The notes under the pieces: generated by a model | What the model was told of the DNA's origin: nothing | Database searches by the model: none | The model's input: the letters and a program-made list of their open reading frames with translations, nothing else | Position numbers and translations under genes: made by a program | Assembly (NCBI GenBank): GCA_026994965.1 | Contig: JALWPO010000154.1 | Location: 163-64,162, forward strand | DNA: 64,000 nt | DNA from: Mariprofundaceae bacterium | GTDB taxonomy: Bacteria; Pseudomonadota; Zetaproteobacteria; Mariprofundales; Mariprofundaceae | Direction of reading: 5' to 3' | Part shown: piece by piece, positions 1 to 64,000 of the stretch | Layout: each line of letters begins with the position of its first letter | How positions within the stretch are numbered: position 1 is the stretch's first letter

Positions 1-38
1 GCCTCTACACCATAATGAACAACCATATCAGGACTCAT
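1..38 (-). CDS. possible 5' end of fliQ, truncated by the left window edge (12 codons visible)
   Basis: Reverse complement of 1-38 reads ATG AGT CCT GAT ATG GTT GTT CAT TAT GGT GTA GAG GC, giving MSPDMVVHYGVEA. This resembles FliQ N-termini (E. coli FliQ starts MTPESVMMMGTEA, from memory). There is no clear Shine-Dalgarno and the stretch is too short to be certain. Confidence 0.25.
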   Translation of the reverse strand, partial: MSPDMVVHYGVE

Positions 39-653
39 ATTAAAGATATGAGCAATATGTGTACCAAGTTTAAAAGTTTATTTTATATGATAAATAACAC
101 CGCAAACAGTGTTTCGCAGATACTTGCTTTGTGATTTATATCACACCTCAAAATTATCATTTGTATTACTATGCGCGCCTTGGGGGCAATCATGCTTAAA
201 CATAATTCAAAGAACCGATACCGCCAAGCGGGGTTTGGTTGGAAGGTTTATATGGGTATGTTTGTCATTTGCCTTATCATTGCCTTTCTTATGGCATAAT
301 TCATCTAAGCCTTTACCTTGAGATGTAAAACTTCTAATTACCCACCATCAAGTTACTTTTGATACAATCAACCTTGTAAAAAGTTCATCTCGCAACCCGA
401 ATTCAATATCACACTATTTCTTATGCATCGTAAATAAATCTTTACTTCAACTATTCATTTTATACTAATATAACTTTGAAATGCCAAATACAAACACGTA
501 ACTTGTGATTATCCATAAGGCTATATATAAAGTCATACAGCATCTCATACTGAACAATCCTATTTTAATTTATATATTGGTACATAACTTGCTTTTATTT
601 TTTTCATATATCACACAATGATATATAAACGGCATCAAATAGAGGTTGAGATA

Positions 654-1976
654 ATGGATAATAATCAAACAAACCAAGAAGTTTTAACACTTTTCAAAGA
701 GCTTTCTTCAGGTAATTTTTGCCATCGTGCCAATGGCGATGATGATATCATCAAACAAGCCAATGCCTTTGCCGCTAATATGGAAGCCCGTATGTTGGAA
801 CAGTTAGATGATATGGTGGGCATGACTATGGATGCCTTTGAAACCACCATGACTATGGGGCATTTGGAACAGGATATTGGAGTATTAGATGATAGAGCTA
901 TGGCCATGGCAAGTGCAAGCGAGCAAATGAGCGCCAATGTATCCCATGTCGCAGAGCGGATTGAACAAGTTAATAGCAGTATCATTAATGCCAATCAGCA
1001 AAGCACTGATGCGACAGATGCTGTTGCCCATGCTGTGGATGCTATGAGTAATATTAATCACCAGGTTGAGCAAGCTGGTGAACGCGTAGAGGCACTCACA
1101 CAAGCTTCACACGAAATTGATAGCATACTTGCTGTGATAAAAAAAATATCAGACCAAACCAATCTGCTCGCTCTTAATGCAACGATTGAAGCAGCTAGGG
1201 CAGGTGAAGTGGGTAAAGGTTTTGCCGTGGTTGCCCATGAAGTCAAAGAATTATCCCAACAGACTAAACAAGCTACAGAAAATATTGTAGAAAAGATTCA
1301 TCGTATTCAACAAGATGTGTCAGGTATTGCTGAGTCCACAGATGGTATCACTCAGGCTGTGGAACAAGGCAAACAAAATATGGATGATTTAAATGGTCGT
1401 GTAAGTGAAATATCTACTGCTTTGGATAATATTACTACTGAAGTGGATCAAATTACCGAAGCCACCAATGACCAATCTGATGCTTCTCAAGAAGTGGCAT
1501 CTTCTGTGGCAGAAACCGCTACGATGGTCGCCAATGCAAGGCATGTGGTAGACCAAACATTAAAAGATACCGATGCTATGGAAAATAAACTGGTATCTGA
1601 AATCCAAGAATTTGCTGAAATGACACTTCAAGATGCCATCTTACGTTTGGCGAAATCAGACCATGTATTATGGAAAAAACGCCTTATCAATATGATTCTT
1701 GATCGTGGTGATATTGAACTCTCCACAGTTGCCAGCCATCATGATTGCAGGCTTGGTAAATGGTACGATTCGTTGGGTCAAGATGTGTATGGTCATAGCG
1801 AAAACTTCAAAAAATTAGCCATTCCTCATGAACAGGTTCATTCACTTGGTCGCCGTGCTGTTGAACGTTATAATAATGGCGATAAAGAAGGTGCAATTGC
1901 TGATGTAGAGGCTATTGGTCCATTATCTGAAGAAGTGGTAAATCTATTGGAAGCTTTAATCGCAGAATCTAGATAA
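654..1976 (+). CDS. soluble methyl-accepting chemotaxis protein with C-terminal CZB (chemoreceptor zinc-binding) domain
   Basis: MCP signalling hairpin is present ([43 protein letters not shown]). No TM segment. The C-terminus carries the CZB pattern H..W..(x)..C.LGKWY...PHEQVH. ATG at 654 is preferred over 618 because GAGG lies 8 nt upstream. Confidence 0.9.
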
Positions 1977-1977
1977 C

Positions 1978-3369
1978 TTAATCCTTCTGTTTCATTTGGC
2001 TACTACAGTGTAGTGCAGCTATTTTATAACATTCTGCAAGTGTTGGGTAATTAAAAACATTGCGAATCAAATCGTCAATCGTGCCATTGAGATTCATTAC
2101 CATTTGTCCAATATGAACCAACTCACTGGCAGATTCACCCACAATATGTACACCCAATAATTGGCGGCTATCTTTTTCAACCAAAAGCTTTAATAGTCCG
2201 TTAGAATCACCAATAATTTGACCACGTGCAGTTTCGCGATAATAACCAAATCCTGTGACATAAGCTTTACCTTGCTGCTCAAGCTCCACCGATGTTTGCC
2301 CCACCCATGCAACTTCTGGAATAGTATAAATAGCCATAGGAAGATGACTTGAAATAATCTTTTCATCTTCATTGCATGCGTGTAGCGCTGCAATACGCCC
2401 TTGCTCCATACCAGTCGCCGCCAAAGCTGGCGAACCAATCAAATCACCAACCGCATAAATATGGGGAATGTTGGTTTGAAAATATTCATTGGTCTGAATC
2501 CAGCCACGCGTATGGCAATCAATCCCCAACATATCTAGCCCTAAACCATCTGTGTTGGGAATACGCCCCAGTGCATAAAGCAAACAATCACTTTTAATTG
2601 CGCCACTTTCACTATCAAGAATCACCTTATTTCCTTGCCGAGTGATGGATTGAATCTGTGTATTCATCTGGAACTCAATACCCATATGCAGCATACTTTT
2701 TTCAAGATTTCTAGAAATATCATTGCATAAGAAGCTTAGAATTTTTGCATGCGAATCAACCATGATGACTTCAACGCCCAGTGACGCATAAATCGTCGCA
2801 AATTCACAGGCAATCACGCCACCACCCACAATAGTGAGCTGCTTAGGAAGCTCTTGCATATGTAAGATAGAGGTAGAATCCAACACGCGTTCTTTATCAA
2901 AAGGTATCTCGTTAGGGCGACGTGGTCGAGAGCCTGTAGCTAAAATAAATTTATCTGCACATAATCTTTGTTCATCACCACGCGGCGTTTTAATACACAA
3001 GGTGTGGGCATCTATAAAGCCCGCCTCACCAGGAATTAAGGCAACCCCATTACGTAACAGTTGACTTAAAAATACAGATTCTTGTTTATCAATAACGACA
3101 TCTTTTTGACGCACCGATTCGGATAAAAAATTATGCTGCCGTATTATATCTGGATGTACATTGCGCATACCATGGCTTGCTCCCATCGTGGCACTATAAG
3201 CTATTTCACGCAGTGCTTTGCTTGGAATGGTGCCTGTTTGTAATCCTGCACCACCAATACGGGCTTTACGCTCAATAAGACCCACGCGTTTACCTCGTTT
3301 GGCAGCTTGAATGGCAGCTCTATGCCCTGCGGGACCTGAACCAATCACCAGAATATCATAGTCAGGCAT
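1978..3369 (-). CDS. SthA-like FAD/NAD(P) pyridine nucleotide-disulfide oxidoreductase family flavoprotein lacking the redox-active disulfide
   Basis: GSGPAG FAD fold and a second Rossmann motif GGGVIACEFA. The segment GGAGLQTGTIPSKALRE parallels E. coli SthA GGGCTHWGTIPSKALRH but has no Cys. The C-terminus NYPTLAECYKIAAL is SthA-like. Start at 3369 has AAGGAG 5 nt upstream, and that Shine-Dalgarno overlaps the stop of the upstream gene. Confidence 0.85.
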   Translation of the reverse strand: MPDYDILVIGSGPAGHRAAIQAAKRGKRVGLIERKARIGGAGLQTGTIPSKALREIAYSATMGASHGMRNVHPDIIRQHNFLSESVRQKDVVIDKQESVFLSQLLRNGVALIPGEAGFIDAHTLCIKTPRGDEQRLCADKFILATGSRPRRPNEIPFDKERVLDSTSILHMQELPKQLTIVGGGVIACEFATIYASLGVEVIMVDSHAKILSFLCNDISRNLEKSMLHMGIEFQMNTQIQSITRQGNKVILDSESGAIKSDCLLYALGRIPNTDGLGLDMLGIDCHTRGWIQTNEYFQTNIPHIYAVGDLIGSPALAATGMEQGRIAALHACNEDEKIISSHLPMAIYTIPEVAWVGQTSVELEQQGKAYVTGFGYYRETARGQIIGDSNGLLKLLVEKDSRQLLGVHIVGESASELVHIGQMVMNLNGTIDDLIRNVFNYPTLAECYKIAALHCSSQMKQKD

Positions 3370-3379
3370 ATGCACTCCT

Positions 3380-3889
3380 TTATGTTGCATTCAAGAGCGC
3401 AAGGATGGCTTGAATAAGATCAGTGGGGGTAGGAGGGCAACCATGCACCACAGCATCCACAGGAATAATATCAGCAACACTACCCGCAATGGCATAATTA
3501 TCTTTGCCAAACACACCACAGTTAGCTGCGCAATCACCCATGGCAAGCACAAGTTTGGGTGAAGGCATGGCATCATAAGTCATCTCTAAGGCTGTTTTCA
3601 TATTGATACTCACTGGACCTGTCACCAACAGCATATCGGCAAAGCGAGGGCTGGCTGTAAAATGCACGCCAAAGCGCTCAATATCATAATAAGCATTGTT
3701 CGCAGCGTGAATTTCAAGTTCACAACCATTGCAAGAGCCAGCATCAACAAGGCGAATGGCAAGCGAGCCTTGAAAATGTTTGCGAATCGCATCCTTTAAT
3801 TCAGCACCCATGACTTCAAAAGCCTCACTGCTTTTTAATGGCTCAGTAATACTACCGATTTTACTGATTTGCTGTAAGATTCTTAACAT
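3380..3889 (-). CDS. NuoB/HyfI/HycG-like small subunit (one [4Fe-4S] cluster) of a group-4-hydrogenase-related complex
   Basis: All four cluster cysteines are present: GSCNGCELEI, GDCAANCGVFG, HGCPPTP. The 169-aa size is typical of HycG/EchC/NuoB. Confidence 0.9.
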   Translation of the reverse strand: MLRILQQISKIGSITEPLKSSEAFEVMGAELKDAIRKHFQGSLAIRLVDAGSCNGCELEIHAANNAYYDIERFGVHFTASPRFADMLLVTGPVSINMKTALEMTYDAMPSPKLVLAMGDCAANCGVFGKDNYAIAGSVADIIPVDAVVHGCPPTPTDLIQAILALLNAT

Positions 3890-3898
3890 ATCAGCACC

Positions 3899-5503
3899 TC
3901 ACACATCATGACCCGAATACGAGCAGTTAAACGATTTGTTCACCAATGGAAAATCAGGCACAGGCACTGTGCGCACAGCCAATTCTAAACCCAACCAATT
4001 GATGACTGATGGATCACGTACAAAATATCGATCGATTAAACCATCTGTACCAAAGCGTACCCAAGCAGCAATTTCTCCACGCCAAGATTCGATTGCCGCA
4101 AAGCCAGACACACCAGCTTCTGGAGCAACCCAATCTGTTTGGATACTTCCCTTTGGGAGGTTTTCAAGCATCTGAATAATCATGCGAGAGGAGCTCGCAA
4201 TTTCTTCAAATCGAACCCACACACGTGTAGAGACACCACCTTGTTCACCTTTTGGAATAGCAATATCGAGTTCATCATAAGGAGCGTAAGCCTCTTCAAT
4301 ACGTTCATCAGCTTCATGCCCTGAAGCCCGACCAACATACCCAAGCAGCCCAATATCTTTGGCATCATCCACACCCACAATACCCGCACCAATCACCCGT
4401 TGTTGAATCGATGCGGTATCCGCATAAATAGCTCTAAGATGCTCAACCTCTACAGCAATATCACGGGTTTGCTGTATAAGTTTCTGGCATGCTTCCTCGC
4501 TTACATCATGTGCAACACCGCCCAAGGTCAAAGTATTCATCAACAATCTGTGCCCAAAAACATCATGGTGTAAACGCGCCATATCTTCACGTAAGCGTGA
4601 GCATTGCACATGCATAAATGCAAATGCTGCATCATTGCAAATCGCCCCAATATCACCAATATGATTGGCAATACGTTCGCGCTCACACAAGATGCCACGA
4701 ATATAATCACAGCGTTTGGAAGTCATAACGTCCGCAGCATATTCGCAGGCTTGTGCAAATGCCCAGCTATGCCCCACGCTCGTATCCCCTGAAATGTGAC
4801 CTGCCAGCATCAATCCATCTGAAGCTGTCCGCCCTTGCATGCTTTTTTCAATACCTTTATGCACATAACCCAAGCGCTCTTCCATATTAAGGATTTTCTC
4901 ACCTACGGCTAAAAAACGAAAATGCCCAGGTTCAATAATCCCTGCATGCACAGGTCCTACTGGAATTTCATACACCGATTCACTCTCACAAGACACATAA
5001 TCATAATCCACCTGGGCTCGCCCCGCATCAGGCTGCATGGGTGAATGCCCATCAAAATCATCCAACAAAGGATGCGCATCTGCCTTCCAGTGTTCATGCT
5101 TAATCCACGGACGTGTATCAGGCATATCTTTTATGCTAATACCAAACATATCCTGCATATGCCGCTCCATACGGTACGCAGCGATATAGTGCTCACTAAT
5201 CGTAAGCACCTCGGGATTATCTTCTTGTAGCGGTGTACGCAGCAACACATGCCTATGCTCTGGATGAGCAAATGCCATATAGCTATACAATGTCTTCGCG
5301 TCATCATGCCTACCTGCCAAAGCTGCCCACACAGCCACAAAGCGCATCTCCAATCGTTTGGCTTCCTCAGCTGCATCCGCCCAATCCAAACGGCGAATTT
5401 CTAAACATGGCATATGGGCAGGATGATGATCTTCAAGGTATTGCGAATGAATACCATGATCACCCAAACGTTCGGCGAACCAAGTATTGCTTAATGCGGT
5501 CAT
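3899..5503 (-). CDS. NuoC-NuoD fusion / HycE-HyfG-like large subunit lacking most NiFe-ligand cysteines
   Basis: GPVHAGIIEPGHFRF, LGYVHKGIEK and RGILCERERIANHIGDIG are typical of group 4 large subunits. The N-terminal 150 aa are NuoC-like. The ligand motifs are degenerate (see findings). ATG at 5503 overlaps the upstream stop as ATGA. Confidence 0.9.
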   Translation of the reverse strand: MTALSNTWFAERLGDHGIHSQYLEDHHPAHMPCLEIRRLDWADAAEEAKRLEMRFVAVWAALAGRHDDAKTLYSYMAFAHPEHRHVLLRTPLQEDNPEVLTISEHYIAAYRMERHMQDMFGISIKDMPDTRPWIKHEHWKADAHPLLDDFDGHSPMQPDAGRAQVDYDYVSCESESVYEIPVGPVHAGIIEPGHFRFLAVGEKILNMEERLGYVHKGIEKSMQGRTASDGLMLAGHISGDTSVGHSWAFAQACEYAADVMTSKRCDYIRGILCERERIANHIGDIGAICNDAAFAFMHVQCSRLREDMARLHHDVFGHRLLMNTLTLGGVAHDVSEEACQKLIQQTRDIAVEVEHLRAIYADTASIQQRVIGAGIVGVDDAKDIGLLGYVGRASGHEADERIEEAYAPYDELDIAIPKGEQGGVSTRVWVRFEEIASSSRMIIQMLENLPKGSIQTDWVAPEAGVSGFAAIESWRGEIAAWVRFGTDGLIDRYFVRDPSVINWLGLELAVRTVPVPDFPLVNKSFNCSYSGHDV

Positions 5504-6963
5504 GCCCCGCCCCCAACAATCAATGCAGCCGCTTGATGATACCACTGGGATAGAAACATAGGGATGGATAAACCCAAAATCAGCGCCAAACCAAAATGAA
5601 TATATACTGGCATCATATTCACATGCACATGCTTGGCGTGTTCTGCTGTATCACCATATACCATGGGTTGCACAAATCGAAACAAGCCACCCATAGCAAT
5701 CAATAGACCCAATAATAAGGGCACAGCAAGCCAAGGATAGGATTCCAGTGTGGCGGTAAAAAGTAAAAACTCACTCATAAATACGCCAAAGGGTGGAAAG
5801 CCTGCAATCGCAGCTGTGCCAATCAATAAACCCCAGCCAATCCCTGGATGATGAGAAATCAAACCGCGAATCTCTGCCATTTTTTGTGTGCCCATCACTT
5901 GTGCTGCATGCCCAACGGTAAAAAATATGCCTGATTTTACCAATGAATGCACCGTCATGTGCAGCAATGCTGCAAAGGCGGCAAGCGGTGTTCCGATGCC
6001 AAATGCAAAGGTCATCAAGGCCATATGTTCAATGGAGGAAAAGGAAAACATACGTTTAATATCGCGCTGTTTGTGCAACGCCATCGCAGCAACAAGCAAG
6101 GATAGCAAACCAAAACCCATCATCATATGCCCTGCCATATCCGTATGGGTAGATCCATCGACCAACATTTTAAAACGCACCAAGGCATACAAAGCAAGAT
6201 TGAGCAGCAAACCTGATAATACTGCCGATACAGGTGTTGGACCTTCACCATGCGCATCAGGCAACCATGCATGCATGGGAACCAATCCCACTTTGGTGCC
6301 ATAACCCACCATTAGAAAACAAAAGGCAATGCCCATCACCGCTGGGTCTAACTGACCCGCATGTGCATAAAGCAATGACCATGTGAGTGCTTCATTACCA
6401 TGTCCAAGTATGGTTGAGGAAGTGAAAAATACCAAAATGGTTCCAAAGAGGGCAAGCGCAATCCCCATGCCGCATAAAATAAAATATTTCCATGCCGCAG
6501 CAATCGATGCGGGCGTGCGATACAACGAAACCAATAAGACCGTAGCAAGGGTTGCCAATTCCAATGACACCCAAAGCACACCAATATTATTGGTGGTAAA
6601 GCCGAGCAACATACCCAATTGAAAAAGTTGATACATGCTGTGATACAAGCGCAGGCGCTTTTCGTTAACGCGACCAATCTCAAGCTCATGCTGCATATAA
6701 GGCTTAGAAAAGATGGTCGTGGTCATACCTACAAAAGCCGTTAAAGAAACTAGGAAAACATTATAGGCATCCAAATAAAACCAACCATTGAATGTTGCGA
6801 GTGATGCCTGCCCTAACACTTGCAAAGCCAGCAAAATACTGAATGTAAAAGTCGTGACGGAAGTTAGGATATTGAGTTTTGCCGCAAGTTTTGGATTACG
6901 GAGTACGCCCAAGACCATGCCTCCGAGCAAGGGTGTTAATAATGTCGCAATAAAAAAGTTCAT
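5500..6963 (-). CDS. antiporter-like membrane subunit (HyfF/NuoN/Mrp-type, Proton_antipo_M family)
   Basis: 487 aa and polytopic. Motifs include WLPDAHGEGPTPVSAVLSG and SSIEHMALM..HSLVKSGIFF, characteristic of NuoL/M/N-HyfBDF proteins. Confidence 0.85.
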   Translation of the reverse strand: MNFFIATLLTPLLGGMVLGVLRNPKLAAKLNILTSVTTFTFSILLALQVLGQASLATFNGWFYLDAYNVFLVSLTAFVGMTTTIFSKPYMQHELEIGRVNEKRLRLYHSMYQLFQLGMLLGFTTNNIGVLWVSLELATLATVLLVSLYRTPASIAAAWKYFILCGMGIALALFGTILVFFTSSTILGHGNEALTWSLLYAHAGQLDPAVMGIAFCFLMVGYGTKVGLVPMHAWLPDAHGEGPTPVSAVLSGLLLNLALYALVRFKMLVDGSTHTDMAGHMMMGFGLLSLLVAAMALHKQRDIKRMFSFSSIEHMALMTFAFGIGTPLAAFAALLHMTVHSLVKSGIFFTVGHAAQVMGTQKMAEIRGLISHHPGIGWGLLIGTAAIAGFPPFGVFMSEFLLFTATLESYPWLAVPLLLGLLIAMGGLFRFVQPMVYGDTAEHAKHVHVNMMPVYIHFGLALILGLSIPMFLSQWYHQAAALIVGGGA

Positions 6964-7643
6964 TCGTCATCATCCTTTTGGATTAAGGATGATTGCATGG
7001 TATCAATTTCCATGGAATCAAATGTATTACGAATTTGAAAGAAAAATAACCCAAAAATCAGCGCCGCAATCAGCACATCAAAAGCAATCCCTATTTCAAC
7101 CACCAATGGCATTCCATTGGTCGCGCCAATGGCTGCGAAGAACAAGGAATTTTCCACAGCAAGAAAACCAATCACTTGAGTAATCGCTTTTTTACGGGTA
7201 ATCATCATCAACATACTGAGCAACACGCAAGCTGTGGCAATCGCCATAGAATTACGTGTCAATAATTCCGATGTAACCTCAATCGGCTGAATAATATGAA
7301 ATGAAAATAATGTAACAGCCACTGCAATCACCATGGTTATACCGCTGTTCATCAGTGGCTCAACTTCACGATGCACATGAAGCTTACGAATCACTCGCCA
7401 TAGCATCCAAGGTAGCAATAAGCCTTTAAGTAAAAACGTCATCATCGCAGAAATATAAAGCTCAGTTTCGCCTGTACTATAGGCCACCACAGCCGCTGTT
7501 GCTGCCAAGAGCAACCCCTGCCCTGCAAACCAACGTAAAACAGAAAGCATACGATGTTGTGCAAGAAGAGAAAATGAAATAAGTAAGGTTAAAGCTGCCA
7601 TGCCATCGATAATTTGTTGGGCAAACTGTTGAGAAAAAGTCAT
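6960..7643 (-). CDS. HyfE-like small polytopic membrane subunit (NuoK/J-related)
   Basis: About 227 aa and hydrophobic, with a GFLAVENSLFFAA motif as in HyfE. It sits between the HyfC-like and HyfF-like genes. The track start at 7697 is a TTG, so the ATG at 7643 is preferred. Confidence 0.7.
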   Translation of the reverse strand: MTFSQQFAQQIIDGMAALTLLISFSLLAQHRMLSVLRWFAGQGLLLAATAAVVAYSTGETELYISAMMTFLLKGLLLPWMLWRVIRKLHVHREVEPLMNSGITMVIAVAVTLFSFHIIQPIEVTSELLTRNSMAIATACVLLSMLMMITRKKAITQVIGFLAVENSLFFAAIGATNGMPLVVEIGIAFDVLIAALIFGLFFFQIRNTFDSMEIDTMQSSLIQKDDDE

Positions 7644-7791
7644 GCCCAGAGACCTCTGCACCGCAGTGATTTTTTGAGCGAACCAAGGCAAAAACAATCC
7701 TGAAACCGCAGTTTGCTGTTTGCAAATGAGGATTGAAGGGCTGTTTTTAACGCAGATGCAGCCAAAAAGGCGCGCGATGCTGAGATCTCGC

Positions 7792-8739
7792 TCATACAGC
7801 CACCTCCAGCATGTAGTGAATAATTAATCCCAAAAAAGCGAGCACAAAAGCAGCACCTAAATACTGTGGTACTTCAAACATTCGCAACTTCGCCATGGAT
7901 GTTTCCATCACTGCCAAAATCACAAACAACACCATTAACTTGGCAATCCATATCATCAAAGCCAATGCAATGGTCACTAAACTTGCATCACCACTGATGC
8001 CCCATGGAAAAAATAAATCGATGATGAGCGTAGCAAATAATAATAATTTTACCGCTGATGCCCATTCCATCAGGGCTAAATGTCGCCCTGAATACTCCAG
8101 CAACATGGCTTCATGAATCATGGTAAGTTCCAAGTGTGTGCTAGGGTTATCAATGGGAATACGCCCTGTTTCTACAATAGCAATCATCAACATCGCAACC
8201 AAAGCAAAAGCAATCGAAGGTTGAATCAATAATGGGGTATGCAGTGTATGCGCAATCATGGTTGTGAGATTGGTGCTGTGCGCGCCAATCGCCAATACAA
8301 ATATACTCATCAACATAGCAGGTTCAGCCAATGCGGAAAAAGTCATTTCCCGGCTTGCGCCCATGCCACCAAAGGCAGTGCCAATATCCATGCCTGCCAG
8401 TGATAAGAAAAAACGCCCCAAGGCTAACAGTGCAACCAAGGCAATCACATCTGCCGTCAAGGATAGAGGTGTATCCAGTAATAATGATGGGACTACGCTT
8501 GCCGCCATCACCGTTGCCGTAAATACTACATAAGGCGCAAACCGAAAAATCCATGATGCATGATCTGCCAGCACTACTTCTTTATTGAATAATTTTTGTA
8601 TATCACGCCATGGTTGCATGATGCCTGCGCCACGTCTGTTTTGCAGACGCGCTTTGACGGTGCTGACAAACCCTAGCACTAATGGTGCGAACATCACCAT
8701 CAGCACAGCTTGCAAAAGTTGGAAAAAAATAGAACTCAT
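7792..8739 (-). CDS. HyfC/HycD/NuoH-like membrane subunit
   Basis: The N-terminus LLQAVLMVMFAPLVLGFVSTVKARLQNRRGAGIMQPWRDIQKLFNKE is the HycD/HyfC signature. 315 aa, polytopic. Confidence 0.85.
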   Translation of the reverse strand: MSSIFFQLLQAVLMVMFAPLVLGFVSTVKARLQNRRGAGIMQPWRDIQKLFNKEVVLADHASWIFRFAPYVVFTATVMAASVVPSLLLDTPLSLTADVIALVALLALGRFFLSLAGMDIGTAFGGMGASREMTFSALAEPAMLMSIFVLAIGAHSTNLTTMIAHTLHTPLLIQPSIAFALVAMLMIAIVETGRIPIDNPSTHLELTMIHEAMLLEYSGRHLALMEWASAVKLLLFATLIIDLFFPWGISGDASLVTIALALMIWIAKLMVLFVILAVMETSMAKLRMFEVPQYLGAAFVLAFLGLIIHYMLEVAV

Positions 8740-10757
8740 GCGAATACCGCCAAAAGAAAGAGCACTGTTGCAAAGGTGTATGCCAAATAAGCATGAATAC
8801 CGCGTTGATGCTCATGGCGAATGATTTTGGCAAGCCAAAGCGTGGCATGACCAATCGGTTGATAGACCTGCTTCACCACCATATCACTGACATGTACAAT
8901 ATATTTTACACGCGTGGTGAGTAATGCATGCTTATGGCGCTCTGCATGTTCGTGTTCTTCTGGTTGATATAAATCCACAAAAATACGTCGCAAAGGTTGA
9001 GAAAAACTAGCAGCATTGTATTGCATACGCGCGTGGGTATGTGGATTGCCACAACTCCACATTTTACTGCGTCGAATATGATTGCCTTTGGGGTGTAGCC
9101 ACCAAAATGCTAAGCCACCAAGCAATAACATACCTATCAGTGCTAAAGGCGCTGAATAAGAAGCGCGCTCTGCATCCATGGGCGTAAGCCAAACCCAACT
9201 ATGATTATGCAACGATGATAGCATGGATGTGTGCAACAATGCCTGCGGCACATGATCCAATAAAGGTATGAACAACGTGGGAAGAAGCCCAAGCAATAAA
9301 CAACATACTGCGGGTATCACCATGCCGAATTTCATCCACATATCGACTTCTTTAGCATCTGCTACAGCCTCGCTACGTGCATGACCCAAGAAAACCACAC
9401 CAAAGACTTTGACAAAACAAGTTGCCGCTAATGCCCCTGCCAATGCCAACATCGCAGCAGAGAAAGGAACCATGGCAGTAAGCAGTGCGCCTCCCAATTG
9501 CGGAGCCATCAATGCAGTTTGAAAGGTTAACCACTCAGAGACAAATCCATTGAACGGTGGCAATGCCGAAATGGAAATACACGCTACAAGGAACAAGCCC
9601 GATGTCCACGGCATACGATGAATCAAACCACCCATTTTTTCCATATTGCGTGTGCCTGTTTTATGCAGCACTGCACCAGCACCCATAAATAATAGCCCTT
9701 TAAACAGCGCATGATTGATGGTGTGATACAAGGCTGCAATCAAACCCAATGCTGCCAGTGTTGGGTGATTAAAATGTGCGAGCAACATACCCAAGCCCAA
9801 GCCAATCAAAATAATACCAATATTCTCAATGGAGTGATAAGCCAGCAAACGTTTTAAATCATGTTGTTGTAATGCCATGAGTACGCCAGATACCGCAGAG
9901 CTGGAACCAGCCGCCAATACCAATGCGCCCCACCACCATTGAAAATCACCACTACCCATCAAATCCCAAGTGATACGAATAAAACCAAAGATTGCGACCT
10001 TCAACATAATACCACTCATCAATGCCGATACATTCGATGGTGCAACAGGATGCGCATCAGGCAACCAGCCATGCATGGGAACCACGCCAGCCTTGGTACC
10101 AAAACCAAAACCTGCCAATAAAAATGCCACCGATGCCCATAATGGTGAGATAGAAGCTTCACGCATGGCAGAAAATTCAAACGAGCCCGATACAGCATAG
10201 AGCGTAGCAAAACTTCCCATAATCAATAGCCCTGCCATATGTGCCATCAGTAAATAAATAAAGCCTGCTTTGCGATTTTCAGGGTATTGATGTTCGTGTG
10301 TCACAAGAAAATAAGAGGATACGCTCATCAATTCCCAATATAACATAAAGGTAAACGCATCATCGGATAACACCACGCCCATCATGCCCAACACAAATAA
10401 GGGCAAGAAAATCGCTAGCGGTGTGAGTTTCTTTTCATGGCTTAAATAACCATAGCTATAAATAGAAACAGGCAATGTTAATGAACCAATCACCAATAAA
10501 AAGAATGAACCCAAAGCATCCAAACGCAGGTGCATGGGTAACCATGGTAATCCTAAAGGTAGAGTGATACTACCCCCACCTGAAATAAGCCCTGTAAAAC
10601 CAGCCACGACTGCAAGCAAACCACTGATGGCCAACAAAGCACTCAAAGCAATACGTTGAATCGTGGGATTACTTTGTAAACAAGGGGCTGCAACCGCAGC
10701 GATGACCATAGATAAGCACGCCCCAAGCGCCATATGTAATGAAAGCACAGCCATCAT
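8736..10757 (-). CDS. HyfB/HycC/NuoL-like antiporter-like membrane subunit
   Basis: 673 aa. Motifs include WLPDAHPVAPSNVSALMSGIMLK and AYHSIENIGIILIGLG..NHALFKGLLFMGAG. It overlaps the downstream gene by 4 nt. Confidence 0.85.
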   Translation of the reverse strand: MMAVLSLHMALGACLSMVIAAVAAPCLQSNPTIQRIALSALLAISGLLAVVAGFTGLISGGGSITLPLGLPWLPMHLRLDALGSFFLLVIGSLTLPVSIYSYGYLSHEKKLTPLAIFLPLFVLGMMGVVLSDDAFTFMLYWELMSVSSYFLVTHEHQYPENRKAGFIYLLMAHMAGLLIMGSFATLYAVSGSFEFSAMREASISPLWASVAFLLAGFGFGTKAGVVPMHGWLPDAHPVAPSNVSALMSGIMLKVAIFGFIRITWDLMGSGDFQWWWGALVLAAGSSSAVSGVLMALQQHDLKRLLAYHSIENIGIILIGLGLGMLLAHFNHPTLAALGLIAALYHTINHALFKGLLFMGAGAVLHKTGTRNMEKMGGLIHRMPWTSGLFLVACISISALPPFNGFVSEWLTFQTALMAPQLGGALLTAMVPFSAAMLALAGALAATCFVKVFGVVFLGHARSEAVADAKEVDMWMKFGMVIPAVCCLLLGLLPTLFIPLLDHVPQALLHTSMLSSLHNHSWVWLTPMDAERASYSAPLALIGMLLLGGLAFWWLHPKGNHIRRSKMWSCGNPHTHARMQYNAASFSQPLRRIFVDLYQPEEHEHAERHKHALLTTRVKYIVHVSDMVVKQVYQPIGHATLWLAKIIRHEHQRGIHAYLAYTFATVLFLLAVFA

Positions 10758-11308
10758 CGAGAGCGAACCATTAACAATTCACATGGCTTATCGGATCGAT
10801 TGTGCCAGTTATGTTGCTTGCGTGCATCATAATAAAGCGATTGCATTTCATGCAGTGGATATTCGCGCCCATCATATGCCAACACCACATCACCACGCCG
10901 CACCCACACAAAAGCATGTGCGCTTTTAATACCATATTGATTTTCTTCAAAGCTTCCGCCTGCATCCAGTTGTACCAACATGGGCTCAAAACCAATGGGT
11001 TGATGCAATGCGGTTAAAGGAATGAAGCGACCACCTTGACTCAGTGGAACCGTAGGACGGTCATTTAAATCAAAGATTTCAATATCGCTTTGCTCGCCTG
11101 TTTCAAGAAAAAAAGCAGCTACGGCAATACCAAGCCCATCCGCAAGCTTTTCCAAGGTTGCAACCGAAGGCGAAGCTCTGCCCGATTCCAGTTGCGATAA
11201 AGCAGCCGCACTGATACCAGCTTGTTCCGCCAACATCCGTTGTGAAAGCGATTGTTGTTCACGAAGCGTTTTAATCGTAAGGGCGATGTTTTTCATAGGG
11301 CGGTGCAT
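10754..11308 (-). CDS. XRE-family HTH plus cupin domain transcriptional regulator
   Basis: The N-terminal HTH_3 reads LREQQSLSQRMLAEQAGISAAALSQLESGRASPSVATLEKLADGLG. The C-terminal roughly 100 aa look like a cupin beta-barrel (PuuR-like architecture). The stop overlaps the start of the HyfB-like gene by 4 nt. The true start may be the ATG at 11296. Confidence 0.85.
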   Translation of the reverse strand: MHRPMKNIALTIKTLREQQSLSQRMLAEQAGISAAALSQLESGRASPSVATLEKLADGLGIAVAAFFLETGEQSDIEIFDLNDRPTVPLSQGGRFIPLTALHQPIGFEPMLVQLDAGGSFEENQYGIKSAHAFVWVRRGDVVLAYDGREYPLHEMQSLYYDARKQHNWHNRSDKPCELLMVRSR

Positions 11309-11446
11309 TATTCATAATAATGGTCATATGTAAATATTATTTAACATTCTGTGGACTTTAGCACTACGGCGTTTTTTACATGAGGACTAAAAGAAGCAAT
11401 TTTAACATAGATATAGCCAAAAAGGTGAGTGGTGCAGAAGTCTCTA

Positions 11447-12184
11447 CTATTTAAAACTTTGCAATAAAGATGCTGTAAGCAAATGCCAACCATCCACCAA
11501 CACGAATAAAATAATTTTTAGGGGTAACGAAATCATCACTGGTGGTAACATCATCATGCCCATACTCATCAATACTGAAGCTACTACTAAATCCAATACC
11601 ACAAAGGGAATATAAATAAGAAAACCAATTTCAAAAGCCGTTCTCAGCTCACTAATAATAAATGATGGAATCAGCACATGCATGGGTGTTGCACTAGCAG
11701 TGGCTGGTTTTTCCATATGTGCAGCATCCAAAAATAATAATAAATCATCATTTCTTGTCTGCCGCAGCATAAAAGCTTGAATCGGTGCTTTAGCTTTTTC
11801 AAATGCCTCTGCCTGCGATATGTTTTCAGCCAAATAAGGCGTGATTGCCTCAGCATCGATTTTATCCCATACAGGCATCATGATAAACACACTCATGAAC
11901 AATGCTAACCCAATCAAAACTTGGGTTGGTGGGCTTTGCTGTGTACCTAGAGCCTGACGTAAAAAGGCAAATACAATCACAATCCGTGTAAATGATGTCA
12001 TCATCACAAGTGCCGATGGTGCAAGTGTGAGTATGGTTAACAATGCTAAAATTTTTAGTCCTGTAAACCAATCATCTGGATTGTTTCCATCCCCTAAATG
12101 AATGGATAAGGTGGGAATATCTGCCGACCAAGCTGTATGTGGCAATATCAACACCAAGAAGATTAAAAGTAGCTTAACTTTCAT
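11447..12184 (-). CDS. fliP: flagellar export gate protein FliP
   Basis: Signal peptide MKVKLLLIFLVLILPHTAWSA, then the FliP core LTILTLAPSALVMMTSFTRIVIVFAFLRQALGTQQSPPTQVLIGLALFMSVFIMMPV. Confidence 0.95.
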   Translation of the reverse strand: MKVKLLLIFLVLILPHTAWSADIPTLSIHLGDGNNPDDWFTGLKILALLTILTLAPSALVMMTSFTRIVIVFAFLRQALGTQQSPPTQVLIGLALFMSVFIMMPVWDKIDAEAITPYLAENISQAEAFEKAKAPIQAFMLRQTRNDDLLLFLDAAHMEKPATASATPMHVLIPSFIISELRTAFEIGFLIYIPFVVLDLVVASVLMSMGMMMLPPVMISLPLKIILFVLVDGWHLLTASLLQSFK

Positions 12185-12476
12185 GATGTAACTCATTAGC
12201 TTGTTCATCGTTTTCTGAACGCTCAATCGTATCAATCACCTGCAACCCATCAGTAGATAATCCTAAAAGATAGCAACGTTTACCATGCCGAACTTCCACT
12301 ACGCTATGACGCGTATCCAAGCTGACTTTTTGCAATACTTTGATATTGGATGTCGAAGGAGAACCCATACGATATTGCAATCGTTTCATACCCCAAACCA
12401 ACAAGGCAAACAATGCCAATACCACTGCTAATGCAGCAATCGATTGAAGCATCATCATGGCTAAACCTTGTTCCAT
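12174..12476 (-). CDS. fliO: flagellar biosynthesis protein FliO
   Basis: 100 aa with a single TM (IAALAVVLALFALLVWGMKRL) followed by VLQKVSLDTRHSVVEVRHGKRCYLLGLS. It lies between fliN and fliP. Confidence 0.8.
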   Translation of the reverse strand: MEQGLAMMMLQSIAALAVVLALFALLVWGMKRLQYRMGSPSTSNIKVLQKVSLDTRHSVVEVRHGKRCYLLGLSTDGLQVIDTIERSENDEQANELHHES

Positions 12477-12480
12477 TGAC

Positions 12481-12798
12481 TTAACCTAAGCTTCGGATGC
12501 GCTCACCCGATGGCACAATATCAACAATTCGAATACCTAACTTTCCATCGGATGATACCACTTCACCACGTGCAAACACCTGCCCATTCGCCAAAATATC
12601 CACTTCTGCATTGGCTTCTTTTTTTAAATCCACAACTGTGCCACGGTGCAAACGTGCTACATGGTGCAGGGGCAGCTCAACACGCCCCAATTCAACACTT
12701 ACCGACAGCGGCACATGCATAATGGCTTCCAAATTGGGTCGTGGAACATCCTGATTAATATGATTATCTGTTGTCACTTCTTCTGGGCTATCACTCAT
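12481..12798 (-). CDS. fliN: flagellar motor switch protein FliN
   Basis: SpoA domain VPLSVSVELGRVELPLHHVARLHRGTVVDLKKEANAEVDILANGQVFARGEVVSSDGKLGIRIVDIV. Confidence 0.9.
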   Translation of the reverse strand: MSDSPEEVTTDNHINQDVPRPNLEAIMHVPLSVSVELGRVELPLHHVARLHRGTVVDLKKEANAEVDILANGQVFARGEVVSSDGKLGIRIVDIVPSGERIRSLG

Positions 12799-13820
12799 GA
12801 TATACCTCCCTGTATGGCATCGGTTAGCTCTGCTGCCAACATACCCTCTTGACTACCTGCTTGCGCCTGAAACATGGGCATAGCATCAATCCATAATGTT
12901 GCAGGATCTGTATCGCCGACCTTAAATGGTAAATAATCACCTTGTGATAACGCTAGAAATTCACCAATCTCCATCGAACATTGCCCCAACTCCAAACGCA
13001 TCGTAATCGGAACCTCACTTAATGCATGTTCCAATTGTGCCTGCCACATCTCATCCACAGCCACTGGCTCATCACTCATGGTAGAGCGCAAACTATCCAA
13101 CATCGGCTCCAAAAATGTGCGTGGATAATGCAAAGCAAATGTGCCTTTGACATCTTCATCCAGTTGAATTTCAAAATACATAGAAAAACAGGCATCTTGA
13201 GCACCTGCCACAGCAAGAAACTGTGAGTCTGTCTCCAATTTGAACAACACAAAATCCAAAACCGTGACGGGTTTCCATGTATTTTCAAGATGCATTTCAA
13301 GGCTTTTTGCAATCCGCTCAGCCAAACGATTTTCCACCGGTGATAACGCCTGTATAGATTCATCATATACCTCACCACTACCACCCAACATGGCATCCAC
13401 ATGTGCTACAATTAGCGGCAAATCAAAAGCCAACATCATGCGCCCATAGCCTTCCACTGAATAAGCAAAAAATACGCGGTGCTCTTCTGCACTAATCACA
13501 TCACGGTATGTGTTTTCTGTCATACTTTGAAAACTCACCCCAATATCACGCTGAAAAGTATCCTCCCACTGCTCTTTAAGCGCTTCTGCCATACGCTCCT
13601 GAAGATTTACAAACAATGGATAGCGCCCAGGCCCTTCACTATCATCCTGATCAAAAGTAAAAGCTTCCACTGCTTCAGGCTCTTGGATAGGCGGCAATGA
13701 TGAAAATAATGCGTCAATCGTTTCATCTGAACCAACATTTGCCATCAAAGCCTCAATTTCTTCAGGCTCCAATACAGGTTTTTTATCTTCTGCAACTGCT
13801 GCTTCAACTGTTTCTGTCAT
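12795..13820 (-). CDS. fliM: flagellar motor switch protein FliM
   Basis: 341 aa, acidic N-terminus, central FliM domain and C-terminal SpoA-like part (PITMRLELGQCSMEIGEFLALSQGDYLPF). Position fliL-fliM-fliN. Confidence 0.9.
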   Translation of the reverse strand: MTETVEAAVAEDKKPVLEPEEIEALMANVGSDETIDALFSSLPPIQEPEAVEAFTFDQDDSEGPGRYPLFVNLQERMAEALKEQWEDTFQRDIGVSFQSMTENTYRDVISAEEHRVFFAYSVEGYGRMMLAFDLPLIVAHVDAMLGGSGEVYDESIQALSPVENRLAERIAKSLEMHLENTWKPVTVLDFVLFKLETDSQFLAVAGAQDACFSMYFEIQLDEDVKGTFALHYPRTFLEPMLDSLRSTMSDEPVAVDEMWQAQLEHALSEVPITMRLELGQCSMEIGEFLALSQGDYLPFKVGDTDPATLWIDAMPMFQAQAGSQEGMLAAELTDAIQGGIS

Positions 13821-14338
13821 TGCGACACAAAGTCCGTAAAATATAATTTTTTCACAGGCTTACCTGGAAATATTTTATTCAACCTAAATATCAATTCTTC
13901 TTTCAATGCATACTTACCCCTAGGCGTACGTATATCTTCAAAAGTTTTGCTCGATAAAATAGTTAAGATTAAATCATTGATTTTGGCTTTGCCTGCATCT
14001 GTATCAAGCTTTGCAAGCGCCTCTTCTGAGCGCAACTCAAGCTTAATTTTTGCGCGTAAGAAACGACTCACATCAGCATCTGCCAAGTTAATCGTGATAT
14101 TATCCACATCCATCAATACAGGTGGTTTATCACTTTCTTCATCAACCTCTGGTATTTTTGTTTCTGCTGTTTCTGTAGGTGCTTTATCCGTAGCTACACC
14201 CGATTGTTCCATCTGCATCATTTTCCATGCAACAAAACCACCGACTGCCAAAACAAGAACCAATAAAACCATATTGATGATAGGTAATATACCACCTCCA
14301 CCCGATGATTTAGCTTCTTTTTCTGCGTCATCTGCCAT
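13817..14338 (-). CDS. fliL: flagellar basal body-associated protein FliL
   Basis: Single N-terminal TM, then ITINLADADVSRFLRAKIKLELRS...INDLILTILSSKTFEDI...KKLYFTDFVSQ, a typical FliL. Confidence 0.8.
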   Translation of the reverse strand: MADDAEKEAKSSGGGGILPIINMVLLVLVLAVGGFVAWKMMQMEQSGVATDKAPTETAETKIPEVDEESDKPPVLMDVDNITINLADADVSRFLRAKIKLELRSEEALAKLDTDAGKAKINDLILTILSSKTFEDIRTPRGKYALKEELIFRLNKIFPGKPVKKLYFTDFVSQ

Positions 14339-14369
14339 ATGTATGCTCCTTCATATCAAACATCCTTAA

Positions 14370-15071
14370 CTATTTATAAACAACAATTTCCACGCGACGG
14401 TTCCGACTTCGTCCAAACGGTGTAGCATCAGTGGATACAGGTCTTGATGGTCCATACCCAGCCAATGACAAACGTGCAGGATTTACACCTTCTTCTTCCA
14501 AGATACGCAAGACTGATGCCGAACGTGCCAAAGTAAGACTCCATGGATCAGTATACTTACTCCCTGCGCGCGGTTTAAATTGTGTGTCTGAATGCCCATT
14601 CACACTGATTTTACCCGGTGACATCGCCAACATGCGCGCTAAACGCCGCAATGCCTTTATGTTTTCTTCTTTAAGCTCCGCTGAACCTTCATCAAACATC
14701 ACTGCATCCTTGATACGAAGATAAAGCTTATCTTTTACAATAATTGCATTGACTTTATGTTCCAATACACTATTTTTAAGTACCACATGACTATTCTGGC
14801 GCATCGCCAACATCAACTCGCGCGGTGTCACTTTAAGCTGCAACTGTGATGGTGGGATAATATTAAGCTCTGTACGTTCACCTGCATTCATCACCGATAC
14901 AGCTTTTTGAAAATATGTGGAAATATCCTGTAACCCTGTTTTATCCAATGTGGACATAGAAACCAACAAGATAAAGAATGTAAGCATAAGGCTCACTAAA
15001 TCGGCAAAAGTAGTCATCCATGCTTCAGGGTCTGGTTTATATACGACCGGCCATTTCTTCTTTCTTGCCAT
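14370..15071 (-). CDS. motB: flagellar stator protein MotB/PomB (canonical Asp in the TM plug)
   Basis: WMTTFADLVSLMLTFFILLVS resembles Vibrio PomB WMGTFADLMSLLMCFFVLLLS. The C-terminal OmpA-like domain reads NGHSD...WSLTLARSASV...NRRVEIVVY. Confidence 0.85.
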   Translation of the reverse strand: MARKKKWPVVYKPDPEAWMTTFADLVSLMLTFFILLVSMSTLDKTGLQDISTYFQKAVSVMNAGERTELNIIPPSQLQLKVTPRELMLAMRQNSHVVLKNSVLEHKVNAIIVKDKLYLRIKDAVMFDEGSAELKEENIKALRRLARMLAMSPGKISVNGHSDTQFKPRAGSKYTDPWSLTLARSASVLRILEEEGVNPARLSLAGYGPSRPVSTDATPFGRSRNRRVEIVVYK

Positions 15072-15072
15072 A

Positions 15073-15846
15073 TCAGAATCCCATCTTTGGTTCACTCACC
15101 GCTGCCCGATGCGGTGGCGATAAACTCATTTTTTTCGATTGTTCTGAGTGTTCCGTCACTGGGCGGAATTTCAGTATAATTTCTACACGGCGACTCAACT
15201 CTGGATGATTGGGAATCGGATGTTTATCCCCCATACCTGCTACCACCATACGACCATTAGCAACACCTCGCTCCGATAATGCATGAAATACAGACATCGC
15301 TCGCGCAGCAGAAAGCTCCCAATTGGAGATATAAATAGAACCTCGAACAGGGGTATCATCGGTATGACCTTCAATGCGAACCTCAATCACTTCAGGACGA
15401 GTAAAAATAACAGCCAACTTATCCATCAACTTCATACTGCTTGGCAATAAATCAACATGACCAGGTGCAAATGAAATATGCTCTGGAAAGCGTACACGCA
15501 CAGAGTCTTGATCCAAAGCAATCGCATACATGCCATGAATACCTAAATCCTTAGCCACATCCGTCAATGCTTTGGCGGTTCGTTTGGGTGCTTTTGAACC
15601 ATCCACAATATCACGTGAAGGCATAGCAGGACCTTTGCCTTGACTTAAATTTGCCCCTTTGGGTAAAGGACTAAATGTGCCTGCTAATGAACCCAATGCA
15701 GCCAAACGTTTTTCTTCTACAATCACTGCCATGGAGGTAAGTAAAATAAAAAATGCCAACATCTGCATCATCAACTCAAGAAATAAGGCTGCGCCAATAT
15801 CTTTAGGTCGATCAATGGGAGCTGGTTTTTTCTCTCGTTTAGCCAT
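15073..15846 (-). CDS. second MotB-like stator protein (OmpA/MotB domain) with Glu at the conserved Asp position
   Basis: The TM segment LFLELMMQMLAFFILLTSM aligns to E. coli MotB YADFMTAMMAFFLVMW. The C-terminal domain reads GHTDDTP...SNWELSAARAMSV...SRRVEIILK. Confidence 0.8.
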   Translation of the reverse strand: MAKREKKPAPIDRPKDIGAALFLELMMQMLAFFILLTSMAVIVEEKRLAALGSLAGTFSPLPKGANLSQGKGPAMPSRDIVDGSKAPKRTAKALTDVAKDLGIHGMYAIALDQDSVRVRFPEHISFAPGHVDLLPSSMKLMDKLAVIFTRPEVIEVRIEGHTDDTPVRGSIYISNWELSAARAMSVFHALSERGVANGRMVVAGMGDKHPIPNHPELSRRVEIILKFRPVTEHSEQSKKMSLSPPHRAAVSEPKMGF

Positions 15847-15883
15847 AATTTATCAGCTGATTACCAAGTAGTCTTGACACATA

Positions 15884-16642
15884 TCAATCAAACGCAGATT
15901 GGCGTTCTTTGGGCGGCAAGTATCCAAGTAATTTTTGTTCCATCACCCTAGGGTTCTCTCCCGCAACCAAAGATTGAATCCCTGTTAGGATAATTTCTAA
16001 AATCAACATCTCTTCTGTACTGCGTGTTTTAAGTTTACCTGCCATAGGTAAAAATAAGATATTGGCCAATAAAGCACCATAAAATGTAGTGAGCAATGCC
16101 ACAGACATGGATGGTCCAATCGATGATGGGTCGGACATATTCGATAACATCAATACCAGACCCACCAATGTACCAATCATGCCCATAGAAGGTGCATACG
16201 TACCACAAGCTGTCAGCATATCCGAGCCCTCTGCATGACGGCCTGAAACCTTATCCATTTCCATATATAATATATCTTCAATCTCAGATGGTTCTTGACC
16301 ATCAATGGCCATTTGAAGTCCTTTTGCCATAAAAGGATTTTCAATATCTCCTACTTTACTCTCTAAGGCTAAAATACCATCTTTACGCACGATTTGAGCC
16401 AATTCCACAAGCTCAGCAATGACATCTTTACCTGCATCTAATTTATACATAAATGTCTTTAAAATTACACCAATTAAGCCAATCACTTTAGAAAGTGGAT
16501 AACCCACCAAAACCACACCTACTGTACCTCCAATCACAATCATAATAGAAGGTACATCCACAAAACCCATCAGCGCATCACCAATCGCAAATGCGACCAG
16601 ACCAAATGCGATTAGAATCCCTAAGACTGTTGCAATATCCAC
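15884..16642 (-). CDS. motA: flagellar stator protein MotA, PomA-like
   Basis: 252 aa. APSMGMIGTLVGLVLMLSNMSDPSSIGPSMSVALLTTFYGALLANILFLP closely resembles Vibrio PomA. GTG start with AGGAGG 5 nt upstream. Confidence 0.9.
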   Translation of the reverse strand: MDIATVLGILIAFGLVAFAIGDALMGFVDVPSIMIVIGGTVGVVLVGYPLSKVIGLIGVILKTFMYKLDAGKDVIAELVELAQIVRKDGILALESKVGDIENPFMAKGLQMAIDGQEPSEIEDILYMEMDKVSGRHAEGSDMLTACGTYAPSMGMIGTLVGLVLMLSNMSDPSSIGPSMSVALLTTFYGALLANILFLPMAGKLKTRSTEEMLILEIILTGIQSLVAGENPRVMEQKLLGYLPPKERQSAFD

Positions 16643-16717
16643 ACTTTCCTCCTAACCAAGAACCCTTTTATCTCAAAAGAAATTTGACTCAAATCATTCA
16701 TGACATATCTTATATGG

Positions 16718-16747
16718 GTTATCTAGCAAGAAGCGTGCAACTTTTAA
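16718..16747 (-). promoter_or_regulatory. candidate promoter upstream of motA (sigma-28-like and sigma-54-like near matches overlap)
   Basis: The minus strand reads TTAAAAGTTGCACGCTTCTTGCTAGATAACCC. TAAA-N16-CTAGATAA compares with the FliA consensus TAAA-N15-GCCGATAA. TTGCAC-N5-TTGCT compares with the RpoN consensus TGGCAC-N5-TTGCW, with one G of the GG missing. Confidence 0.3.
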
Positions 16748-16777
16748 TCTTATTAAGAAAAATACTTTACACAAAGC

Positions 16778-16806
16778 AAAACACCCGCACATAGGCGGGT
16801 GTTTTA
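16778..16806 (-). terminator. Rho-independent terminator after flgE
   Basis: A perfect 8-bp stem (ACACCCGC / GCGGGTGT) with a 6-nt loop lies 26 nt past the flgE stop. On the minus strand it is followed by TTTGCTTTGTG. Confidence 0.6.
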
Positions 16807-16827
16807 TGGATACGTCAATAACTCAAT

Positions 16828-18369
16828 CTAACGTTTAATCTGCATCAATGAAGAAAGCATTTGATCGGTTGTCATAATGGTTTTTGAGTTTGCCTCATAA
16901 CCGCGCTGCACCACGATTAATTTCACAAATTCACCTGCCAAATCCACATTAGATTGCTCCAAGCCAAAAGGTGTGATGGAACCCATACCTCCATTACCAG
17001 GCTTTTCCATCACGGGTGAACCCGATGCAATGGTTTCTTTTTGTAAGTTGTTCCCAATATGAGATAACACACTTGGATTCGGGAAATTTGCCAATGCCAC
17101 TTGATAAATAGAGCGGCGTTGCCCATTGGTAAACACACCAAAAATACGACCTGTTGAATCTGTTTCTAATTTATCCAAAAAACCTGAAGCAAATCCATCC
17201 CGTGTCATTTGTCGTGTAGCAAAAGAGCCTGCCATTTGCACCGTACCATTCAAGCCTGTTCCTGTTACACCTTGTTGATCACTGGTTTTAGCATTCCCGA
17301 AATCAAAACTAATCGTACCTGGTGAGGCGCTACTCCATGGAAACACAATCCCCGCACCCACTTCAGTTAATAGCTCACCTTTTGTACCAAAGGTTAATTT
17401 GTTCGCATTTGGCGTGGTTAATGCATTACCCGCAGTAATATTAATCCCAGTTGTAGTAGCTGCTGCAGTCAAGGTAATCGAGCCACCAGTAGCTGCGCCA
17501 ACTGTTTGCCCCGCTGCCACAGCAATACCATTTAACGTGACTGGTGCATCAAAGGTTGTGCTTGCTGAAATCTGTGTTCCAATAGGTAATGCGGCAGGTA
17601 GTGCAGCATTGGTAACGTTATAATTACTCGTTGATGACCCTACAATCACCTGCTGACCTGGTGTTCCACCTACCAAATCAGCACCATCTACCCCTGCCTG
17701 CCAAGACCAAGTATTAGCAGCTGTTTTGGTAAAATAAAGACTGACTGCATGATTCTGTCCCAAAGAGTCATAAGCATTCACCTGTGTTTTATAATGATAG
17801 GTTGCTGGGTTATCAGGATCAAATGCTGTACCTGTTGGCAAAAGTGTCGCATTAGAATCCAGTGATACTCCCGATAAAACACTAGTGGTTGCTTGCGCTT
17901 GAGCCGCCAAATTGGCAAAACTAATATCTGTTACATTACCAATGGCAGAGCCTGTCGTATCAGTTGCCCAGCCTTGCACTACAAATCCTTGACCATCAAT
18001 CAAATTAAAATCTTTATCCAAAAAGAAAGCACCCGCACGCGTATACGATAGAGAGCCACTAGCTGGATCTCTCAGTGCAAACATACCATTACCATTGATT
18101 GCCATATCTGTAGGGTTGGTCGTGTTTTGAATCGAACCTTGTTGATCATCCCGTGTAATCTGGCCAATACGCACACCATTACCCACTTGATTGGCAATAT
18201 TAGAACGTGTCACACCTACAGTTTGTGATAACACATCTGAAAACACTACATTTTGCGATTTAAACCCTAATGAGTTCACATTAGCAATATTATCACCAAT
18301 TACCCTCACAGCTTCACCAAATGCTGATAATCCACTTGAACCTGTAAATAATGCATTATAAATACCCAT
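16828..18369 (-). CDS. flgE: flagellar hook protein FlgE
   Basis: The N-terminus MGIYNALFTGSSGLSAFGEAVRVIGDNIANVNSLGFK and C-terminus LEQSNVDLAGEFVKLIVVQRGYEANSKTIMTTDQML are rod/hook family termini. 513 aa. Confidence 0.9.
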   Translation of the reverse strand: MGIYNALFTGSSGLSAFGEAVRVIGDNIANVNSLGFKSQNVVFSDVLSQTVGVTRSNIANQVGNGVRIGQITRDDQQGSIQNTTNPTDMAINGNGMFALRDPASGSLSYTRAGAFFLDKDFNLIDGQGFVVQGWATDTTGSAIGNVTDISFANLAAQAQATTSVLSGVSLDSNATLLPTGTAFDPDNPATYHYKTQVNAYDSLGQNHAVSLYFTKTAANTWSWQAGVDGADLVGGTPGQQVIVGSSTSNYNVTNAALPAALPIGTQISASTTFDAPVTLNGIAVAAGQTVGAATGGSITLTAAATTTGINITAGNALTTPNANKLTFGTKGELLTEVGAGIVFPWSSASPGTISFDFGNAKTSDQQGVTGTGLNGTVQMAGSFATRQMTRDGFASGFLDKLETDSTGRIFGVFTNGQRRSIYQVALANFPNPSVLSHIGNNLQKETIASGSPVMEKPGNGGMGSITPFGLEQSNVDLAGEFVKLIVVQRGYEANSKTIMTTDQMLSSLMQIKR

Positions 18370-18427
18370 ATCTATCTCCTTTTAACCTCGTCTTTCCAAA
18401 CCATGCTGATTCGATTCTTATCTCTTG

Positions 18428-19096
18428 TTACAACCTTACTTCAGTCACATCTGCCAAACTTGCGGGAATACCACCCACCATCAATTGAACCTTACCTGAC
18501 GCTAGGCGCACAGCATCGACGATGCCTGATCGTTGCGCTCCTACAGCCATGGCCTTACCTTGAGCATCTGTAGCCTGCAATAACACGCTATAAGTACCCA
18601 AAGGCGCTGCTACACCATTATTTTCTAAACCATCCCAACTCATCATTTGATGCCCTGATACCATTGTACCTAAATCCAAGTTTCTGATTGTACGCCCACT
18701 AGCATCCACAATCGTTGCCTGCACAGATGCGGCATTATTGGGCAGGTTTGCTGAGAAATTGACCACACCACCATTATATTGAATGCTATTTTGATTGACT
18801 GTAACAGTGCGCCCTAAATAACTTGCCGAAGATGCATTCAATCCCGTTGAAGCATCTCCCACACCACCTGATGCCACAATTTTTTCCAATAATTTATTGG
18901 TATTGGTTTGCTGCTCTACCATATTAAATTGTGCTAACTGTGATGACATTTGTGTAGGGTCTTGCGGCTTCAATGGATCTTGATTTTTCATTTGAGCAAC
19001 CAAAAGTTTTAAAAAAATATCTTTTTTCCCTAAATCCTGAGTTTTTGCAGTTGCTGATGCTGCACTAGGGCTTGGTGCTGTGACTTCTAAAGGCAT
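18428..19096 (-). CDS. flgD: flagellar hook assembly/capping protein FlgD
   Basis: FLKLLVAQMKNQDPLKPQD motif plus a C-terminal FlgD Ig-like region. Confidence 0.9.
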   Translation of the reverse strand: MPLEVTAPSPSAASATAKTQDLGKKDIFLKLLVAQMKNQDPLKPQDPTQMSSQLAQFNMVEQQTNTNKLLEKIVASGGVGDASTGLNASSASYLGRTVTVNQNSIQYNGGVVNFSANLPNNAASVQATIVDASGRTIRNLDLGTMVSGHQMMSWDGLENNGVAAPLGTYSVLLQATDAQGKAMAVGAQRSGIVDAVRLASGKVQLMVGGIPASLADVTEVRL

Positions 19097-19114
19097 ATCA
19101 ATCTCCTATCCATT

Positions 19115-20857
19115 CTAAGCTAAAATATTCAAGCGACCATGCTTCGCTATATTCATTCCCAACTGCATAGGGCTATCCAAATCCATGCCCACACCCGTGC
19201 CTTCCACATGTGCAATTTGATTTGCAAAGGCTTGGGATGAATGTTGTTGTTCCTGCTGTTGTGAATGCATATTCATGCTAAATCCTGAAAGGTTTAACCC
19301 TTGATCAGCTAAAGCCTGTCTTAATTGAGGTAGTTGCTGTTCTAATACCTGCCTAGATGCAGCTTGATCCACCAACATATGCACTTGAATTTGTTTTGTC
19401 GCATCGGTTTGTAAACTCACCTGAATTTTACCCAATGTCGCGGGCTCTAGTGTTAACTCTAATTTTGTATGTCCATCGCGAGCCGCGCGCGAAATTTCCA
19501 GCATCGCATCATTGGGCTTAAAGCTATGCGCACTTCGGTAAGCCATATGCATAGCAAAATCATTGCGTGGCATACGAATATCACGTGATGATGTATCTGC
19601 CATCGCAATCATCTCTGCTGCTGAACGTGAAGCGTTTTCCTGATGGTCAGGTGTGCCTGATTGGCTATTTGTAGAGGATTGTATCGCATAATCAGATAAA
19701 ACAGCACCCACTTGAGCAGAAGTCTGCCCTGTAGGCGGCTGTGTATGATTTGGAGTAAGATGTGATTTATGTGCGAATGTATGTGCTGTTACAGGCTGAA
19801 ACCCTGTTTGCGCCTTAGACAAAGCTTCACCAGATGAAGTTTTCTTATCTATAATACCTTCTCCCAAATCATGTTTATTTTCAGGTTTATCCAAACTTTG
19901 GTGTGTTTCTAACTTAATATCTGATTTTAGCTCTGCATGAAGTCCACCATGCTGATTCAGGTTTGTAGCCTGCTCAGACTTGGGCATTGACATCGCTATT
20001 GAATCACGTAATGGCAATGCTTTATCACTATTTATCTTCTCACCTGAAACCACCAGTTTGGATGCATCAATAGATTCATCCACACCTGTCACACCCTGTA
20101 AAGAAACGCCAATCTTGCTTGGTGTATTCATCACTTTCACTGATTCATGTTGACTCACAGGCTCTTTTTTCATATCCACAGGTGTATTTTTATTTAAAGC
20201 AACCTTTTGCTGATGATTAAAGAGGCTCTTACTTTTTCCTACAACATCAGTAACTTGTTTTTTTGCCTTTCCTGATAATTGTGTTTTGGCTATAGCTTCA
20301 TCTTTTGCTGTTAAAGGCAAAATATTTTCTTGATGAGCACCCACTATACCTAATCCCACAACACTATCTTTCGCATGTTGCTCAGCATCCATATGCTTTA
20401 TCTGTATATCTGTGAGGGAGCGCTCTGCTTGTTTAACGACATCAGCTTTATCATTTGCTATCTGCAAGATACCTATAACAGAATCTTTTTTAGCAACCTT
20501 CTTCTCTAACCCTTTCTCTTTTGGTGAAGCATCCAAAGTATTTAATTTTAATTTTGAATGCGATAAATGTGCTGCATGTTTTTCTTTCGAAGAAAAAGAC
20601 AATTCATCACCTGTGAATACTTTTCCTTTTTGTATTCCAAGTTTTATTCCAGCCTGTTCTCCAGACTGTATAAATTTTCCTTTGCCTGTTTTTCCAGTCA
20701 CCAACTGCCCATCTGCACCTTGCGATTGATTAAGGTGCTTTTGGAATGCCGCCATAAGTTTTCCGAATAAACCTCCAGCAGCAACTTTGGCAGCTTTGCC
20801 TTTGCCGCCCAATGTGCTGTTTCCGCCAGCTTGTGTTTGAATGCTTTGTTCAATCAT
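19115..20857 (-). CDS. fliK: flagellar hook-length control protein FliK
   Basis: A long low-complexity N-terminal and central region, with the C-terminal Flg_hook-type domain (KLELTLEPATLGKIQVSLQTDATKQIQVHMLVDQAASRQVLEQQLPQLRQALADQGLNL). It lies upstream of flgD. Confidence 0.8.
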   Translation of the reverse strand: MIEQSIQTQAGGNSTLGGKGKAAKVAAGGLFGKLMAAFQKHLNQSQGADGQLVTGKTGKGKFIQSGEQAGIKLGIQKGKVFTGDELSFSSKEKHAAHLSHSKLKLNTLDASPKEKGLEKKVAKKDSVIGILQIANDKADVVKQAERSLTDIQIKHMDAEQHAKDSVVGLGIVGAHQENILPLTAKDEAIAKTQLSGKAKKQVTDVVGKSKSLFNHQQKVALNKNTPVDMKKEPVSQHESVKVMNTPSKIGVSLQGVTGVDESIDASKLVVSGEKINSDKALPLRDSIAMSMPKSEQATNLNQHGGLHAELKSDIKLETHQSLDKPENKHDLGEGIIDKKTSSGEALSKAQTGFQPVTAHTFAHKSHLTPNHTQPPTGQTSAQVGAVLSDYAIQSSTNSQSGTPDHQENASRSAAEMIAMADTSSRDIRMPRNDFAMHMAYRSAHSFKPNDAMLEISRAARDGHTKLELTLEPATLGKIQVSLQTDATKQIQVHMLVDQAASRQVLEQQLPQLRQALADQGLNLSGFSMNMHSQQQEQQHSSQAFANQIAHVEGTGVGMDLDSPMQLGMNIAKHGRLNILA

Positions 20858-20868
20858 GCCATCACTAA

Positions 20869-20884
20869 AGCATGCTTGATGCCA
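20869..20884 (-). promoter_or_regulatory. sigma-54-type -24/-12 motif upstream of fliK (candidate)
   Basis: The minus strand reads TGGCAT-CAAGC-ATGCT with correct GG/GC spacing. It ends only 11 nt before the annotated fliK ATG, so either the transcript is near-leaderless or the match is fortuitous. A perfect TATAAT (minus strand, 20943-20948) is an alternative. Confidence 0.3.
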
Positions 20885-21065
20885 TAGATAAAAATCAATG
20901 TTTCCAATAAGTTAGAGATTAACAATCTGCCTATTGCGGAAAATTATACCCACCCAAGAGGCAATATATTCCTCACACAAACATTTTAAATGTCACATTT
21001 AATGTTTTAAATCGACTGCTATCTTAGAATGAATATCATCATAGGTTTTTTCTAGGAGAGTATGC

Positions 21066-21278
21066 ATGACACATCAACAAGCACTAAGACATGCACATAA
21101 ACTTGGTATTAAAGATATCTCACACACCGCTTCAAAAACTGAAATTATTCGCGCCATTCAAGCTTTTACAGGCACAAAAAAATGTTTTGCTTGTGAAGGC
21201 TCTCAAATGTGTAAGAAAACAGCATGTCCATGGCGTGATGATTGCCTGAATCAATTGACTGTACGTAAAAATTATTAA
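21066..21278 (+). CDS. small Rho_N/SAP-like plus Cys-rich protein
   Basis: AGGAGA lies 6 nt upstream of the ATG. The N-terminus ALRHAHKLGIKDISHTASKTEIIRAIQ looks like a Rho_N/SAP helix-extended-helix. The C-terminus is CFACEGSQMCKKTACPWRDDC (5 Cys). Confidence 0.6.
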   Translation: MTHQQALRHAHKLGIKDISHTASKTEIIRAIQAFTGTKKCFACEGSQMCKKTACPWRDDCLNQLTVRKNY

Positions 21279-21321
21279 ATCGAATCAAAGATGATTTGTA
21301 TTTAACTATTAGAGACCTCTA

Positions 21322-21984
21322 TTACATTGAACCTATACGCTGTGTGAGCGCTTGGCTAATTTCAACCGCTTGTTTAGGTGGCAAAAATGATAAAATCTTA
21401 CCCACTTGCTTTTCCTTCATGCGTGAAAACATTTTAACCACTGTTTTAAGCTTCATTTGTGCAATCACTGGGGCAGCTTTATCCGCCTTCATACCTTCAT
21501 ACACTGCTGTAAGACGCTTGATTTTTTTATCGTTCATCGCCTTTTCTTCTGCCAATAAATCTTGAATACGTGCCTCTAATGCCTTGAGTTCATCAATGCG
21601 TTTGATTGCACGCTGCTCTGCAGCTTGAGCAACCTTCTCGCGCTCTTGCAAAGACTTTTCTTGTGCTACAAGTTTTTCTCGTGCATCACGCAATGCCGAT
21701 GAGCTTTTCCCTATATCGCTTTCAGAAGCATCTTTTTCTTCTGCAATCGGTATCTCTGCCGCCGCTTCTGCTGATGGAATGAAATCACCTGTCCATAACT
21801 TCTCTTTCTGCATAGCATGGTTATCTTCATGTTTTACCAATGTAACTTGGGCTATCTCAGCATTTGTATTCGCTACCACTTGCTCATCTACAACATCCAT
21901 AGGCTCCCATACAGACAAACCCATCTTACCTACTACAAATAAACTTAATAGGGATAAAATCATGGGTAGTGTATGACGTTTCAT
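21322..21984 (-). CDS. YlxF/MotE-like flagellar protein (MgtE_N-like C-terminal domain)
   Basis: N-terminal signal/TM, a coiled coil (KEKVAQAAEQRAIKRIDELKALEARIQDLLAEEK), then VYEGMKADKAAPVIAQMKLKTVVKMFSRMKEKQVGKILSFLPPKQAVEISQAL. The position after fliJ matches the Bacillus fla/che operon. Confidence 0.65.
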   Translation of the reverse strand: MKRHTLPMILSLLSLFVVGKMGLSVWEPMDVVDEQVVANTNAEIAQVTLVKHEDNHAMQKEKLWTGDFIPSAEAAAEIPIAEEKDASESDIGKSSSALRDAREKLVAQEKSLQEREKVAQAAEQRAIKRIDELKALEARIQDLLAEEKAMNDKKIKRLTAVYEGMKADKAAPVIAQMKLKTVVKMFSRMKEKQVGKILSFLPPKQAVEISQALTQRIGSM

Positions 21985-21990
21985 TTGAAA

Positions 21991-22428
21991 TTAAGCCTCA
22001 TGCACTGTAAATGATGCGAACAAATCATCTAATTGTCTTTGAATCCGCTGTTCATTCAAACGCATTTGTTTTTTCTCTGCAGCTTTTTGAATTTTATCAT
22101 GCGTATCATGCTTGCGATTCGCTGCAATCCAATCTTTGAGCAATTGCGATTCTTCTTCATGAATCTTTTGTAAATTCACATCCACCAAATGCACCATATC
22201 CTGTTGTTCCTGCATCGCCTCTTCAATCATCCATAATACCGAGGCTTCTGTTTTTTGCTCTAAAACACGCTCACGCTCTTGCCTTAACCTCGCTTGAGAT
22301 GCTTCTGCATCTTGGCGCAAAGCTTCCAAGCGCTGACGCTCTTTACCCAATGTTGCTAATTCTTCCTGCGCTTTCATCCGCTCTTGATCTGCCAAACGGC
22401 TTAAGATTTGATGGGGTGATAAACTCAT
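21991..22428 (-). CDS. fliJ: flagellar export chaperone FliJ
   Basis: About 145 aa, all coiled coil, directly after fliI. The ATG at 22428 overlaps the fliI stop as ATGA and has GGAGG upstream. Confidence 0.75.
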   Translation of the reverse strand: MSLSPHQILSRLADQERMKAQEELATLGKERQRLEALRQDAEASQARLRQERERVLEQKTEASVLWMIEEAMQEQQDMVHLVDVNLQKIHEEESQLLKDWIAANRKHDTHDKIQKAAEKKQMRLNEQRIQRQLDDLFASFTVHEA

Positions 22429-23798
22429 ATTGCCTCCGAATGTAGCCCTTGCATCAGGGTTAACAATTGCTGCACTGCATCTTTTCTCGAACAAACCTCA
22501 TCGGGTTGCTGTTGTAAAAATGCCCGAATCGATGGCATATGTTCAATCACCTTATCCAACTCTGGGTTACTACCTTGTTCATAGGCTCCCATATGAATCA
22601 TATCCTCCATGCGCTCGTACAGTGATAATACCTTACGCAAGGAACGTGCCGCATTTAAAGATGATCCATCGCTCAATTGCATTTCTAATCGACTGATGCT
22701 TCGTTGTAGATTAATCGCAGGATAATGACCTTGCTCGGCAATCCTTCTATCCAATACCGCATGCCCATCCAAAATGGACATGGCTGAATCGGCTACAGGG
22801 TCAGCAGATAAATCATCGCCTTCGACCAAAACTGTGTACAAACCACTAATATCACCACGCTGATTTGCAGATTGCGAGCCAGGCCCCGCGCGCTCTAACA
22901 ATTCGGACAAAGCAGTAAAACATGATGGCGTATAACCTTTGCTTGCAGGAGGTTCACCCAACATCAAGCCAATCTCACGTTGTGCCTGTGCAAAACGTGT
23001 AAGACTATCCATCATCAATAAAACACGTTTTCCTTTATCCCTAAAACCCTCAGCAATCGTAGTAGCTAAGAGTGCCGCACGCACCCGCACCACCGGTGGC
23101 ATATCTGAAGTTGCGACCACCACAACGCTATGCTTAAGCGCCTCTCTACCCAAGGACACATCCAAAAACTCACGCACTTCTCGACTACGCTCACCCACCA
23201 ATGCAATCACATTGATATCAGCATCTGAATTTCTTGCCAACATGCCCATCAGCATACTTTTGCCTACACCTGCACCAGCAAACAGACCCAACCTTTGCCC
23301 CCACCCCATGGGTAAACAAGCATCCATGACACGCACGCCCAATTGCATAGGCTCATCAATGATATGAAGATCATAAGGATTTAGACCCGTTCCGTGCAGT
23401 GGATAAGCAATTCCCGATGGACTTAAATCCTTACCATCCATTGAGTTTCCCAGCGCATCCAAAACACGCCCTTGTAAATAAGAGCCCACTTGTATGGATG
23501 GGGCACTATCCAATGGTAAAACCGCATCCCCAGGTGCCATGCCTCGCGTTGAGCCCACTGGCATCAATAATGTTCGCTCATCCCTAAAGCCTACAATTTC
23601 AGCTTCTATACGATGCCCTGTCTTACATATCACTGCGCAACCATGTCCAATACTGCTTTGCAAACCAGTCGCTTCCAGCATAGGACCTGCCACCTTATGC
23701 ACTCGTCCGCGCAGCGGGTATGCATTGATTTTTTTTATATCGTCAATCATTTGACATTGAGTGTCAGCATGCCAAAGGGGCTGTGCAAACGGCATCAT
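22425..23798 (-). CDS. fliI: flagellum-specific ATPase FliI
   Basis: Walker A GAGVGKS and Walker B VLLMMDSLTRFA. F1-beta-like, 457 aa. Confidence 0.95.
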   Translation of the reverse strand: MMPFAQPLWHADTQCQMIDDIKKINAYPLRGRVHKVAGPMLEATGLQSSIGHGCAVICKTGHRIEAEIVGFRDERTLLMPVGSTRGMAPGDAVLPLDSAPSIQVGSYLQGRVLDALGNSMDGKDLSPSGIAYPLHGTGLNPYDLHIIDEPMQLGVRVMDACLPMGWGQRLGLFAGAGVGKSMLMGMLARNSDADINVIALVGERSREVREFLDVSLGREALKHSVVVVATSDMPPVVRVRAALLATTIAEGFRDKGKRVLLMMDSLTRFAQAQREIGLMLGEPPASKGYTPSCFTALSELLERAGPGSQSANQRGDISGLYTVLVEGDDLSADPVADSAMSILDGHAVLDRRIAEQGHYPAINLQRSISRLEMQLSDGSSLNAARSLRKVLSLYERMEDMIHMGAYEQGSNPELDKVIEHMPSIRAFLQQQPDEVCSRKDAVQQLLTLMQGLHSEAI

Positions 23799-24505
23799 AA
23801 AATGACCGTATCTTCCTGCTTCACTAAGTTTTTTTGGAATTGTGACACAACATCCGCAATCGCTTGATATGGATCAATATGTATATCTTGCTGTGTAGAC
23901 ATCAATCGACATGTGCCAATCGTAACCGATGGTTCACTTTGTAAGCGCCATTGATTCATAGACTCAGAACGCACTACATTTTCAAATGCTTGCATATCAT
24001 CAGGATGGATTTGCAAGGTTAGCTCTTGCATGTTTGGAAATTGCAAAGCGGCTCGTTCAACAGCTGATAATAGAAGTGTATGCCACCGCTCTTTTTCATC
24101 GCCCAGCACATGGGTCATCACCGCTTGTGCTAAACCCAAGATAATATGCGTGCATTGATGCTCTAAATCGGCAAGCTGCTGCTCTGCCTGCACCATCATT
24201 TTCTCTAACTTTTCTAGGCTTTGCTCTGCTCTTTTTTGTCCCAGAGCCATGCCTGCTTTTTCACCTGCTGCATAAGCTTTATCATAAGCCTCGCGCTCCA
24301 TAACTTCAGCTCTACCTTGAGCCTCTTGTAACATGTGCTCTAATTCTTGCACACGTCGCTCTTCTGGAGACACACCTATTTGTGCCATAGGCATCGTTTG
24401 TGGCCTTTCCATAACGCGAGAAGCCAGCTCTGGAAAAGGAGAATCTGTGGATGTAGTTTGCTCCATATCCTCATCCACCAGTGTTGGCAATGGCATCAAT
24501 GCCAT
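23795..24505 (-). CDS. fliH: flagellar assembly protein FliH
   Basis: 236 aa with the charged coiled-coil region AYDKAYAAGEKAGMALGQKRAEQ. It lies between fliG and fliI with a 4-nt overlap. Confidence 0.8.
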   Translation of the reverse strand: MALMPLPTLVDEDMEQTTSTDSPFPELASRVMERPQTMPMAQIGVSPEERRVQELEHMLQEAQGRAEVMEREAYDKAYAAGEKAGMALGQKRAEQSLEKLEKMMVQAEQQLADLEHQCTHIILGLAQAVMTHVLGDEKERWHTLLLSAVERAALQFPNMQELTLQIHPDDMQAFENVVRSESMNQWRLQSEPSVTIGTCRLMSTQQDIHIDPYQAIADVVSQFQKNLVKQEDTVIL

Positions 24506-24511
24506 AAGATA

Positions 24512-25516
24512 TTACAGCATATCATCACTGCCTCCTAGACTAATCACACCATCTTCATCCAATTTCCTCACTGCTTTTAAAATATTTTGCTGCGCTTCTT
24601 CCACCTCAGATAATTTCAATGGCGGCATCACCTCCATATCCTCACGCATAATTTCTGCTGCACGCTGCGACATATTGGAGAAAAAACTTTCCGCCAACTC
24701 TTCAGACGCACCTTTTAATGCCCGTACCAAATCATCAGATGAAATATGTTTAAGAATTTCTTGGATACCTTTGGCATCAAGCTCTAATAAATCTTCAAAA
24801 ACCAAAAGTAATTTATCAACTTGCGAAAATAGCTCTTCATCTTTTTCTTCAAGACGCTCCAAAATAGGTTTAGAAACTGTTTTATCTAAGGTTTTGAGAA
24901 TTTCTACCACACTGACCATGCCATCAAAACTAATCCCTGTATTACCAGTTGCTTCAGAAAGCTCTTTTTCTAAAGTCTCTTCAATATCATGAACCAATTC
25001 CTTAGGCACACTCTCAATCTTAGACATACGCATCACCACAGACATTTGCATATCTTCGGGTAACAGCGCAATCACCTGACTGGCTACAGATGTATCTAAG
25101 TTACCTAAAATCAAAGCAATAGTTTGTGGATGCTCCGCCTCAATATAACTGGCTATCATATTAGGCTGAATACGAGATAATTTTTGCCATACCGTAAGTT
25201 TCTGAGGTTGATTTAAATTGGATAAGATTCGATTCGCTCTCTCATCTTCCACTGCCATCTTCAATAATGTGGATACATCTTTTTGTGATGAATACATCAT
25301 GGGATCATCAGATTCATGTAATTCCAAATATTCATCCAACACCTGAACCAGCACATCACTTTCAATCTTACCTAATTCTGACATACGCCTAGCCAAACGC
25401 GTCATGGTTTGGTCATCCATCCCCTGAACCAAGGAGGCAGATACCTCAGGCCCCAAAGCAAATAATAAAATGGCAGCTTTATCATCACCTTTCAAAGCAG
25501 CGGTATTTTTACTCAT
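24512..25516 (-). CDS. fliG: flagellar motor switch protein FliG
   Basis: GDDKAAILLFALGPEVSA at the N-terminus and the C-terminal torque helix region RALKGASEELAESFFSNMSQRAAEIMREDME. The ATG at 25516 overlaps the fliF stop as ATGA. Confidence 0.95.
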   Translation of the reverse strand: MSKNTAALKGDDKAAILLFALGPEVSASLVQGMDDQTMTRLARRMSELGKIESDVLVQVLDEYLELHESDDPMMYSSQKDVSTLLKMAVEDERANRILSNLNQPQKLTVWQKLSRIQPNMIASYIEAEHPQTIALILGNLDTSVASQVIALLPEDMQMSVVMRMSKIESVPKELVHDIEETLEKELSEATGNTGISFDGMVSVVEILKTLDKTVSKPILERLEEKDEELFSQVDKLLLVFEDLLELDAKGIQEILKHISSDDLVRALKGASEELAESFFSNMSQRAAEIMREDMEVMPPLKLSEVEEAQQNILKAVRKLDEDGVISLGGSDDML

Positions 25517-27198
25517 GTTGAACCTACCCACTCACGCAATACCTTGCCTGCGCGTTCGGGATTATGAATCACCGCCTCGCGCGCTTTTGTCATTTTCGCC
25601 AAACGCTTACTCGCTTCTTCAGATAAAGCGGGGTAGCCACCTGCTTGTCCACCTTCATCGAAAGCTTCATCTTTTTCGCTGTTCATTCGTTGTGCCAATG
25701 GACGCAATAGAAACCATGCCAATAGAATCAATGCCAAGGCAACCAATCCATAGCGTGCCACTTCTAGATAAAAGCTTTTATCCCCTTCTGATGCCAAGCC
25801 ATCTGTATCAAGACCTGAACCTATATCAAGCAATGGCATGCTTTGTAGTTCTACACTATCACCTCTATCTTCATCAAAACCAATCGCACCTTTCACCAAA
25901 GTCTGAAGTCCTTTCAACTCTGCTTTGCTACGAGGAACAAATGTTTTATCCCCATTTTTCGAAACATCAAAATGTCCCCCGACGATGACCGCCACAGAAA
26001 GACGTTCCAAGCTCCCAAACGGAATAATTTTGTGTTCTGTCGTAGAGCTTATTTCATAATTATTGGTTTGTTCTCGCTTGCTGGCTTGCTCACCAGATTG
26101 ATTGCTTGCGCTAGCGCCTGCTGCAATAGAACCATCCGCCAATACTGCGGGATTACTACCTGGCGTATTGGATGCTACGCCAGGAACACCAGTAGGCATG
26201 GATTGTGAAGAAGTGCGTTTTTCTTCATTCACTTGCTGACTACGCATCACCTGTTCATCAGGATTGAAACGCTTACTATTCTGCTCAACATATTCACGAT
26301 TTACCTTGGCAGAAACACGTACCACCGCCTGACCTGCACCCACAACTTGCTCAAGCATGGTGGTTAATTTTCTTTCCATACTTTTCTCAAGATTGCTCTG
26401 ATACAACTGCATGGTTTCACCTTCACCTGCAGGTTGTTCATCATTTTTTGCAGATAATAATGTTCCCGATGAATCCACCACTGTCACCGCTGATTTATCA
26501 AGTTCAGGCACACTGCCCGACACTAAATTTTGAATCGCCTCAACAGCGGACTTTGGCATATGCTTATGCCCCACCATCTGTAGCATCACAGAGGCTGTGG
26601 CATGTCTATCCCTATCGGTAAATGCTGATTCTTTTGGCATCACAAGATGCACACGTGCAGATGAAACCTGAGGAAATACCTCAATCGTACGTGCCAATTC
26701 ACCTTGTAACGCACGTTGTAAATTAATTTTCTGCGTAAAATCACTGATGCCAAACTCATTGCTACGATCAAATATCTCAAAGCCTGTACCCGTACCTGGC
26801 ATCATATCTTGACTCGCTAACTTCAAGCGTGTGCTGTATACCTTATCCGCAGGCACCAATACTGTACCTGTACCTTCCAATTTATACGGAATATGTTCTT
26901 TTTGTAACACTTCAATCACAGCTGCTGCATCTTTCTCACTCATGCCAGAATGCAGCGCACGGTAAGGCACTTCTGATGACCATAATATAAGCCCTAAAAA
27001 GCCCACCAACATCAAAGAGCCTGCTATAAATAATAACCCACGCCGATTGTTCACCAATGCATGCTGCAATTGGATAAAGCCACCTGATGGCGCACCAGAT
27101 GCGGTCACCTGCCCCTGCAACGCCGTGCCAGCACCACCTGTTGTTATGCCTGAGCCCTGCTGGGTTGCAAGCTGTTGCCCTTGTATTGAATCAGCCAT
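25513..27198 (-). CDS. fliF: flagellar MS-ring protein FliF
   Basis: 561 aa with two TMs flanking a large periplasmic region. Contains YRALHSGMSEKDAAAVIEVLQKEHIPYKL and QRALQGELARTI motifs. Confidence 0.95.
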   Translation of the reverse strand: MADSIQGQQLATQQGSGITTGGAGTALQGQVTASGAPSGGFIQLQHALVNNRRGLLFIAGSLMLVGFLGLILWSSEVPYRALHSGMSEKDAAAVIEVLQKEHIPYKLEGTGTVLVPADKVYSTRLKLASQDMMPGTGTGFEIFDRSNEFGISDFTQKINLQRALQGELARTIEVFPQVSSARVHLVMPKESAFTDRDRHATASVMLQMVGHKHMPKSAVEAIQNLVSGSVPELDKSAVTVVDSSGTLLSAKNDEQPAGEGETMQLYQSNLEKSMERKLTTMLEQVVGAGQAVVRVSAKVNREYVEQNSKRFNPDEQVMRSQQVNEEKRTSSQSMPTGVPGVASNTPGSNPAVLADGSIAAGASASNQSGEQASKREQTNNYEISSTTEHKIIPFGSLERLSVAVIVGGHFDVSKNGDKTFVPRSKAELKGLQTLVKGAIGFDEDRGDSVELQSMPLLDIGSGLDTDGLASEGDKSFYLEVARYGLVALALILLAWFLLRPLAQRMNSEKDEAFDEGGQAGGYPALSEEASKRLAKMTKAREAVIHNPERAGKVLREWVGST

Positions 27199-27250
27199 AC
27201 ATTACTCCTTTAATATTACCGCAAACCATGCCAAATAAATCATCCGCTAT

Positions 27251-27532
27251 TTATACCTGCATACGCATCACTTCACGGTAAGCATCAAGCACTTTAGTTC
27301 TCGCTGTCATCATCAATTGAAAAGATAAATTGGCTTTCTGAACTGCCAACATGGTTTCAGATACTGAACCTTGACCATCAATAGCTAATGCTTCAGCCGC
27401 TTTTGCAGCATCTTTCACTTGATGATTTACATCTTGAGTATATTGCTTAATCAATGATGAAAAATTACCTTTTGGGCTAGCTTTTTGAGTTTGAAACTGG
27501 GGTGAAACTGTAGGTAGACCCTGAACTTTCAT
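27251..27532 (-). CDS. fliE: flagellar hook-basal body protein FliE
   Basis: 93 aa with the C-terminus ETMLAVQKANLSFQLMMTARTKVLDAYREVMRMQV. Confidence 0.85.
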   Translation of the reverse strand: MKVQGLPTVSPQFQTQKASPKGNFSSLIKQYTQDVNHQVKDAAKAAEALAIDGQGSVSETMLAVQKANLSFQLMMTARTKVLDAYREVMRMQV

Positions 27533-27559
27533 GCTTTATTCCTCACTTATTCGATGTTA

Positions 27560-28009
27560 TTAACGCAATAGTTCTAATGATTTTAAGAACATGCGCTTAG
27601 AAGCCTCCATCACCGTAACATTGGCTTCAAAACTTCGAGCTGCCGAATTCATATCGACCATCTCTTCAACTGTGTTGACATTAGGCATCTTCACTATGCC
27701 ATTGGCATCCGCATCAGGATGGGATGGATCATACATCTCCCGAAATGGACGCTTATCTTCAATCGTGTTTGCAACGTGAACACTCTGAAGCCCTTCGCGC
27801 TGTAAAGAGCTTTGAAAAACGGATGCAAAAGAAGGGTGACTCACAGATGCGGCCTGAAATACCACTTGCCTGCGTCGATAAGGTCCGCCTTTTGCTGTTC
27901 GTGTTGATTCTGCATTGGCAATATTTTCCGCTACAACATCCAAACGAGAGCGCTGTGCAGACATGCCCGATGAACTGATTTGCATGGATGTGAAAAGTGT
28001 ACCAGCCAT
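27560..28009 (-). CDS. flgC: flagellar proximal rod protein FlgC
   Basis: SGMSAQRSRLDVVAENIANAESTRT and a C-terminus VEEMVDMNSAARSFEANVTVMEASKRM. Confidence 0.95.
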   Translation of the reverse strand: MAGTLFTSMQISSSGMSAQRSRLDVVAENIANAESTRTAKGGPYRRRQVVFQAASVSHPSFASVFQSSLQREGLQSVHVANTIEDKRPFREMYDPSHPDADANGIVKMPNVNTVEEMVDMNSAARSFEANVTVMEASKRMFLKSLELLR

Positions 28010-28410
28010 TAGCGACCTCCTTCTTTAATCGCACTTGCCAAACCACTTAAACGACCTTTTAGAATCTGCATATTAAGCTCATGCATCATTTGATTCTCTG
28101 CCATGGCTGTCATCTCATGTTGTGTATCTACTGTGTTTCCATCCATACGGCTTGCCACATCATTGCGCTGAAACACACTTCCCACCAAAGATGGGGATGT
28201 ATGTGCTGAAAGGTGGTTTGGATGTGTTTTAGCCATCGTTGCTGAGTGTTTCTTTTCTGCTAAAAAATCTGCGAATGTGCGCATATCAGCGCGATAATTG
28301 GGCGTATCTGCATTGGCAATATTCGATGCATAGACACCTTGAAGTTTTTCTCGGGCAGTCATCGCAGCAGCCAAACGCTGCAAACCTGCTCCAAACAAGG
28401 ACTGGGGCAT
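28009..28410 (-). CDS. flgB: flagellar proximal rod protein FlgB
   Basis: ASNIANADTPNYRA motif, 133 aa, first gene of flgBC-fliE. Confidence 0.9.
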   Translation of the reverse strand: MPQSLFGAGLQRLAAAMTAREKLQGVYASNIANADTPNYRADMRTFADFLAEKKHSATMAKTHPNHLSAHTSPSLVGSVFQRNDVASRMDGNTVDTQHEMTAMAENQMMHELNMQILKGRLSGLASAIKEGGR

Positions 28411-28495
28411 GATTCCTCCTCATACATTTACGTAAATGGTCAATATTTTGACACATCGTTCGACTTCATGCCCTTTTTGATGCGAAATATTGTAC

Positions 28496-29869
28496 CTAGG
28501 CTATTTCAGCAAACTCCATGCCAGTCTGATAATCTTTGAGTTTATTCCTTAATGTTCGAATACTGATGCCAAGAAGCTTGGCTGCCTCAGTACGATTGCC
28601 TTGCACATGTTTTAAGGTTTTTTCAATCAAAACCCGTTCCATATCACGAATGCTCATCCCTGCCTGCATATCATTGGACAGAACAGCAGACTTTGTTTGT
28701 GCTGTTGGCGCAAAGCCTAAATGTTGCACCTGAATATCTGTTCCTACACTCATTAAGAATGCCCTATGCATACAGTTTTCTAACTCTCGAACATTGCCTT
28801 CCCATGGGTGTTTTTGAAGCATAGCTACAGCATCAGCATGCAAATTTGGCACAGGTTTATGATACATTTCAGAGAATTTTTCTAAAAAATGTTTGGCTAG
28901 AACCAACACATCCTTGGGTCGCTGTCGCAATGGCGGCAATTGAATCATCACCACATTCAAACGGTAGTATAAATCTTGGCGAAAATTCCCTTCTGCTACA
29001 GTTTGGGCAATATCACGGTTGCTGGTAGCAATAATCCGCACATCCACTTGAATAGGCTTTTTGCCCCCCAACCTATCCACTTCGCCTTCTTGCAATACAC
29101 GCAACAACTTTGCTTGTAGATGCAGTGGCATCTCAGTAATCTCATCAAGTAGTAATGTGCCTTCATGCGCCATCTCAAACTTGCCAGGTCTGGCATGTGT
29201 TGCGCCTGTGAATGCGCCTTTTTCATGCCCAAACAATTCAGATTCCAGTATGCCCTCAGGAATAGCTGCACAATTGATAGCCACAAATGCACCATCACGT
29301 CGATTTGAACACTGGTGGATATAACGTGACAAACGCTCTTTACCTGTCCCCGACTCTCCGCCAATCAATACTGATGCTTGGCTGGGCGCAACCAATGCTA
29401 CTTGGTCAAGCAAACGCCGCGTCTCAATATCTTGTGTGATAAAAATATCACTGCCTTGTCGTTGTGTTTCCGCCTGCCTTGTGAGTTCAGCTTGATGCTC
29501 TGCTTTACGCACATAAATACCCATCGCTTCATCAGGACAAGGAAGTATGCGATAATCAGTTACACCTAAATCCATCAAGGCCTCTGCACGCACACAATCA
29601 CCATGCTCCGCCAGCACTATCACATTAGCTTGGGGTTGTTTCTCAAAGACCCCTCTAACTTCTGATAAGACTGTCATTGAATCCCATAGCAACACAATCG
29701 CATCATCTTCTGGTAGCCAATCGGAATGACTGGATATGCGCTCATGCACACAATTAGCCTCATAAGATACAATTGGAGTGTCTGGTAATATTCGCCCCAA
29801 TTGCACACGAATATCAGCTTCTGCTTGGCTTGGAAAACCCAGTACATAAATGGGTGATTTCACACTCAT
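28496..29869 (-). CDS. sigma-54-dependent transcriptional activator with a degenerate (FleQ/FlrA-like) receiver domain
   Basis: AAA+ core with GESGTGKE, canonical GAFTGA and ELENCM. C-terminal Fis-type HTH NRTEAAKLLGISIRTLRNKL. The N-terminal REC-like fold starts IYVLGFPSQ and so lacks the acidic DD pair. Confidence 0.9.
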   Translation of the reverse strand: MSVKSPIYVLGFPSQAEADIRVQLGRILPDTPIVSYEANCVHERISSHSDWLPEDDAIVLLWDSMTVLSEVRGVFEKQPQANVIVLAEHGDCVRAEALMDLGVTDYRILPCPDEAMGIYVRKAEHQAELTRQAETQRQGSDIFITQDIETRRLLDQVALVAPSQASVLIGGESGTGKERLSRYIHQCSNRRDGAFVAINCAAIPEGILESELFGHEKGAFTGATHARPGKFEMAHEGTLLLDEITEMPLHLQAKLLRVLQEGEVDRLGGKKPIQVDVRIIATSNRDIAQTVAEGNFRQDLYYRLNVVMIQLPPLRQRPKDVLVLAKHFLEKFSEMYHKPVPNLHADAVAMLQKHPWEGNVRELENCMHRAFLMSVGTDIQVQHLGFAPTAQTKSAVLSNDMQAGMSIRDMERVLIEKTLKHVQGNRTEAAKLLGISIRTLRNKLKDYQTGMEFAEIA

Positions 29870-31839
29870 GGGTTCTCCTTCATCAATACATCTGCCTGAC
29901 GCTCTGCAATCGCTAGTCCTGCCAAGGATGCATAAATACCAATATCTGTTTTCTGGCTTTGTGCCTCTAAGCTCTCCATGGCTTGCGTATATTTACCAGT
30001 TTTAAGCTGGCAAATACTGTAATGATATTGCCATGCAGCATCTCGTAGTGATGCATCAACTTGTTGATACAAAGCTTCTGCCTGCTGATAATTTTTGGCT
30101 TTAAAAAGATTGTTTGCCTGTTCAAGACGTGACTGATTGATATCTGCATGGGGCTGCAAACCATATTCACGCCATGCGCGTGCTGCGATATGCCAATGCT
30201 CAAGCTTTTCTGCAATAGCCGCCCGTGTTTTCCAATACATTGCCCGCTCATCAATTTCAATATCGTTAACTGAAATGTTTACCATAGATTGCGAGGCTGC
30301 TGCTGCATCACCCGCTTGCAATTGCATACGGGCAACCAAAAGCAACATCTCAGGTCGATACAATGTAAATTCATGCTCATCCAGCCATGCAAGCACACGA
30401 GCGATTGCTTTGTTATCACCTCTATCAAGCCATAGGTGGGCACGCTCAAGCATCACTTTTTGCCCCCAAACACTATCCTTAAATTGCGCATATAATTTAT
30501 CCAATAATGCCTCTGATTGGTCATAAGACATCAACATGCGCAGTGCATGGGCAACACCAAATTGAAGTTCACTTGTTTTCAAATCATCTCGACGGAATAA
30601 GGGAAATCGTTCCCAAATAGCCACAGTTTCTGTCCACTTCTTCGCCTTGATTAAACCCTTCAAATAGGATTCAAAAAATGCTCTCCCTTCTTGTAAAGCA
30701 ATTGTATTATAAACGTGAATTTCCGAGCGTGCGACACGCGAGAATTGATCTAAAGCCACCACAACTGATTGTTTTGGTGCATGCTTCACATCACTTTGGC
30801 TCAGACGCTTCCATAAACGTGCCAAATCAAGCATCGCTTCATTCTCTACAGGTGATAGCTGATTTTCATTAGCAATGCGTTTTAATGCAATAATGACGGG
30901 TTTTAAATTGCGATAATCTTGGCTATTTTTATGAGACAACATCAATTTACGCATAAAAGCCTGTTTTCCAATGCTTTGCTCTGCTTGTTCACTGGCTAGC
31001 GCATCATATTCTCGCTCAATACGTATATCGGATATGTTGCCTTGCGCTTGCCATAAATCAGCTCGAAGCAAGCGGATAGATGCAACCTCATCACCTGATA
31101 TATATTTATCCAAAAACAAATCACACTGTTTTAAAGCCCTATCATCTTGATGATTCATATGAAGAACTTGTATATAAACCGACCATAACTGTCGGTTATT
31201 CTCAATGATTTGAGGATAGTTTTTTTGAACCTTTTGTAACTGCGCTAGTGCTGCCTGCTCACGATGCTCTGCGGCATTGATTACCGCCATCCATGCTCGT
31301 GTTAAAGCCTCTTCCCTACTTCCTTGCTTAGCTTGCAAACCATATTTCATCAAATTGGACCGTGCATCACTCCACTGCCGTTTTTCAATATATATCCGTG
31401 CCATAAGCATGGCTGCTTGCGTTGCCTCCACTCTCTGGTTGTAATCTTGATATAGTCTACGCGCCTCTTGAAGTGCAATTTTAGCATCGCCATGTTTCCA
31501 ATGTAGCCATGCCATGCGCCACAATAAGTTGGCTGGGTCGATTCGCTTTGGAAACTCCTTTTCTAAGGTTTCAATCGCGTTAATGACATGTGAAATATCT
31601 TCATAATGCTGACCTTGCGCTCGCATTTCCTCTGCATCAACAATCAACGATAATAATTCAAAGCGCTCTGCCTCATCCATGGCACCATCTGCCAATAATG
31701 TCCTAGATGTGCGAATGGCTTGCTCAGGATTACCATTGTTTAGAAATACTCGAACACCTTGCACTCTCTCACTGGCAAATGCCATGGAAAGCTGAAACCC
31801 AAAACAAAGGAATAAGGCGAACAAACATTTATGAAACAT
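29866..31839 (-). CDS. secreted/periplasmic TPR-repeat protein
   Basis: Signal peptide MFHKCLFALFLCFGFQLSMAFA, taking the ATG at 31839. About 650 aa of TPR-like helical repeats. The stop overlaps the activator's start as ATGA. Confidence 0.75.
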   Translation of the reverse strand: MFHKCLFALFLCFGFQLSMAFASERVQGVRVFLNNGNPEQAIRTSRTLLADGAMDEAERFELLSLIVDAEEMRAQGQHYEDISHVINAIETLEKEFPKRIDPANLLWRMAWLHWKHGDAKIALQEARRLYQDYNQRVEATQAAMLMARIYIEKRQWSDARSNLMKYGLQAKQGSREEALTRAWMAVINAAEHREQAALAQLQKVQKNYPQIIENNRQLWSVYIQVLHMNHQDDRALKQCDLFLDKYISGDEVASIRLLRADLWQAQGNISDIRIEREYDALASEQAEQSIGKQAFMRKLMLSHKNSQDYRNLKPVIIALKRIANENQLSPVENEAMLDLARLWKRLSQSDVKHAPKQSVVVALDQFSRVARSEIHVYNTIALQEGRAFFESYLKGLIKAKKWTETVAIWERFPLFRRDDLKTSELQFGVAHALRMLMSYDQSEALLDKLYAQFKDSVWGQKVMLERAHLWLDRGDNKAIARVLAWLDEHEFTLYRPEMLLLVARMQLQAGDAAAASQSMVNISVNDIEIDERAMYWKTRAAIAEKLEHWHIAARAWREYGLQPHADINQSRLEQANNLFKAKNYQQAEALYQQVDASLRDAAWQYHYSICQLKTGKYTQAMESLEAQSQKTDIGIYASLAGLAIAERQADVLMKENP

Positions 31840-32094
31840 GCATGCACTCACGCAAAACTTATGCCGAAATACTTTTGCCCATACCCTTCCAAAACAGAAT
31901 AGCATTGAAATACTTTAAGAAGTCCATGATTGGCAACATTTCAAAGCCTATTTGAACCTAATTATTTTATAGATAAAGTATCCCAATATGACAAAAAAAT
32001 GGCGCAATCCGCCTCATATGTTACGTTACTTTATGATCACGATGATGAACATGGCAAAAGACTAAATGCTAAAGTTGAGTAGGAATTAAAACCC

Positions 32095-32898
32095 ATGCAA
32101 AAAAATGTAAAACCATTGGATACGACACAAATAAAAGAGCTTGTCCTTGATGCGTATCAATCTTGCCAAGCACAAAACATGCAAATATTAAGAGCACTGG
32201 TCGCTGGCATGACTCATGATTTTAACAATGTATTAACGGGCATACTTGGCACTATCGAATTAGCCCAAATGAAGTCTAATCCCAAAGAAAAAAAAGAAAT
32301 GCTCGAGTCAGCATACAAGCAAGGCTTTCATGCTGCAGAGATGATGAAACAAACGATACTCTTTTCACGTCAAATATCGCCCAACAAAGAGCTTATTGAG
32401 CTTAATCAATTATTGAATACCCTCAAGAAAATTACTCGTTTTATATTAAGTAAGGATATTAACTTAGATTTTATCATATCCAAAGCCCCGCTACATATAT
32501 GGGCAAACATAAGCCAAGTTCAGCAAATTTTATTCAATCTCATCCATCATGCGGCAGATACATTGGAAGATATGGACAATGCAGCCCTTACAGTGCAACT
32601 CCATCGCTTTGAGGCTAATCAAGCATTTATGCAACGCAACCCAACATTATCCGAAACCACATTTGCTCGCATTGATATTCAAAACAATAGTAAAGGGATT
32701 GCAAAAGAATCGATAGAAAACATATTTGAACTGTGCTTAACCAGCAACCAAACTGGTAAAGATACAGGCTTAGGCTTAGTTGTGGCTTATGCTATTGTAC
32801 AAGAGCATGGCGGTATCATTGAAGTAGAAAGCCAAGCAGAAAAAGGCTCTTGTTTTTCAGTTTATTTGCCATTGATAAAAAAAGATAGCATTACGTAA
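32095..32898 (+). CDS. soluble histidine kinase (HisKA + HATPase_c only, no sensor domain)
   Basis: H-box MTHDFNNVLTGILGTIE. G-boxes KDTGLGLVVAYAIVQEHGGIIEVES. Only about 40 aa precede the H-box. Confidence 0.85.
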   Translation: MQKNVKPLDTTQIKELVLDAYQSCQAQNMQILRALVAGMTHDFNNVLTGILGTIELAQMKSNPKEKKEMLESAYKQGFHAAEMMKQTILFSRQISPNKELIELNQLLNTLKKITRFILSKDINLDFIISKAPLHIWANISQVQQILFNLIHHAADTLEDMDNAALTVQLHRFEANQAFMQRNPTLSETTFARIDIQNNSKGIAKESIENIFELCLTSNQTGKDTGLGLVVAYAIVQEHGGIIEVESQAEKGSCFSVYLPLIKKDSIT

Positions 32899-32911
32899 CC
32901 AACCATCTCCT

Positions 32912-34300
32912 CTATTGCGCTTGTAGCCCTTTCTTTTTAATTTTTTCCACCAATGTCGTGCGATTCATGGATAAAAACTTAGCCGCTTGATTCTTATTCC
33001 AATCAAAGCGCTCCAATGCCGAAAGAATTAAATGGCTTTCAAATTCATCAACAATACCTTTGAAATCCAAACTTTCATGCTCTTCCACATTGATTTGAAA
33101 ACCATGCATAGCCCGTTGCGCCTCATCCAGCATACGCGATGGTAAATCTGATAAAGTGATTTCACCTTCGCGTTTAAGTGTGGCAACACGCTCCATTAAA
33201 TTTTGTAATTCTCGCACATTGCCTGGCCATGTATAGCGTAAAAAAGCTTCTTTAGCTTGCGCTTCAAAACCATCAATCGATGTGCCTTTTTTCTGATTAA
33301 ACAACCTCATAAAATGTTCGGCTAACAGCAACGAATCTTCACCGCGCTCTCTTAATGCTGGCAAATGTAAGGGAATCACATTCAACCGATAAAATAAATC
33401 CTGCCTAAAACGACCTGTGGTGATTTCATGTTCTAAATCTCGGTGTGTTGCTGCCACAATACGTACATCCACATGAATACTTTGTTGACTACCCACAGGC
33501 TCAAAACAACGCTCTTGTAACACCCGCAATAACTTCACTTGTAATTTTGAGCTCATATCGCCGATTTCATCTAAAAATATAGTGCCACCATTGGCAACTT
33601 CAAAACGCCCTGGTCTGGCACGAATCGCACCTGTAAACGCACCTTTCACGTGACCAAATAATTCAGATTCAAGCAACTCTTCAGGGATAGCGCCACAATT
33701 GATAGATACAAAAGGCTTGCTTGCACGTGTTCCTGATTTATGCAACAAATTGGCTAGAACTTCTTTCCCAGTACCCGATTCACCTGTAATCAGCACCGTA
33801 CTATCCGAATCTCCAAGCAGTTTAACCGTTTCCCTAATTTTACAAATTGAAGGACTCTGACCCAACAACATTTCTGCACTACTATCCGCTGCTACTTTTT
33901 GTTTCAATAATTGGTGTTCTTGCTTGAGTTTCCGCTTTTTAAGAAGCTCTTCAACACGGAGTGCAAGCTCATCCAAAGCAAACGGTTTTTTTAAAAAATC
34001 ATCGGCTCCCAAACGCACTGCTTCCACTGCTGTTTCTACTTCCGCATGCCCAGTCATGAGTATCATCCCCATATTGGGATCAATCGATTGAAATTCTTTA
34101 AGCAAATCAAGACCATTACCATCAGGCAATTGAATATCCAATACAGCTACATCAAACTTTCCCTGCTCCATAGCTTCTCTGGCACGCATCGCTGTCGCCG
34201 CTGTAGTGACATGATAACCCACATCCTCTAATGTTTCTTGCAGTGTTTCTCTAAGGTTATCCTCATCATCCACCAGCAACATATAAGCAGCTTGTTTCAT
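32912..34300 (-). CDS. NtrC-family sigma-54-dependent response regulator (FleR/FlrC-like)
   Basis: Canonical receiver (LLVDDEDNLRE, VLDIQLPDGNG, KKPF). AAA+ with GESGTGKE and GAFTGA. C-terminal HTH NQAAKFLSMNRTTLVEKIKK. Confidence 0.9.
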   Translation of the reverse strand: MKQAAYMLLVDDEDNLRETLQETLEDVGYHVTTAATAMRAREAMEQGKFDVAVLDIQLPDGNGLDLLKEFQSIDPNMGMILMTGHAEVETAVEAVRLGADDFLKKPFALDELALRVEELLKKRKLKQEHQLLKQKVAADSSAEMLLGQSPSICKIRETVKLLGDSDSTVLITGESGTGKEVLANLLHKSGTRASKPFVSINCGAIPEELLESELFGHVKGAFTGAIRARPGRFEVANGGTIFLDEIGDMSSKLQVKLLRVLQERCFEPVGSQQSIHVDVRIVAATHRDLEHEITTGRFRQDLFYRLNVIPLHLPALRERGEDSLLLAEHFMRLFNQKKGTSIDGFEAQAKEAFLRYTWPGNVRELQNLMERVATLKREGEITLSDLPSRMLDEAQRAMHGFQINVEEHESLDFKGIVDEFESHLILSALERFDWNKNQAAKFLSMNRTTLVEKIKKKGLQAQ

Positions 34301-34564
34301 GTATAAACTTCCCCCTGACACCCAAAACAAATTCCAGAATCAAACCCAACTATAAGCCGACTTTTTAATAAGTCAAAATTATGACGCTTTCATACACTTT
34401 GAATTAAGTTTTTATTGCCCAAAGTTGTTGCAATCGTCAAAAAACAAACAGCTCAATACAAGTACACTAGCTTCCATGGCTTACCCAGACTAAACTACGA
34501 CATATAAGCGGCAGTTCAATGATGGAGGCTTTTTATTTCAGTTTTAAAAAAACAACTTCAACGT

Positions 34565-35860
34565 ATGGTGGATATGGATGTTGCAGATTTAGCTAGCCTG
34601 CCTGCATTAAAACGTCTCTTGATTGCATTGTTTCGTTTTTTATCACGCGTAAGTCATCGTTTTATCAAAGATAAATGTATACAACGCGCCTCAGCTTTGG
34701 GCTATGCTTCACTCCTTGCTATTGTCCCACTCGTGGTGCTTGGTTTCTCAGTATTCACCAGCTTTCAAGCCTTTGATTCGGTTTCAAGCCATGTGCGCAA
34801 TGCACTATTGGAATACCTATTACCCACCAGTCAACAAGTGGTTCAAAGTTATTTTGGTAGCATCACCAGCAAAGCTGGTGCTTTATCTGTATTTGGTATT
34901 TTAGGATTATTGGTTACAGCCACCGCCTTATTAAACACTATGGAAGAAGCCTTTAATGATATTTGGCGTATCAGTCGCAAGCGCCCCTTGTTTTCAAAGT
35001 TTATCACATTTTGGTCGCTGCTCACACTCTCCCCCATTTTAATTGGAGCATCGATTTCCATCACCTCTTATTTTGCAGCATTACCTGTGATTCGTGATGT
35101 GGCTGAAAGCGCATCAAACATACAGCACATTCCTTTTTTGCTGCCTTGGGTTATTTCATCATGTGCCATGACTTCCCTTTATTTAATTTTACCCAATACC
35201 CATGTACCTGTTCGTCATGCTATCATTGGTGGTATGGTCTCTGGTGCCTTATTTGAACTCACCAAACTAGGTTTCACTTTTTATGTGACTGAAATGGCGC
35301 ATTACGAAAAAATCTACGGCGCACTGGGCACATTACCTGTGTTTCTGATTTGGATGTATTTAATTTGGGTGGTGGTTTTAGCTGGTGCTGAAGTAACCTT
35401 TTGTTTGCAACATCCCGAACAATCCCAACGTTATGGGCAACAGTTCAATCGTTCTGGCATTCGAAATTTCTTCTCTCACCTTGCATTACTACGTGCCAGT
35501 CAGGCTATTCAACAAGGCAAAAACCTTCATTTAAGCGATTTGATTGAAGAAACCAATATTCCAGATAACATCTTACAAGAATGGCTAGATACCTTGTATG
35601 AAAAAGGGCTACTCAAACAAGTTGTCAGTGATGATCCTCGCGGTGCGTGGGTGCTTGGTCAGGATGCCAATGCCATGAGCCTTCAATTTATTCATCAAGC
35701 ATTGCAAGAAGAGCCTATGGAAATCCCTGAAGCATGGAAGGATACAGCCTTGGGTATCACCCTAAGCGGCATGTATTTCCGCATGCAACGCGAGCAAGAA
35801 ACCTATCTATCTTCCATCACCATGGCAGATTTGCTTGAAAAAGAACAATCCAACCCATAA
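34565..35860 (+). CDS. YihY/BrkB family inner membrane protein with a C-terminal soluble extension
   Basis: RASALGYASLLAIVPLVVL, YGALGTLPVFLIWMYLIWVVVLAGAEVTF. A roughly 130-aa C-terminal extension follows. Confidence 0.8.
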   Translation: MVDMDVADLASLPALKRLLIALFRFLSRVSHRFIKDKCIQRASALGYASLLAIVPLVVLGFSVFTSFQAFDSVSSHVRNALLEYLLPTSQQVVQSYFGSITSKAGALSVFGILGLLVTATALLNTMEEAFNDIWRISRKRPLFSKFITFWSLLTLSPILIGASISITSYFAALPVIRDVAESASNIQHIPFLLPWVISSCAMTSLYLILPNTHVPVRHAIIGGMVSGALFELTKLGFTFYVTEMAHYEKIYGALGTLPVFLIWMYLIWVVVLAGAEVTFCLQHPEQSQRYGQQFNRSGIRNFFSHLALLRASQAIQQGKNLHLSDLIEETNIPDNILQEWLDTLYEKGLLKQVVSDDPRGAWVLGQDANAMSLQFIHQALQEEPMEIPEAWKDTALGITLSGMYFRMQREQETYLSSITMADLLEKEQSNP

Positions 35861-35879
35861 CACAATAAAAGGTATACCT

Positions 35880-37016
35880 ATGACCACTGCAAAACTTATG
35901 ATTTCCGCATCCGAACACGATGCAGACATGCTCTATATTTCACGCATGTTTGTACCCGATGCTTTTATTGCCATTGAATTGGAACAAGAAAAACAATGGC
36001 ACGGACTATTTTCACCATTAGAGGTGGATAGGGCAAAAAAAGAATCCGGATTTGATTATGTTCATTTGGATAGTATCTGGCGCAACAAGGCTGATGAAAG
36101 CCATTATCCGCCAAGCTTGGCTGCCACTGCTGCAGCTTTCTTAAAAGCGCATGCCGTTACGCATATCACCGTGCCGGGCTCATTTCCTTTGATGTATGCC
36201 GACACGCTGCGAGAATTAGGCTTTCATATCACTGCCCAACAAGGCTCGCTATTTCCACAACGCGCAATCAAAGAAGATTTTGAGATTAAACAACTTGCAC
36301 GCGCTGAACGTCTTACCAAACAAGCCATGATGCAGGCTGAAAACTTCTTGGCTGCTTGCAGTATTGGTGATGATAACATTCTGCGCCACCCCGAACATCA
36401 TAAAAAAGTAAAGGCAAAAGATGTACGCGCTAGCATTGAAACTTTTTTGATTGGGCATGGCGCTATGCCAGCTCATACCATTGTAGCATGTGGACATGAG
36501 GGCGCTGACCCACACAATATTGGCTCCGGTTTTATCCGTGCTCATCAACCCATTATTATTGATATTTTCCCCCGCCTTTTGGATTCAGGTTATTGGGGTG
36601 ATATGACGCGCTCTTATGTCAAAGGCAAAGCACCAAGCCATATCAAAAAAATGTACAACACCGTACGCCAAGGGCAGCAGATAGGTTTGGATATGGTTCA
36701 AGATGGTGTGCATGGTCAACACATTCACCAAGCCATTTTATCATATTTTGAATCACAAGGTTTTAAAACAGGTATACAGCGTGGCAAACAAACTGGTTTT
36801 TTCCATGGTACGGGTCATGGCGTAGGCTTAGATATTCATGAATCACCGCGCATTTCTGTGCGTGATGATATTCTCAAAACCCACCAAGTTGTAACCGTCG
36901 AACCCGGGCTTTATTATCCTAAAATCGGTGGTATTCGTCTCGAAGATATGGTTGTGGTACTTAAAGATGGTTGTAGAAACCTCACAAAACATAAAAGACA
37001 TCTTGAAATAGGCTAA
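35880..37016 (+). CDS. M24 family metallopeptidase (Xaa-Pro aminopeptidase/dipeptidase-like)
   Basis: Pita-bread metal ligand context: IIDIFPRLLDSGYWGDMTRSY, GHGVGLDIHESP, VVTVEPGLY, IRLEDMVVV. Confidence 0.85.
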   Translation: MTTAKLMISASEHDADMLYISRMFVPDAFIAIELEQEKQWHGLFSPLEVDRAKKESGFDYVHLDSIWRNKADESHYPPSLAATAAAFLKAHAVTHITVPGSFPLMYADTLRELGFHITAQQGSLFPQRAIKEDFEIKQLARAERLTKQAMMQAENFLAACSIGDDNILRHPEHHKKVKAKDVRASIETFLIGHGAMPAHTIVACGHEGADPHNIGSGFIRAHQPIIIDIFPRLLDSGYWGDMTRSYVKGKAPSHIKKMYNTVRQGQQIGLDMVQDGVHGQHIHQAILSYFESQGFKTGIQRGKQTGFFHGTGHGVGLDIHESPRISVRDDILKTHQVVTVEPGLYYPKIGGIRLEDMVVVLKDGCRNLTKHKRHLEIG

Positions 37017-37124
37017 TAAAACAATAGCTTACACGCATAAGTTAAGCCATTGTGTTATTTATCACCTACAAATGATTAAAAAGCTGCTAAACTACGTTGG
37101 CTATACGCAATCAAGGAGATATGA

Positions 37125-38021
37125 GTGAGTTCAGACACGCAAGAATACCTCGACCTTTCAGGCATCAACGGCACAGCGCCGGTGGGCTTGGCTTTATCTG
37201 AACAAGCGTTTCCTATTCTTAAAGGCCTATCCCCACTGAGCTTACGAATCCTTAATGATGCTAGCCGCATCATCCAAGTGTCCAAAGGTGTTGAGGTGCT
37301 TCATGAAGGTGATATCTCACGTGATCTTTATTTTGTTAAACAAGGTAAAATGACCATCGCCAAAAAAATTGGCAGCCAAGTCAAAGTGCTCACCCAATTA
37401 AAAGCTGGTGATGTGTACGGTGAGTTTGGTATTTTACGAAAAAAATCGCGTTATACCTCTGTTTATACTGCTCAAGCCAGTGAAATTATCCGTGTGGAGC
37501 TATCTGCCGTTCAACAAGTATTGGATGCAGACCCTCATTTCAAGGTCCATTTGGAGGATTTACTCTGCCAACGTGTTTTGGATAGTTATTTATTTAGCCA
37601 TCCTATATTTCAATCGCTACCGAGCGAAAAACGCGTTGAACTCTCCAATAAATTATCGCTTAATTTTTATGATTGTGGTGAACGCTTATTCAAACAAGGA
37701 GATAAACCCAGCGGCGTTTACCTGATTATATCGGGTGAAGTGGAAGTCTATTACCTCAACAGAAAACGCGAAGATATATTATTAGAAGTGCGTAGGGACA
37801 ATGATTTGTTGGGTGAATTAGCCGCTAAAAATGGAGAAGCGCTAGCTTACTCTGCCAATGCAACCAGTGATTTGGATGTATTACTACTCACACCAACATC
37901 CATGAAATTGATTCGTGAAACACATTTAGAAACCTTTAAGAAGCTTGAACAATATATCAATAAGCGTGCTGAGCGCACGGTTGCCCGCTTAAAAGAAGAT
38001 AACCACCAAACCAATATTTAG
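37125..38021 (+). CDS. protein with two cyclic-nucleotide-binding (cNMP) domains and no output domain
   Basis: GTG start with AGGAGA 6 nt upstream. The two cNMP-like cores are GDVYGEFGILRKKSRYTSVYT and DLLGELAAKNGEALAYSANA. Confidence 0.8.
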   Translation: MSSDTQEYLDLSGINGTAPVGLALSEQAFPILKGLSPLSLRILNDASRIIQVSKGVEVLHEGDISRDLYFVKQGKMTIAKKIGSQVKVLTQLKAGDVYGEFGILRKKSRYTSVYTAQASEIIRVELSAVQQVLDADPHFKVHLEDLLCQRVLDSYLFSHPIFQSLPSEKRVELSNKLSLNFYDCGERLFKQGDKPSGVYLIISGEVEVYYLNRKREDILLEVRRDNDLLGELAAKNGEALAYSANATSDLDVLLLTPTSMKLIRETHLETFKKLEQYINKRAERTVARLKEDNHQTNI

Positions 38022-38124
38022 AGCTTCATAAGGAAGTCACTGTTTAGATTTTTCCCACCACAGAGAACGCAGAGTTTTTAATCCCCTTGCTATAGCTGCG
38101 CCGAAACAAAAGATGGAAGAAGGG

Positions 38125-38153
38125 ATAAAAGCAAAACACCTGCTTTGTTTTGC
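38125..38153 (-). terminator. possible Rho-independent terminator (minus strand)
   Basis: An 8-bp stem GCAAAACA/TGTTTTGC is followed on the minus strand by TTTTAT. It lies about 190 nt past the stop of the 38344-39282 gene. Confidence 0.35.
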
Positions 38154-38343
38154 GCCCGATTTCCAGATTTTGTAAGGATAAACGCAGCTATTTCAGGGGC
38201 ATTTTCTTTGCTTCGTTTCTTTGATGGCAAAGAAATGAAGACAAAGCTTTTTGATTTGAGCCATCCATGTCTCTTGAGCAAGCAAGAAGGAACGAAGATT
38301 TTATTGCTACGTATAAAGTTTCTAGTTTCTAAGGAGAATCTAT

Positions 38344-39282
38344 TTAATTTCCTGATTCTATCTTGCTCTTTTTCGATAATGATTGGATACCACCCAATTG
38401 CCAAAGCACCCATGCTCCCGGCAAAGCAGAAACAGACAAAACAATAATCCATAATGCTGCCATTGCAGTCGCTGCGTCTGCATTCGCACCAAAATAGACT
38501 GCAAAACTAACATAACCTGCTTCACGTACACCAAAACCATTGAGTGAAATGGGCAATGTTGCCACCAATGCAACCAAACCCACCATGACAGCAAACGCAG
38601 CCCAGTGCATGTCCAGACCGACTGCCATACCCAAAAATACATGCGATTGCACAATCAATATTTGGAATATCAACGATACGGGCAAGCTGCGCCACCACAT
38701 ACGTTGAAAGCCTGACTGATGCAAAGGAAGTTGCTGTAAAAATGATAATTTCTTGGGTAAACGCGCATGTATCCATGGATACACCAGCATGCCCAACCAC
38801 ATCGCAATCACCAAAGTCAACCAACTCCACCACCATGCTTGTGGCCAAGAAAAGAACAACATGCAGACCGTCAACAACGCGACCAAGGCATACATACCAT
38901 TGATACGATCTAAAATGACGCTGGCAGTCGCTCGAACACCCAAACCTGTTCGCCCTTCACCCTTCGCCAACAAAATGCCACGTACCACATCCCCACCAAT
39001 GGTGGATGGTAAAAACAAACTAGAAAACATACCTAAAAAATAAAGCCTGATTTTACGTTTGCGTGATACTTCGATATCCAGACCCTGTGCAATCCATGCC
39101 CAGCGTAGCCCGCATAATACATAACCCAACAATAGACATAGACTTGAAGCCAATAGCCACAACGGATTGACCGCCAATATACGCTGCCACACTTGTGCAA
39201 CATCCACATATACAATCACCGCATACAGCAGTCCAAAGGTGAGTAATATTTTCAATCCGAGAATAAAATGACTACGCGACAT
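38344..39282 (-). CDS. flippase-like / lysylphosphatidylglycerol-synthase-TM-region family membrane protein (UPF0104)
   Basis: 312 aa, about 8 TMs, with FSSLFLPSTIGGDVVRG typical of this family. It is divergent from the ArnT-like/GT2 pair. Confidence 0.7.
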   Translation of the reverse strand: MSRSHFILGLKILLTFGLLYAVIVYVDVAQVWQRILAVNPLWLLASSLCLLLGYVLCGLRWAWIAQGLDIEVSRKRKIRLYFLGMFSSLFLPSTIGGDVVRGILLAKGEGRTGLGVRATASVILDRINGMYALVALLTVCMLFFSWPQAWWWSWLTLVIAMWLGMLVYPWIHARLPKKLSFLQQLPLHQSGFQRMWWRSLPVSLIFQILIVQSHVFLGMAVGLDMHWAAFAVMVGLVALVATLPISLNGFGVREAGYVSFAVYFGANADAATAMAALWIIVLSVSALPGAWVLWQLGGIQSLSKKSKIESGN

Positions 39283-39363
39283 GCGGGCAACGTATCACAA
39301 TTTCTTACGCATACAAAACCTTGTCATGGGATTTCAATCCAAACAGCGATAGGCTGCGCCATC

Positions 39364-40989
39364 ATGAAAGCTTTACATGCATATATGAGTAACATTCCTA
39401 GCCAGCACTATGCATGGTATTTGTTTGTCATTTGGGCTATTTTAACCTTGCCTTCTTTGGGTTTAGCGCCGCTATTTGATTATGATGAAACCATTTATGC
39501 ACAGACCGCGGCAGATATGATGCATTTGGGCGAATGGATTGTACCCACTGCCAATGGCACGCAATTCTTTGAAAAGCCACCATTCACTTATTATATGATG
39601 GATGTGTGTTTTACCATTTTTGGTGAAAATGCTTTCGCTGCACGCCTACCTTCGGCTATATTTACTTTGTTCACTGCTCTGCTTTTGTTTCGCTTTGGTC
39701 GTAATATACATTCACCCAAATTCGGTATTGCCGCCGCATTCATTTTTTTATCCATGTTAGAGGTTGGTATTCTAGGGCATGCAGCCATTTTAGATGCAGT
39801 CCTCAATTTCTTTATTGCAGCATGCCTGATTAACTATTTTTTATGGATACAGAACCATGAAAAACATCTGGCTTTATGGTGCGCTGCCATGATGGGTGCA
39901 GCTGTAAGTATCAAAGGTCCTGTAGGCGCTGTTGTGCCTGTGCTGATTATGCTTCTTGATAGAATCATAGTCGGTAACCTCAAACAAACACTGCGAAATA
40001 TCCCTTGGCTACCTGCTTTATTATTATTCTTTATCTGCGCAACCCCTTGGTATCTTATGATATGGGTGCAACACGGTTCATCCTTTTTATATGAATTTAT
40101 TGTTGTGCAAAACATCGGGCGTGCGATGAACCCTATGCAAGGGCATGGTGGCGGCTGGCATTATTATCTTGTGGTCTTTGCTATATCTGTATTACCGTGG
40201 TTGATGTGGATGCCTATGCTTATCCAGCGTTGGAAACGCCACTCAGATACACTTGACCATTTGATTCGTTTTTCCCTGCTTTGGAGTGCGGTTGTATTGG
40301 TGCTTTTTAGTTTCGCACAAACCAAACTTCCCCACTATATTTCTTCATTATACCCTGCTATTGCACTGGCAATTGCTGCGATGTGGTTTCAACGTAAACC
40401 AAATCGTGTATTCACGCTACAAATTGCCACCAGCATCATTTTAACTCCTATTTCCATTGCTTTGATTGTATTTCCATGGGTTTACCCAGAAATTATCCAT
40501 TGGGTGCATCATCCACGTGCTATTGCTGTACTCTCACAACCCATTCAGCCCAGCGCATGGATTGCTATCGGTGGCATCATACTGCTGATAAGCAATCTGT
40601 ATTTATGGTTTAGAAAGGATATTTCACATACCCTGCATCGCTTTATTATCATCGGTTTTGTTTTACAATCCGTGCTGCTTATTCCTTTAGGTTCTTTCGC
40701 AGGCAAACTGGCACAAGCTCCGCAAACTCGCATTGCCCATACGATTTCACAATTGCCTCACGATATGAATATTTATAGCTACAACCTCAATTTTCCATCT
40801 ATTTCATTTCAAGCCAAACGCCCCTACCACATTATTTTGAATCAAAAAGGGCAGCACACCTTACAAACTGAAAAACACAGCTATGGTTTAATCTTACGCA
40901 CCGAATCGTTAGAAGATTTACCATGGCTAAAACAGCTTAAACCTATGGTCAATCAAGGTGGTTTTTTATTCTATCAGGTGAACCCATGA
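39364..40989 (+). CDS. ArnT/PMT_2-like (GT39/GT83-type) polyprenyl-phosphate-sugar dependent glycosyltransferase
   Basis: LFDYDETIYAQTAADMMHLGEWIVPTANGTQFFEKPPFTYYMM matches the DE..YA...KPPL loop of ArnT/PMT enzymes. It has more than 10 TMs. The ATG at 39364 is chosen because the upstream ORF part overlaps the divergent gene. Confidence 0.8.
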   Translation: MKALHAYMSNIPSQHYAWYLFVIWAILTLPSLGLAPLFDYDETIYAQTAADMMHLGEWIVPTANGTQFFEKPPFTYYMMDVCFTIFGENAFAARLPSAIFTLFTALLLFRFGRNIHSPKFGIAAAFIFLSMLEVGILGHAAILDAVLNFFIAACLINYFLWIQNHEKHLALWCAAMMGAAVSIKGPVGAVVPVLIMLLDRIIVGNLKQTLRNIPWLPALLLFFICATPWYLMIWVQHGSSFLYEFIVVQNIGRAMNPMQGHGGGWHYYLVVFAISVLPWLMWMPMLIQRWKRHSDTLDHLIRFSLLWSAVVLVLFSFAQTKLPHYISSLYPAIALAIAAMWFQRKPNRVFTLQIATSIILTPISIALIVFPWVYPEIIHWVHHPRAIAVLSQPIQPSAWIAIGGIILLISNLYLWFRKDISHTLHRFIIIGFVLQSVLLIPLGSFAGKLAQAPQTRIAHTISQLPHDMNIYSYNLNFPSISFQAKRPYHIILNQKGQHTLQTEKHSYGLILRTESLEDLPWLKQLKPMVNQGGFLFYQVNP

Positions 40990-41702
40990 AACTTTCTGTG
41001 ATTATTCCTGCCTATAATGAAGCAGAGCGCTTGCCTGATACACTGCAAGTAGCCTATGTTTGGTTATGCCAGCACTATGCAGATAACTTTGAAATTTTGG
41101 TTGTCGATGATGGCAGTACAGATAAGACATGCCAAAAAGTAGAAGCCTTACAAAATAATATGCCAGCATTGAAATTAATTAGACAAAATAAAAATCAGGG
41201 TAAAGGCGCAGCAGTGCGCAAAGGTATGCTGGCAGCAAAGGCTGATATTCATCTGTTTATGGATGCCGATCATTCCACACATATTCGAGAAATTAAAAAA
41301 GCATTTCAAATCTTTGACGCTCATGCCGATGTGGATGTTGTCATTGCTTCGCGCCAACACCCCGATTCTGATATTAGCCAGCATCAATCTTGGCTAAGAG
41401 AAAATATGGGTAAAACATTCAATACATTGATGCGTTTGAGCACTGGCATTGATATGCCTGATACGCAATGTGGCTTTAAAGCCTTTCGAGCTGAAGCCTC
41501 TCAAACTATTTTTAACCAGCAAAAACTGGATGGTTTTAGCTTTGATGTAGAAGTGTTGTTTTTGGCGGTGCAACACCAGTATCATATTGCTGAAATCCCT
41601 GTGGAATGGATAAATGAGCCCAATTCTAAGGTACGTATGTTGATTGACCCGCTCAAAATGTTTATCGATATTCTAAAAATACGCCAGCTTCATAAACCTT
41701 AA
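40986..41702 (+). CDS. GT2 polyprenyl-phosphate glycosyltransferase (ArnC/DPM1/GtrB-like)
   Basis: LSVIIPAYNEAERL, VVDDGSTDKT, MDADHS. 4-nt overlap with the ArnT-like gene. Confidence 0.9.
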   Translation: MKLSVIIPAYNEAERLPDTLQVAYVWLCQHYADNFEILVVDDGSTDKTCQKVEALQNNMPALKLIRQNKNQGKGAAVRKGMLAAKADIHLFMDADHSTHIREIKKAFQIFDAHADVDVVIASRQHPDSDISQHQSWLRENMGKTFNTLMRLSTGIDMPDTQCGFKAFRAEASQTIFNQQKLDGFSFDVEVLFLAVQHQYHIAEIPVEWINEPNSKVRMLIDPLKMFIDILKIRQLHKP

Positions 41703-41765
41703 AAAATAACACCTAATGTAATATATCATATTGCGAAAAAGCTGATAAAAGCACATGATTGCCGC

Positions 41766-42302
41766 ATGTGGTCAGAAGATGTCATCTTAGAAACTCTGCG
41801 TGCAATCGTTGTGCTTATCCTTATATTTCTGATGTTACGTGCCTATAAAAAAGATATGCAAATTAAAAGTCTAGCAGGCAGTAAATATATTTTTATCGGC
41901 TTTATCTTGATAGCTTTTGGCTCTTTGATTGATATCACTGATAATTTTCCGCAACTCAATCACTACATCGTTATCGGTGATACCCCTGTTGAAGCTTTTT
42001 TAGAAAAGGTGGTGGGCTATCTGTGTGGATTTGTGCTGCTCGCCTTAGGCATACATCAATGGTTACCCAAAGTTATCAGCTATAAGGCACATATGCAGCA
42101 GCAGTTATATCAATCGCAGCATGAAGTTAAAAAGCTTCAAGCCCTACTGCCCATTTGTGCCAGATGCAAAAAGATTCGTGATGAACAGAATCATTGGCAA
42201 CCCATTGAAAGCTATATATCCAAACATACTGAATCTGAGTTTAGCCACGGATTTTGTCCTGACTGTTTGGAAGCTGAAAAAGCCAAACTCCCACATTCAT
42301 AA
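41766..42302 (+). CDS. three-TM membrane protein with coiled coil and a C-terminal CxxC...CxxC domain
   Basis: TMs are AIVVLILIFLMLRA, YIFIGFILIAFGSLI and VGYLCGFVLLALGI. The C-terminus is LLPICARCKKIRDEQNHWQPIESYISKHTESEFSHGFCPDCLEAE. Confidence 0.7.
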   Translation: MWSEDVILETLRAIVVLILIFLMLRAYKKDMQIKSLAGSKYIFIGFILIAFGSLIDITDNFPQLNHYIVIGDTPVEAFLEKVVGYLCGFVLLALGIHQWLPKVISYKAHMQQQLYQSQHEVKKLQALLPICARCKKIRDEQNHWQPIESYISKHTESEFSHGFCPDCLEAEKAKLPHS

Positions 42303-42345
42303 CCCATATTTATATCTAAGCGCCTATTCACTGAAACCTATGCGC

Positions 42346-42375
42346 TTGAAACTTGGCATGCAATGTGCTTATATA
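42346..42375 (+). promoter_or_regulatory. sigma-70-type promoter for the 6S RNA
   Basis: TTGAAA (42346-42351), a 17-18 nt spacer, then TTATAT/TATATA (42369-42375). This places the start about 42381, exactly at the 5' end of the predicted closing stem. Confidence 0.5.
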
Positions 42376-42380
42376 TGATT

Positions 42381-42554
42381 AACCGTTGTTCTGGCGTTGT
42401 GACTTGCATCTCTGAGCCGATACCGCACTGAACGGGAGCTTGATTCACTGGTGGTGTGAATCCCTTGACTTGGGATACCTAAAACCAGCGCTCTGCGCCC
42501 ACCTTAGCTTGAAGGGTTTAGTGGTATGTAGGTCACAACGCCAGAACAATGGTT
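42381..42554 (+). ncRNA. ssrS: 6S RNA (SsrS)
   Basis: A 23-bp closing stem pairs AACCGTTGTTCTGGCGTTGTGAC with GTCACAACGCCAGAACAATGGTT, with one G-U. The internal blocks CTGAGCCGATA and CACCTTAGCTTGAAGGGTTTAG parallel E. coli 6S CUGAGCCGAUA and CACCUUGAACCAAGGGUUCAAG. About 174 nt, with no ORF. Confidence 0.75.
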
Positions 42555-42558
42555 TAGA

Positions 42559-43863
42559 TTAGCTATTTCTTGCTGACTTATTCCGATGACGGCCAGAATG
42601 ATTGTGTTTCTGCCCTCCCCTCTTGGCGCTTGGCGAGCATCCCCTACGACGAGAAGAGTTTGCTTGCCTGCGTTGCAATTGTGCTTTCATCTCATCTGCT
42701 GCAATCTTGATATCTTCTGGATCTGGCTCAAAACCTTCAACAGCAACCTGAGGAATATCTTTTTTAATCAAGCGTTCAATGGCTCGCAATAATTTATTCT
42801 CATCACTGCTCACCAAAGACATCGCCTCACCTGTATTGCCTGCACGCCCCGTTCTACCAATCCTATGCACATAGTCTTCAGGTACATTAGGTAATTCATA
42901 ATTGACCACATGCGGTAGTTGATCAATATCTAAACCCCGTGCTGCAATATCTGTCGCCACCAATACGCGCACACTACCATCCTTAAAACCAGCCAAAGCC
43001 TTGGTTCGTGCTGTTTGGCTTTTATTGCCATGAATGGCAGCTGCCCCAATACCATCAGATTCCAATTGTTTGGTTAATCGATTCGCGCCGTGTTTGGTTT
43101 TGGTAAATACCAACACTTGCTTCCAATCACCATCACAAATCAATTGAGATAATAGTGCTCGTTTCTTGGCTTTACTTACAGGATGCACCACTTGCGTGAC
43201 TTGGTGCGAAGTTTGGTTACGAGCGACTTCTACATAGCTTGGCGATGTTAAAAATCCACTCGCTAGCTTTTTAATCTCATCGGAGAATGTAGCCGAAAAA
43301 AGTAAGTTCTGACGCTGTTTAGGTAATAATTTTAACACCCGCCGAATATCATGGATAAAGCCCATATCCAACATCCGATCTGCTTCATCCAAAACAAAAA
43401 ACTCAACTTGTGATAAATCCACCTCACCTTGATTGGCTAAATCCAGTAAACGCCCTGGTGTTGCAATCAAAATATCAATGCCGCGTCTAAGTTTCTGAAT
43501 CTGTGGATTGCTACCTACGCCACCAAAAATAACGGTGGATCGTAATGGTAAGTGTTGGCCATACGTCGCAACGCTTTCACCCACTTGCGCAGCAAGTTCA
43601 CGTGTAGGTGTGAGTACCAAGGCACGAATAGGATGATGTTTACGCTCCATATGTTTCTGTTGCATCAAATGCAGCATGGGTAGTGTAAAACCAGCTGTCT
43701 TACCTGTACCTGTCTGGGCTCCTGCCAATACATCTCTACCCGAGAGAATCATAGGAATGGCTTGCTCCTGTACAGGTGTAGGCTTAGTATAGCCTTGCGC
43801 GCTTACAGCACGAAGAAGTTCGGCTGAAAGGCCGAGTTGTTCAAAAGAACTTTGAATTGTCAT
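42559..43863 (-). CDS. rhlE: DEAD-box ATP-dependent RNA helicase (RhlE-like) with a basic C-terminal tail
   Basis: Q-motif FEQLGL...[49 protein letters not shown]. Confidence 0.9.
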
Positions 43864-44059
43864 GTATCTTTATTTCCATTGCACCTGTTGAATGAATATC
43901 ACTGATATGTGCGAGGTGCAGTATATATTTTCCGATTCGTCCAAGATCAGTGATTGTCCAGACGCCGATAAAGCAAGGCATAAAGCCAGCTTCAGGAGAG
44001 GTGCACACTGCTTAAATAAACACAAAGCACAAGGCTTATTATCATTTAAGCAAGTTTAC

Positions 44060-44362
44060 TCAACCATGAATCATACCAAAAGCGAGATGTTGTAAGCTTT
44101 GCACCAAGAAGTTTTGCAAAAAGAAAATCACCAACAAAACAATCATCGGTGAGAAATCTATCCCCGAAAAATACGGCACACGCCTACGCACTGGAAACAA
44201 CATCGGCTCGGAAAGTTGATTGATAATGCGAACAATGGGATTGTAAGGGTCTGGGGAAACCCATGATAATATAGCCCGCGCGATAATCACAATCATAGCA
44301 AAGGATAATAGCATATCCAATATGCCCGCAAATGCTTGAATAAAATAACCCAAATAAATCAT
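44060..44362 (-). CDS. yggT: YggT family membrane protein
   Basis: 100 aa. IIARAILSWVSPDPYNPIVRIINQLSEPMLFPVRR is typical of YggT. It lies downstream of proC. Confidence 0.8.
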   Translation of the reverse strand: MIYLGYFIQAFAGILDMLLSFAMIVIIARAILSWVSPDPYNPIVRIINQLSEPMLFPVRRRVPYFSGIDFSPMIVLLVIFFLQNFLVQSLQHLAFGMIHG

Positions 44363-45165
44363 CCTGCCAACTCCTTAGATCGCTTATGCGCAGCATTCAT
44401 ACCTTTGCGAACAGCCGTGGGCAAACCACACTCATACATCTCATCTAAGGCTGCTTGTGTTGTCCCACCAGGGCTACTTACTTGTGCACGTAAATCACTA
44501 GCTTCACGCCCACTTTCAATCAACATTTTACCTGAGCCCATGGCTGTTTGTGCTGCCAGCTTCGCAGCCAAATCTTTGCTCAAACCCAAGCTTTCACCAG
44601 CAGCCTGCATCAACTCTGCCAACAAAAAGAAATAAGCAGGACCACTACCCGATAATGCAGTCACAGCGTGCAATTGTTTTTCTTCATCCACCCATGCTGT
44701 TTCACCCGAAGATGCCAGAATATATTCAGCTTTTTGCTTATGCAATGCATCGGCATTACTGAATAATACAGACATACCAGCACCCACCAAGGCAGGTGTA
44801 TTCGGCATCACACGCACCAAACCTAACGACTTACTTCCCAAGGGGCGCTGTAACGCTTCTATGTTTACACCTGCAGCAATACTGATAAGTGTAGTTTCAG
44901 CTTTTAAAGTATCTGCAATGCCAGATAAAACAACATTCATTTGCTGTGGCTTTACAGCCAAAAGTACAACATCTGCATCCAAAATCACAGCGGTGTTATC
45001 CGTATTCACATGCACACGGTATTGTGCATGTAAATTATCCAAACGCTGCTGTTGCGTATCACTCACTGATATATTACCACTATCGTGTCCTGCGCGAGTT
45101 AGTCCAGCAATCAAGGCTTCTGCCATATTGCCGCCACCAATAAAACTAATCTTTAAATTCTGCAT
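44359..45165 (-). CDS. proC: pyrroline-5-carboxylate reductase
   Basis: ISFIGGGNMAEALIAGL, RVMPNTPALVGAGMS, SSPGGTTQAAL. Confidence 0.9.
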   Translation of the reverse strand: MQNLKISFIGGGNMAEALIAGLTRAGHDSGNISVSDTQQQRLDNLHAQYRVHVNTDNTAVILDADVVLLAVKPQQMNVVLSGIADTLKAETTLISIAAGVNIEALQRPLGSKSLGLVRVMPNTPALVGAGMSVLFSNADALHKQKAEYILASSGETAWVDEEKQLHAVTALSGSGPAYFFLLAELMQAAGESLGLSKDLAAKLAAQTAMGSGKMLIESGREASDLRAQVSSPGGTTQAALDEMYECGLPTAVRKGMNAAHKRSKELAG

Positions 45166-45172
45166 GGTATTC

Positions 45173-45835
45173 CTATGTTTTTACATTCTCGGGCTTATAT
45201 TCTGCAAACAAAGTGCTGCCCAACCGCACCATGGTTGCCCCCTCTTGTACGGCAATCTTCCAATCGCCGCTCATCCCCATACATAGTTCGCGAACTTTGC
45301 CATGCTTTTGCTGCATGTCATCCCGTAATGCTCGCAAACGCGCAAATGCAGCTTGCACATCACCATCTCGGCTTGCCATACCCATCAATCCAATCACTTC
45401 CAATGAAGGCACACTTTGCAATGCTTCATAAAGCCCCGCAACACCTTCTGGCTGGACACCCTGCTTTTGTGATTCACCTGAAATATTCACCTGAATCAAC
45501 ACTGGCAATACACGATTTTGTACATGCTTCGCCACAGCCAATGCCGTATCCATATCACACAGCGAATGCCACATAGCTGCATATCTGCCCACATACTTGG
45601 CTTTATTCTTTTGCAAATGTCCAATAAAATGCCATCGCAACAAGGGAAATGTGGTTGCCCTATCACGTAGACTTTGTGGCTTGGATTCTGCAAAATCAGC
45701 TTGCCCTGCATCGGCTAATATTTGTACTGCATCATCAGATGTATATTTGGATACTGCCAATAAACTTGTATGACTTGGTGATAGCGCATCACATACCTTT
45801 CTCCAACGCTGCACTAGAGCTTTTCTCTGATTCAT
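45173..45835 (-). CDS. yggS: YggS family PLP-binding homeostasis protein
   Basis: LLAVSKYTS (PLP Lys), WHFIGHLQKNKAKYV, LCMGMSGDWKIAVQEGATMVRLGSTLF. Confidence 0.9.
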   Translation of the reverse strand: MNQRKALVQRWRKVCDALSPSHTSLLAVSKYTSDDAVQILADAGQADFAESKPQSLRDRATTFPLLRWHFIGHLQKNKAKYVGRYAAMWHSLCDMDTALAVAKHVQNRVLPVLIQVNISGESQKQGVQPEGVAGLYEALQSVPSLEVIGLMGMASRDGDVQAAFARLRALRDDMQQKHGKVRELCMGMSGDWKIAVQEGATMVRLGSTLFAEYKPENVKT

Positions 45836-46953
45836 CGCGAGGCAGCTCTAGCCATTAATACTGATAAAATAATATAAAATAAAACAGCTTGAGATAGAAG
45901 TAACCATACACCAAAAATAGTCCCTTTCACTAGAGCCAATGCTGATAAACCCATCATACAAGAAAAGCCAACAATAAGAATCACTGCTTGTGACTGAGAA
46001 AATCCCAGTGCCATCAATCGATGATGTAAGTGATCGCGCCCCACATATTCAATCCATGCTCTAAGACTACGCACATCACCGCGCCCAATCCGTGCTATTG
46101 TGGTATGAATCATATCAAAAATCATCACTGAAAAAATTAATATTGGTGCTGCATAAGCCTTGATTGCACCATCCGATGACCAATCTCCCATCACGGCTAC
46201 CGCTGCCATAAGCCAGCCCAAATAAGTACTGCCTACATCACCTAAAAAACTTCGTGCTGGCGTGTTGTAACGCGCATTATCTGGCAAAAAACCTATAGCT
46301 CCGCCTGCCAAAGCCAAACATAAAAACAACATATATGTTTGACCTGTATGCCACGCCAAAAGCCCCATCAACAAACATGTTGTAGTTGCCAGTGATGCCG
46401 CCAAGCCATTGATACCATCCAAAAAATTAAACGCATTGGTGATACCAATAATCCATAGAGCAGTAATCAAATATTCCAGCCCATTTCCCCACCAACCATG
46501 AAATCCAACATCAATATGTACACCACATGCCATCAATACCAATAACGCTATCATTTGTCCCAAAAGCTTAATACTTGCAGATAATTCACGCACATCATCC
46601 CAAAAAGATAATGCACCCACAATCAAAGCCGAAAGGCATACGCCTTTTAATTCAAGCGAGTAATTGAAATTCAAAAACAATGTGATGTTCACAGCAATAA
46701 TCACCGCCAATCCACCAATGCGCGGTGTGACCACTGCATGGACTCTGCGTGCATCAGGCACATCCAATGCCCCAATACGATGTGCAAAGGCAATCACATA
46801 GGGCATCAAACCATAAGCAATCAGGGCTGCAGCTAAAGCCAGTGAAGCCCCTTGTGTAAATAGCCCATGCAATGGCCACGGCAATGCAACCAACACGCCC
46901 AACACAAGCGCGCTCATACGCATCGCTGGATAATCCAATAATTGTTGTGCCAT
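45832..46953 (-). CDS. MraY/WecA-family polyprenyl-phosphate N-acetylhexosamine-1-phosphate transferase
   Basis: TNAFNFLDGINGLAAS, FLPDN, SFLGDVGSTYLG. 373 aa, polytopic. Confidence 0.85.
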   Translation of the reverse strand: MAQQLLDYPAMRMSALVLGVLVALPWPLHGLFTQGASLALAAALIAYGLMPYVIAFAHRIGALDVPDARRVHAVVTPRIGGLAVIIAVNITLFLNFNYSLELKGVCLSALIVGALSFWDDVRELSASIKLLGQMIALLVLMACGVHIDVGFHGWWGNGLEYLITALWIIGITNAFNFLDGINGLAASLATTTCLLMGLLAWHTGQTYMLFLCLALAGGAIGFLPDNARYNTPARSFLGDVGSTYLGWLMAAVAVMGDWSSDGAIKAYAAPILIFSVMIFDMIHTTIARIGRGDVRSLRAWIEYVGRDHLHHRLMALGFSQSQAVILIVGFSCMMGLSALALVKGTIFGVWLLLSQAVLFYIILSVLMARAASR

Positions 46954-47975
46954 TAAAAACAGTCCTTTAACCCTTGCTTATATATGGATTTCTCACCCTC
47001 TGTGATATGTACCAAGACAGGCAATGATACACAATCCAACCATGCTTGTTGTGCCCCCATGCATGTAGCGCCTAAAGCTTGATCATAAGGCCTTTGTACA
47101 GGTCTTTCTGCGCCAATCTCTGCTTGATGCAAACCCAACAGCCAATCTTTAGCCCTATCTTGCCCACGAATAATATAGCGATACATACTACCTTGATAGC
47201 GATGAGCTACACTTTCAACCAAGGCTTTAGGCAGGCAGGCATCCAACCATTTAAATTGTTGTGCTCGCCGCTTGAGTTCATCTTTTGCTTTTTTTACATG
47301 ACTTAATGCCAATGCTGCATGTACATCTGATAATTGGTGGTGACCCACATAGGGCTGCGTAAAATCGGCTGTATCTGGATGAATCATACGCCGCACATGA
47401 GAACAAATATCTTCATCTGCCAAAATCATGCCACCATATGCGCCGCCCCAAGGTTTGGTCGCATAAAATGATGCAATCGATATATCACCAAAGCTGCCAA
47501 CAGGCTTACCATCAAGCTCTGCACCTGCAGCTTGCGCAATATCTTCAATCACTGGGCAAGACCATGCTTGATTCACCAAAGGCTCAATCATACCAAATGG
47601 ATGCACCAAAATCACAACATCCAAACTATCTTCCAATGCCCTCGCCTTTTCCGCATCCAACCGCAAATCCATTTGGCAATCCATAGGCACCGCTTCACAG
47701 CCTGCTGCACGCACAGCAAACAACAAAGAAGCGCAGGCATAAGCAGGAATACCCACCCGCTTTACGCGCTGCCCCACCATCAAAGCCCGAAGTGCTAATG
47801 TCAGTGCGCTGGTTCCAGAATCCACCGCAACAGCATCTTTTCTGCATAGATTACTTTTTACAATCTGCTCCAGCATACGCGCTTGCTCACCTGATGCTGT
47901 ATAACCAGAAGCTACAACTCGGCAAATCGCATCTGTATCATTCTTATCAAAATAAGGGCGCGAATGAGGAATCAT
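46953..47975 (-). CDS. DegT/DnrJ/EryC1/StrS family sugar aminotransferase
   Basis: AVAVDSGTSALTLALRAL, and ASFYATKPWGGAYGGMILAD with the PLP Lys. 340 aa. Confidence 0.8.
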   Translation of the reverse strand: MIPHSRPYFDKNDTDAICRVVASGYTASGEQARMLEQIVKSNLCRKDAVAVDSGTSALTLALRALMVGQRVKRVGIPAYACASLLFAVRAAGCEAVPMDCQMDLRLDAEKARALEDSLDVVILVHPFGMIEPLVNQAWSCPVIEDIAQAAGAELDGKPVGSFGDISIASFYATKPWGGAYGGMILADEDICSHVRRMIHPDTADFTQPYVGHHQLSDVHAALALSHVKKAKDELKRRAQQFKWLDACLPKALVESVAHRYQGSMYRYIIRGQDRAKDWLLGLHQAEIGAERPVQRPYDQALGATCMGAQQAWLDCVSLPVLVHITEGEKSIYKQGLKDCF

Positions 47976-48623
47976 TTAAAGTCGAATCCGCACAGGGATA
48001 AAACCTTCCGCACAAGAGAGCTTGCCTTGCACGCCTCTGAAATGTGCCGTTGCTAGTGCTATTTCTACGATATTCAGATGTACATGGGTGCGATTTAATT
48101 GTGAAGCATGCGCTTCTAGTGCCTTGATTTTCGTATCTAAAATATCTTCGATATCCATATATGCTGTTGGTTCAAAGCCTATAGAAGATGGTGTTTCATA
48201 TGCCAAAACATTGGGCACATAACGTGTAACCGAGCGCGCTACTTGCGCCAACTCTCTATGATCCTGATGGGTATCCTCACTATGATTCACATAAACCGTG
48301 TCTGGTTCCACCGCTTGAAGCACTGCTTCTAGCTTTGCCATCAATGCCTGAGACTGTTGTGGTAATTTAGTATCTGAGAACTCACCCCAATGAATATGAT
48401 GTATACCCAGAATCTTTGCGGATGCTTGCTGCTCTGTTTTACGCACATCCGCTGCACCACCAATATCACCAAATGTAGCAATAAAAGCATGCACTTCATC
48501 ACCTCGTGCCACATGCTCCGCTAACGTACCACCGCAGCCGATTTCTAAATCATCAGGATGTGGTGCCAATGCAAGAATGCGCTGTGGACGTTGTTTCCCA
48601 CGTTTTAATTTCATGATTCCCAA
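47976..48623 (-). CDS. PIG-L/LmbE family deacetylase
   Basis: ILALAPHPDDLEIGCGGTLA and HQDH motifs. Confidence 0.85.
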   Translation of the reverse strand: MGIMKLKRGKQRPQRILALAPHPDDLEIGCGGTLAEHVARGDEVHAFIATFGDIGGAADVRKTEQQASAKILGIHHIHWGEFSDTKLPQQSQALMAKLEAVLQAVEPDTVYVNHSEDTHQDHRELAQVARSVTRYVPNVLAYETPSSIGFEPTAYMDIEDILDTKIKALEAHASQLNRTHVHLNIVEIALATAHFRGVQGKLSCAEGFIPVRIRL

Positions 48624-49306
48624 CCCCCCATATCATGCACAACCTTAGCAGCCCCATCACCACAATTTAACAACAAATCCAACACGCTAAGGTGCGAAAT
48701 AAAATCACCATGCAATTGCGGATATACAGGCGCTTCTACCGCCTGAAAATAAAGAGCCAACCCTGCATCTTCAAACACTTCTTGTCGTAAATAGTTTTTT
48801 CCTTCACTGCCTGATAAATAAGCTGTGCCATCCAAATGTTTACATAAATCAATCAAGCGCCCTGTTGGATCTTGATTCTCCACTGGAATCTCTGATGCCA
48901 AATAAAGTGGTGCGGTACAACCCAGCATACGCCCAAACAGCCTAATGATTGCCGTATTTAAATCACTCAACTTTTGCCATGGTTGTTGCAGTAGCGTTTT
49001 AATTTCAGACCAATAGGCATCTAAATATGGTGCTTTCGCATAATTTTGTTCAATGGTCGCAATTTGTTTGCGTGCCCACGGTGCAGGCGCTAACCCCACC
49101 TCGCTAATGGTTTGCGGGAACCGATAGGTTACTGGCACAGTAAGCCACTGCGCTCCCTGAGCTGTCTTGATACGATTGCGATTTTGCCATTCATTTTTAT
49201 GATATTGCACAGTATCTAGAATGATAAAGGCATCAGAGAGCATCCACTTGTGAAAAAAGCCCATCCATGGCAAATAGTTGGGCTGATGAATGGTAATCAT
49301 CTTCAT
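48611..49306 (-). CDS. WbqC family protein
   Basis: The N-terminus ITIHQPNYLPWMGFFHKWMLSDAFIILDTVQYHKNEWQNRNRIK is the WbqC-like signature. Confidence 0.8.
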   Translation of the reverse strand: MKMITIHQPNYLPWMGFFHKWMLSDAFIILDTVQYHKNEWQNRNRIKTAQGAQWLTVPVTYRFPQTISEVGLAPAPWARKQIATIEQNYAKAPYLDAYWSEIKTLLQQPWQKLSDLNTAIIRLFGRMLGCTAPLYLASEIPVENQDPTGRLIDLCKHLDGTAYLSGSEGKNYLRQEVFEDAGLALYFQAVEAPVYPQLHGDFISHLSVLDLLLNCGDGAAKVVHDMGGWES

Positions 49307-50826
49307 TGCACATGCACCAAGAATGGGTTGGCAACCATACGTACGGATTGAGAAACTTGTGCGCGAATCACATGCGCTCCTTGACGCAAAGGCAGCATGA
49401 TACTTTGCGCTTGACCCATCGCTAAAAATTGTGTGCCAACCACATGCCCATCAATCACCCACTGACTTTCCAACTGTTGCGTTTTACCTTTACCTTTTAC
49501 TTTTTGCAGTACGCCCATCACCGCACGAATAGGTAATCGTGCATGCACCTCATCACCTGGATATATTTTTTGCCCATCGGCATCTTCCAAATACAATGCT
49601 GATAATGCGATATTATCATTTTTACCCATGCCCCATGCCGCCATACGCCCTTGCCTCATCGCAGTAAGCACATCTTCAGGCTTGGCGCTCTTACTCCAAA
49701 CATCCATAGGAAAATTGCCTAAATACTCCCCTGCCATACCTTGTTCATGATAATCCCCCGCAGCCACTGCCCAAATCGGTTTTTGATGATAGCCATGCAG
49801 ATAATCCATCATGTATCTATCCCATAATCCCCCTGGCGCACTATTACTATCTGTATCACCGTATACTGCGGTAAAAGCATCGGCTGTAGGGTCTTGGAAT
49901 ACACGTTTGCTATAGGGTGGCGTATCCAATTGTATGCCCATAGGACCTTCTCGCACACCAGAGAGCGTGCCTGGATGCGTCCAAATCACAAATAACTTCT
50001 GCGCATGCGCTGTATGGATAAAATCCACATCAGCATCCACTTTAGGCTTCATCAACCATGTGGTTAAAAAAGCAATTAATGACGCCATCAATAATAGCGC
50101 AACACCTCGTTTTCTCCGCCTAAGAAAATATATCACCAATACAAAAATAAACACACACCAAAATACCAAAGACAAGGTACGGCTACCATAGCCATGACGT
50201 AAATCATAACTACTCAAGCCTTTAACTTGTGCTGGCGTTTCAATACCCAATGTGATGAGGTGGCGTTCTGCATTGTGCAAGGTTAAATTACGAAATGGAA
50301 TCCCCGACCATGTGTAGCCTGGGGTTGATTCCGTGCCTGCAAAATATTGCATATCAGGATGCCTAGCACGGATATGGTTTAAATCGGCAAAAAAAGCATC
50401 TAATCCTGTAACATACAACGATGGATGCTGCATAGCATAACCCAAAATACTTGGCATAGGATCAATGCCAAAACGAATAGAATATCTATCATGCTCTGTA
50501 AAAGCCAAGCTATCAATCGCACGCTCTTTTGCCCAATGGGATAAGGTTTCCATATCATGTTTACCATCAGAATGTGTGCTTCGAACATCAATCAACACGC
50601 GTGTTGGCATGGGTATATCAGATGTAGATACCACATGGCTGGCAACATCATCTTGATGTGGCGTTTGGCTTGATTGATTTGCCGATTCTAGCTGTTTTGA
50701 GGCTTCCAAAAGCTGCTGCAAGCGCAGCATATCCACATCAGCTATAGCAAACTGAGCAGCCATACATAAACAGAAAAAAACACCCATACTACGAACAAAC
50801 ATCTTGATACACCTTTTCCAAACCAC
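49303..50826 (-). CDS. hypothetical membrane protein with PHP-like metal-binding motifs
   Basis: Signal peptide, then IDVRSTHSDGKHD and LAFTEHD (PHP-like motifs), two central TMs (LVFWCVFIFVLVIYFL, ALLLMASLIAFLTTWL), and later AAGDYHEQG. Function not supported beyond this. The start may be 50802 or 50787. Confidence 0.5.
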   Translation of the reverse strand: MVWKRCIKMFVRSMGVFFCLCMAAQFAIADVDMLRLQQLLEASKQLESANQSSQTPHQDDVASHVVSTSDIPMPTRVLIDVRSTHSDGKHDMETLSHWAKERAIDSLAFTEHDRYSIRFGIDPMPSILGYAMQHPSLYVTGLDAFFADLNHIRARHPDMQYFAGTESTPGYTWSGIPFRNLTLHNAERHLITLGIETPAQVKGLSSYDLRHGYGSRTLSLVFWCVFIFVLVIYFLRRRKRGVALLLMASLIAFLTTWLMKPKVDADVDFIHTAHAQKLFVIWTHPGTLSGVREGPMGIQLDTPPYSKRVFQDPTADAFTAVYGDTDSNSAPGGLWDRYMMDYLHGYHQKPIWAVAAGDYHEQGMAGEYLGNFPMDVWSKSAKPEDVLTAMRQGRMAAWGMGKNDNIALSALYLEDADGQKIYPGDEVHARLPIRAVMGVLQKVKGKGKTQQLESQWVIDGHVVGTQFLAMGQAQSIMLPLRQGAHVIRAQVSQSVRMVANPFLVHVQ

Positions 50827-51904
50827 TTATCATGGTTTCTATCGAATAATTTTTAGCACGTATGCGCGCAGCGTCGCCTATTAAAGCATCCCAATGTGTA
50901 AGCAATGCATTGGCGACTTCTTTTGCACAATCCGCATTCACCACTTGGCCCACTTGATTATCCACCAACTCTCGCAAACCACACACATCGGAAACCACAC
51001 ACGGCAACCCTGCTGCCAAAGCCTCCACCACGGCTCTACCCATACCCTCATTGTATGACAATAAAGCAAAACAACGCGTATGAGCCAAATATGGTACAGG
51101 ATTTGACCAGCCTGCAAAATGAATATTCTCTGATATCCCCAAATCTTCCGCTAACAGTGTCAGGAAAACTCGCTCTTCACCATCACCCACCAAGGCAAGT
51201 TTTGCATCAGGTTTGATTTTACACACCTCTGCCCACGCCTTAATCAAGCGTTCCATTCCTTTGATAGGAACCAATCGGCCGACCGATACTGCATCCCATT
51301 CCATTTGCCCTTTTATGGCTTCTGTCTGTCGCATAATCGCCTGCACATCTACACCACTGGGAATCACTCGCCACTGCGATTTTTGACCAATACGAAGCGC
51401 CAAATGATCATCACGCTCTGCCTTTGTTAACGCAATCAACACATCGGTTTTTTTGGCCAAATAACGCTCAATAGCTATAAATATTTGTGTTTTTAACCCA
51501 CCAAAATAACCATGGAAAATATGCCCATGCGGCGTATGAACTACCTTAATGTCAATATCTTTTGCTGCCAATCGCGCCAATGCACCTGCCTTAGATGTAT
51601 GGGTATGCACAATGTCAAAACCCATTTTCATAAGCGCCTTAAGCTCACGATATGCCAGCTTATCATGCATACCCAGTGCTCTAAGCATGGATGCTAAAAC
51701 AATCACTCGACCACCTAAGGATTGAAACCGCTGGATCTCCGCATCGGTTTTTTCCTTCTCTGCATCGGACATATCCGATTCAATACTACACCCATAAACC
51801 AACGATACTTCATGCCCCAAACGCTGCTGCTCTATGGCACATAATAATGTATTCACAGCTGAGCCGCCTCTATCCATACGCGTAATCACATGCAGTATTT
51901 TCAT
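50789..51904 (-). CDS. GT4-family (GT-B) glycosyltransferase
   Basis: MKILHVITRMDRGGSA at the N-terminus and EGMGRAVVEALAAGLPCVVSDVCGLRELV (the E-x7-E region). Confidence 0.85.
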   Translation of the reverse strand: MKILHVITRMDRGGSAVNTLLCAIEQQRLGHEVSLVYGCSIESDMSDAEKEKTDAEIQRFQSLGGRVIVLASMLRALGMHDKLAYRELKALMKMGFDIVHTHTSKAGALARLAAKDIDIKVVHTPHGHIFHGYFGGLKTQIFIAIERYLAKKTDVLIALTKAERDDHLALRIGQKSQWRVIPSGVDVQAIMRQTEAIKGQMEWDAVSVGRLVPIKGMERLIKAWAEVCKIKPDAKLALVGDGEERVFLTLLAEDLGISENIHFAGWSNPVPYLAHTRCFALLSYNEGMGRAVVEALAAGLPCVVSDVCGLRELVDNQVGQVVNADCAKEVANALLTHWDALIGDAARIRAKNYSIETMISGLEKVYQDVCS

Positions 51905-51905
51905 A

Positions 51906-53090
51906 TCATTCTAGCCTTTTCAAGGCATCAACCACGGCTGTGTCGTGTTTTGACCATGCAAAATGCGCTACAGTCTCTTTTGCCAAGCCTTCGCGCTCAA
52001 CCTCTTGCGGGAAATTATTTAATGATTGCAATACCGCCTTAGCCAAAGCTTCTGGTGTAGCATCATCTGCCACTTTGTTGAGTGCATGCCAACCCACCAC
52101 ATCAGGATTGGCTCCAACAGGCGTTGCAACAACAGGCAACCCATGCGCATTGGCCTCAAGGGTTACCAAACCAAAGCCCTCAAGCGAGCGTGTCGGCAAC
52201 ATAAACAAATCTGCTGTCCAAAGTCTCTGATGCACCTCTTTTTCTGAAACAAACCCAGCCATCTCAACCACATCATCCATACCTAAGGTGTGGGTCAAAC
52301 GTTTCAATGGTTCGAGCAAAGAACCACTTCCCATCACCAACCAACGCACATCAGGTCTATCCACATGCACAATAGCCGCTGCCTGAATCAGTAAATCTAC
52401 ACCTGTGCGTGGCACCAAGTTACGCAGGGTTACAATTAGCGGCGCATCGGATTGTTCACCCCATATTGTTTTGCGTGTATGGCTACGCTGATTCCATGAC
52501 AAAGGAAAAGTATCAATGCCTCCTGCAGCAATATGGATACGCGCTTGTGCAATGTTAAAAAAATCATGTAATCGTTGTTGCATAAACTGGCTCAATACCA
52601 CATGTGATTTCGCACTTGTATAAACGCTGGCTTCCAATCGCCGCATCATCATGGTCACCATGCGATGTTTTAGATTCCAATCCAAGCCATGACGCGTGGC
52701 ATATTCTTCAAAAGCAAAAGAATGACACACTTGCACACGTGGTAATTTGCAACCCGCACGCATCAACGCCCACATCACAAAAGGCTGCTCAGCAAGTACC
52801 ACATCAAATTGTTGGTGCAATTGCCACCACATATCAGCCTCTTTACACAATTGATAAAGCCCACGCCAACCTTTATCACCACCAAAAGGCAGCCTATGCT
52901 CAACTACCCCATGCTCCAATTTAAATAATAATTCTGCACCATCTTTGGGCTGTCGCGTTAGTACCGTCACATGCGCACCTGCATCACAACATGCACGAAT
53001 GTGATGATACAACATGCGCTCGGCTCCACCATGTACAAATTCAGCAGACACATCAGCGACAATCAATACACGCAAACCCTTAAGCTTCAA
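51906..53090 (-). CDS. GT4-family (GT-B) glycosyltransferase
   Basis: VLIVADVSAEFVHGGAERM at the N-terminus and EGFGLVTLEANAHGLPVVATPVGANPDVV. Confidence 0.85.
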   Translation of the reverse strand: MKLKGLRVLIVADVSAEFVHGGAERMLYHHIRACCDAGAHVTVLTRQPKDGAELLFKLEHGVVEHRLPFGGDKGWRGLYQLCKEADMWWQLHQQFDVVLAEQPFVMWALMRAGCKLPRVQVCHSFAFEEYATRHGLDWNLKHRMVTMMMRRLEASVYTSAKSHVVLSQFMQQRLHDFFNIAQARIHIAAGGIDTFPLSWNQRSHTRKTIWGEQSDAPLIVTLRNLVPRTGVDLLIQAAAIVHVDRPDVRWLVMGSGSLLEPLKRLTHTLGMDDVVEMAGFVSEKEVHQRLWTADLFMLPTRSLEGFGLVTLEANAHGLPVVATPVGANPDVVGWHALNKVADDATPEALAKAVLQSLNNFPQEVEREGLAKETVAHFAWSKHDTAVVDALKRLE

Positions 53091-54966
53091 ATGACCACCC
53101 TCGTTGCATCATCCATCGATTCATCAGCAATAGTCCCCATAATATATCTGATCTATCTTCACCACGTTGATGCCTTGCCCACTGCTGCTGCACAAATTCG
53201 CGGCGAACCAAGCCGCCCAAAGGTGCAGATGACAACAAAGCCTCGACCTCATCAGCCAAATCCTCACGCAACCAATGCTTAATCGGCGCCATAAAACCCT
53301 GTTTGGGGCGATACACTACATCTCTGGGCAAATAATCCAGCGCAATTTCTTTTAACAAGACTTTCAAATCTTCTTGCCATGGCATGCCTTTTACTTTGTA
53401 AGAGGGTTTTAAAGTGAGCACCTGTGCCAGCAATCGTGTATCCAAAAAGGGAGCGCGCAATTCCAATCCATGCGCCATACTCATGCGATCCCCCATCGCT
53501 AACAAATCATCATTCAAATATGTTTGAATATCATAAGCCATCGCACCATTCACAGGCCCAAAATTGTTCAACATGCCTGATAGACCGCCATAGGTATCAG
53601 CAGCAGCCTGCCAATTTCGCTGTGGCGCTGCATGGTATGGCTGCGTAAACATTTCAGACCATGTTGCCTGCGTGGTTTGCATCCAATGCTGATAGGCATC
53701 GGCACCATCCATATCCAAGCCCTGCAAAAAGCGCCGCAACCGACCAGGCAGGTTGCGACTGGATTGACTATCACCCAAGCCTTCAAGGCATCGCATGAGA
53801 AAACCTCTGGCAGGCAAGCATTGCATTTTTTGATGCCAAGCCATACCCAAATAGCGTGGATAACCACCGAATAATTCGTCACCCCCTACACCCGATAACG
53901 CCACATCCACATAAGGTTTCGCTGCTTTGCTGATTAAATACATAGGCAACGCCGCGGCATTGCTCACGGGTTGATCAAAAGCTAGTGCCAAATCTTCCAA
54001 ACAGCGATGTGCATCGGCAGCCACTTCTAGTGTTTGGTGGGCTGTGCCCAATTGTGATGCCACAGTTTGTGCAAATACGCTTTCATCATAATCTGCTGAA
54101 CCGCCCATAAAACGTACAGAAAACGTATGCAATGGCTGTTCAGTTTTTTTCGCTAGAATCGCTGAAATCAAAGATGAATCCACGCCACCAGATAGGAATA
54201 CACCCAAAGGTTTATCCGAAACCATGCGCAGACTAAAAGCATCTTCAAGCAGCGCTTTAATTTCACCATGAATCTCATGAGGAGCAATATCAATCGGCTG
54301 TGTTGGCTCAGGCAAGAAATGGTATCGGCGTATGGCAATCGCTTCACCTGCGCGAACTACAGCATAACAACCCGCAGGCAATTGTGAGACTTGTTGATAC
54401 ATGGTTTTGGGCGCTTCCACCCGCATATTGACCAACACATCATGCACAGCCTGCGTATCAGGGGTAAGCGACCAATCGCCCTTTTCAAAGGCCGACAGTA
54501 GGGATGCAAAACCAATGCGACCATCTTGCTCACAAACAAACAATGGCTTTTCACCAAAAGCATCACGTGCAATCAGGCAATGATTTTCACGTTTATCCCA
54601 AAGCACAATCGCAAACATGCCATGAAGCATGGCAAACATCGAAGCACCAAAGCGTCGATATAAATGAGGTAAAACTTCTGTATCACTGTCCGATTGAAAC
54701 ACCACACCATCTTGTTCAAGCTGTTCACGCAATGCTTTGTAATTGTAAATACAGCCATTAAATACCAACACCATATCATCCAAACACATGGGTTGATGCC
54801 CGCGCGCATCTGCGCCAATAATCGCAAGTCTATGATGTACGGCGGCAAACTCATCACTCTGATATTCACCACAATCATCAGGACCACGCATGGCCACAGC
54901 TTCCCCCATACGGGTTAATTCATGATCTGTTTTTTGTTTGCCTACAATGGCAACAAAGCCGCACAT
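53080..54966 (-). CDS. asnB: asparagine synthase (glutamine-hydrolysing) family amidotransferase
   Basis: N-terminal nucleophile MCGFVAIVG, the PP-loop VFLSGGVDSS, and 628 aa. Confidence 0.9.
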   Translation of the reverse strand: MCGFVAIVGKQKTDHELTRMGEAVAMRGPDDCGEYQSDEFAAVHHRLAIIGADARGHQPMCLDDMVLVFNGCIYNYKALREQLEQDGVVFQSDSDTEVLPHLYRRFGASMFAMLHGMFAIVLWDKRENHCLIARDAFGEKPLFVCEQDGRIGFASLLSAFEKGDWSLTPDTQAVHDVLVNMRVEAPKTMYQQVSQLPAGCYAVVRAGEAIAIRRYHFLPEPTQPIDIAPHEIHGEIKALLEDAFSLRMVSDKPLGVFLSGGVDSSLISAILAKKTEQPLHTFSVRFMGGSADYDESVFAQTVASQLGTAHQTLEVAADAHRCLEDLALAFDQPVSNAAALPMYLISKAAKPYVDVALSGVGGDELFGGYPRYLGMAWHQKMQCLPARGFLMRCLEGLGDSQSSRNLPGRLRRFLQGLDMDGADAYQHWMQTTQATWSEMFTQPYHAAPQRNWQAAADTYGGLSGMLNNFGPVNGAMAYDIQTYLNDDLLAMGDRMSMAHGLELRAPFLDTRLLAQVLTLKPSYKVKGMPWQEDLKVLLKEIALDYLPRDVVYRPKQGFMAPIKHWLREDLADEVEALLSSAPLGGLVRREFVQQQWARHQRGEDRSDILWGLLLMNRWMMQRGWSFEA

Positions 54967-54969
54967 GGT

Positions 54970-56907
54970 TTACACCTCAGAAAACGCTATTTGTTTTTCT
55001 TCCAAACTTTCCCAGCGAGCATAGGCATCGCGTAGCATATCGTCCAATACGGATAAACGCCGCTGATCTTTTTGATAACCTTCTTCATCATCCGTAAAGT
55101 AGTTTGGATTACAGAATCGCACTTCAATATCCGCTTTTTCTGCTTCCATCTGCTCAATTTGAATGGGTAAATCATCCAGCTCTTTCTGCTCTTTGTATGA
55201 AAGCTTTCTGGGGGTTTTATCCTTTTTGGGCACAGTTTCTTTTTTTTGCGGTGTTTTTTTAATTTTAACTTCTTTTTTTACCGCTTCCAAGCGCCGCTGC
55301 TTCCAAGCTTGATAATCTGAATAACCACCTTCAATAGGAATGATTTGACCATCGCCCTCAAACGCCAATACACGCGAGACAACCCTATCCATAAAAGCTC
55401 TATCATGGCTAACAATGATGACTGTACCATCATACTTCGCCAAAGCCTTCTCTAACACTGCAAGTGTACCAATATCCAAATCATTGGTTGGCTCATCCAA
55501 AATCAATACATTCGCAGACTCAAGCAATAATTTCGCAAGTAGCAAGCGCCCTCGTTCACCGCCTGAAAGCGCTGATACACGCGCATTCAACCTCTCTTTA
55601 TCAAACAAGAAATCCTGCATATAAGAGACAATATGGCGCGGCTCATGACCACCAATATACACATAATTGCCACCTTCAGGCAGCAATACATCTTTAAGCT
55701 TACTCTGCTCATTCAAATCCCGCATTTGCGTTAAAAATGCAGGTGCAAGGCGCACGCCATGCCGAACCCGTCCCTCATTGGGCGAGATTTCACCCAGTAA
55801 AATTTTAAGCAGTGTCGTTTTGCCTATGCCATTAGGGCCAAGCAGCCCCACACGCTCCCCTGCCATAATTTTATGCTCAAATTGCCTCGCAATAACAATC
55901 TTTTCACCATTTTCTCGTGTGAACGTATGCGAAAGCGCAACCGCTTCCATCAACATTTTACCAGGTTTTACGCCACATGCCACGCGCAAATCCACATCGC
56001 CACCACGCATGCGCCGCTGGGCGCGCTGCTTTCTTAAATCTTCCAAAGCGCGAACACGCCCCTCATTTCTGCGTCGCCGCGCGGGAATACCTCGACGAAT
56101 CCAACGCTCTTCACCTGCTAACATGGTATCAAATTTTTGATGTTGCGCCGCTTCGATTGCCAATATTTCAGCTTTCTTTTCCAAATACTCGGCATATGAA
56201 TATGGAAAATGGGTAAGTTTGCCTCTATCCAATTCAATAATTTCTTCTGCCACAGCATCCAAGAAATACCTATCATGCGTAATAAACAGCACTGAACCTG
56301 GAAAATCAGCCACAAAATCTTCCAACCATTCAATCGAATCAATATCCAAGTGATTGGTAGGCTCATCAAGCAGTAGAATATCAGGATTAGAAACCACAGC
56401 TTGCGCCAATGCCACCCTGCGCAACCAGCCACCCGATAGCTCGCCTACATCACGTTGTGGCTCAAGATGCAATTTTGAAATCGCCATTTCAATACGCGCA
56501 TGCCATTGCCATGCACCTGCATGCTCTAACTCACCCTGTAGTTTCTCTACATGTTTTAATGCTTTCGCTGATGTATCTATTTCAAGATTTTGCAAGGCTT
56601 GTTGATAGGATTCAAGCAATGCTGCCACAGCGCCCAAACCTTCTGCCACCACATGAAATACACTCTGACCAGCTTCAAAATGCGGCGCTTGCGGTAAATA
56701 TGCGACCTTTACACCGTTTCTTAGCGTGACCTCGCCACTATCAGTATCCACCAAACCTGCCATGATTTTGAGCAAGGTGGATTTGCCTTCACCATTACGG
56801 CCAATCAAGCCAATGCGCACACCCTTAGCAATACTCAAACTCACATCATCCAATAAAACTTGTGACCCAAAGGCTTTATCAAGGTGGTTTAAGGTCATCA
56901 TCGGCAT
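54970..56907 (-). CDS. uup: ABC-F family ATPase (Uup-like)
   Basis: Two ABC cassettes (GRNGEGKST / LSGGWLRR / LLLDEPTNHLD and GPNGIGKTT / LSGGERGR / LILDEPTNDLD), a K-rich linker and a C-terminal coiled coil. Confidence 0.9.
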   Translation of the reverse strand: MPMMTLNHLDKAFGSQVLLDDVSLSIAKGVRIGLIGRNGEGKSTLLKIMAGLVDTDSGEVTLRNGVKVAYLPQAPHFEAGQSVFHVVAEGLGAVAALLESYQQALQNLEIDTSAKALKHVEKLQGELEHAGAWQWHARIEMAISKLHLEPQRDVGELSGGWLRRVALAQAVVSNPDILLLDEPTNHLDIDSIEWLEDFVADFPGSVLFITHDRYFLDAVAEEIIELDRGKLTHFPYSYAEYLEKKAEILAIEAAQHQKFDTMLAGEERWIRRGIPARRRRNEGRVRALEDLRKQRAQRRMRGGDVDLRVACGVKPGKMLMEAVALSHTFTRENGEKIVIARQFEHKIMAGERVGLLGPNGIGKTTLLKILLGEISPNEGRVRHGVRLAPAFLTQMRDLNEQSKLKDVLLPEGGNYVYIGGHEPRHIVSYMQDFLFDKERLNARVSALSGGERGRLLLAKLLLESANVLILDEPTNDLDIGTLAVLEKALAKYDGTVIIVSHDRAFMDRVVSRVLAFEGDGQIIPIEGGYSDYQAWKQRRLEAVKKEVKIKKTPQKKETVPKKDKTPRKLSYKEQKELDDLPIQIEQMEAEKADIEVRFCNPNYFTDDEEGYQKDQRRLSVLDDMLRDAYARWESLEEKQIAFSEV

Positions 56908-56910
56908 GTG

Positions 56911-56943
56911 CCAACACTAGCGCATATCACAGCTAAACTTCCA
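56911..56943 (+). repeat. 33-nt direct repeat, copy A (partner at 57767-57799)
   Basis: CCAACACTAGCGCATATCACAGCTAAACTTCCA versus CCAACAATAACGCATATCACAGCTAAACTTCCA. Copy A starts 4 nt from the uup start codon. Confidence 0.85.
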
Positions 56944-57039
56944 GCCGTGCACCACAAAAATCACACAATGATTGTATTTAGTAAACTGTCACCGTAATTT
57001 CAATTTGGCTTAGCCACTACACTAAGACACTCCATACTT

Positions 57040-57153
57040 CCTGTCAGTTCAGGGGACACAATATATAATTCAACCTATTCATTAGCCCAGAATGGTAACT
57101 TTCCAACACAAAATCAAATAATTAAGTATTGTGTCCCCCGAACTTCGGACAGG
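57040..57153 (+). repeat. palindromic-ended MITE/REP-like element, copy A (core 57052-57138)
   Basis: The core has perfect 12-bp inverted ends, GGGGACACAATA...TATTGTGTCCCC. The extended arms CCTGTCAGTTCAGGGGACACAATA and TATTGTGTCCCCCGAACTTCGGACAGG pair, with a 3-nt bulge and one mismatch. Confidence 0.75.
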
Positions 57154-57165
57154 TTGCTGTGCTTT

Positions 57166-57618
57166 CTACACTCTGGTTTTTTCGAAATCCGTCAATTTGC
57201 CCGTTTCAATATTCAATCTGGCGCGATAATCGCTGTTGCCATCGTTAAGGTAGACATAACAAATTCTATCTCTGTGATTACATTCAACATAATAGAATGA
57301 AGCATTATTGGGTTCCGAGCCTTCCAACCCAACTGTGGGTGAAACTCGAAATCGCTCACGGCCATCAGGCTCAAAAAAAACCAATTCTCCACCCTTCCGT
57401 TCTCCATCTCTCTCGATAAAAATTACACCTGTTTTATCTGGGAGAAACTCAGGAGGCGATGCCTGCTTATAACATTTCGTAACAAGCTTCCCATTATTCT
57501 CCCATTGCGCCCCGACAATCTTTTTTTTAGGGAAGATTCCTTTCGCATATTGATCATCGAACCACTTCGAAGATATCCGCTCTCCATCTTCTGTTATTTT
57601 ATATATTTCCTTCATCAT
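57166..57618 (-). CDS. orphan hypothetical protein (150 aa)
   Basis: ATG at 57618 has GAGGTG 6 nt upstream, whereas the track start at 57660 is a TTG. I recognise no motif. It is bracketed by the two palindromic elements. Confidence 0.55.
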   Translation of the reverse strand: MMKEIYKITEDGERISSKWFDDQYAKGIFPKKKIVGAQWENNGKLVTKCYKQASPPEFLPDKTGVIFIERDGERKGGELVFFEPDGRERFRVSPTVGLEGSEPNNASFYYVECNHRDRICYVYLNDGNSDYRARLNIETGKLTDFEKTRV

Positions 57619-57664
57619 TCCAATCACCTCAATGGGATAGGATTGCCAACCAATTCTCAATTAT

Positions 57665-57752
57665 GGGGACACAATATATAATTCAATCTATTCATAAGCC
57701 CAGAATGGTAACTTTCGCGCACAAAATCAAATCATTATGTGTTATGTCCGCC
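57665..57752 (+). repeat. palindromic-ended MITE/REP-like element, copy B (right end degenerate)
   Basis: Same orientation as copy A and roughly 85-90% identical by eye (GGGGACACAATATATAATTCAATCTATTCATAAGCCCAGAATGGTAACTTTC...). The right end TGTGTTATGTCCGCC has diverged. Confidence 0.75.
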
Positions 57753-57766
57753 AAACTAGGCATACA

Positions 57767-57799
57767 CCAACAATAACGCATATCACAGCTAAACTTCCA
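57767..57799 (+). repeat. 33-nt direct repeat, copy B
   Basis: See 56911-56943. The copies are 856 bp apart and enclose both palindromic elements and the orphan ORF. Confidence 0.85.
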
Positions 57800-57807
57800 C
57801 TCATCTG

Positions 57808-57865
57808 CCTATTTGTTTCATATTCATATTACAGTTACACTGCGCTAATGTTTTTTAGTGGGTTA
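57808..57865 (+). repeat. 57-nt direct repeat, copy A (duplicate of the 5' end and upstream of the DUF4390 gene)
   Basis: CCTATTTGTTTCATATTCATATTACAGTTACACTGCGCTAATGTTTTTTAGTGGGTTA versus 58021-58077 CCTATTTGTTTCACAGATATTTACAGCTACACTGCGCTAATGTTTTTTAGTGGGTTA. Confidence 0.85.
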
Positions 57866-58020
57866 CGTTACGGGCTACGTTACGGGGTCGAACCAAGCTA
57901 ACACCTTGATAATCATAATATTTCATTAAAATAAACAATGTTTTCAATGCTTACAGCCTCCTTTTTGCCACCCAAATGAACATTGTAAACACTTTCAGCC
58001 GCATGCCAAGAAAAGCCTCT

Positions 58021-58077
58021 CCTATTTGTTTCACAGATATTTACAGCTACACTGCGCTAATGTTTTTTAGTGGGTTA
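58021..58077 (+). repeat. 57-nt direct repeat, copy B (contains the likely start codon of the DUF4390 gene)
   Basis: See 57808-57865. The period is about 213 nt. Confidence 0.85.
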
Positions 58078-58626
58078 AAATCAAGCGGTGTAAAACACAG
58101 TTTTAAACAACTGTGCTTGCTGTTCATGATGTTTTTTACACACCTTGCCTATGCAGAAGAGCCGCTGGCTAAACTGCATATCGAGACCGATGGCAATGTG
58201 ATTTATTGCAGTACCTCACCCCATATTAATATTCAAAAGCTTTCGCCATTGCTTCAAGATGGCATTCCCATCACCTTCACTTGGGACATCAGTATAGAAG
58301 AAGCGCATGATTACTGGCTGAATAAAGATGTTGGCAGCGTACAGTTTTATCGCCAAATCATGCCAGATTTAGTTTCGCGTCAATGGCTATTAAAGGATTC
58401 TAACAGTGGCATTTCACGCGCCACAGCATCTAAACAACAAGCCTTATCTTTTCTCTCACAACTCCAGCATTTTGCCGTGATTGATAAAAGCCTTCTCACT
58501 TCTGGCAGCACTTATGAAATTCGTGTTCGCCTCTATATTGAAGAGGGTGAGCCCAGCAATGGCTGGTGGAGCAGGCTTATCAAATTAGGCAAAACGGTTT
58601 CACTGGGCAGGTTTACCATGCCATGA
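58060..58626 (+). CDS. DUF4390-like periplasmic protein
   Basis: Signal peptide MFFSGLKSSGVKHSFKQLCLLFMMFFTHLAYA. The body (ITFTWDISIEEAHDYWLNKDVGSVQFYRQIMPDLVSRQWLL...ALSFLSQL...YEIRVRLYIEEGE) fits my memory of DUF4390. The position upstream of ntrYX matches beta/gamma-proteobacteria. Confidence 0.6.
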   Translation: MFFSGLKSSGVKHSFKQLCLLFMMFFTHLAYAEEPLAKLHIETDGNVIYCSTSPHINIQKLSPLLQDGIPITFTWDISIEEAHDYWLNKDVGSVQFYRQIMPDLVSRQWLLKDSNSGISRATASKQQALSFLSQLQHFAVIDKSLLTSGSTYEIRVRLYIEEGEPSNGWWSRLIKLGKTVSLGRFTMP

Positions 58627-60773
58627 ATATATGGATTCGTATTCTACCACTTACCCTCGCTTCACTACTTTGGTTGCTTATTTTTTGGCTATGGCCAACG
58701 CATGGCTCTCCAACACTAGCTTGGATTAATATTGTATTATTATTTTCATTTTCTATTGCGCTAAGCATTTATGGCATCAAACTATTTCGCCAAACAGATG
58801 AACCACGGCCAGGCTCACGACTACGCGCCAAACTTGTGATTGGTTTGGTGGGTATGCTGCTTATCCCAGCAGGCACACTACAAATTGCAGCCAACCAAAT
58901 GGTTGAGAAAGGTATGAATGTTTGGTTTGATGTACGTGTAGATACCCTTCTGGATCGCGCTTTGAGCTTGGCACAAGGTTTTTATAGCCGTATTGACCAT
59001 GATTTGCGTCAGAATTTAGTGCATGTCATGCATGATGATGTGTTATTAACAGAGATTGATAATTTTCCCGCCAATTATACCGCACTTAACACACACTTGA
59101 CCGAAATTATCCAAGATGAAGGCTGGCAAAGCCTTCAACTTTACGATCGCAATGAACGTCTTGTGGCTGCGGTAGAATTAAAAGGACTTTCAAGCTTTAA
59201 AACTGAAAAACTAAGTGAACAGGCAAAGCTATCTATGGCATTGGGTAGAGTGACCAGCGAGCTTGGCAAACGTAATGGTGGAGAAGTGTTGATTGGCTAT
59301 GCCCCCATAGAAATTCATCGGCGTATTGTTGGTTTATTCAAAGCTGAAGTTGCACTTCCCGATGGTTTGGTCAAACATGCTCGTGCCGTTGAATCGGATT
59401 ACCGAACCTACAAAGAGCTTGAGCACCACCGTCAATCGATTCGTGAAACTTTTACCCATACTATGCTTTTTGTCACTTTATTGATTGTATTGGCAGTAGG
59501 CTTGGTGGCATTAGGCTTTTCTCGTAGGCTTACCAGCCCTATTGGTAATCTAGCACGCGCGCTCAAACGTATTACCGATGGCGATTTGGATGTGGTGATT
59601 CCTGATGCGCCTGATGATGATTTAGGTGCTTTAGTACACTCATTCAATCGCATGTCCATGCGCATGAAAGAAAATGTAGAAGCCTTAGAAAAAGCACAAT
59701 CTGATTTAACCGCGGCTTTAGCAAGCAGTGAGCAGCGCCAACATGTATTGGAAACACTCTTGGCAAACTTGCAAAGCGGCGTATTGCTACTCAATGCAGA
59801 AGGTGAAATTCGACTGATTAATGAATCCCTGCGTCATTTGCTCACATTATCGCCAGATGAATGGGCAGTCGGCAAAAACTTCAGTTCATTAAGCCGTGGA
59901 AAGCTCAAGATGTTTTATGAATTCTACGATGAGCTTAGTCATCAACAAAATGAAACCCTGCAACGTGAGTTGGAAATCAACATCCAAGGCAAAAAATATT
60001 ATTTACTTGCGCGCGGCGCGCGCCTAACCGCATCAGATACAACCGAATTCTCGGGCTACTTATTGTTGCTTGATGATGTCAGTCAATTGGCAGAGGCACA
60101 AAAACACAGAGCTTGGTCTGAAGTTGCCCAACGCTTGGCACATGAAATTAAAAATCCGCTCACACCCATTAAACTTGCCGCTGAACGCTTGCAGCGCCGC
60201 TTTCGCAATCAAGTGGACAACCACGATGTTTTCGATAGTTGTACACAAGCTATTATTGTACAAGTCGAACGCTTACAGCGCCTCATTGCTGATTTTTCTT
60301 CTTTAGCAAAATTGCCAAAACCCAGCAGAAAACTATCACCTTGCAGCGCATTTATGCTTGAAATTCGCGATTTATACAGCGCTTATCCGCGCGTGCATGT
60401 GGAGAATACAGACACAACACTTTCATGCTATTGTGATGCTGACCAAATACGGCAAATTCTTATCAACTTGATGGAAAATGCCTTGGCTGCAACCGCAGAG
60501 AAGCAACAAGATGTGCGCTTTTACCTTACACAAGAAGATAATTTTGTGTTGTTTCATACTGAGGATGATGGCGCTGGCATACCCGATAATGTGCGCGAAC
60601 ATATTTTTGAAGCATACTACTCAACCAAATCTGATGGCTCTGGTCTGGGATTATCCATTGCCAAACGGATTGCAGATGAACATGAAGGTGATTTATGTTT
60701 GGTTTCTGCTGCCAATCCAACACACTTTTGTCTATCCTTACCCATGCAATCAACTAAACAGGAGCAAGCATGA
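58623..60773 (+). CDS. ntrY: NtrY-like sensor histidine kinase (TM-HAMP-PAS-HisKA-HATPase)
   Basis: N-terminal TMs, HAMP (LTSPIGNLARALKRITDGDLDVVIP...LVHSFNRMSMRM), H-box AHEIKNPLTPIKLAAERL, and G-boxes DDGAGIP and GSGLGLSIAKRI. The ATG overlaps the upstream stop as ATGA. Confidence 0.85.
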   Translation: MNIWIRILPLTLASLLWLLIFWLWPTHGSPTLAWINIVLLFSFSIALSIYGIKLFRQTDEPRPGSRLRAKLVIGLVGMLLIPAGTLQIAANQMVEKGMNVWFDVRVDTLLDRALSLAQGFYSRIDHDLRQNLVHVMHDDVLLTEIDNFPANYTALNTHLTEIIQDEGWQSLQLYDRNERLVAAVELKGLSSFKTEKLSEQAKLSMALGRVTSELGKRNGGEVLIGYAPIEIHRRIVGLFKAEVALPDGLVKHARAVESDYRTYKELEHHRQSIRETFTHTMLFVTLLIVLAVGLVALGFSRRLTSPIGNLARALKRITDGDLDVVIPDAPDDDLGALVHSFNRMSMRMKENVEALEKAQSDLTAALASSEQRQHVLETLLANLQSGVLLLNAEGEIRLINESLRHLLTLSPDEWAVGKNFSSLSRGKLKMFYEFYDELSHQQNETLQRELEINIQGKKYYLLARGARLTASDTTEFSGYLLLLDDVSQLAEAQKHRAWSEVAQRLAHEIKNPLTPIKLAAERLQRRFRNQVDNHDVFDSCTQAIIVQVERLQRLIADFSSLAKLPKPSRKLSPCSAFMLEIRDLYSAYPRVHVENTDTTLSCYCDADQIRQILINLMENALAATAEKQQDVRFYLTQEDNFVLFHTEDDGAGIPDNVREHIFEAYYSTKSDGSGLGLSIAKRIADEHEGDLCLVSAANPTHFCLSLPMQSTKQEQA

Positions 60774-62152
60774 ACGCACGCATTATGATTGTTGATGATG
60801 AACAAGCCATTCGCGAATCATTGCAGGGCTTATTTGAAGATGAAGACTATGTGGTCACCACTGCACCTTCAGGAGAAGAAGCAGTGGCTCGCTTTCGCAA
60901 GCAATCTGTCGACTGTGTTTTGCTGGATATTTGGATGCCTGGTATTGATGGCTTAGAAACCATGATGCGTTTACACCAAATTGACAAGGATTTACCCATT
61001 ATTGTCATGTCTGGTCATGCCACCATTGATACTGCCGTACGCGCAACACGCCAAGGTGCATTTGATTTTGTCGAAAAGCCACTTTCATCAGATAAGCTGC
61101 TTATTCTTGTACGCAACGCACTAGAAAAACGCAAATTAACACAAGAAAACAGTGAGTTAAAACAGAGCATTCAACAGCAATCGCATCATGAATTAATCGG
61201 TAAAAGTGCGGTCATCCAAGAAGTTCATCAATTGATTCAGCGTGTTGCTGTTACTGATACTCCAGTATTACTGTTGGGTGAACATGGCACAGGCAAGGCC
61301 ATTGCTGCCCGCCTGCTACACAGGCAATCCAAACGTGCCGAATCACCATTTATAGATATTAATATCGCAAGCATTCCCGATGGGCAATTGGATTCTACAT
61401 TATTCGGGCATGAAAAAGGAGCTTTCCCTGGAGCGCTTCATAGCACACACGGACGCTTTGAGGCTGCGCATACGGGCAGTTTATTTTTTGATGAAATCAG
61501 CGAGCTGAGTTTAAGTGCACAAGCAAAGGTTCTACGCGCCATGCAAGAAAGGCGAATTCAACGCTTGGGCAATCCAACATATATTTCTGCCAACGTCCGC
61601 ATTATGGGGGCAACTTCTAAAAAACCTGAGCAAATGCTAGAGCAAGGTTTATTGCGTGAGGACTTTTATTACCGCCTCAATGTCATCACCATTCAAATGC
61701 CTACGTTGCGCGAGCGCATGGAAGATTTACCATTGATAGCAGAAGCACTGGCGCTTGAACAAGCAGAATTGCTTGGTGGTGAGCAAATCCAATTCTCCGA
61801 TTCTGCATTGGATTTGATGCAGTCTTATCATTGGAGCGGCAATATTCGAGAATTACGTAATCATGTTGAGCGCTGTCATATCCTCTATCCTGGTGAGCTT
61901 ATCACACCTGAAAACATGCCGCCACTGGATGGCAATGCACAACCCAAAAAACATATACAAACACCAGATGTAAACACCTTAGAACACAAGTTTAGCCATG
62001 CACGCGAACATTTTGAACGCAGCTATTTATTGCATCATTTGAATAAAAATGAATGGAATATTAGTCGTACTGCTGCAGATATTGGTATGGAGAGGAGCCA
62101 ACTCCATCGTAAAATCAAAAGCTTTTCACTCACACAGGGAGATAGCACATGA
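60770..62152 (+). CDS. ntrX: NtrX-like response regulator with an AAA+ domain (degenerate GAFTGA)
   Basis: Receiver IMIVDDEQAIRE, LLDIWMPGIDG, EKPL. AAA+ with GEHGTGKA and GAFPGA. C-terminal HTH NISRTAADIGMERSQLHRKIK. Confidence 0.85.
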   Translation: MNARIMIVDDEQAIRESLQGLFEDEDYVVTTAPSGEEAVARFRKQSVDCVLLDIWMPGIDGLETMMRLHQIDKDLPIIVMSGHATIDTAVRATRQGAFDFVEKPLSSDKLLILVRNALEKRKLTQENSELKQSIQQQSHHELIGKSAVIQEVHQLIQRVAVTDTPVLLLGEHGTGKAIAARLLHRQSKRAESPFIDINIASIPDGQLDSTLFGHEKGAFPGALHSTHGRFEAAHTGSLFFDEISELSLSAQAKVLRAMQERRIQRLGNPTYISANVRIMGATSKKPEQMLEQGLLREDFYYRLNVITIQMPTLRERMEDLPLIAEALALEQAELLGGEQIQFSDSALDLMQSYHWSGNIRELRNHVERCHILYPGELITPENMPPLDGNAQPKKHIQTPDVNTLEHKFSHAREHFERSYLLHHLNKNEWNISRTAADIGMERSQLHRKIKSFSLTQGDST

Positions 62153-63525
62153 ATGTTTTAATTCTTGGCGCAGGTGAAGTTGGCTTTCATATTGCGCAAC
62201 GTCTCGCATCAGAAGGCAATAATGTTTCAGTGATTGATAATGATGCTGCGCGCTTACAACGTGTTGCCGATACCATGGATGTTAAAACTATTTTGGGGCA
62301 TGCGACCCATCCAAGCACATTAGCTCAAGCAGGTGCTGACAACGCAGAACTATTAATTGCTGCAACCACCAGTGATGAAGCCAATATGCTTGCATGCCAA
62401 GTTGCACATTCCCTATTCAAAGTAACCACCAAAATGGCGCGTATTCGTGAGACCGATTATGTCAATCACCCTAACTTGTTCGGGCGTGATGAACTTCCTA
62501 TTGATTTAATTATTTCCCCTGAAAATGAAGCTGCAAAATCCATCATCAAACGTTTCCAAGTCACTTCTGCTGTAGACGCACAAGAATTTGCGGATGGTAA
62601 AGTGCAATTGCTGGGTATGCGTATTCCACCCAAGGGTGACTTGGCAGGTATTGCACTCAATGAATTACATGAAGTGCTTGGTGATTTAAGAGCCTATGTA
62701 GTTGCGCATGAACACAATCAACACTGGCATGTTCCCAAGCCTGATACCGTATTGTTAGCTGGTGATAGCATTTATATGGCTGTTGCTGGGCATAGGGTGA
62801 ATGACTTATTGCAAGCTATGGGCACTTCATCCAATGCCAAACGAGCTACTCAGCGCCAAGTGATGATTGTTGGTGGTGGGCATGTGGGATATATCGTTGC
62901 CGAACAACTTGAAAAACTTGGTGTATCGGTAAAATTGATTGAATATAATCCCGAGCGTGCAGAATGGCTGGCCGAACATTTGGAGAGCACAGTTGTGATT
63001 CATGGCGACGCTTTGGATAGACAGCTGCTTGAAGAGGAATCCATTGATACCATGGATGACTTTCTGGCACTAACCAATGATGATGAAACCAATATCCTTG
63101 GTAGTTTAGTCGCCAAAAAATACAAAGTTCCACATATTGTAACCTTGGTTAATCGTGCAATTTATACAGATTTAATGCGGGAAATGGGCTTAGAAATCAC
63201 CGTGTCACCACGTCTAACCACAGCCTCAGCTATTTTGCGTCATGTGAGAAAAGGTCGAATTTTTGGTCTATCTTCTTTGGGTGATGGCACATTGGAAGTC
63301 CTTGAAGCTGAAGCACTCAAAACATCTGCCATTTTGGATGCACCATTGGCTGAACTTCAACTCCCTGATAATACCGTGATTGGTGCCATTATTCGTGGTG
63401 AGCAAGTGATTATCCCTGATGGACATTCAAAGGTAGAACCCAATGATCATGTGCTCTTGATTACGCAAGGTAATGCCTTACGTGAAGTTGAAAAGCTCTT
63501 TGAAGTCAGCTTGGAATTCTTTTGA
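62149..63525 (+). CDS. trkA: Trk potassium uptake system NAD-binding protein TrkA
   Basis: Two RCK_N/RCK_C units: MNVLILGAGEVGFHIAQRL and VMIVGGGHVGYIVAEQL. 458 aa. Confidence 0.95.
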   Translation: MNVLILGAGEVGFHIAQRLASEGNNVSVIDNDAARLQRVADTMDVKTILGHATHPSTLAQAGADNAELLIAATTSDEANMLACQVAHSLFKVTTKMARIRETDYVNHPNLFGRDELPIDLIISPENEAAKSIIKRFQVTSAVDAQEFADGKVQLLGMRIPPKGDLAGIALNELHEVLGDLRAYVVAHEHNQHWHVPKPDTVLLAGDSIYMAVAGHRVNDLLQAMGTSSNAKRATQRQVMIVGGGHVGYIVAEQLEKLGVSVKLIEYNPERAEWLAEHLESTVVIHGDALDRQLLEEESIDTMDDFLALTNDDETNILGSLVAKKYKVPHIVTLVNRAIYTDLMREMGLEITVSPRLTTASAILRHVRKGRIFGLSSLGDGTLEVLEAEALKTSAILDAPLAELQLPDNTVIGAIIRGEQVIIPDGHSKVEPNDHVLLITQGNALREVEKLFEVSLEFF

Positions 63526-63561
63526 TGGGCTTCTGTCATACCATCAACACAGGTTCTCACC

Positions 63562-64000
63562 ATGCATATTAAAGGTGTAATTTGGACACTGGGCATACTG
63601 ATTGCATTATTTGCATCGGGTATGCTTGTGCCCGCTATTGTAGCACTCTATTTCGCATCGGGTCATGCCCAAGAGTTTCTTCTTGCTGGCGGACTCACCG
63701 CAACCTTGGGTTTAAGTATGATGCGATGGGCGGGCAATGCCCCCAAACAGCTAAGCCATAAAGATGGATTCTTAATCGTTGCACTAGCTTGGGTAACGTT
63801 ATCACTTTTGGGCGCGATTCCATTTTGGACAACAGGTGTATGTACCACTATCAGCGATGGTTTATTTGAATCCACATCAGGACTGACCACCACTGGAGCC
63901 ACCATACTCACTGGGTTGGATACACTTCCTCATTCCATTTTGTTTTGGCGCTCTATGCAAGAATGGCTAGGCGGTATGGGTATCATTGTTTTGGCCGTGG
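63562..64000 (+). CDS. trkH: Trk potassium uptake protein TrkH (5' part, runs off the right edge)
   Basis: Manual translation from the ATG at 63562 gives MHIKGVIWTLGILIALFASGMLVPAIVALY...GLFESTSGLTTTGATILTGLDTLPHSILFWRSMQEWLGGMGIIVLAV, a typical TrkH. It is absent from the ORF track because no stop lies in the window. Confidence 0.9.
   Translation, partial: MHIKGVIWTLGILIALFASGMLVPAIVALYFASGHAQEFLLAGGLTATLGLSMMRWAGNAPKQLSHKDGFLIVALAWVTLSLLGAIPFWTTGVCTTISDGLFESTSGLTTTGATILTGLDTLPHSILFWRSMQEWLGGMGIIVLAV

Follow-up and report, generated by a model that had tools for sequence, protein, structure and literature searches.

In this iron-oxidising Zetaproteobacterium of the Mariprofundaceae the flagellar genes fliP and fliQ, adjacent in its closest relatives, lie about 11.4 kb apart in the window (the whole 64-kb stretch of DNA analysed here), and we read the interval, with a probability of about 0.75, as a mosaic passenger insertion in the spacer between two flagellar transcription units. 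From fliP onwards, the insert encodes an XRE-cupin regulator, the HyfB-, NuoH-, HyfE-, HyfF-, NuoCD/HycE- and NuoB-like subunits of an Ehr (energy-converting hydrogenase-related) complex and an SthA-type flavoprotein, followed at the far end, on the strand opposite to the Ehr genes, by a soluble chemoreceptor (MCP) with a CZB domain.

The flagellar block and the start of fliQ

The flagellar block runs on the minus strand from flgB to fliP (28410 to 11447). Pfam matches confirmed flgB (28009-28410), flgC, fliE, fliF, fliG, fliH and fliI, then, after a 167-aa ORF with no Pfam match at the fliJ position, the gene for an MgtE_N (ylxF-like) protein, fliK, flgD and flgE, and, 3' of flgE, motA, two MotB/OmpA-like genes, fliL and fliP; fliM, fliN and fliO were assigned via precomputed Pfam matches of identical proteins in metagenome contigs. 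The gene order given in the first-pass annotation is thereby upheld. Two sigma-54 activator genes lie upstream of flgB, and motA with the two MotB-like genes is 3-5 kb from the insert. The two borders of the interval carry the following features:

11447..12184, minus strand: fliP, which closes the motA-motB-fliL-fliM-fliN-fliO-fliP block (Pfam FliP, 4.8e-82)
39..617, no strand: AT-rich spacer between the divergent fliQ and MCP genes (GC 0.25-0.40)
100..119, minus strand: possible terminator-like hairpin with T-rich tail, upstream of the fliQ promoter (consensus scan only)
51..66, minus strand: sigma-54-type -24/-12 element TGGTACACATATTGCT before fliQ (pattern scan; position kept in relatives)
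1..38, minus strand: first 12-13 codons of fliQ, running off the window edge (reverse complement translates as MSPDMVVHYGVE)

The 245-aa form of FliP is recorded in eight further contigs. The fragment at the left edge, proposed earlier to be fliQ, is indeed its start: MSPDMVVHYGVEA is present exactly (13/13 identity) in two database FliQ proteins (P0252 and P0244), where it continues into full FliQ, 11 of the 13 residues are identical in FliQ of L057, and the FliQ N-termini of the nearest relatives read MNPDMVVHFGVEAL or MNPDMVVVQGVEAL. Moreover, the ~30 nt 5' of its ATG are conserved between the window and these relatives, and the fragment is oriented as fliP and is the next flagellar gene after it. 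The gene is visible to codon 13, where the window ends, and exact-protein look-ups returned no contig reaching leftwards past this edge. Positions 1-38 are, as first annotated, the sole FliQ-like sequence, with no further FliQ and no FliR, FlhB, FlhA, FlhF, FlhG or FliA encoded within the 64 kb.

The element before fliQ matches 10 of the 11 specified positions of the test pattern (TGGCAC-N5-TTGCW, with the GG and GC elements 10 nt apart) and ends 12-13 nt before the ATG; three such elements were found in the window against 1.75 expected, which is no enrichment. At equal distance from fliQ, TGGTAY-N5-TTGCT occurs in L057, L058, L059 and L141, the remaining spacer being unconserved. Because fliQ keeps this conserved sigma-54-type promoter, the fliP/fliQ junction looks like an operon boundary, that is, a boundary between two flagellar transcription units. 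Bases 1-700 are AT-rich throughout (GC 0.25-0.40); the spacer at 39..617 has no homolog in any fetched locus (blastn matches were at chance level) and no Rfam match, and its 35-codon ORF at 192-299 has no real homolog.

The Ehr operon

The operon begins 138 nt past fliP, as previously noted, or up to 150 nt depending on the start of the regulator gene, and its genes are oriented as fliP. Its features, in the order of transcription, are:

11347..11446, minus strand: junction sequence with the second copy of a ~75-nt repeat (11400-11444), no counterpart in relatives
11309..11346, minus strand: module promoter/operator, TTTACA, 16 nt, AATAAT, with an overlapping AATAAT...ATTATT palindrome, conserved in other Ehr loci
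10754..11308, minus strand: XRE-family HTH and cupin regulator, first gene of the module (Pfam HTH_3, Cupin_2)
8736..10757, minus strand: HyfB-like antiporter-type membrane subunit (NCBIfam hydrogenase 4 subunit B: 782.9 bits, cut-off 667)
7792..8739, minus strand: NuoH/HyfC-like membrane subunit (Pfam NADHdh, 7e-40)
7644..7791, minus strand: 148-nt spacer within the operon with one copy of the ~75-nt repeat, absent from relatives
6960..7643, minus strand: HyfE-like membrane subunit (NCBIfam NF008556, 1.1e-25, under the cut-off)
5500..6963, minus strand: HyfF-like antiporter-type membrane subunit (NCBIfam hydrogenase 4 subunit F: 699.7 bits, cut-off 543)
3899..5503, minus strand: NuoC-NuoD/HycE-like large subunit without NiFe-binding cysteines (Pfam Complex1_30kDa, Complex1_49kDa)
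3380..3889, minus strand: NuoB/HycG-like small subunit (Pfam Oxidored_q6, 7.1e-30)
1978..3369, minus strand: SthA-type soluble NAD(P)+ transhydrogenase-like flavoprotein, last gene of the operon (NCBIfam NF003585)

The promoter/operator matches the sigma-70 consensus at 10 of 12 positions, and its 33-38 nt are 86-97% identical in seven other Ehr loci (L010, L005, L006, L015, L020, L013 and L012), whatever the neighbouring gene. It also marks the limit of homology with these loci, since the sequence at 11347..11446 was found in neither the fliP-fliQ spacers of relatives nor other Ehr loci. The likely start of the regulator is at 11296, and all related loci that extend far enough upstream have the regulator ahead of their Ehr genes. 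The two copies of the ~75-nt repeat lie just past the fliP stop and within the operon, where the genes flanking the spacer overlap or abut in L005, L010, L012 and L013 (ORF calls). The HyfE-like gene is called as 227 aa in L001. In the 138-nt gap between fliP and the regulator a consensus scan found no terminator-like site.

Aligned with E. coli HycE (7z0s_E), the large subunit has iSGdT opposite RvCGiC and nCsySG opposite dpCysC, so that none of the four NiFe-binding positions is aligned with a cysteine, and it scores under every NCBIfam cut-off; the small subunit, read by eye, has four cysteines at positions that we take to be those of the cluster ligands. Pfam scans of the larger ORFs in the window revealed no maturation, formate dehydrogenase or HycB/HycF-type ferredoxin genes, and together with the missing cysteines this means that the complex is not a hydrogenase. 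A group 4 [NiFe] hydrogenase (Hyf/FHL-2) had been considered and was rejected, with both CxxC motifs and the accessory genes missing. The flavoprotein scores 538 bits with NF003585, passing the equivalog cut-off of 465, and belongs to the Ehr cassette in the subclade of the window, following the small subunit gene by ~10 nt in L005 and L010 too; its stop codon is 1 nt from that of the MCP gene. Going by family membership, the Ehr complex would couple a cytoplasmic redox reaction to ion translocation, with the SthA-like protein, handling NAD(P)H, as a candidate partner.

The chemoreceptor

654..1976, plus strand: chemoreceptor of 440 aa with an MCP signalling domain and a C-terminal CZB zinc-binding domain (Pfam MCPsignal 1.6e-40, CZB 3.3e-16)
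578..593, plus strand: sigma-54-type -24/-12 element TGGTACATAACTTGCT upstream of the MCP gene (10/11 specified positions match)

The chemoreceptor aligns over its full length with orthologs; an alternative ATG lies at 618, but gene calling in another assembly gave the 440-aa form. Pfam detected no sensor domain, periplasmic ones included, and the CZB domain retains the conserved H-x3-C and PH...H residues. In L146 the ortholog has TGGTCTAACTCTTGCT ~35 nt before its ATG. The closest ortholog on a long contig (77% identical) lies 3' of a cytochrome c peroxidase gene, among rhodanese, TusA and DsrE genes, and carries a GG-N10-GC element of its own. Its position beside the peroxidase hints at oxidant sensing, and this soluble CZB chemoreceptor, which is widespread in the family, may sense oxidants.

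The fliP-fliQ junction in relatives

In the lineages with the most similar FliP (L057, 88%; L141, 87%; L058/L059, 85%), fliQ-fliR-flhB-flhA-flhF-flhG-fliA begin 191-313 nt past fliP, in line with the first-pass view that some 11.4 kb separate two normally adjacent genes. Homology between the window and these relatives ends with the fliP stop codon; it picks up again ~30 nt ahead of the fliQ ATG. Other lineages have different genes at this place. L060, which matches L058 at 91.5% identity for 6 kb, as far as 2 nt beyond the fliP stop, continues with PAS-MCP, HDOD and EAL genes, and the unrelated MCP gene there also has a sigma-54-type element upstream; fliP is followed by a GAF-PAS sensor gene (read from the translation) in L061, by a DEAD helicase, YaeQ and a two-component pair in L142-144, and by a TPR protein, PilZ and an HD-domain response regulator in M. 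aestuarium. Altogether five Zetaproteobacteria lineages, including that of the window, lack fliQ directly after fliP, as do 13 of 62 loci from diverse bacteria. The junction is therefore a recurrent breakpoint, with unrelated genes after fliP in four other Zetaproteobacteria lineages, and in this class the flagellar cluster seems to consist of sigma-54-type units whose boundaries are the breakpoints of rearrangement.

The Ehr cassette in other Zetaproteobacteria

Conserved versions of the regulator-Ehr operon occur in 41 other Zetaproteobacteria loci, with large subunits 62-80% identical. Within the flanks searched (up to 10 kb, much shorter in many loci), none of the 41 has FliP, FliO, FliN, FliM, FliQ or an MCP, and the flanks are without homologs in the window except for one 24%-identical match. 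The genes next to the cassette form at least 15 clusters on its upstream side and at least 22 on its downstream side: it sits between purH and purD in six loci and, in the two or three closest ones, between an Mrp/NUBPL ATPase gene and rnfABCDGE, with many further settings elsewhere. The cassette is thus a conserved accessory unit of the Zetaproteobacteria that very frequently changes its genomic position. The M. ferrooxydans PV-1 copy has a TraG_N gene on one side and a phage-type integrase gene on the other, and is the only one beside which mobility genes were seen.

Composition and assembly support

The comparison of GC content and codon usage proposed with the first-pass annotation was carried out, and the insert looks native: its GC content is 0.442 against 0.429 and 0.435 elsewhere in the window, its RSCU distance from the rest (0.142) is smaller than that of the flagellar block (0.210), its tetranucleotide correlation is 0.91-0.97, and all of these, as well as GC3, fall within the range of the remaining window. 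Neither integrase, transposase nor conjugation genes were found in the insert (Pfam, nine main ORFs), its boundaries have no direct or inverted repeats and the window has no tRNA gene. Hence the insert shows none of the marks of a mobile genomic island (ICE, transposon or prophage), namely mobility genes, boundary repeats or a tRNA gene, and deviant composition. Positions 609-17934 have collinear counterparts at 99.2-100% identity in thirteen contigs (ENA, NCBI, JGI and Logan assemblies), which span the fliP|regulator junction as well as the Sth|MCP one. Bases 1-608 are covered by no independent contig, the two that reach furthest left ending at 609 and 688, and the link from the MCP gene to fliQ therefore rests on the window's own assembly.

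Origin of the insert

As the Ehr operon in other loci and the closest MCP ortholog on a long contig lie in non-flagellar neighbourhoods, the insert resembles a mosaic built from two relocated units that each bring a promoter of their own. One would be a self-contained cassette of a sigma-70-type promoter with palindromic operator, the XRE-cupin regulator, six Ehr genes and the SthA-type flavoprotein gene; the other would be the soluble MCP-CZB gene with its sigma-54-type promoter, found elsewhere in relatives. Both would have inserted into the stretch that separates the fliP stop from the sigma-54-type promoter directly 5' of fliQ. With that promoter retained and the fliP-side block ending at a stop codon that is a homology breakpoint in other lineages as well, the insertion probably does not disturb flagellar expression and is tolerated by selection. 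We infer here the function of the promoters, the neutrality of the event, and insertion at this site rather than loss elsewhere.

Insertion is the simplest reading because in the four closest lineages only 191-313 nt separate fliQ from fliP, and the ancestral state is taken from these closest relatives only, given the five lineages without adjacent fliQ. An older organisation, in which fliP and fliQ were already separate in the ancestor of the lineage and Ehr came to lie between independently placed blocks, would fit L060, L061, L142-144, M. aestuarium and the 13 non-adjacent pairs among diverse bacteria; we consider it improbable, since the most similar FliP genes do have an adjacent fliQ, the fliQ of the window keeps the orientation of fliP, its place as next flagellar gene and the promoter seen at adjacent junctions, and the cassette of the closest Ehr relatives adjoins rnf genes. 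The placement of fliQR elsewhere by ancestral organisation, which the first-pass annotation had named as the contrary case, thus applies to some relatives, though not to the closest. That bases 1-608, with the start of fliQ, were misjoined to the MCP gene is very unlikely: these bases lack an independent contig and the two furthest-left contigs stop at the edge of the AT-rich spacer, but such spacers are common break points of short-read assemblies, the fliQ fragment has the orientation and conserved promoter expected of a simple insertion, and the remaining contig is confirmed at 99-100% identity. There is perhaps a modest chance that the insert was acquired horizontally on a mobile element that has since decayed, such as an integrative conjugative element, and not by shuffling within the genome. 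The surroundings of the cassette in M. ferrooxydans PV-1, its different neighbours in nearly every genome and the ~75-nt repeat point that way; against it stand the lack of an integrase, a transposase, a tRNA gene and terminal repeats, both within the insert and next to it, and a composition indistinguishable from host sequence, on account of which the donor would have to be a close relative.

The first-pass annotation had speculated on a link to motility energetics, and such functional coupling would mean that Ehr-SthA and the chemoreceptor were recruited to supply or sense the ion-motive force of the stator and are co-expressed with it. Given the shared orientation and the 138-nt gap without a terminator-like site, the Ehr-SthA genes could be co-expressed with the motor and switch genes by read-through; the MCP promoter is of the class seen before fliQ and flgB, and motA and the MotB-like genes are close. 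The link is not supported all the same and we doubt it, as a flagellar or MCP neighbour occurs in 0 of 41 related Ehr loci, the cassette retains its own promoter/operator in every context, the MCP ortholog with its sigma-54-type element has an unrelated neighbourhood, and the fliP junction holds unrelated genes in other lineages, a split of fliP from fliQ being nothing unusual. It is similarly doubtful that the fliP|fliQ spacer of Zetaproteobacteria is a true capture site, repeatedly gaining sensory and energy genes (MCPs, c-di-GMP genes, GAF/PAS sensors, Ehr-SthA); if it were, each acquisition would lie downstream of the motor and switch operon, and here read-through from fliP would co-express an ion-translocating redox complex with the stator. 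On the preferred reading of a passenger insertion, the Ehr/MCP insertion between fliP and fliQ is ordinary genome plasticity and the adjacency of cassette and flagellar genes is one accident among many, a caution that gene neighbourhood is here no evidence of function.

Comparison with known systems

The window resembles the contiguous flagellar operons of the Bacillus/spirochaete type (fla/che; flgB operon) in its order flgB-flgC-fliE-fliF-fliG-fliH-fliI-fliJ-like-ylxF-like-fliK-flgD-flgE...fliL-fliM-fliN-fliO-fliP, which goes on in close relatives as fliQ-fliR-flhB-flhA-flhF-flhG-fliA; the Borrelia flgB operon likewise has motA and motB between flgE and fliL. It differs in the 11.4 kb of non-flagellar genes between fliP and fliQ, and candidate promoters 5' of flgB, fliK and fliQ appear to split its cluster into sigma-54-type units. 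Like flexible genomic islets at conserved integration hotspots, the junction has variable content between core genes and sharp breaks at gene ends, whereas the insert has no integrase, tRNA gene or repeats and is of native composition, and in some lineages (L142-144, M. aestuarium) the downstream core block itself has moved. The chemoreceptor shares its signalling domain and C-terminal CZB domain with the soluble CZB chemoreceptors of the Helicobacter pylori TlpD type.

Judging by sequence, the Ehr complex has its relatives in formate hydrogenlyase and complex I: among solved structures, the large subunit is matched best (2.4e-52) by E. coli formate hydrogenlyase/hydrogenase-4 (Hyc/Hyf; PDB 7z0s), and the HyfB- and HyfF-like subunits pass the respective equivalog cut-offs. 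Ehr complexes are defined by the loss of the Ni/Fe-coordinating cysteines (PMC6349859), and the operon likewise lacks these residues while encoding large and small subunits homologous to group 4 NiFe hydrogenases and complex I, along with antiporter-like membrane subunits. Unlike the complexes described there, it has no formate dehydrogenase or NuoE/NuoF-like partner; instead, an SthA-type flavoprotein ends the operon in the subclade of the window and rnf is adjacent in the closest relatives. This pairing offers a testable idea for the electron partner of Ehr in a lithoautotroph dependent on reverse electron flow.

The flagellar cluster and the content of the fliP-fliQ interval

Comparison with relatives placed the window sequence in the Zetaproteobacteria, family Mariprofundaceae. 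The contiguous flagellar block lies on the minus strand and opens with flgB, flgC, fliE, fliF, fliG, fliH and fliI (Pfam), followed by a 167-aa ORF in the fliJ position that has no Pfam hit and by an MgtE_N (ylxF-like) protein. It continues with fliK, flgD, flgE, motA, two MotB/OmpA-like genes, fliL and fliP (Pfam), with fliM, fliN and fliO assigned through precomputed Pfam hits on identical metagenome-contig proteins. The MotB-like pair downstream of motA (14370-15846) is kept in all related loci examined. Beyond flgB lie two sigma-54 activator genes and a histidine kinase, and the 20 further large ORFs at 34.5-57.7 kb belong to housekeeping and polysaccharide-type families only (Pfam). No second FliQ and no FliR, FlhB, FlhA, FlhF, FlhG or FliA is encoded within the 64-kb window.

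Flagellar genes referred to in the text
28009-28410, minus strand: flgB (Pfam), start of the contiguous flagellar block
15073-15846: MotB-like gene with an OmpA domain only, downstream of motA
14370-15095: MotB-like gene with MotB_plug and OmpA domains, second of the pair downstream of motA
11447-12184, minus strand: fliP (Pfam)

Its sequence identifies the fragment at the window edge as fliQ: read on the reverse strand, 1-38 translates to MSPDMVVHYGVE. Two database FliQ proteins (P0252 and P0244) include MSPDMVVHYGVEA without a mismatch and continue into a complete FliQ, and 20 more among the best 120 FliQ hits match the fragment at 10-12 of 13 positions. In the closest relatives FliQ begins with MNPDMVVHFGVEAL or MNPDMVVVQGVEAL, and the ~30 nt 5' of the fliQ ATG align with these relatives, while the remaining spacer does not. 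The 13-residue identity to two database proteins, together with the conserved ~30 nt upstream, thus bears out the first-pass annotation, which had tentatively read the fragment as fliQ. In the gene call of P0252, the in-frame codons upstream of the FliQ start are unlike those of the window.

fliP and fliQ share the same orientation and are 11.4 kb apart. Downstream of fliP, also in the same orientation, come an XRE-cupin regulator, HyfB-, NuoH-, HyfE- and HyfF-like membrane subunits, a fused NuoC-NuoD/HycE-like subunit, a NuoB-like subunit, which together form the regulator-Ehr (energy-converting hydrogenase-related) operon, and an SthA-type flavoprotein scoring above the curated cut-off for Si-specific NAD(P)+ transhydrogenase (SthA). 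Convergent with the flavoprotein gene is a gene for a chemoreceptor (MCP) of 440 aa with a C-terminal CZB domain, beyond which lies an AT-rich 580-nt spacer. The two convergent stop codons (1974-1980) are separated by 1 base and no terminator was found between the genes, so transcripts initiated on either side would extend into the other gene as antisense RNA. A 35-codon ORF at 192-299 was dropped because its one hit, out of 1.8 billion representatives, was spurious, and no Rfam family was detected in 1-12300.

Window positions 609-17934 are matched collinearly, at 99.2-100% identity, by 13 independent contigs drawn from four data sources, so the junctions between fliP and the regulator and between Sth and the MCP gene are real. 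This independent cover begins at 609, and the position of 1-608 outside it is the main technical caveat. Contigs obtained for leftward extension through exact-protein look-ups (the 452- and 440-aa forms of the MCP, and Sth) measured just 1.5-3.4 kb, and none reached left of window position 609.

The fliP-fliQ junction in relatives

The most similar FliP proteins come from four lineages, represented by loci L057 (88%), L141 (87%) and L058 and L059 (85%), in each of which fliQ lies 191-313 nt after fliP. In L057, L058 and L141, fliR, flhB, flhA, flhF, flhG and fliA come next, and the L059 sequence ends within flhB. Homology of the window to these loci stops at the fliP stop codon and restarts ~30 nt before fliQ. 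Given the adjacent fliQ in the closest relatives and this break in homology, an insertion of ~11.4 kb into the ancestral fliP-fliQ spacer, as the first-pass annotation had proposed, is the most economical reading of the alignments.

Comparison of the junction across relatives gave a divided picture, with fliP and fliQ adjacent in the four loci named but other genes following fliP elsewhere. L060 and L058 share 91.5% identity over 6 kb, until 2 nt past the fliP stop, after which L060 carries PAS-MCP, HDOD and EAL genes. fliP is followed in L061 by a sensor protein (GAF-PAS as read from the translation) and in L142-L144 by genes for a helicase, YaeQ and a two-component pair; L142 lacks fliQ within 10 kb. 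In Mariprofundus aestuarium, a TPR protein gene and then PilZ and response-regulator genes follow fliP, and the same two follow the fliQ-to-fliA block in L057. The fliP|fliQ junction is, on these comparisons, a recurrent breakpoint. A metagenome scan with FliP, which returned mostly distant bacteria and was used only for L061 and the background adjacency rate, found fliQ directly after fliP in 49 of 62 loci from diverse bacteria; with 13 exceptions, separation of the two genes is not exceptional.

The M. aestuarium locus (L145, CP018799.1, 10934-20753) reads fliP, TPR protein, PilZ, HD-domain response regulator and MCP, and next an inverted run of MgtE_N protein, fliJ-position ORF, fliI, fliH and fliG, so that rearrangement of its flagellar cluster has affected more than one operon boundary. 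Further breaks, preceding fliK and motA, were seen in L059 and L142. The post-fliP spacer of L060 (6023-6810) contains several GC-rich palindromic repeats resembling REP elements, e.g. GTCATGCCCGCGAAGGCGGGTATCC and GGATCCCCGCATTCGCGAGGATGACGG; none was present in the window's spacer. No terminators were found after fliP in relatives.

The window and the four relatives in which fliQ adjoins fliP all carry a sigma-54-type element (TGGTAY-N5-TTGCT) whose end lies 12-13 nt upstream of the fliQ ATG. This conservation suggests that fliQ probably starts its own transcription unit and that the fliP|fliQ spacer would be an operon boundary. Transcripts from the predicted fliQ or fliK element would be nearly leaderless.

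Predicted sigma-54-type -24/-12 elements
51-66, minus strand: before fliQ, spacing conserved in four relatives
L057 5520-5534, L058 10139-10153, L059 11018-11032, L141 9751-9765: before fliQ in relatives
20869-20884, minus strand: before fliK, ending ~11 nt before the ATG
28508-28523: before flgB, ~100 nt upstream of the gene, unlike those of fliQ and fliK

The Ehr cassette in other contexts

The regulator-Ehr operon is kept in 41 genome loci, including M. ferrooxydans PV-1 and M. erugo. FliP, FliO, FliN, FliM, FliQ or any MCP were encoded in the flanks of none of the 41, searched up to 10 kb and over much shorter distances in many loci, and the flanks had no homologs in the window except for one 24%-identical hit. 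Immediate upstream neighbours of the cassette, from 19 loci, belong to at least 15 clusters, and immediate downstream neighbours, from 27 loci, to at least 22. In six zetaproteobacterial loci, M. erugo among them, the operon appears to sit between purH and purD (both flanks seen in L025, L038 and L043, a single flank in L017, L022 and L044), and it looks like an insertion into this purine-biosynthesis gene pair. In the closest Ehr relatives the cassette sits between an Mrp/NUBPL ATPase and rnfABCDGE, and an SthA-type gene is also present. The conjugation and integrase genes flanking the PV-1 cassette suggest that an integrative element carries it in this genome. Immediately after the Ehr operon, L035 has a further, divergent group of Hyf-like genes (12159-16900) with 26-40% identity to EhrB, EhrC, EhrE and EhrF.

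Irrespective of the gene beyond, seven Ehr loci retain the 33-38 nt in front of the regulator at 86-97% identity, and this places the edge of the module at ~11347. The palindrome within this segment probably serves as the operator through which the XRE-cupin protein controls its own gene.

Features of the cassette and its flanks
11309-11346: regulator promoter, TTTACA/AATAAT (-35/-10 region), overlapping the conserved palindrome AATAAT...ATTATT
PV-1 (L023, NZ_DS022295.1), 1168-4092 and 13321-14394: TraG_N conjugation gene and phage-type integrase
11400-11444 and 7745-7789, both minus strand: two copies of a ~75-nt repeat, 76-78% identical, core CTTTTTGGCTRYATCTRYGTTAAAA

The repeat copies, the only two in the window, start a few nt from the fliP stop and just after the ehrC stop. 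The latter copy lies within a 148-nt intra-operon gap that is missing in relatives and has modest fold stability (z = -2.3); folding of the post-fliP copy was no more stable than shuffled sequence.

Origin of the insert

Orthologs of the MCP (58-77% identity) are common in Mariprofundaceae. The closest of those on long contigs lies after a gene for a cytochrome c peroxidase, in a neighbourhood of sulfur-carrier genes, and has its own GG-N10-GC element. In this locus (L146, 8448-11317) the two genes share one orientation, and rhodanese, TusA and DsrE genes are abundant; the peroxidase neighbour hints at oxidant or redox sensing by the MCP-CZB protein.

Since the Ehr cassette and the MCP gene both occur in other contexts with their own promoters, the fliP-fliQ interval is probably a mosaic of two relocated, self-promoted units, the regulator-Ehr operon with its SthA-type gene and the MCP gene. 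We put the probability of such a passenger mosaic insertion at about 0.75 and regard it as an everyday case of genome plasticity at an operon boundary. A foreign composition of the insert, for which a check had been proposed, was rejected: GC, GC3, codon usage and tetranucleotide profile are indistinguishable from the rest of the window. No integrase or transposase was found in the insert, nor were boundary repeats, tRNA genes or tRNA targets in 1-12300.

The first-pass annotation had speculated that the Ehr-like membrane complex and the MCP could be functionally linked to motility energetics. The Ehr operon is indeed oriented as fliP with no terminator-like site in the 138-nt gap between them, and the MCP gene has a predicted sigma-54-type promoter. 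However, none of the related Ehr loci shows this linkage, the cassette brings a conserved promoter/operator of its own, the MCP promoter also occurs in an unrelated context, and the content of the junction differs among lineages. Such coupling is thus unsupported and very improbable.

Relation to known Ehr complexes

In the literature library searched, no paper dealt with Ehr or Hyf-like complexes of Zetaproteobacteria. Complexes of the Ehr type are believed to link a redox reaction in the cytoplasm with ion translocation via antiporter-like subunits (PMC6349859). The SthA-type flavoprotein is the only candidate partner within the operon, and an NAD(P)H-linked Ehr reaction, possibly reversed in an iron oxidiser, is a reasonable hypothesis drawn from family knowledge only. 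In alignment with E. coli HycE (7z0s_E), the large subunit has no Cys at any of the four NiFe-binding positions, which excludes membership in the group 4 hydrogenases and agrees with the published description of Ehr complexes (PMC6349859).

Follow-up and report, generated by a model that had tools for sequence, protein, structure and literature searches.

A minus-strand gene cluster of a Mariprofundaceae bacterium encodes a membrane complex of the Ehr type (Ech- or energy-converting-hydrogenase-related) and, 10 nt behind it, a SthA-type flavoprotein. The locus raises the question of whether the flavoprotein is a part of the complex, as its electron-input module, or a neighbour. The window, the stretch of DNA analysed here, comprises 64 kb; about 5.7 kb of the source contig lie outside it. 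Ehr was named for Geobacter sulfurreducens GSU0739–0745 and surveyed by Marreiros et al. 2013. The initial annotation had described the Ehr substrate as unknown, and the literature to 2026 still gives the function of Ehr as unknown. The reading favoured here, with a probability of roughly 0.6, is that of a self-contained, self-regulated Ehr cassette that couples ion translocation to electron transfer, with sthA being no subunit but an ordinary soluble NAD(P) transhydrogenase gene, a neighbour and passenger in a small Mariprofundaceae sub-clade.

Layout of the gene cluster

The eight genes have the order and junctions first described (in ORF coordinates), and every gene assignment of the cluster is backed by Pfam and NCBIfam. 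The features are as follows.

11307–11345, minus strand: putative sigma-70-type promoter with operator-like AATAAT/ATTATT inverted repeats
10754–11296, minus strand: XRE-family HTH and cupin regulator, first cassette gene (Pfam HTH_3, 5e-16; Cupin_2, 4e-10)
8736–10757, minus strand: HyfB/NuoL-like antiporter-type membrane subunit (EhrA-like), 673 aa (Pfam Proton_antipo_M, 1.6e-53)
7792–8739, minus strand: HyfC/NuoH-like membrane subunit (EhrB-like), 315 aa (Pfam NADHdh, 7e-40)
7643–7795, minus strand: hyfC–hyfE insertion of about 150 nt, lineage-specific, absent in all relatives examined
6960–7643, minus strand: HyfE-like small membrane subunit (EhrC-like), 227 aa, ATG at 7643 (NCBIfam NF008556)
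5500–6963, minus strand: HyfF/NuoN-like antiporter-type membrane subunit (EhrD-like), 487 aa (NCBIfam NF005045)
3899–5503, minus strand: NuoCD/HyfG-like large subunit without NiFe ligands (EhrL-like), 534 aa (phmmer against HycE)
3380–3889, minus strand: NuoB/HyfI-like small subunit (EhrS-like), 169 aa, four Cys for one [4Fe-4S] (Pfam Oxidored_q6, 7e-30)
1978–3369, minus strand: SthA-type soluble pyridine nucleotide transhydrogenase, 463 aa (NCBIfam NF003585)

Genes overlap by 4 nt (ATGA) at 10754–10757, 8736–8739, 6960–6963 and 5500–5503 (ORF coordinates). As read from the sequence, a 9-nt gap (TGA GGTGCTGAT ATG) separates the nuoCD-like and nuoB-like genes, and a 10-nt gap (TAA AGGAGTGCAT ATG), with a Shine–Dalgarno sequence overlapping the stop codon, separates the nuoB-like gene from sthA. 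All overlaps and gaps given in the initial annotation are present, and this spacing argues for co-translation, as had been proposed. The sthA ORF covers 1978–3390, with the actual ATG at 3369. Since the 10-nt gap with its good Shine–Dalgarno sequence leaves no room for a promoter, transcription of sthA should start within or upstream of the Ehr genes; sthA is probably co-transcribed with the cassette here, being read through from the Ehr promoter. An MCP gene is located at 618–1976, and the other scanned genes of the window lie between 11447 and 63525.

The insertion between hyfC and hyfE, which the initial annotation does not mention, contains an ORF of 51 codons; the ATG of this ORF overlaps with the hyfC stop codon and its TGA with the hyfE ATG. 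The insertion is absent from loci L001, L002, L006 and L008, the two genes being joined there by an ATGA overlap, and no second copy was found within the window and the fetched loci. The insertion has no match in Rfam, and its predicted hairpin is not significant (z = −1.86). The 227-aa start of the HyfE-like protein agrees with the call on the identical ENA contig (L047).

The promoter-like element upstream of the regulator gene (xre) reads GTTAAATAAT-A-TTTACA-N16-AATAAT, the −35 hexamer being at 11334–11329 and the −10 hexamer at 11312–11307; with a 10/12 match, it is the best in the region. Most of 24 zetaproteobacterial loci have it in the same place ahead of xre, whereas the sequence farther upstream is unrelated among them. 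The conserved element presumably works as a promoter or operator. The regulator ORF reaches 11308 and its first ATG falls within the conserved −10 hexamer; the start is most likely the second ATG at 11296, giving a protein of 180 aa and, with this start, a likely near-leaderless mRNA. The regulator reaches 66.9 bits against the NCBIfam PuuR equivalog, under the 211-bit cut-off. It may repress its own promoter until the cupin domain binds some ligand.

Subunits of the complex and proposed function

The large subunit is related to Escherichia coli HycE (7z0s_E; phmmer, 2.4e-52). In the alignment to HycE, S, T, S and G occupy the positions of the four NiFe cysteines, with HiSGDT in place of RvCGiC and NCSYSG in place of DPCYSC; the catalytic subunit had been described as lacking a NiFe site, and indeed none of the four ligand cysteines is present. 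These replacements are family-wide: in Ehr large subunits, CGxC becomes a conserved x-G-D and CYSC becomes SY(S/A)G. The large subunit is matched by 757 clusters at 50% identity with an E-value of 1e-30 or better; the best 150 are mostly Ehr-type, 116 of these cluster representatives carrying the x-G-D and SY(S/A)G motifs. An alignment of 40 sequences with 30–44% identity contains invariant Asp240, Tyr529, Gly531 and Asp533. The assignment to Ehr, a relative of group 4 hydrogenases with the NiFe ligands replaced by family-conserved motifs, is therefore retained. The ligands of the complex I quinone are gone as well, Tyr87 being replaced by Gly and His38 by Ile (Thermus numbering). In the small subunit, the CNGCE, GDC and GCPP motifs align with those of MbhJ, HycG and NuoB, and all four cluster cysteines are kept.

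The HyfB-like protein scores 783 bits with NCBIfam NF005086 (‘hydrogenase 4 subunit B’, cut-off 667) and the HyfF-like protein 700 bits with NF005045 (‘hydrogenase 4 subunit F’, cut-off 543); the HyfE-like protein matches NF008556 (‘hydrogenase 4 membrane subunit’) at 1.4e-25, under the cut-off of that model. In an alignment to MbhH, MbsH and MrpD, the HyfF-like protein keeps the charged residues of SLELATL, GTKVGLVPMH, HSLVKSG and FMSEF. These are presumably TM5 Glu, TM7 Lys, TM8 Lys and TM12 Glu, placed by motif and not by helix mapping, and are taken to be ion-translocating positions.

The reported absence of a 2×[4Fe-4S] subunit and of maturation genes was borne out for the 64-kb window. 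A CxxCxxCxxxC motif is missing from every ORF of at least 50 aa in the whole window, and Pfam detected no hyp, formate dehydrogenase, HycI or NuoI-like gene among the 49 largest other ORFs of the window (a set that does not extend to two short ORFs, 93 and 100 aa long). A ferredoxin-type ORF tied to the Ehr cluster is missing from 126 Ehr loci, leaving aside two loci with RnfB and RnfC as well as two ORFs that are unrelated. The missing NuoI-like subunit is a trait of the whole Ehr family. Likewise, no partner gene could be named by association from the genes flanking 47 distant Ehr loci.

By homology, the Ehr complex would translocate ions in a process coupled to electron transfer through its single [4Fe-4S] cluster. 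A soluble carrier of ferredoxin or flavodoxin type may dock transiently at the face occupied by NuoI in complex I. The other electron partner would be some substrate, located either in the former NiFe pocket or at the interface with the membrane.

It is less probable that Ehr is not a redox enzyme but a Mrp-like cation/proton antiporter or another transporter, with the NuoB/NuoCD-like arm and its Fe-S cluster being purely structural, or gating transport as a sensor of redox state or oxygen. The absence of an electron-input subunit across the family, the loss of both NiFe and quinone ligands, the two Mrp/Nuo antiporter-like subunits with their charged motif residues and the flanks devoid of a conserved redox partner would all fit such a role. 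However, the cluster cysteines are conserved, all four of them, and the hydrogenase proton-path motif GPVHAGIIEPGHFRF is kept; former-active-site residues are, moreover, invariant at 30–44% identity, and conservation of this kind exceeds what a purely structural remnant would lead one to expect. In addition, Geobacter Ehr subunits rise with formate as the electron donor (PMC7894505).

Boundaries of the cassette and the position of sthA

The initial annotation had drawn the module so as to include the flavoprotein; the conserved cassette ends at the six Ehr genes. The regulator gene precedes hyfB in 24/24 zetaproteobacterial loci covering the 5′ end of hyfB, as well as in loci L042, L045 and L133, and xre with all six Ehr genes is present in 24/24 zetaproteobacterial loci that reach far enough. 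A Nitrospinota MAG and other relatives, at about 54% identity, have this unit too. The order of the six genes does not vary among 80 metagenome loci (37–65% identity) and is kept in very distant relatives, there without the cupin regulator. The conserved unit comprises the promoter/operator element, the XRE-cupin regulator gene and all six Ehr genes, without sthA.

Of the 26 zetaproteobacterial genome loci that extend far enough downstream, two have sthA behind the Ehr cluster and the other 24 do not, and it follows in none of the 47 distant Ehr loci, contrary to the view that the flavoprotein belongs to the module. One further adjacency (L133) was found via a SthA search. The linkage, which was to be checked in related genomes, is thus limited to the window and three close relatives (L001, L006 and L133). 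Loci L001 and L006 read parA/xre-ehr/sthA/rnf, and L048 and L132 read parA/sthA/rnf; the nucleotide homology ends just beyond parA and starts again at the sthA ATG. In these relatives, the Ehr cassette is thus either there or missing as a whole in the parA–sthA interval. The sthA orthologues that are located between parA and rnfABCDGE without any Ehr genes are two in number, with 81% and 85% identity; others, 72–77% identical, sit in unrelated contexts.

The protein itself is conventional. SthA scores 539 bits with NF003585 (soluble transhydrogenase), above the equivalog cut-off of 465, and its best solved structure is soluble transhydrogenase 9n4y (4.7e-96), to which it aligns from end to end; the enzyme in 9n4y is a soluble homo-oligomer, of which the entry contains 14 identical chains. 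The lack of cysteines is not specific to Ehr-linked copies either: both are missing in 119 of the 120 nearest SthA homologues, 106 of which have an identical GGAGLQTGTIPSK.

These data bear on the proposal that SthA replaces NuoEFG as a dedicated electron-input module, passing electrons from NAD(P)H through FAD to the single [4Fe-4S] cluster of a minimal complex-I-like ion pump, at least in the sub-clade. This now seems improbable. The tight junction with no space for a separate promoter, the lack of any other encoded electron-input subunit and the adjacency in the window and three relatives speak for it, but the Ehr-free orthologues at the parA/rnf site and in unrelated contexts, the many Ehr loci lacking sthA, the subfamily-wide Cys-less motif, the equivalog score and the homo-oligomeric closest relative speak against it. 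The NAD(P)H:quinone variant of the proposal is further weakened because equivalents of Tyr87 and His38 are absent from the large subunit. Since sthA is a neighbour in only a few close relatives, SthA is probably not an Ehr subunit. The xre-ehr-sthA adjacency is kept in two outer contexts, one in the window and another in L001, L006 and L133, and therefore a lineage-specific functional link between sthA and Ehr may exist.

That the cluster is a Hyf-type hydrogenase in decay, left without function, is very improbable. The loss of all NiFe ligands and accessory genes and the treatment of Geobacter Ehr as non-functional in one paper (PMC13194489) might point to this, but it is contradicted by the conservation pattern, namely six intact ORFs whose order is conserved in more than 120 loci with identities as low as 37%, conserved replacement motifs, a conserved promoter/operator element and the breadth of the 757 matching clusters, as well as by the detection of Ehr proteins in Geobacter proteomes.

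Comparison with related systems

By description, the self-contained cassette resembles Geobacter Ehr, which has the same subunit types (NuoL/HyfB-, HyfC-, HyfE- and HyfF-like, large and NuoB-like small), a large subunit without NiFe cysteines, no maturation machinery and no known function. The zetaproteobacterial operon differs in that its first gene, preceded by the conserved promoter/operator element, encodes an XRE-cupin regulator, and Geobacter is reported to have two EhrA genes. The Rv0081–Rv0087 genes of Mycobacterium tuberculosis are described as an Ehr-like hyc operon whose first gene encodes a transcription regulator and which, for want of maturation genes, does not yield a working hydrogenase (PMC6728331). 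The window cassette can be likened to it, by description, as a regulator-first Ehr-like operon. The regulator families differ, Rv0081 presumably not being an XRE-cupin protein.

The best sequence matches are hydrogenase-4 of E. coli and Pectobacterium (Hyf, formate hydrogenlyase-2), with the same gene order hyfB-C-E-F-G-I, and E. coli FHL-1 (PDB 7z0s), as seen from the HycE match and from the HyfB and HyfF equivalogs. Unlike these, the window complex lacks the NiFe cysteines, the ferredoxin subunits HyfA/HyfH (HycB/HycF) and HyfD, and the cluster lacks formate dehydrogenase, hyp and hycI genes; its large subunit stops at the L2 position, without a cleavable extension. Complex I (NuoA–N) and photosynthetic NDH-1 share homologous NuoB, NuoC, NuoD, NuoH and antiporter-like subunits, and the N2-type cluster ligands are kept, but NuoI and NuoEFG are missing from the window complex, and the residues corresponding to Tyr87 and His38 of Thermus Nqo4, which are ligands of the quinone head group, are changed.

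MBH (6cfw) and MBS/Mbx (6u8y) of Pyrococcus furiosus are, like Ehr, group-4-type membrane complexes with Mrp-like modules, and the best matches in the structure database include MbhJ, MbhL, MbhH and MbsH. MBS is a precedent for a hydrogenase-derived complex with a changed substrate. MBH and MBS each retain a two-cluster subunit of NuoI type, which takes electrons from ferredoxin; Ehr, in contrast, has none. As for SthA/UdhA (9n4y), the one Cys that is usually retained in the former disulfide motif (GGxCTHxGTIPSK) is Gly in GGAGLQTGTIPSK of the window protein, a trait of the whole subfamily.

The window cassette is an ordinary member of the widespread, functionally unsolved Ehr family, carried with its own regulator, seven genes in all, by an iron-oxidising Zetaproteobacterium. 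In such an Fe(II)-oxidising autotroph, Ehr may work in the direction that draws on the proton-motive force.

The xre–ehr region in the window

Ehr, a hydrogenase-related membrane complex without a NiFe site, is encoded here by six minus-strand genes (hyfB-, hyfC-, hyfE-, hyfF-, nuoCD- and nuoB-like), which together with an XRE-cupin regulator gene (xre) constitute the cassette. The flavoprotein gene sthA lies downstream. The initial annotation placed eight minus-strand ORFs in this region, exactly as the ORF coordinates have them, and the same coordinates bear out four ATGA overlaps between the cassette genes; the 9-nt and 10-nt gaps were confirmed by direct reading of the sequence. In the 10-nt gap, located before sthA, a Shine–Dalgarno sequence (AAGGAG) overlaps the nuoB stop.

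Main features of the region
1978-3369, minus strand: sthA, flavoprotein gene
3380-3889, minus strand: small-subunit gene, NuoB/HyfI-like
3899-5503, minus strand: large-subunit gene, NuoCD/HyfG-like
7643-7795, minus strand: insertion of about 150 nt between hyfC and hyfE
11307-11345: promoter/operator-like element upstream of xre

Profile searches identified the small subunit as NuoB-like (Oxidored_q6 match), as well as one HyfE-like protein and one NADHdh (NuoH-like) protein. The large subunit is NuoCD-like, comprising Complex1_30kDa and Complex1_49kDa domains (Pfam), and two Proton_antipo_M proteins exceed the NCBIfam equivalog cut-offs for ‘hydrogenase 4 subunit F’ and ‘subunit B’. The regulator has the HTH_3 and Cupin_2 domain architecture of PuuR-type XRE-cupin regulators (Pfam); it shares the architecture alone and was rejected as a PuuR orthologue (NF007408, 66.9 bits vs. 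a cut-off of 211).

The reported absence of NuoI-like, hyp, formate dehydrogenase and HycI genes holds within the 64-kb window. No CxxCxxCxxxC motif is present in any window ORF of at least 50 aa, and Pfam found none of these genes in the 49 largest other window ORFs, two short ORFs (93 and 100 aa) being left out of the scan. Hydrogenase maturation genes (hyp, endopeptidase) and the NuoI and NuoEFG modules of complex I are absent from the window. Unlike this region, Hyf/FHL-2 employs a 2×[4Fe-4S] subunit (HycF/HyfH/NuoI-like) and a formate dehydrogenase partner, neither of which was found in the window. The other window genes include a flagellar cluster (11447-31905), sigma-54 regulators, envelope glycosyltransferases and housekeeping genes (Pfam).

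Several further observations concern the layout. The xre–ehr–sthA block is located directly downstream of fliP inside the flagellar cluster (11309-12235), and fliQ and fliR, the usual followers of fliP, are missing after it. At its other end, the block meets a convergent MCP gene (618-1980) that encodes a CZB zinc-binding domain, the stops of this gene and of sthA lying 1 nt apart; two adjoining MotB-like genes are found at 14370-15846. The insertion between hyfC and hyfE is missing in all relatives examined, in which the two genes overlap as ATGA instead; it holds a 51-codon ORF that overlaps the hyfC stop with its start codon and the hyfE start with its stop codon, and part of the insertion resembles a degenerate second copy of the beginning of hyfE (FAQKITAV vs. 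FAQQIIDG). The hairpin predicted in this spacer is not significant (z = −1.86), and an Rfam search of window positions 1-12500 (E up to 0.1) gave no match.

Boundary of the cassette and position of sthA

Among genomes, the large subunit has its closest matches exclusively in Zetaproteobacteria (Mariprofundaceae), at 41 species-level loci of 62-80% identity that include those of Mariprofundus ferrooxydans PV-1 and M. erugo P3; the window thus derives from an Fe(II)-oxidising zetaproteobacterium. The six structural genes have one constant order across the zetaproteobacterial loci, and an XRE-cupin gene precedes hyfB wherever the hyfB 5′ end is included (24/24). All seven genes are also present in a Nitrospinota MAG and another relative (about 54% identity). 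A family profile scan of metagenome contigs added 80 further loci of 37-65% identity, each with the hyfB-C-E-F-G-I order (80/80). The clustering of NuoB-like, NuoH-like and Mrp/Nuo antiporter-like genes with the large subunit, in conserved order, extends to 126 loci.

No recurring neighbour was detected: among the two nearest ORFs, no Pfam family was found in more than two of 47 distant loci downstream or in more than three of 24 distant loci upstream, HTH_3 being the one that reached three. Ferredoxin-type ORFs across the 126 loci were limited to RnfB/RnfC in two of them (L001 and L006) and two unrelated ORFs. With no such partner in these loci, the NuoI-like subunit is therefore missing family-wide and not in the window specifically.

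Two loci have an unusual setting. Locus L044 (about 55% identity) contains the six Ehr genes without an XRE-cupin gene; a tRNA gene and some 600 nt of non-coding sequence (4142-4940) lie ahead of these six and transposase genes (12453-13512) behind them, a setting consistent with horizontal movement of the Ehr cluster. In the zetaproteobacterial MAG locus L031, a second, divergent hyfB-C-E-F-like cluster lies directly downstream of the Ehr cassette (12318-16890); it is 26-40% identical to the first, and the contig ends before its large subunit.

The initial annotation treated sthA as linked to the cassette. When this was checked in the 26 loci with at least 700 nt of sequence downstream of nuoB, the linkage proved not to be conserved, sthA following nuoB in two of them, L001 and L006. 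Other loci have purD–purE with cytochrome c biogenesis genes, an integrase, a penicillin-binding protein or other genes in this position. No SthA-like gene was found downstream of Ehr in the 47 distant metagenome loci with downstream sequence; these gave two Pyr_redox_2 matches, the sole SthA-similar one being a 312-aa protein scoring 33.7 bits.

The boundary is best seen at the parA–sthA site. The gene order is parA (minus strand), xre–ehr, sthA, rnfABCDGE in L001 and L006, and parA (minus strand), sthA, rnfABCDGE in the related loci L048 and L132, whose SthA proteins are 81% and 85% identical to that of the window. Nucleotide homology between L048 and L006 extends to just past the parA start and resumes from the sthA ATG, a 7.9-kb block of L006 corresponding to about 125 nt in L048. 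The site presents a clean presence/absence polymorphism of the seven-gene cassette (4220-12148 in L001/L006 vs. 8833-9001 in L048). The unit gained or lost is the regulator with the six Ehr genes; sthA stays with rnf. Very probably, then, sthA lies outside the conserved module.

Further sthA orthologues, 72-77% identical, occur in unrelated contexts, and one more contig (L133) carries xre–ehr–sthA. The adjacency, seen in the window, L001, L006 and L133, is therefore limited to a small sub-clade. In four loci, sthA is directly followed by a complete rnfABCDGE set (L048, 9001-15562; L132, 10001-16565; L001, 12133-19670; L006, 12148-18806), the intergenic distance being about 68 nt in L048, L132 and L006; this pairing suggests an NADPH–NADH–ferredoxin redox-balancing gene pair in the relatives. 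The 64-kb window contains no rnf genes.

The window’s SthA appears from its sequence to be a member of the soluble transhydrogenase family, with no mark of specialisation. It scores 539.3 bits against NF003585, the Si-specific NAD(P)+ transhydrogenase equivalog (cut-off 465), and lipoamide dehydrogenase, the next-best family, stays under its own cut-off (NCBIfam). Its Pfam domains, Pyr_redox_2, Pyr_redox and Pyr_redox_dim, correspond to an FAD/NAD(P) Rossmann and dimerisation architecture, and its best solved relative is a soluble transhydrogenase (14 identical chains deposited). The redox-active CxxxxC disulfide is missing, the motif being GGAGLQTGTIPSK. Both cysteines are likewise missing in 119 of the 120 nearest homologues, 106 of which have the identical GGAGLQTGTIPSK; these Cys-less homologues include copies that do not adjoin Ehr and copies from other classes. 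GC content differs mildly between sthA and the ehr genes, as do the GC3 values (sthA 0.32, ehr genes 0.37-0.45, background 0.36 ± 0.04), and these differences are not decisive. A scan of 1500-11700 found no terminator-like site at the nuoB–sthA junction.

At the other end of the cassette, the sequence TTTACA-N16-AATAAT directly upstream of xre is the best promoter-like match of the region and is flanked by AATAAT/ATTATT inverted repeats. Generic promoter and terminator scans of 1500-11700 yielded counts equal to those of shuffled controls, the sole promoter standing out being this one. Most zetaproteobacterial loci have the element at the corresponding position; beyond it, their upstream sequences are unrelated. 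Since the −10 hexamer overlaps the first xre ATG, translation probably begins at the ATG at 11296. The mRNA would then be almost leaderless and the protein 180 aa long, in agreement with the annotation of relatives. We infer that the xre–ehr operon is probably autoregulated. In six distant loci (L066, L071, L117, L119, L120 and L126), a small same-strand ORF of 80-115 aa lies directly upstream of hyfB. HTH_3 (Pfam) was matched by three ORFs flanking distant loci, and two of these small ORFs show weak similarity to the window’s regulator; a cupin-less XRE-type regulator may therefore accompany Ehr more widely.

Former active site, Fe–S cluster site and antiporter-like subunit

The assignment of the complex to the Ehr type stands: the large subunit shares homology with its counterparts in group 4 [NiFe]-hydrogenases (2.4e-52 against E. 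coli HycE, 7z0s_E; 1.5e-29 against MbhL, 6cfw_L; phmmer) and all four NiFe ligands are lost. Group 4 [NiFe]-hydrogenases (Hyf/FHL-2) have four cysteine ligands in the L1 and L2 motifs, whereas the window’s large subunit has none. In the alignment to HycE, both CxxC motifs are replaced, RvCGiC by HiSGDT and DPCYSC by NCSYSG. This alignment puts L2 at the C-terminal NCSYSG, and DPSVINW was rejected as the L2 motif. Because the protein ends at NCSYSG, it has no extension for protease cleavage. The hydrogenase-type GPVHAGIIEPGHFRF stretch is retained. The quinone ligands of complex I are also replaced, Tyr87 by Gly and His38 by Ile (Thermus Nqo4 numbering; alignment to 2fug_4).

An exhaustive search of 1.84 billion cluster representatives with the large subunit found 5753 relatives, 757 of them at an E-value of 1e-30 or better. 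The best 150 comprise 116 proteins of the x-G-D type, 21 true CxxC hydrogenases, nine other non-Cys proteins and four fragments. Among 120 near relatives, L1 reads (R/H)(I/V)SGDxx and the C-terminus is almost invariably KSFNCSY(S/A)G(N/H)D(L/V); the Ehr-type C-terminal motif is present in 79 of the 80 metagenome loci. Gly239, Asp240, Tyr529, Gly531 and Asp533 are invariant in a 40-sequence alignment (30-44% identity). As the alignments read, the replacements of the NiFe ligand motifs are not decay. The residue immediately preceding the position of the first L2 ligand, now lost, is a single Cys (FNCSYSG; window 3899-3931). Zetaproteobacteria retain this Cys almost without exception, and roughly half of the 80 distant loci have it, the others having Leu, Gln or Gly.

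The small subunit keeps the four [4Fe-4S] cysteines, as in MbhJ, HycG and NuoB, at a predicted cluster site. The aligned CNGCE, GDC and GCPP motifs correspond to the ligands of the N2-type cluster of complex I NuoB, which are apparently retained. In the HyfF-like subunit, charged residues are retained in SLELATL, GTKVGLVPMH, HSLVKSG and FMSEF (alignment to MbhH, MbsH and MrpD); these probably correspond to the Glu of TM5, the Lys residues of TM7 and TM8 and the Glu of TM12.

Possible role of the Ehr complex

The Ehr cassette is autonomous and under purifying selection. NiFe ligands and canonical quinone ligands are missing from it and no input module is encoded; the predicted requirements for one Fe–S cluster are intact, and the charged residues that probably serve ion translocation are kept. 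The best explanation combines the cassette boundary with a mechanistic sketch and has a probability of about 0.6; the sketch itself, drawn from homology, is tentative. Ehr would be an ion-translocating redox module, in which the small-subunit cluster would exchange electrons with a soluble carrier docking at the place of NuoI. The reaction would occur either in the conserved pocket where the active site used to be or at the interface with the membrane. In an Fe(II) oxidiser, Ehr could possibly operate at the expense of the proton-motive force.

An unlikely alternative to this redox module is a transporter without redox activity, in which the cluster would serve a structural or sensory purpose. 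Still less probable is the pump fed by SthA that was originally proposed. The tight nuoB–sthA junction and the persistence of the adjacency in two outer contexts speak for it; as a general electron input of Ehr, SthA fails the linkage test proposed along with it. There is a similarly slight chance that, in the sub-clade, the Ehr operon has taken over sthA, which no longer has a promoter of its own, and SthA now serves as the NAD(P)H-linked input of Ehr, which elsewhere may use a different, unlinked donor. If true, Ehr would gain a first assigned substrate, and would exemplify a complex-I-type pump fed by a single flavoprotein; the SthA hypothesis is best taken as a lineage-specific long shot and not as a general answer. 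A decaying remnant is contradicted by the conservation pattern and can be practically dismissed.

Descriptions of Ehr go back to 2005 and 2013, and its composition of six subunits was already known. The complex stands evolutionarily between hydrogenases and complex I and is widespread: it has been reported in Nitrospira, ammonia-oxidising archaea, Geobacter and mycobacteria, and occurs here in Zetaproteobacteria and one Nitrospinota MAG. The literature up to 2026 gives its function as unknown, and a literature search for an Ehr cluster in Zetaproteobacteria returned nothing specific. New here are the XRE-cupin cassette with its putative promoter/operator, its presence in some relatives and absence from others, and the observation that neither a NuoI-like subunit nor a conserved neighbour accompanies Ehr across the family. 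The problem of the Ehr substrate is narrowed, not solved: the six-subunit core is autonomous across the family and never accompanied by a NuoI-like input subunit, no conserved neighbour names its partner, and an invariant residue set is kept at the former active site. In Zetaproteobacteria, the cassette is now delimited as seven genes behind a conserved putative promoter/operator and, being present in the cultured M. ferrooxydans PV-1 and M. erugo P3, is open to testing.

Follow-up and report, generated by a model that had tools for sequence, protein, structure and literature searches.

RESULTS

Gene content of the ehr operon and its surroundings

A six-gene operon with the order ehrA-B-C-D-L-S is located on the minus strand (10757..3380) of the window, that is, of the whole 64,000-nucleotide stretch of DNA that was analysed, which comes from a member of the Mariprofundaceae (Zetaproteobacteria), and lies downstream of a gene for a PuuR-like HTH-cupin regulator. 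The genes code for NuoL-like, NuoH-like, HyfE-like, and NuoN-like proteins followed by a large and a small subunit. None of the six open reading frames is disrupted, and stop and start codons overlap. The product of ehrA (8736..10757, minus strand) is a NuoL/HyfB-like, antiporter-like protein of 673 aa with PF00361 and PF00662 domains and a score of 783 bits against the NCBIfam model "hydrogenase 4 subunit B" (cutoff 667). The 315-aa product of ehrB (7792..8739, minus) was identified as a NuoH/HycD-like membrane subunit from PF00146 and synteny. A HyfE-like small membrane subunit is encoded by ehrC (6960..7697, minus), which is syntenic in all loci, has no Pfam match, and reaches 90.5 bits with the NCBIfam model "hydrogenase 4 membrane subunit," under the cutoff of 136. 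EhrC has 245 aa when read from a TTG codon, against 213–225 aa in its homologues; translation therefore probably begins further downstream. The next gene, ehrD (5500..6963, minus), codes for an antiporter-like protein of 487 aa (HyfF/NuoN-M-like; PF00361) that scores 700 bits against NCBIfam "hydrogenase 4 subunit F" (cutoff 543). EhrD keeps the TM5 Glu, TM7 Lys, and TM12 Glu and has Asn at the position of the central TM8 Lys, a substitution that, judging from these residues, could mean altered or reduced pumping.

The stop codon of ehrD overlaps the start of ehrL (ATGA), which runs from an ATG at 5503 to a stop codon at 3899–3901 (5503..3899, minus strand; 534 aa). A sequence-only reading of this DNA had placed a hydrogenase-type large subunit at 3899–5503; the range is correct, and the strand is minus. 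The last gene, ehrS (3380..3889, minus), codes for a NuoB/HycG-like small subunit of 169 aa (PF01058) that is most similar to MbhJ (1.3e-28). Its [4Fe-4S] cysteines C53, C56, C120, and C151 match the cluster cysteines of MbhJ, HycG, and NuoB in alignments and do not vary among 35–38 orthologues, in line with the earlier claim that the small subunit keeps all four. C124 is an additional invariant cysteine. Open reading frames, Pfam, and NCBIfam gave no NuoA, E, F, G, I, or J gene in the operon.

The regulator gene (10754..11308, minus) overlaps the ehrA start by 4 nt. Pfam identifies an XRE-type HTH and a cupin domain in its product, and the NCBIfam PuuR match is sub-threshold. Its position upstream of the operon is conserved in Zetaproteobacteria and Nitrospinota. 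A sigma-70-like site occurs at 11334..11307, but site counts in the promoter and terminator scan of the locus were no better than chance.

Beyond ehrS, sthA (1978..3390, minus) codes for a soluble Si-specific NAD(P)+ transhydrogenase (NCBIfam NF003585, 539 bits, cutoff 465) and has a probable start at 3369 (MPDYDILVIG), about 10 nt after ehrS. Only in the two closest relatives (L004 and L009) does this gene come after ehrS; elsewhere, purD or unrelated genes take its place. Given this distribution and its passing of the SthA equivalog model, sthA was rejected as a dedicated electron-input subunit and core feature of the operon. In the closest relatives, the ehr operon is followed by both sthA and rnf, which are likewise systems for shifting reducing power from one carrier to another; in the 64-kb window, only sthA is present.

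No redox partner was conserved around the distant Ehr clusters that we searched, which came from Thermodesulfovibrio, Falsiroseomonas, and metagenomic contigs. The six-gene unit is self-contained, with flanks that vary in Thermodesulfovibrio, Falsiroseomonas, and others, and no electron-input module is encoded near the operon studied here. Genes for hypA-F, hycI, and formate dehydrogenase were not found within the 64-kb window. Because other members of the Zetaproteobacteria have hyp genes that serve other hydrogenases (PMC5649172), finding or missing hyp would not be decisive.

Identity and fold of EhrL

Pfam resolved EhrL into a NuoC-like domain (PF00329) fused to a NuoD/HycE-like domain (PF00346), and the public database protein P0001 is identical to it. 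HMMER identified E. coli HycE as the best solved relative (7z0s_E, E = 2.4e-52), compared with 2.5e-32 at best for NuoD, 1.5e-29 for MbhL, and 1.6e-10 for MbsL (6u8y_L). Scores are under the NCBIfam cutoffs for both NuoD (NF004739, 167 versus 360 bits) and NuoCD (NF008728, 120 versus 840 bits), and the PF00374 match of 20.7 bits is under its gathering threshold of 25.8. The AF2 model has a pLDDT of 82.5 and a Foldseek TM score of 0.84 to 7z0s_E; pLDDT falls below 50 at residues 166–215 and 516–534, which are both former active-site segments, and the model therefore says nothing on cavity shape. All motifs quoted in the sequence-only reading were found in EhrL, including GPVHAGIIEPGHFRF, LGYVHKGIEK, and RGILCERERIANH. 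The first of these is the beta1-beta2 loop region (4913..4957, minus; residues 183–197, including Glu191); nearly all of its alignment columns are invariant, and it is common to hydrogenases.

Loss of the NiFe ligands

The former N-terminal NiFe motif of EhrL is HISGDTSVGHS (4766..4798, minus; residues 236–246), and the former C-terminal motif is FNCSYSGHDV (3902..3931, or from 3899 with the stop codon, minus; residues 525–534), which forms the C-terminus of the protein. HMMER pairs RVCGICGFAHS of HycE with HISGDTSVGHS. Both N-terminal ligand cysteines are therefore replaced, by S238 and T241, just as the Cys-to-Ser and Cys-to-Thr changes of the sequence-only reading had it. A MAFFT alignment was constructed with EhrL and 150 cluster representatives, 17 of which have four cysteines (for example P0142, RICGVCAVSHA ... 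SFELCYSCCDR). HMMER and MAFFT agree in placing S-F-N-C-S-Y-S-G-H-D-V on S-F-E-L-C-Y-S-C-x-D-R, from which it follows that ligand 3 is Ser528 and ligand 4 is Gly531. Cys527 occupies the Pro/Leu position one residue ahead of ligand 3. It had earlier been taken for ligand 3 itself, a register that was rejected because it is one residue off both in HMMER and in the alignment with the 17 four-cysteine relatives. The reported loss of ligand cysteines is thus real, but the count of three of four was too low: all four positions have changed (S238, T241, S528, and G531), and neither HMMER nor MAFFT restored a cysteine at any of them.

The absence of a C-terminal maturation peptide, also reported earlier, was seen here as well, since EhrL has no extension and its last residue aligns with the Arg that precedes the cleavage point of HycE. 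This absence is not distinctive and is uninformative because the nearest cysteine-bearing relatives likewise lack an extension and finish ..C-x-D-R. With Ser, Thr, Ser, and Gly at the NiFe-ligand positions, EhrL is unable to hold NiFe(CN)2CO or to make or consume H2; its sequence rules it out as a [NiFe] hydrogenase.

Second-sphere residues of group 4 hydrogenases are mostly kept in EhrL (H186, E191, H194, R196, E274, E276, R277, H281, Y529, and D533). G239 and D240 are invariant across the EhrL clade, and D240, D291, S528, G531, and a C-terminal Leu are near-invariant, Ehr-specific residues. Three cysteines are clade-specific and invariant: C273 and C527 in EhrL and C124 in EhrS. Covariation of C273 and C527 was sought outside the clade, where their pairing was not consistent. 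From these patterns, a repurposed EhrL cavity is plausible, with the small Ser, Thr, Ser, and Gly residues at the ex-ligand positions and the Ehr-specific aspartates D240 and D291.

In complex I, the quinone head group has His38 and Tyr87 as ligands, with Asp139 as partner (T. thermophilus Nqo4 numbering). The idea that the EhrL cavity resembles a quinone pocket fits in part. Asp291 is the equivalent of Asp139, but His38 is replaced by Ile190 and Tyr87 by Gly239, and quinone is therefore only a putative substrate.

Conservation and distribution

Values of dN/dS for ehrL against three orthologues range from 0.09 to 0.11, indicating strong purifying selection. In 120 close homologues of EhrL (54%–100% identity), ligand positions 1, 3, and 4 are never Cys, and position 2 is Cys in 11–13. 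The six-gene order is strictly kept in 41 Zetaproteobacteria loci from GTDB, including those of M. ferrooxydans PV-1 and M. erugo, and Nitrospinota carry the operon in the same order. This Zetaproteobacteria/Nitrospinota Ehr subclade is common to iron- and nitrite-oxidising lithoautotrophs.

Among 112 full-length representatives of 50% clusters, 17 have all four cysteines (CCCC) and approximately 93 are without them, with S-G-D and S-Y-S/A-G as the dominant replacements. A rough NJ tree of cluster representatives grouped the cysteine-bearing proteins essentially as a single clade, nested in or adjacent to a large radiation that lacks the cysteines and includes EhrL. Replacement motifs are near-invariant in this radiation (R-x-S-G-D..H and S-F-N-x-S-Y-S-G-x-D-L-end). 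The view that EhrL is a functional protein and not a pseudogene was borne out by dN/dS of approximately 0.1, strict synteny in the 41 loci, and an intact fold (TM 0.84). We conclude that ehrL is a real, conserved gene and an ordinary addition to the already known and widespread Ehr class, not a new kind of system.

DISCUSSION

Assignment to the Ehr class

The energy-converting-hydrogenase-related or Ech-hydrogenase-related (Ehr) complexes were described earlier (PMC6349859, PMC10284858, PMC7894505, PMC6728331). The class is defined by missing NiFe ligands, and its function is given as unknown (PMC6349859, PMC10284858, PMC10432482); Ehr-type proteins are treated as non-hydrogenases (PMC10284858, PMC6728331). 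The locus described here has group 4 homology, no NiFe cysteines, a subunit set without NuoI or NuoEFG, and ligands for one cluster in EhrS. It very probably codes for a six-subunit Ehr complex in which EhrL is the nickel-free large subunit, with redox-coupled ion translocation as its putative role.

Ehr subunits of Geobacter sulfurreducens (GSU0739-0745) include EhrA-1 (NuoL-like), EhrC (HyfE-like), EhrL, and EhrS and have been both detected and found to be regulated as proteins (PMC7894505), and Rv0081-Rv0087 of M. tuberculosis is a "hyc-like" EHR cluster (PMC6728331). Likened by published descriptions, these clusters share with our locus a group 4-related large subunit without CxxC NiFe motifs and the absence of a NuoI, NuoEFG, or formate dehydrogenase module. 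Matched by subunit names, Geobacter EhrA, EhrC, EhrL, and EhrS all have counterparts here, where NuoH-like and NuoN-like subunits are also present. The locus differs in belonging to the Zetaproteobacteria/Nitrospinota subclade and in the clade-specific invariant cysteines of EhrL (C273 and C527) and EhrS (C124). The regulator also differs, being a co-transcribed HTH-cupin protein of the operon's own here, Rv0081 in M. tuberculosis, and an ArsR-type or other protein in other lineages. We found no literature on this operon specifically in Zetaproteobacteria.

E. coli HycE (7Z0S) is the best sequence match for EhrL and has the same NuoC-NuoD fusion and fold. EhrL finishes where mature HycE finishes, and the Hyf gene order B-C-E-F-G-I resembles that of the ehr operon. 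In contrast to HycE and Hyf, there are no NiFe ligands, no C-terminal propeptide, and no HyfA, HyfH, or HycF ferredoxin-like subunits here, and the window has no formate dehydrogenase and no HycI or HyfK protease. Likeness to complex I is found in a cofactor-free large subunit beside a single N2-type [4Fe-4S] cluster, in the Asp equivalent to Nqo4 D139, and in an antiporter-like subunit with TM5 Glu, TM7 Lys, and TM12 Glu (seen in EhrD), whereas the His38/Tyr87 pair is Ile/Gly in EhrL and the ehr operon has two antiporter-like subunits only, with no N-module and no NuoI. The P. furiosus MBS/Mbx (6U8Y) and MBH (6CFW) complexes are, like Ehr, membrane-bound complex-I-like enzymes, and the large subunit of MBS is a non-hydrogenase, as is EhrL, although the match to MbsL is weak. 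MBS and MBH have approximately 13–14 subunits, among them small ones of the Mrp type and one that is NuoI-like (MbsN in MBS); open reading frames and Pfam gave no genes of either kind in the ehr operon.

Alternative explanations

The missing thiolate ligands of EhrL argue strongly against a working group 4 (Hyf/Hyc-like) [NiFe] hydrogenase with its metal held by non-canonical ligands, a reading that we consider extremely improbable. It would be compatible with HycE as the best solved relative, the NCBIfam name "hydrogenase 4 subunit B/F" for two membrane subunits, the many second-sphere residues kept, and the Cys at ligand position 2 in 11–13 of 120 clade members. However, all four ligand positions are non-Cys in EhrL, positions 1, 3, and 4 are never Cys in the 120 close homologues, PF00374 is sub-threshold, hyp, hycI, and formate dehydrogenase genes are absent from the window, and the literature classes such proteins as non-hydrogenases (PMC10284858, PMC6728331). 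Lost catalytic ligands and the absence of partner genes nearby might also be expected of a hydrogenase operon that is decaying or pseudogenised and no longer functions. Selection and conservation data rule this out: dN/dS is about 0.1 against three orthologues, the six open reading frames are intact and overlap at stop and start codons, Zetaproteobacteria as a class and Nitrospinota have identical synteny, and the replacement residues are themselves near-invariant in a very large family. Geobacter Ehr proteins are, in addition, detected and regulated (PMC7894505), and decay is hardly credible.

Public annotation would make EhrL simply the NuoC/NuoD of an NADH:quinone oxidoreductase (complex I). 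Its Complex1_30kDa and Complex1_49kDa matches in Pfam, the NCBI name "NADH-quinone oxidoreductase subunit C" of homologues, and the conserved Asp equivalent to Nqo4 D139 agree with that assignment, which is nevertheless very unlikely given NuoD and NuoCD scores far below the NCBIfam cutoffs, the absence of His38 and Tyr87 equivalents, the missing NuoA, E, F, G, I, and J genes in an operon of Hyf-like order, and a far better match to HycE than to any NuoD (2.4e-52 versus 2.5e-32). A redox-sensing or redox-gated cation/proton antiporter, in which the [4Fe-4S] redox state would switch a Mrp-like transporter and EhrL and EhrS would act without substrate turnover, is unlikely in our view. An electron-input or -output partner beside the operon is conserved in no sampled lineage, there is no NuoI-like subunit, and the EhrL pocket is without known substrate ligands; the regulator beside the cluster changes from one lineage to the next, suggesting that its role is tied to stress or to particular conditions. 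To our knowledge, however, every characterised relative with the NuoB-NuoD-NuoH module (complex I, MBH, MBS, and FHL) is a turnover-coupled enzyme, and the conservation of the pocket residues and beta1-beta2 loop is much stricter than would seem necessary for a passive sensor.

Proposed mechanism of the Ehr complex

We infer that EhrABCDLS couples redox chemistry other than that of H2 to ion translocation and has a single [4Fe-4S] cluster and an acidic cofactor-free pocket. By homology, the Ehr complex would work in the manner of the core that complex I, MBH, and FHL share. The single EhrS cluster would be reduced or oxidised beside a small polar, acidic EhrL pocket (E191, D240, D291, S238, S528, and Y529), and a signal from cluster and pocket would reach EhrD/EhrA by way of the invariant beta1-beta2 loop and of EhrB/EhrC. 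Electron transfer would in this way be coupled to H+/Na+ translocation, or ion-motive force would drive electron transfer in reverse. With neither a NuoI-like or NuoEFG-like subunit nor a partner gene that is conserved, the complex would use generic carriers. Our leading, though tentative, candidates are a soluble ferredoxin or flavodoxin, acting at the exposed cluster, and a membrane quinone at the EhrL/EhrS/EhrB interface. Iron- and nitrite-oxidising lithoautotrophs must move electrons uphill. That the Zetaproteobacteria/Nitrospinota Ehr complexes perform ion-motive-force-driven reverse electron transport from the quinol pool to a low-potential carrier (ferredoxin or flavodoxin), with the acidic, metal-free pocket or a new site formed by C273, C527, and C124 as the place of reduction, is a much more speculative proposal and rather improbable.

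Ehr complexes are a recognised missing link from membrane hydrogenases to complex I, with no known substrate or activity. The locus shows that an Ehr unit of six genes, accompanied by an HTH-cupin regulator of its own, occurs in 41 Zetaproteobacteria loci, cultivable Mariprofundus strains included, and in Nitrospinota, and it offers a tractable source for an Ehr structure. It also defines a replacement signature for the family, consisting of S-G-D...H, N-x-S-Y-S-G-x-D-L-end, and the Ehr-specific D240 and D291, the latter matching Asp139 of complex I. In practice, the locus guards against inferring H2 metabolism for these iron oxidisers. Public annotation of the homologues is misleading, with names that range from "NADH-quinone oxidoreductase subunit C" to "hydrogenase subunit" and even "HypE."

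Operon structure and conservation

The large subunit EhrL (534 aa; 5503..3899, minus strand; ATG at 5503, stop at 3899–3901) is a fusion of NuoC and NuoD domains (PF00329 and PF00346). It is encoded by the fifth gene of a densely packed minus-strand operon with overlapping stop and start codons at several junctions. The other genes, all on the minus strand, are ehrA (NuoL/HyfB-like, 673 aa, 10757..8736; 783 bits to the NCBIfam model "hydrogenase 4 subunit B", cutoff 667), ehrB (NuoH/HycD-like, 315 aa, 8739..7792), ehrC (HyfE-like small membrane protein, 7697..6960, no Pfam match), ehrD (HyfF/NuoN-like, 487 aa, 6963..5500; 700 bits, cutoff 543), and ehrS (NuoB-like, 169 aa, 3889..3380). A gene for a PuuR-like HTH-cupin regulator (11308..10754, minus strand) overlaps ehrA by 4 nt. 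The mechanically called ehrC ORF (245 aa, TTG start) is 20–30 residues longer than its homologs (213–225 aa) and leaves a 94-nt gap after ehrB; translation probably begins at a later codon, such as that of MTFSQQF.

Near-identical database proteins carry names that assign the window to the Mariprofundaceae (Zetaproteobacteria). Scanning a single genome from each GTDB species gave 41 loci, all from Zetaproteobacteria, among them M. ferrooxydans PV-1 and M. erugo. The order regulator-A-B-C-D-L-S is preserved in every complete locus, and partial contigs agree as far as their sequence extends. Nitrospinota contigs likewise carry the six-gene unit with the same HTH-cupin regulator. All close EhrL homologs (n = 120; 54%–100% identity) end in NKSFNCSYSG(N/H)D(L/V), ehrL has a dN/dS of 0.09–0.11 against three orthologs, and an AlphaFold2 model of EhrL (pLDDT 82.5) superimposes on HycE with a TM score of 0.84. 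Together, these observations exclude pseudogene and artifact readings and bear out the earlier view, taken from the sequence alone, that the protein is functional.

Loss of the NiFe ligands

In a HMMER alignment with E. coli HycE (7z0s_E, 2.4e-52), HISGDTSVGHS is opposite RVCGICGFAHS, placing Ser238 and Thr241 at the N-terminal NiFe ligand positions. Both substitutions had been proposed in the sequence-only reading, and the motifs it quoted are present. Its hand alignment of the C-terminus was off by one residue, as judged from an alignment of EhrL with 150 sequences, each representing a 50%-identity cluster; 17 of these have the complete set of four cysteines (one example being RICGVCAVSHA ... 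SFELCYSCCDR). Here SFNCSYSGHDV aligns on SFELCYSCxDR, ligands 3 and 4 are Ser528 and Gly531, and Cys527 occupies the Pro/Leu position preceding ligand 3. Ligand loss, previously counted as three of four, is therefore complete, with no cysteine at any of the four positions (S238, T241, S528, and G531).

The last residue of EhrL aligns with the Arg after which HycE is processed, and there is therefore nothing to cleave, as had been claimed. Cysteine-bearing relatives also end at ..CxDR, so the missing extension is a trait of the lineage and not an effect of metal-site loss. Of the 112 representatives that are full length, 17 retain the four cysteines and ~93 have lost them, the commonest replacements being [S/A]-G-D-[S/T/E/N] and S-Y-[S/A]-G. 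A rough neighbor-joining tree places the cysteine-bearing sequences in approximately one clade, beside a highly diverse cysteine-less radiation that includes EhrL.

Assignment to the Ehr class

Three other identities were considered and rejected. EhrL is not a hydrogenase: it has no thiolate ligands and scores below threshold for PF00374. Hyp genes, an endopeptidase, and a formate dehydrogenase were not found within the 64-kb window. A complex I NuoCD is contradicted by the NCBIfam NuoD score (167 bits vs a cutoff of 360), by Ile190 and Gly239 at the positions of Nqo4 His38 and Tyr87, and by the absence of NuoA, E, F, G, and I from the operon. An MBS/Mbx complex is contradicted by an EhrL-MbsL match of only 1.6e-10 and by the lack of Mrp-type small subunits or a NuoI-like gene in the operon. 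No NCBIfam model exceeded its threshold against EhrL. Public names of its homologs (P0007–P0120 and P0276–P0281), which include "NADH-quinone oxidoreductase subunit C," "hydrogenase subunit," "Ni,Fe-hydrogenase III large subunit," and "hydrogenase expression protein HypE," are misleading, since EhrL is none of the three rejected types.

Judged by its sequence, the locus is an Ehr complex and has every defining feature tested. The name "energy-converting hydrogenase-related" is reportedly due to Marreiros et al. 2013. Published accounts define the class as homologs of group 4 hydrogenases that lack the cysteines binding NiFe, and describe its function as unknown (PMC6349859, PMC10284858, PMC10432482, PMC7894505, PMC8691401). 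An alternative expansion is "Ech-hydrogenase-related," with Geobacter subunits EhrA-1, EhrC, EhrL, and EhrS (PMC7894505), and the Rv0081-87 cluster of M. tuberculosis has been handled as Ehr too (PMC6728331). Gene content and order here fit the subunit names in the literature. Cysteine loss is the defining feature of a class already described, so the locus adds a member. Its chief value lies in offering an Ehr that is well conserved, linked to a regulator, and present in cultivable iron oxidizers, with which to attack the question of Ehr function.

Pocket residues and possible coupling

EhrL keeps the second sphere of hydrogenases and complex I (H186, E191, H194, R196, E274, E276, R277, H281, Y529, and D533), and the beta1-beta2 loop segment (182–197) is nearly all invariant. 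Near-invariant changes specific to Ehr comprise the small residues that occupy the four ligand sites and two new aspartates: D240, where cysteine-bearing relatives have Val/Ala/Leu, and D291, where they have Gly. The residue of Nqo4 that aligns with D291 is Asp139, which in complex I pairs with the quinone-ligating His38. The vacated NiFe site would form a small, polar, acidic pocket beside a single [4Fe-4S] cluster, although the segments that build it (166–215 and 516–534) are of low confidence in the AlphaFold2 model.

Redox changes in this pocket could be passed on to EhrD/EhrA by way of the conserved loop and EhrB/EhrC, which would couple electron transfer to ion translocation, or the reverse. 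Of the charged residues typical of antiporter-like subunits, EhrD retains the Glu in TM5, the Lys in TM7, and the Glu in TM12; it has Asn at the central TM8 Lys position of MbhH, MbsH, and MrpD (..SGLLLNLALYAL..). No NuoI-like subunit or partner gene is conserved beside the cluster in any lineage sampled, which favors generic carriers; we tentatively suggest ferredoxin or flavodoxin at an exposed cluster and quinone at the membrane interface. The main rival, a redox-gated antiporter without substrate turnover, seems improbable.

Small subunit, clade-specific cysteines, and a second cluster

EhrS C53, C56, C120, and C151 align with the cluster cysteines of MbhJ, HycG, and NuoB and are invariant in 35–38 orthologs, in agreement with the four Fe-S cysteines noted before. 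An additional C124, four residues past a cluster ligand, is also invariant in this set. EhrL of Zetaproteobacteria and Nitrospinota has nearly invariant, clade-specific cysteines at 273, 527, 253, and 33; most other relatives, whether Ehr or hydrogenase, have Leu at 273 and 527. A new metal or disulfide site could be made up of these cysteines and EhrS C124. Outside the clade, no consistent covariation was observed.

In some Zetaproteobacteria, the orthologous operon is directly followed by a paralogous six-gene Ehr-type cluster (contigs L001, 12125–19659, and L034, from 12318), which is absent from the window. The large subunit of this cluster is likewise cysteine-less (VAGDSSVTH ... SFNLSYCGHDL, ~31% identity), and a 2x[4Fe-4S] ferredoxin domain at the N-terminus of its small subunit provides a built-in NuoI-like module.

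Neighboring genes and regulators

Downstream of the operon, ~10 nt 3' of ehrS, is sthA, encoding a soluble transhydrogenase (1978–3390, minus strand; 539 bits, cutoff 465) without the redox-active disulfide (GGAGLQTGTIPSKAL). It adjoins ehr only in the two closest relatives (L004, 12130–17354; L009, 12148–17558), where rnfA/B/C-like genes are next; the window has a divergent methyl-accepting chemotaxis gene (618–1976, plus strand) in their place. The sthA gene is outside the conserved ehr unit.

The remaining genes of the window are for flagella and chemotaxis, sigma-54 regulators, envelope glycosylation, and TrkA. A flagellar, motility, and chemotaxis block (11447–31905; fliP/O/N/M/L-like, motA/B-like, flgE, and fliK by ORF size and Pfam) is directly upstream of the ehr regulator, and sigma-54 activators are at 28496–29869 and 32912–34330. 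On contigs L045 and L047, too, the Ehr cluster has flagellar/Mot genes beside it. Three sizeable ORFs lack any Pfam match at E <= 1e-5 (41766–42302, plus, 178 aa; 57166–57660, minus, 164 aa; 49303–50826, minus, 507 aa), the last within an envelope-polysaccharide cluster (44359–54966) with glycosyltransferase, WbqC, and asparagine-synthase genes.

The type of adjacent regulator differs by lineage among Ehr clusters: HTH_3 with cupin (PuuR-like) in the window and Nitrospinota, HTH_17 with PTS_EIIA_2 in Thermodesulfovibrio-like contigs, and ArsR-type in others. Ehr-adjacent regulators on other contigs include L045 4036–4740 and L051 5723–6088, and the M. tuberculosis ehr-type cluster is regulated by Rv0081. 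The ligand of the cupin domain in the PuuR-like regulator might hint at the physiological signal.
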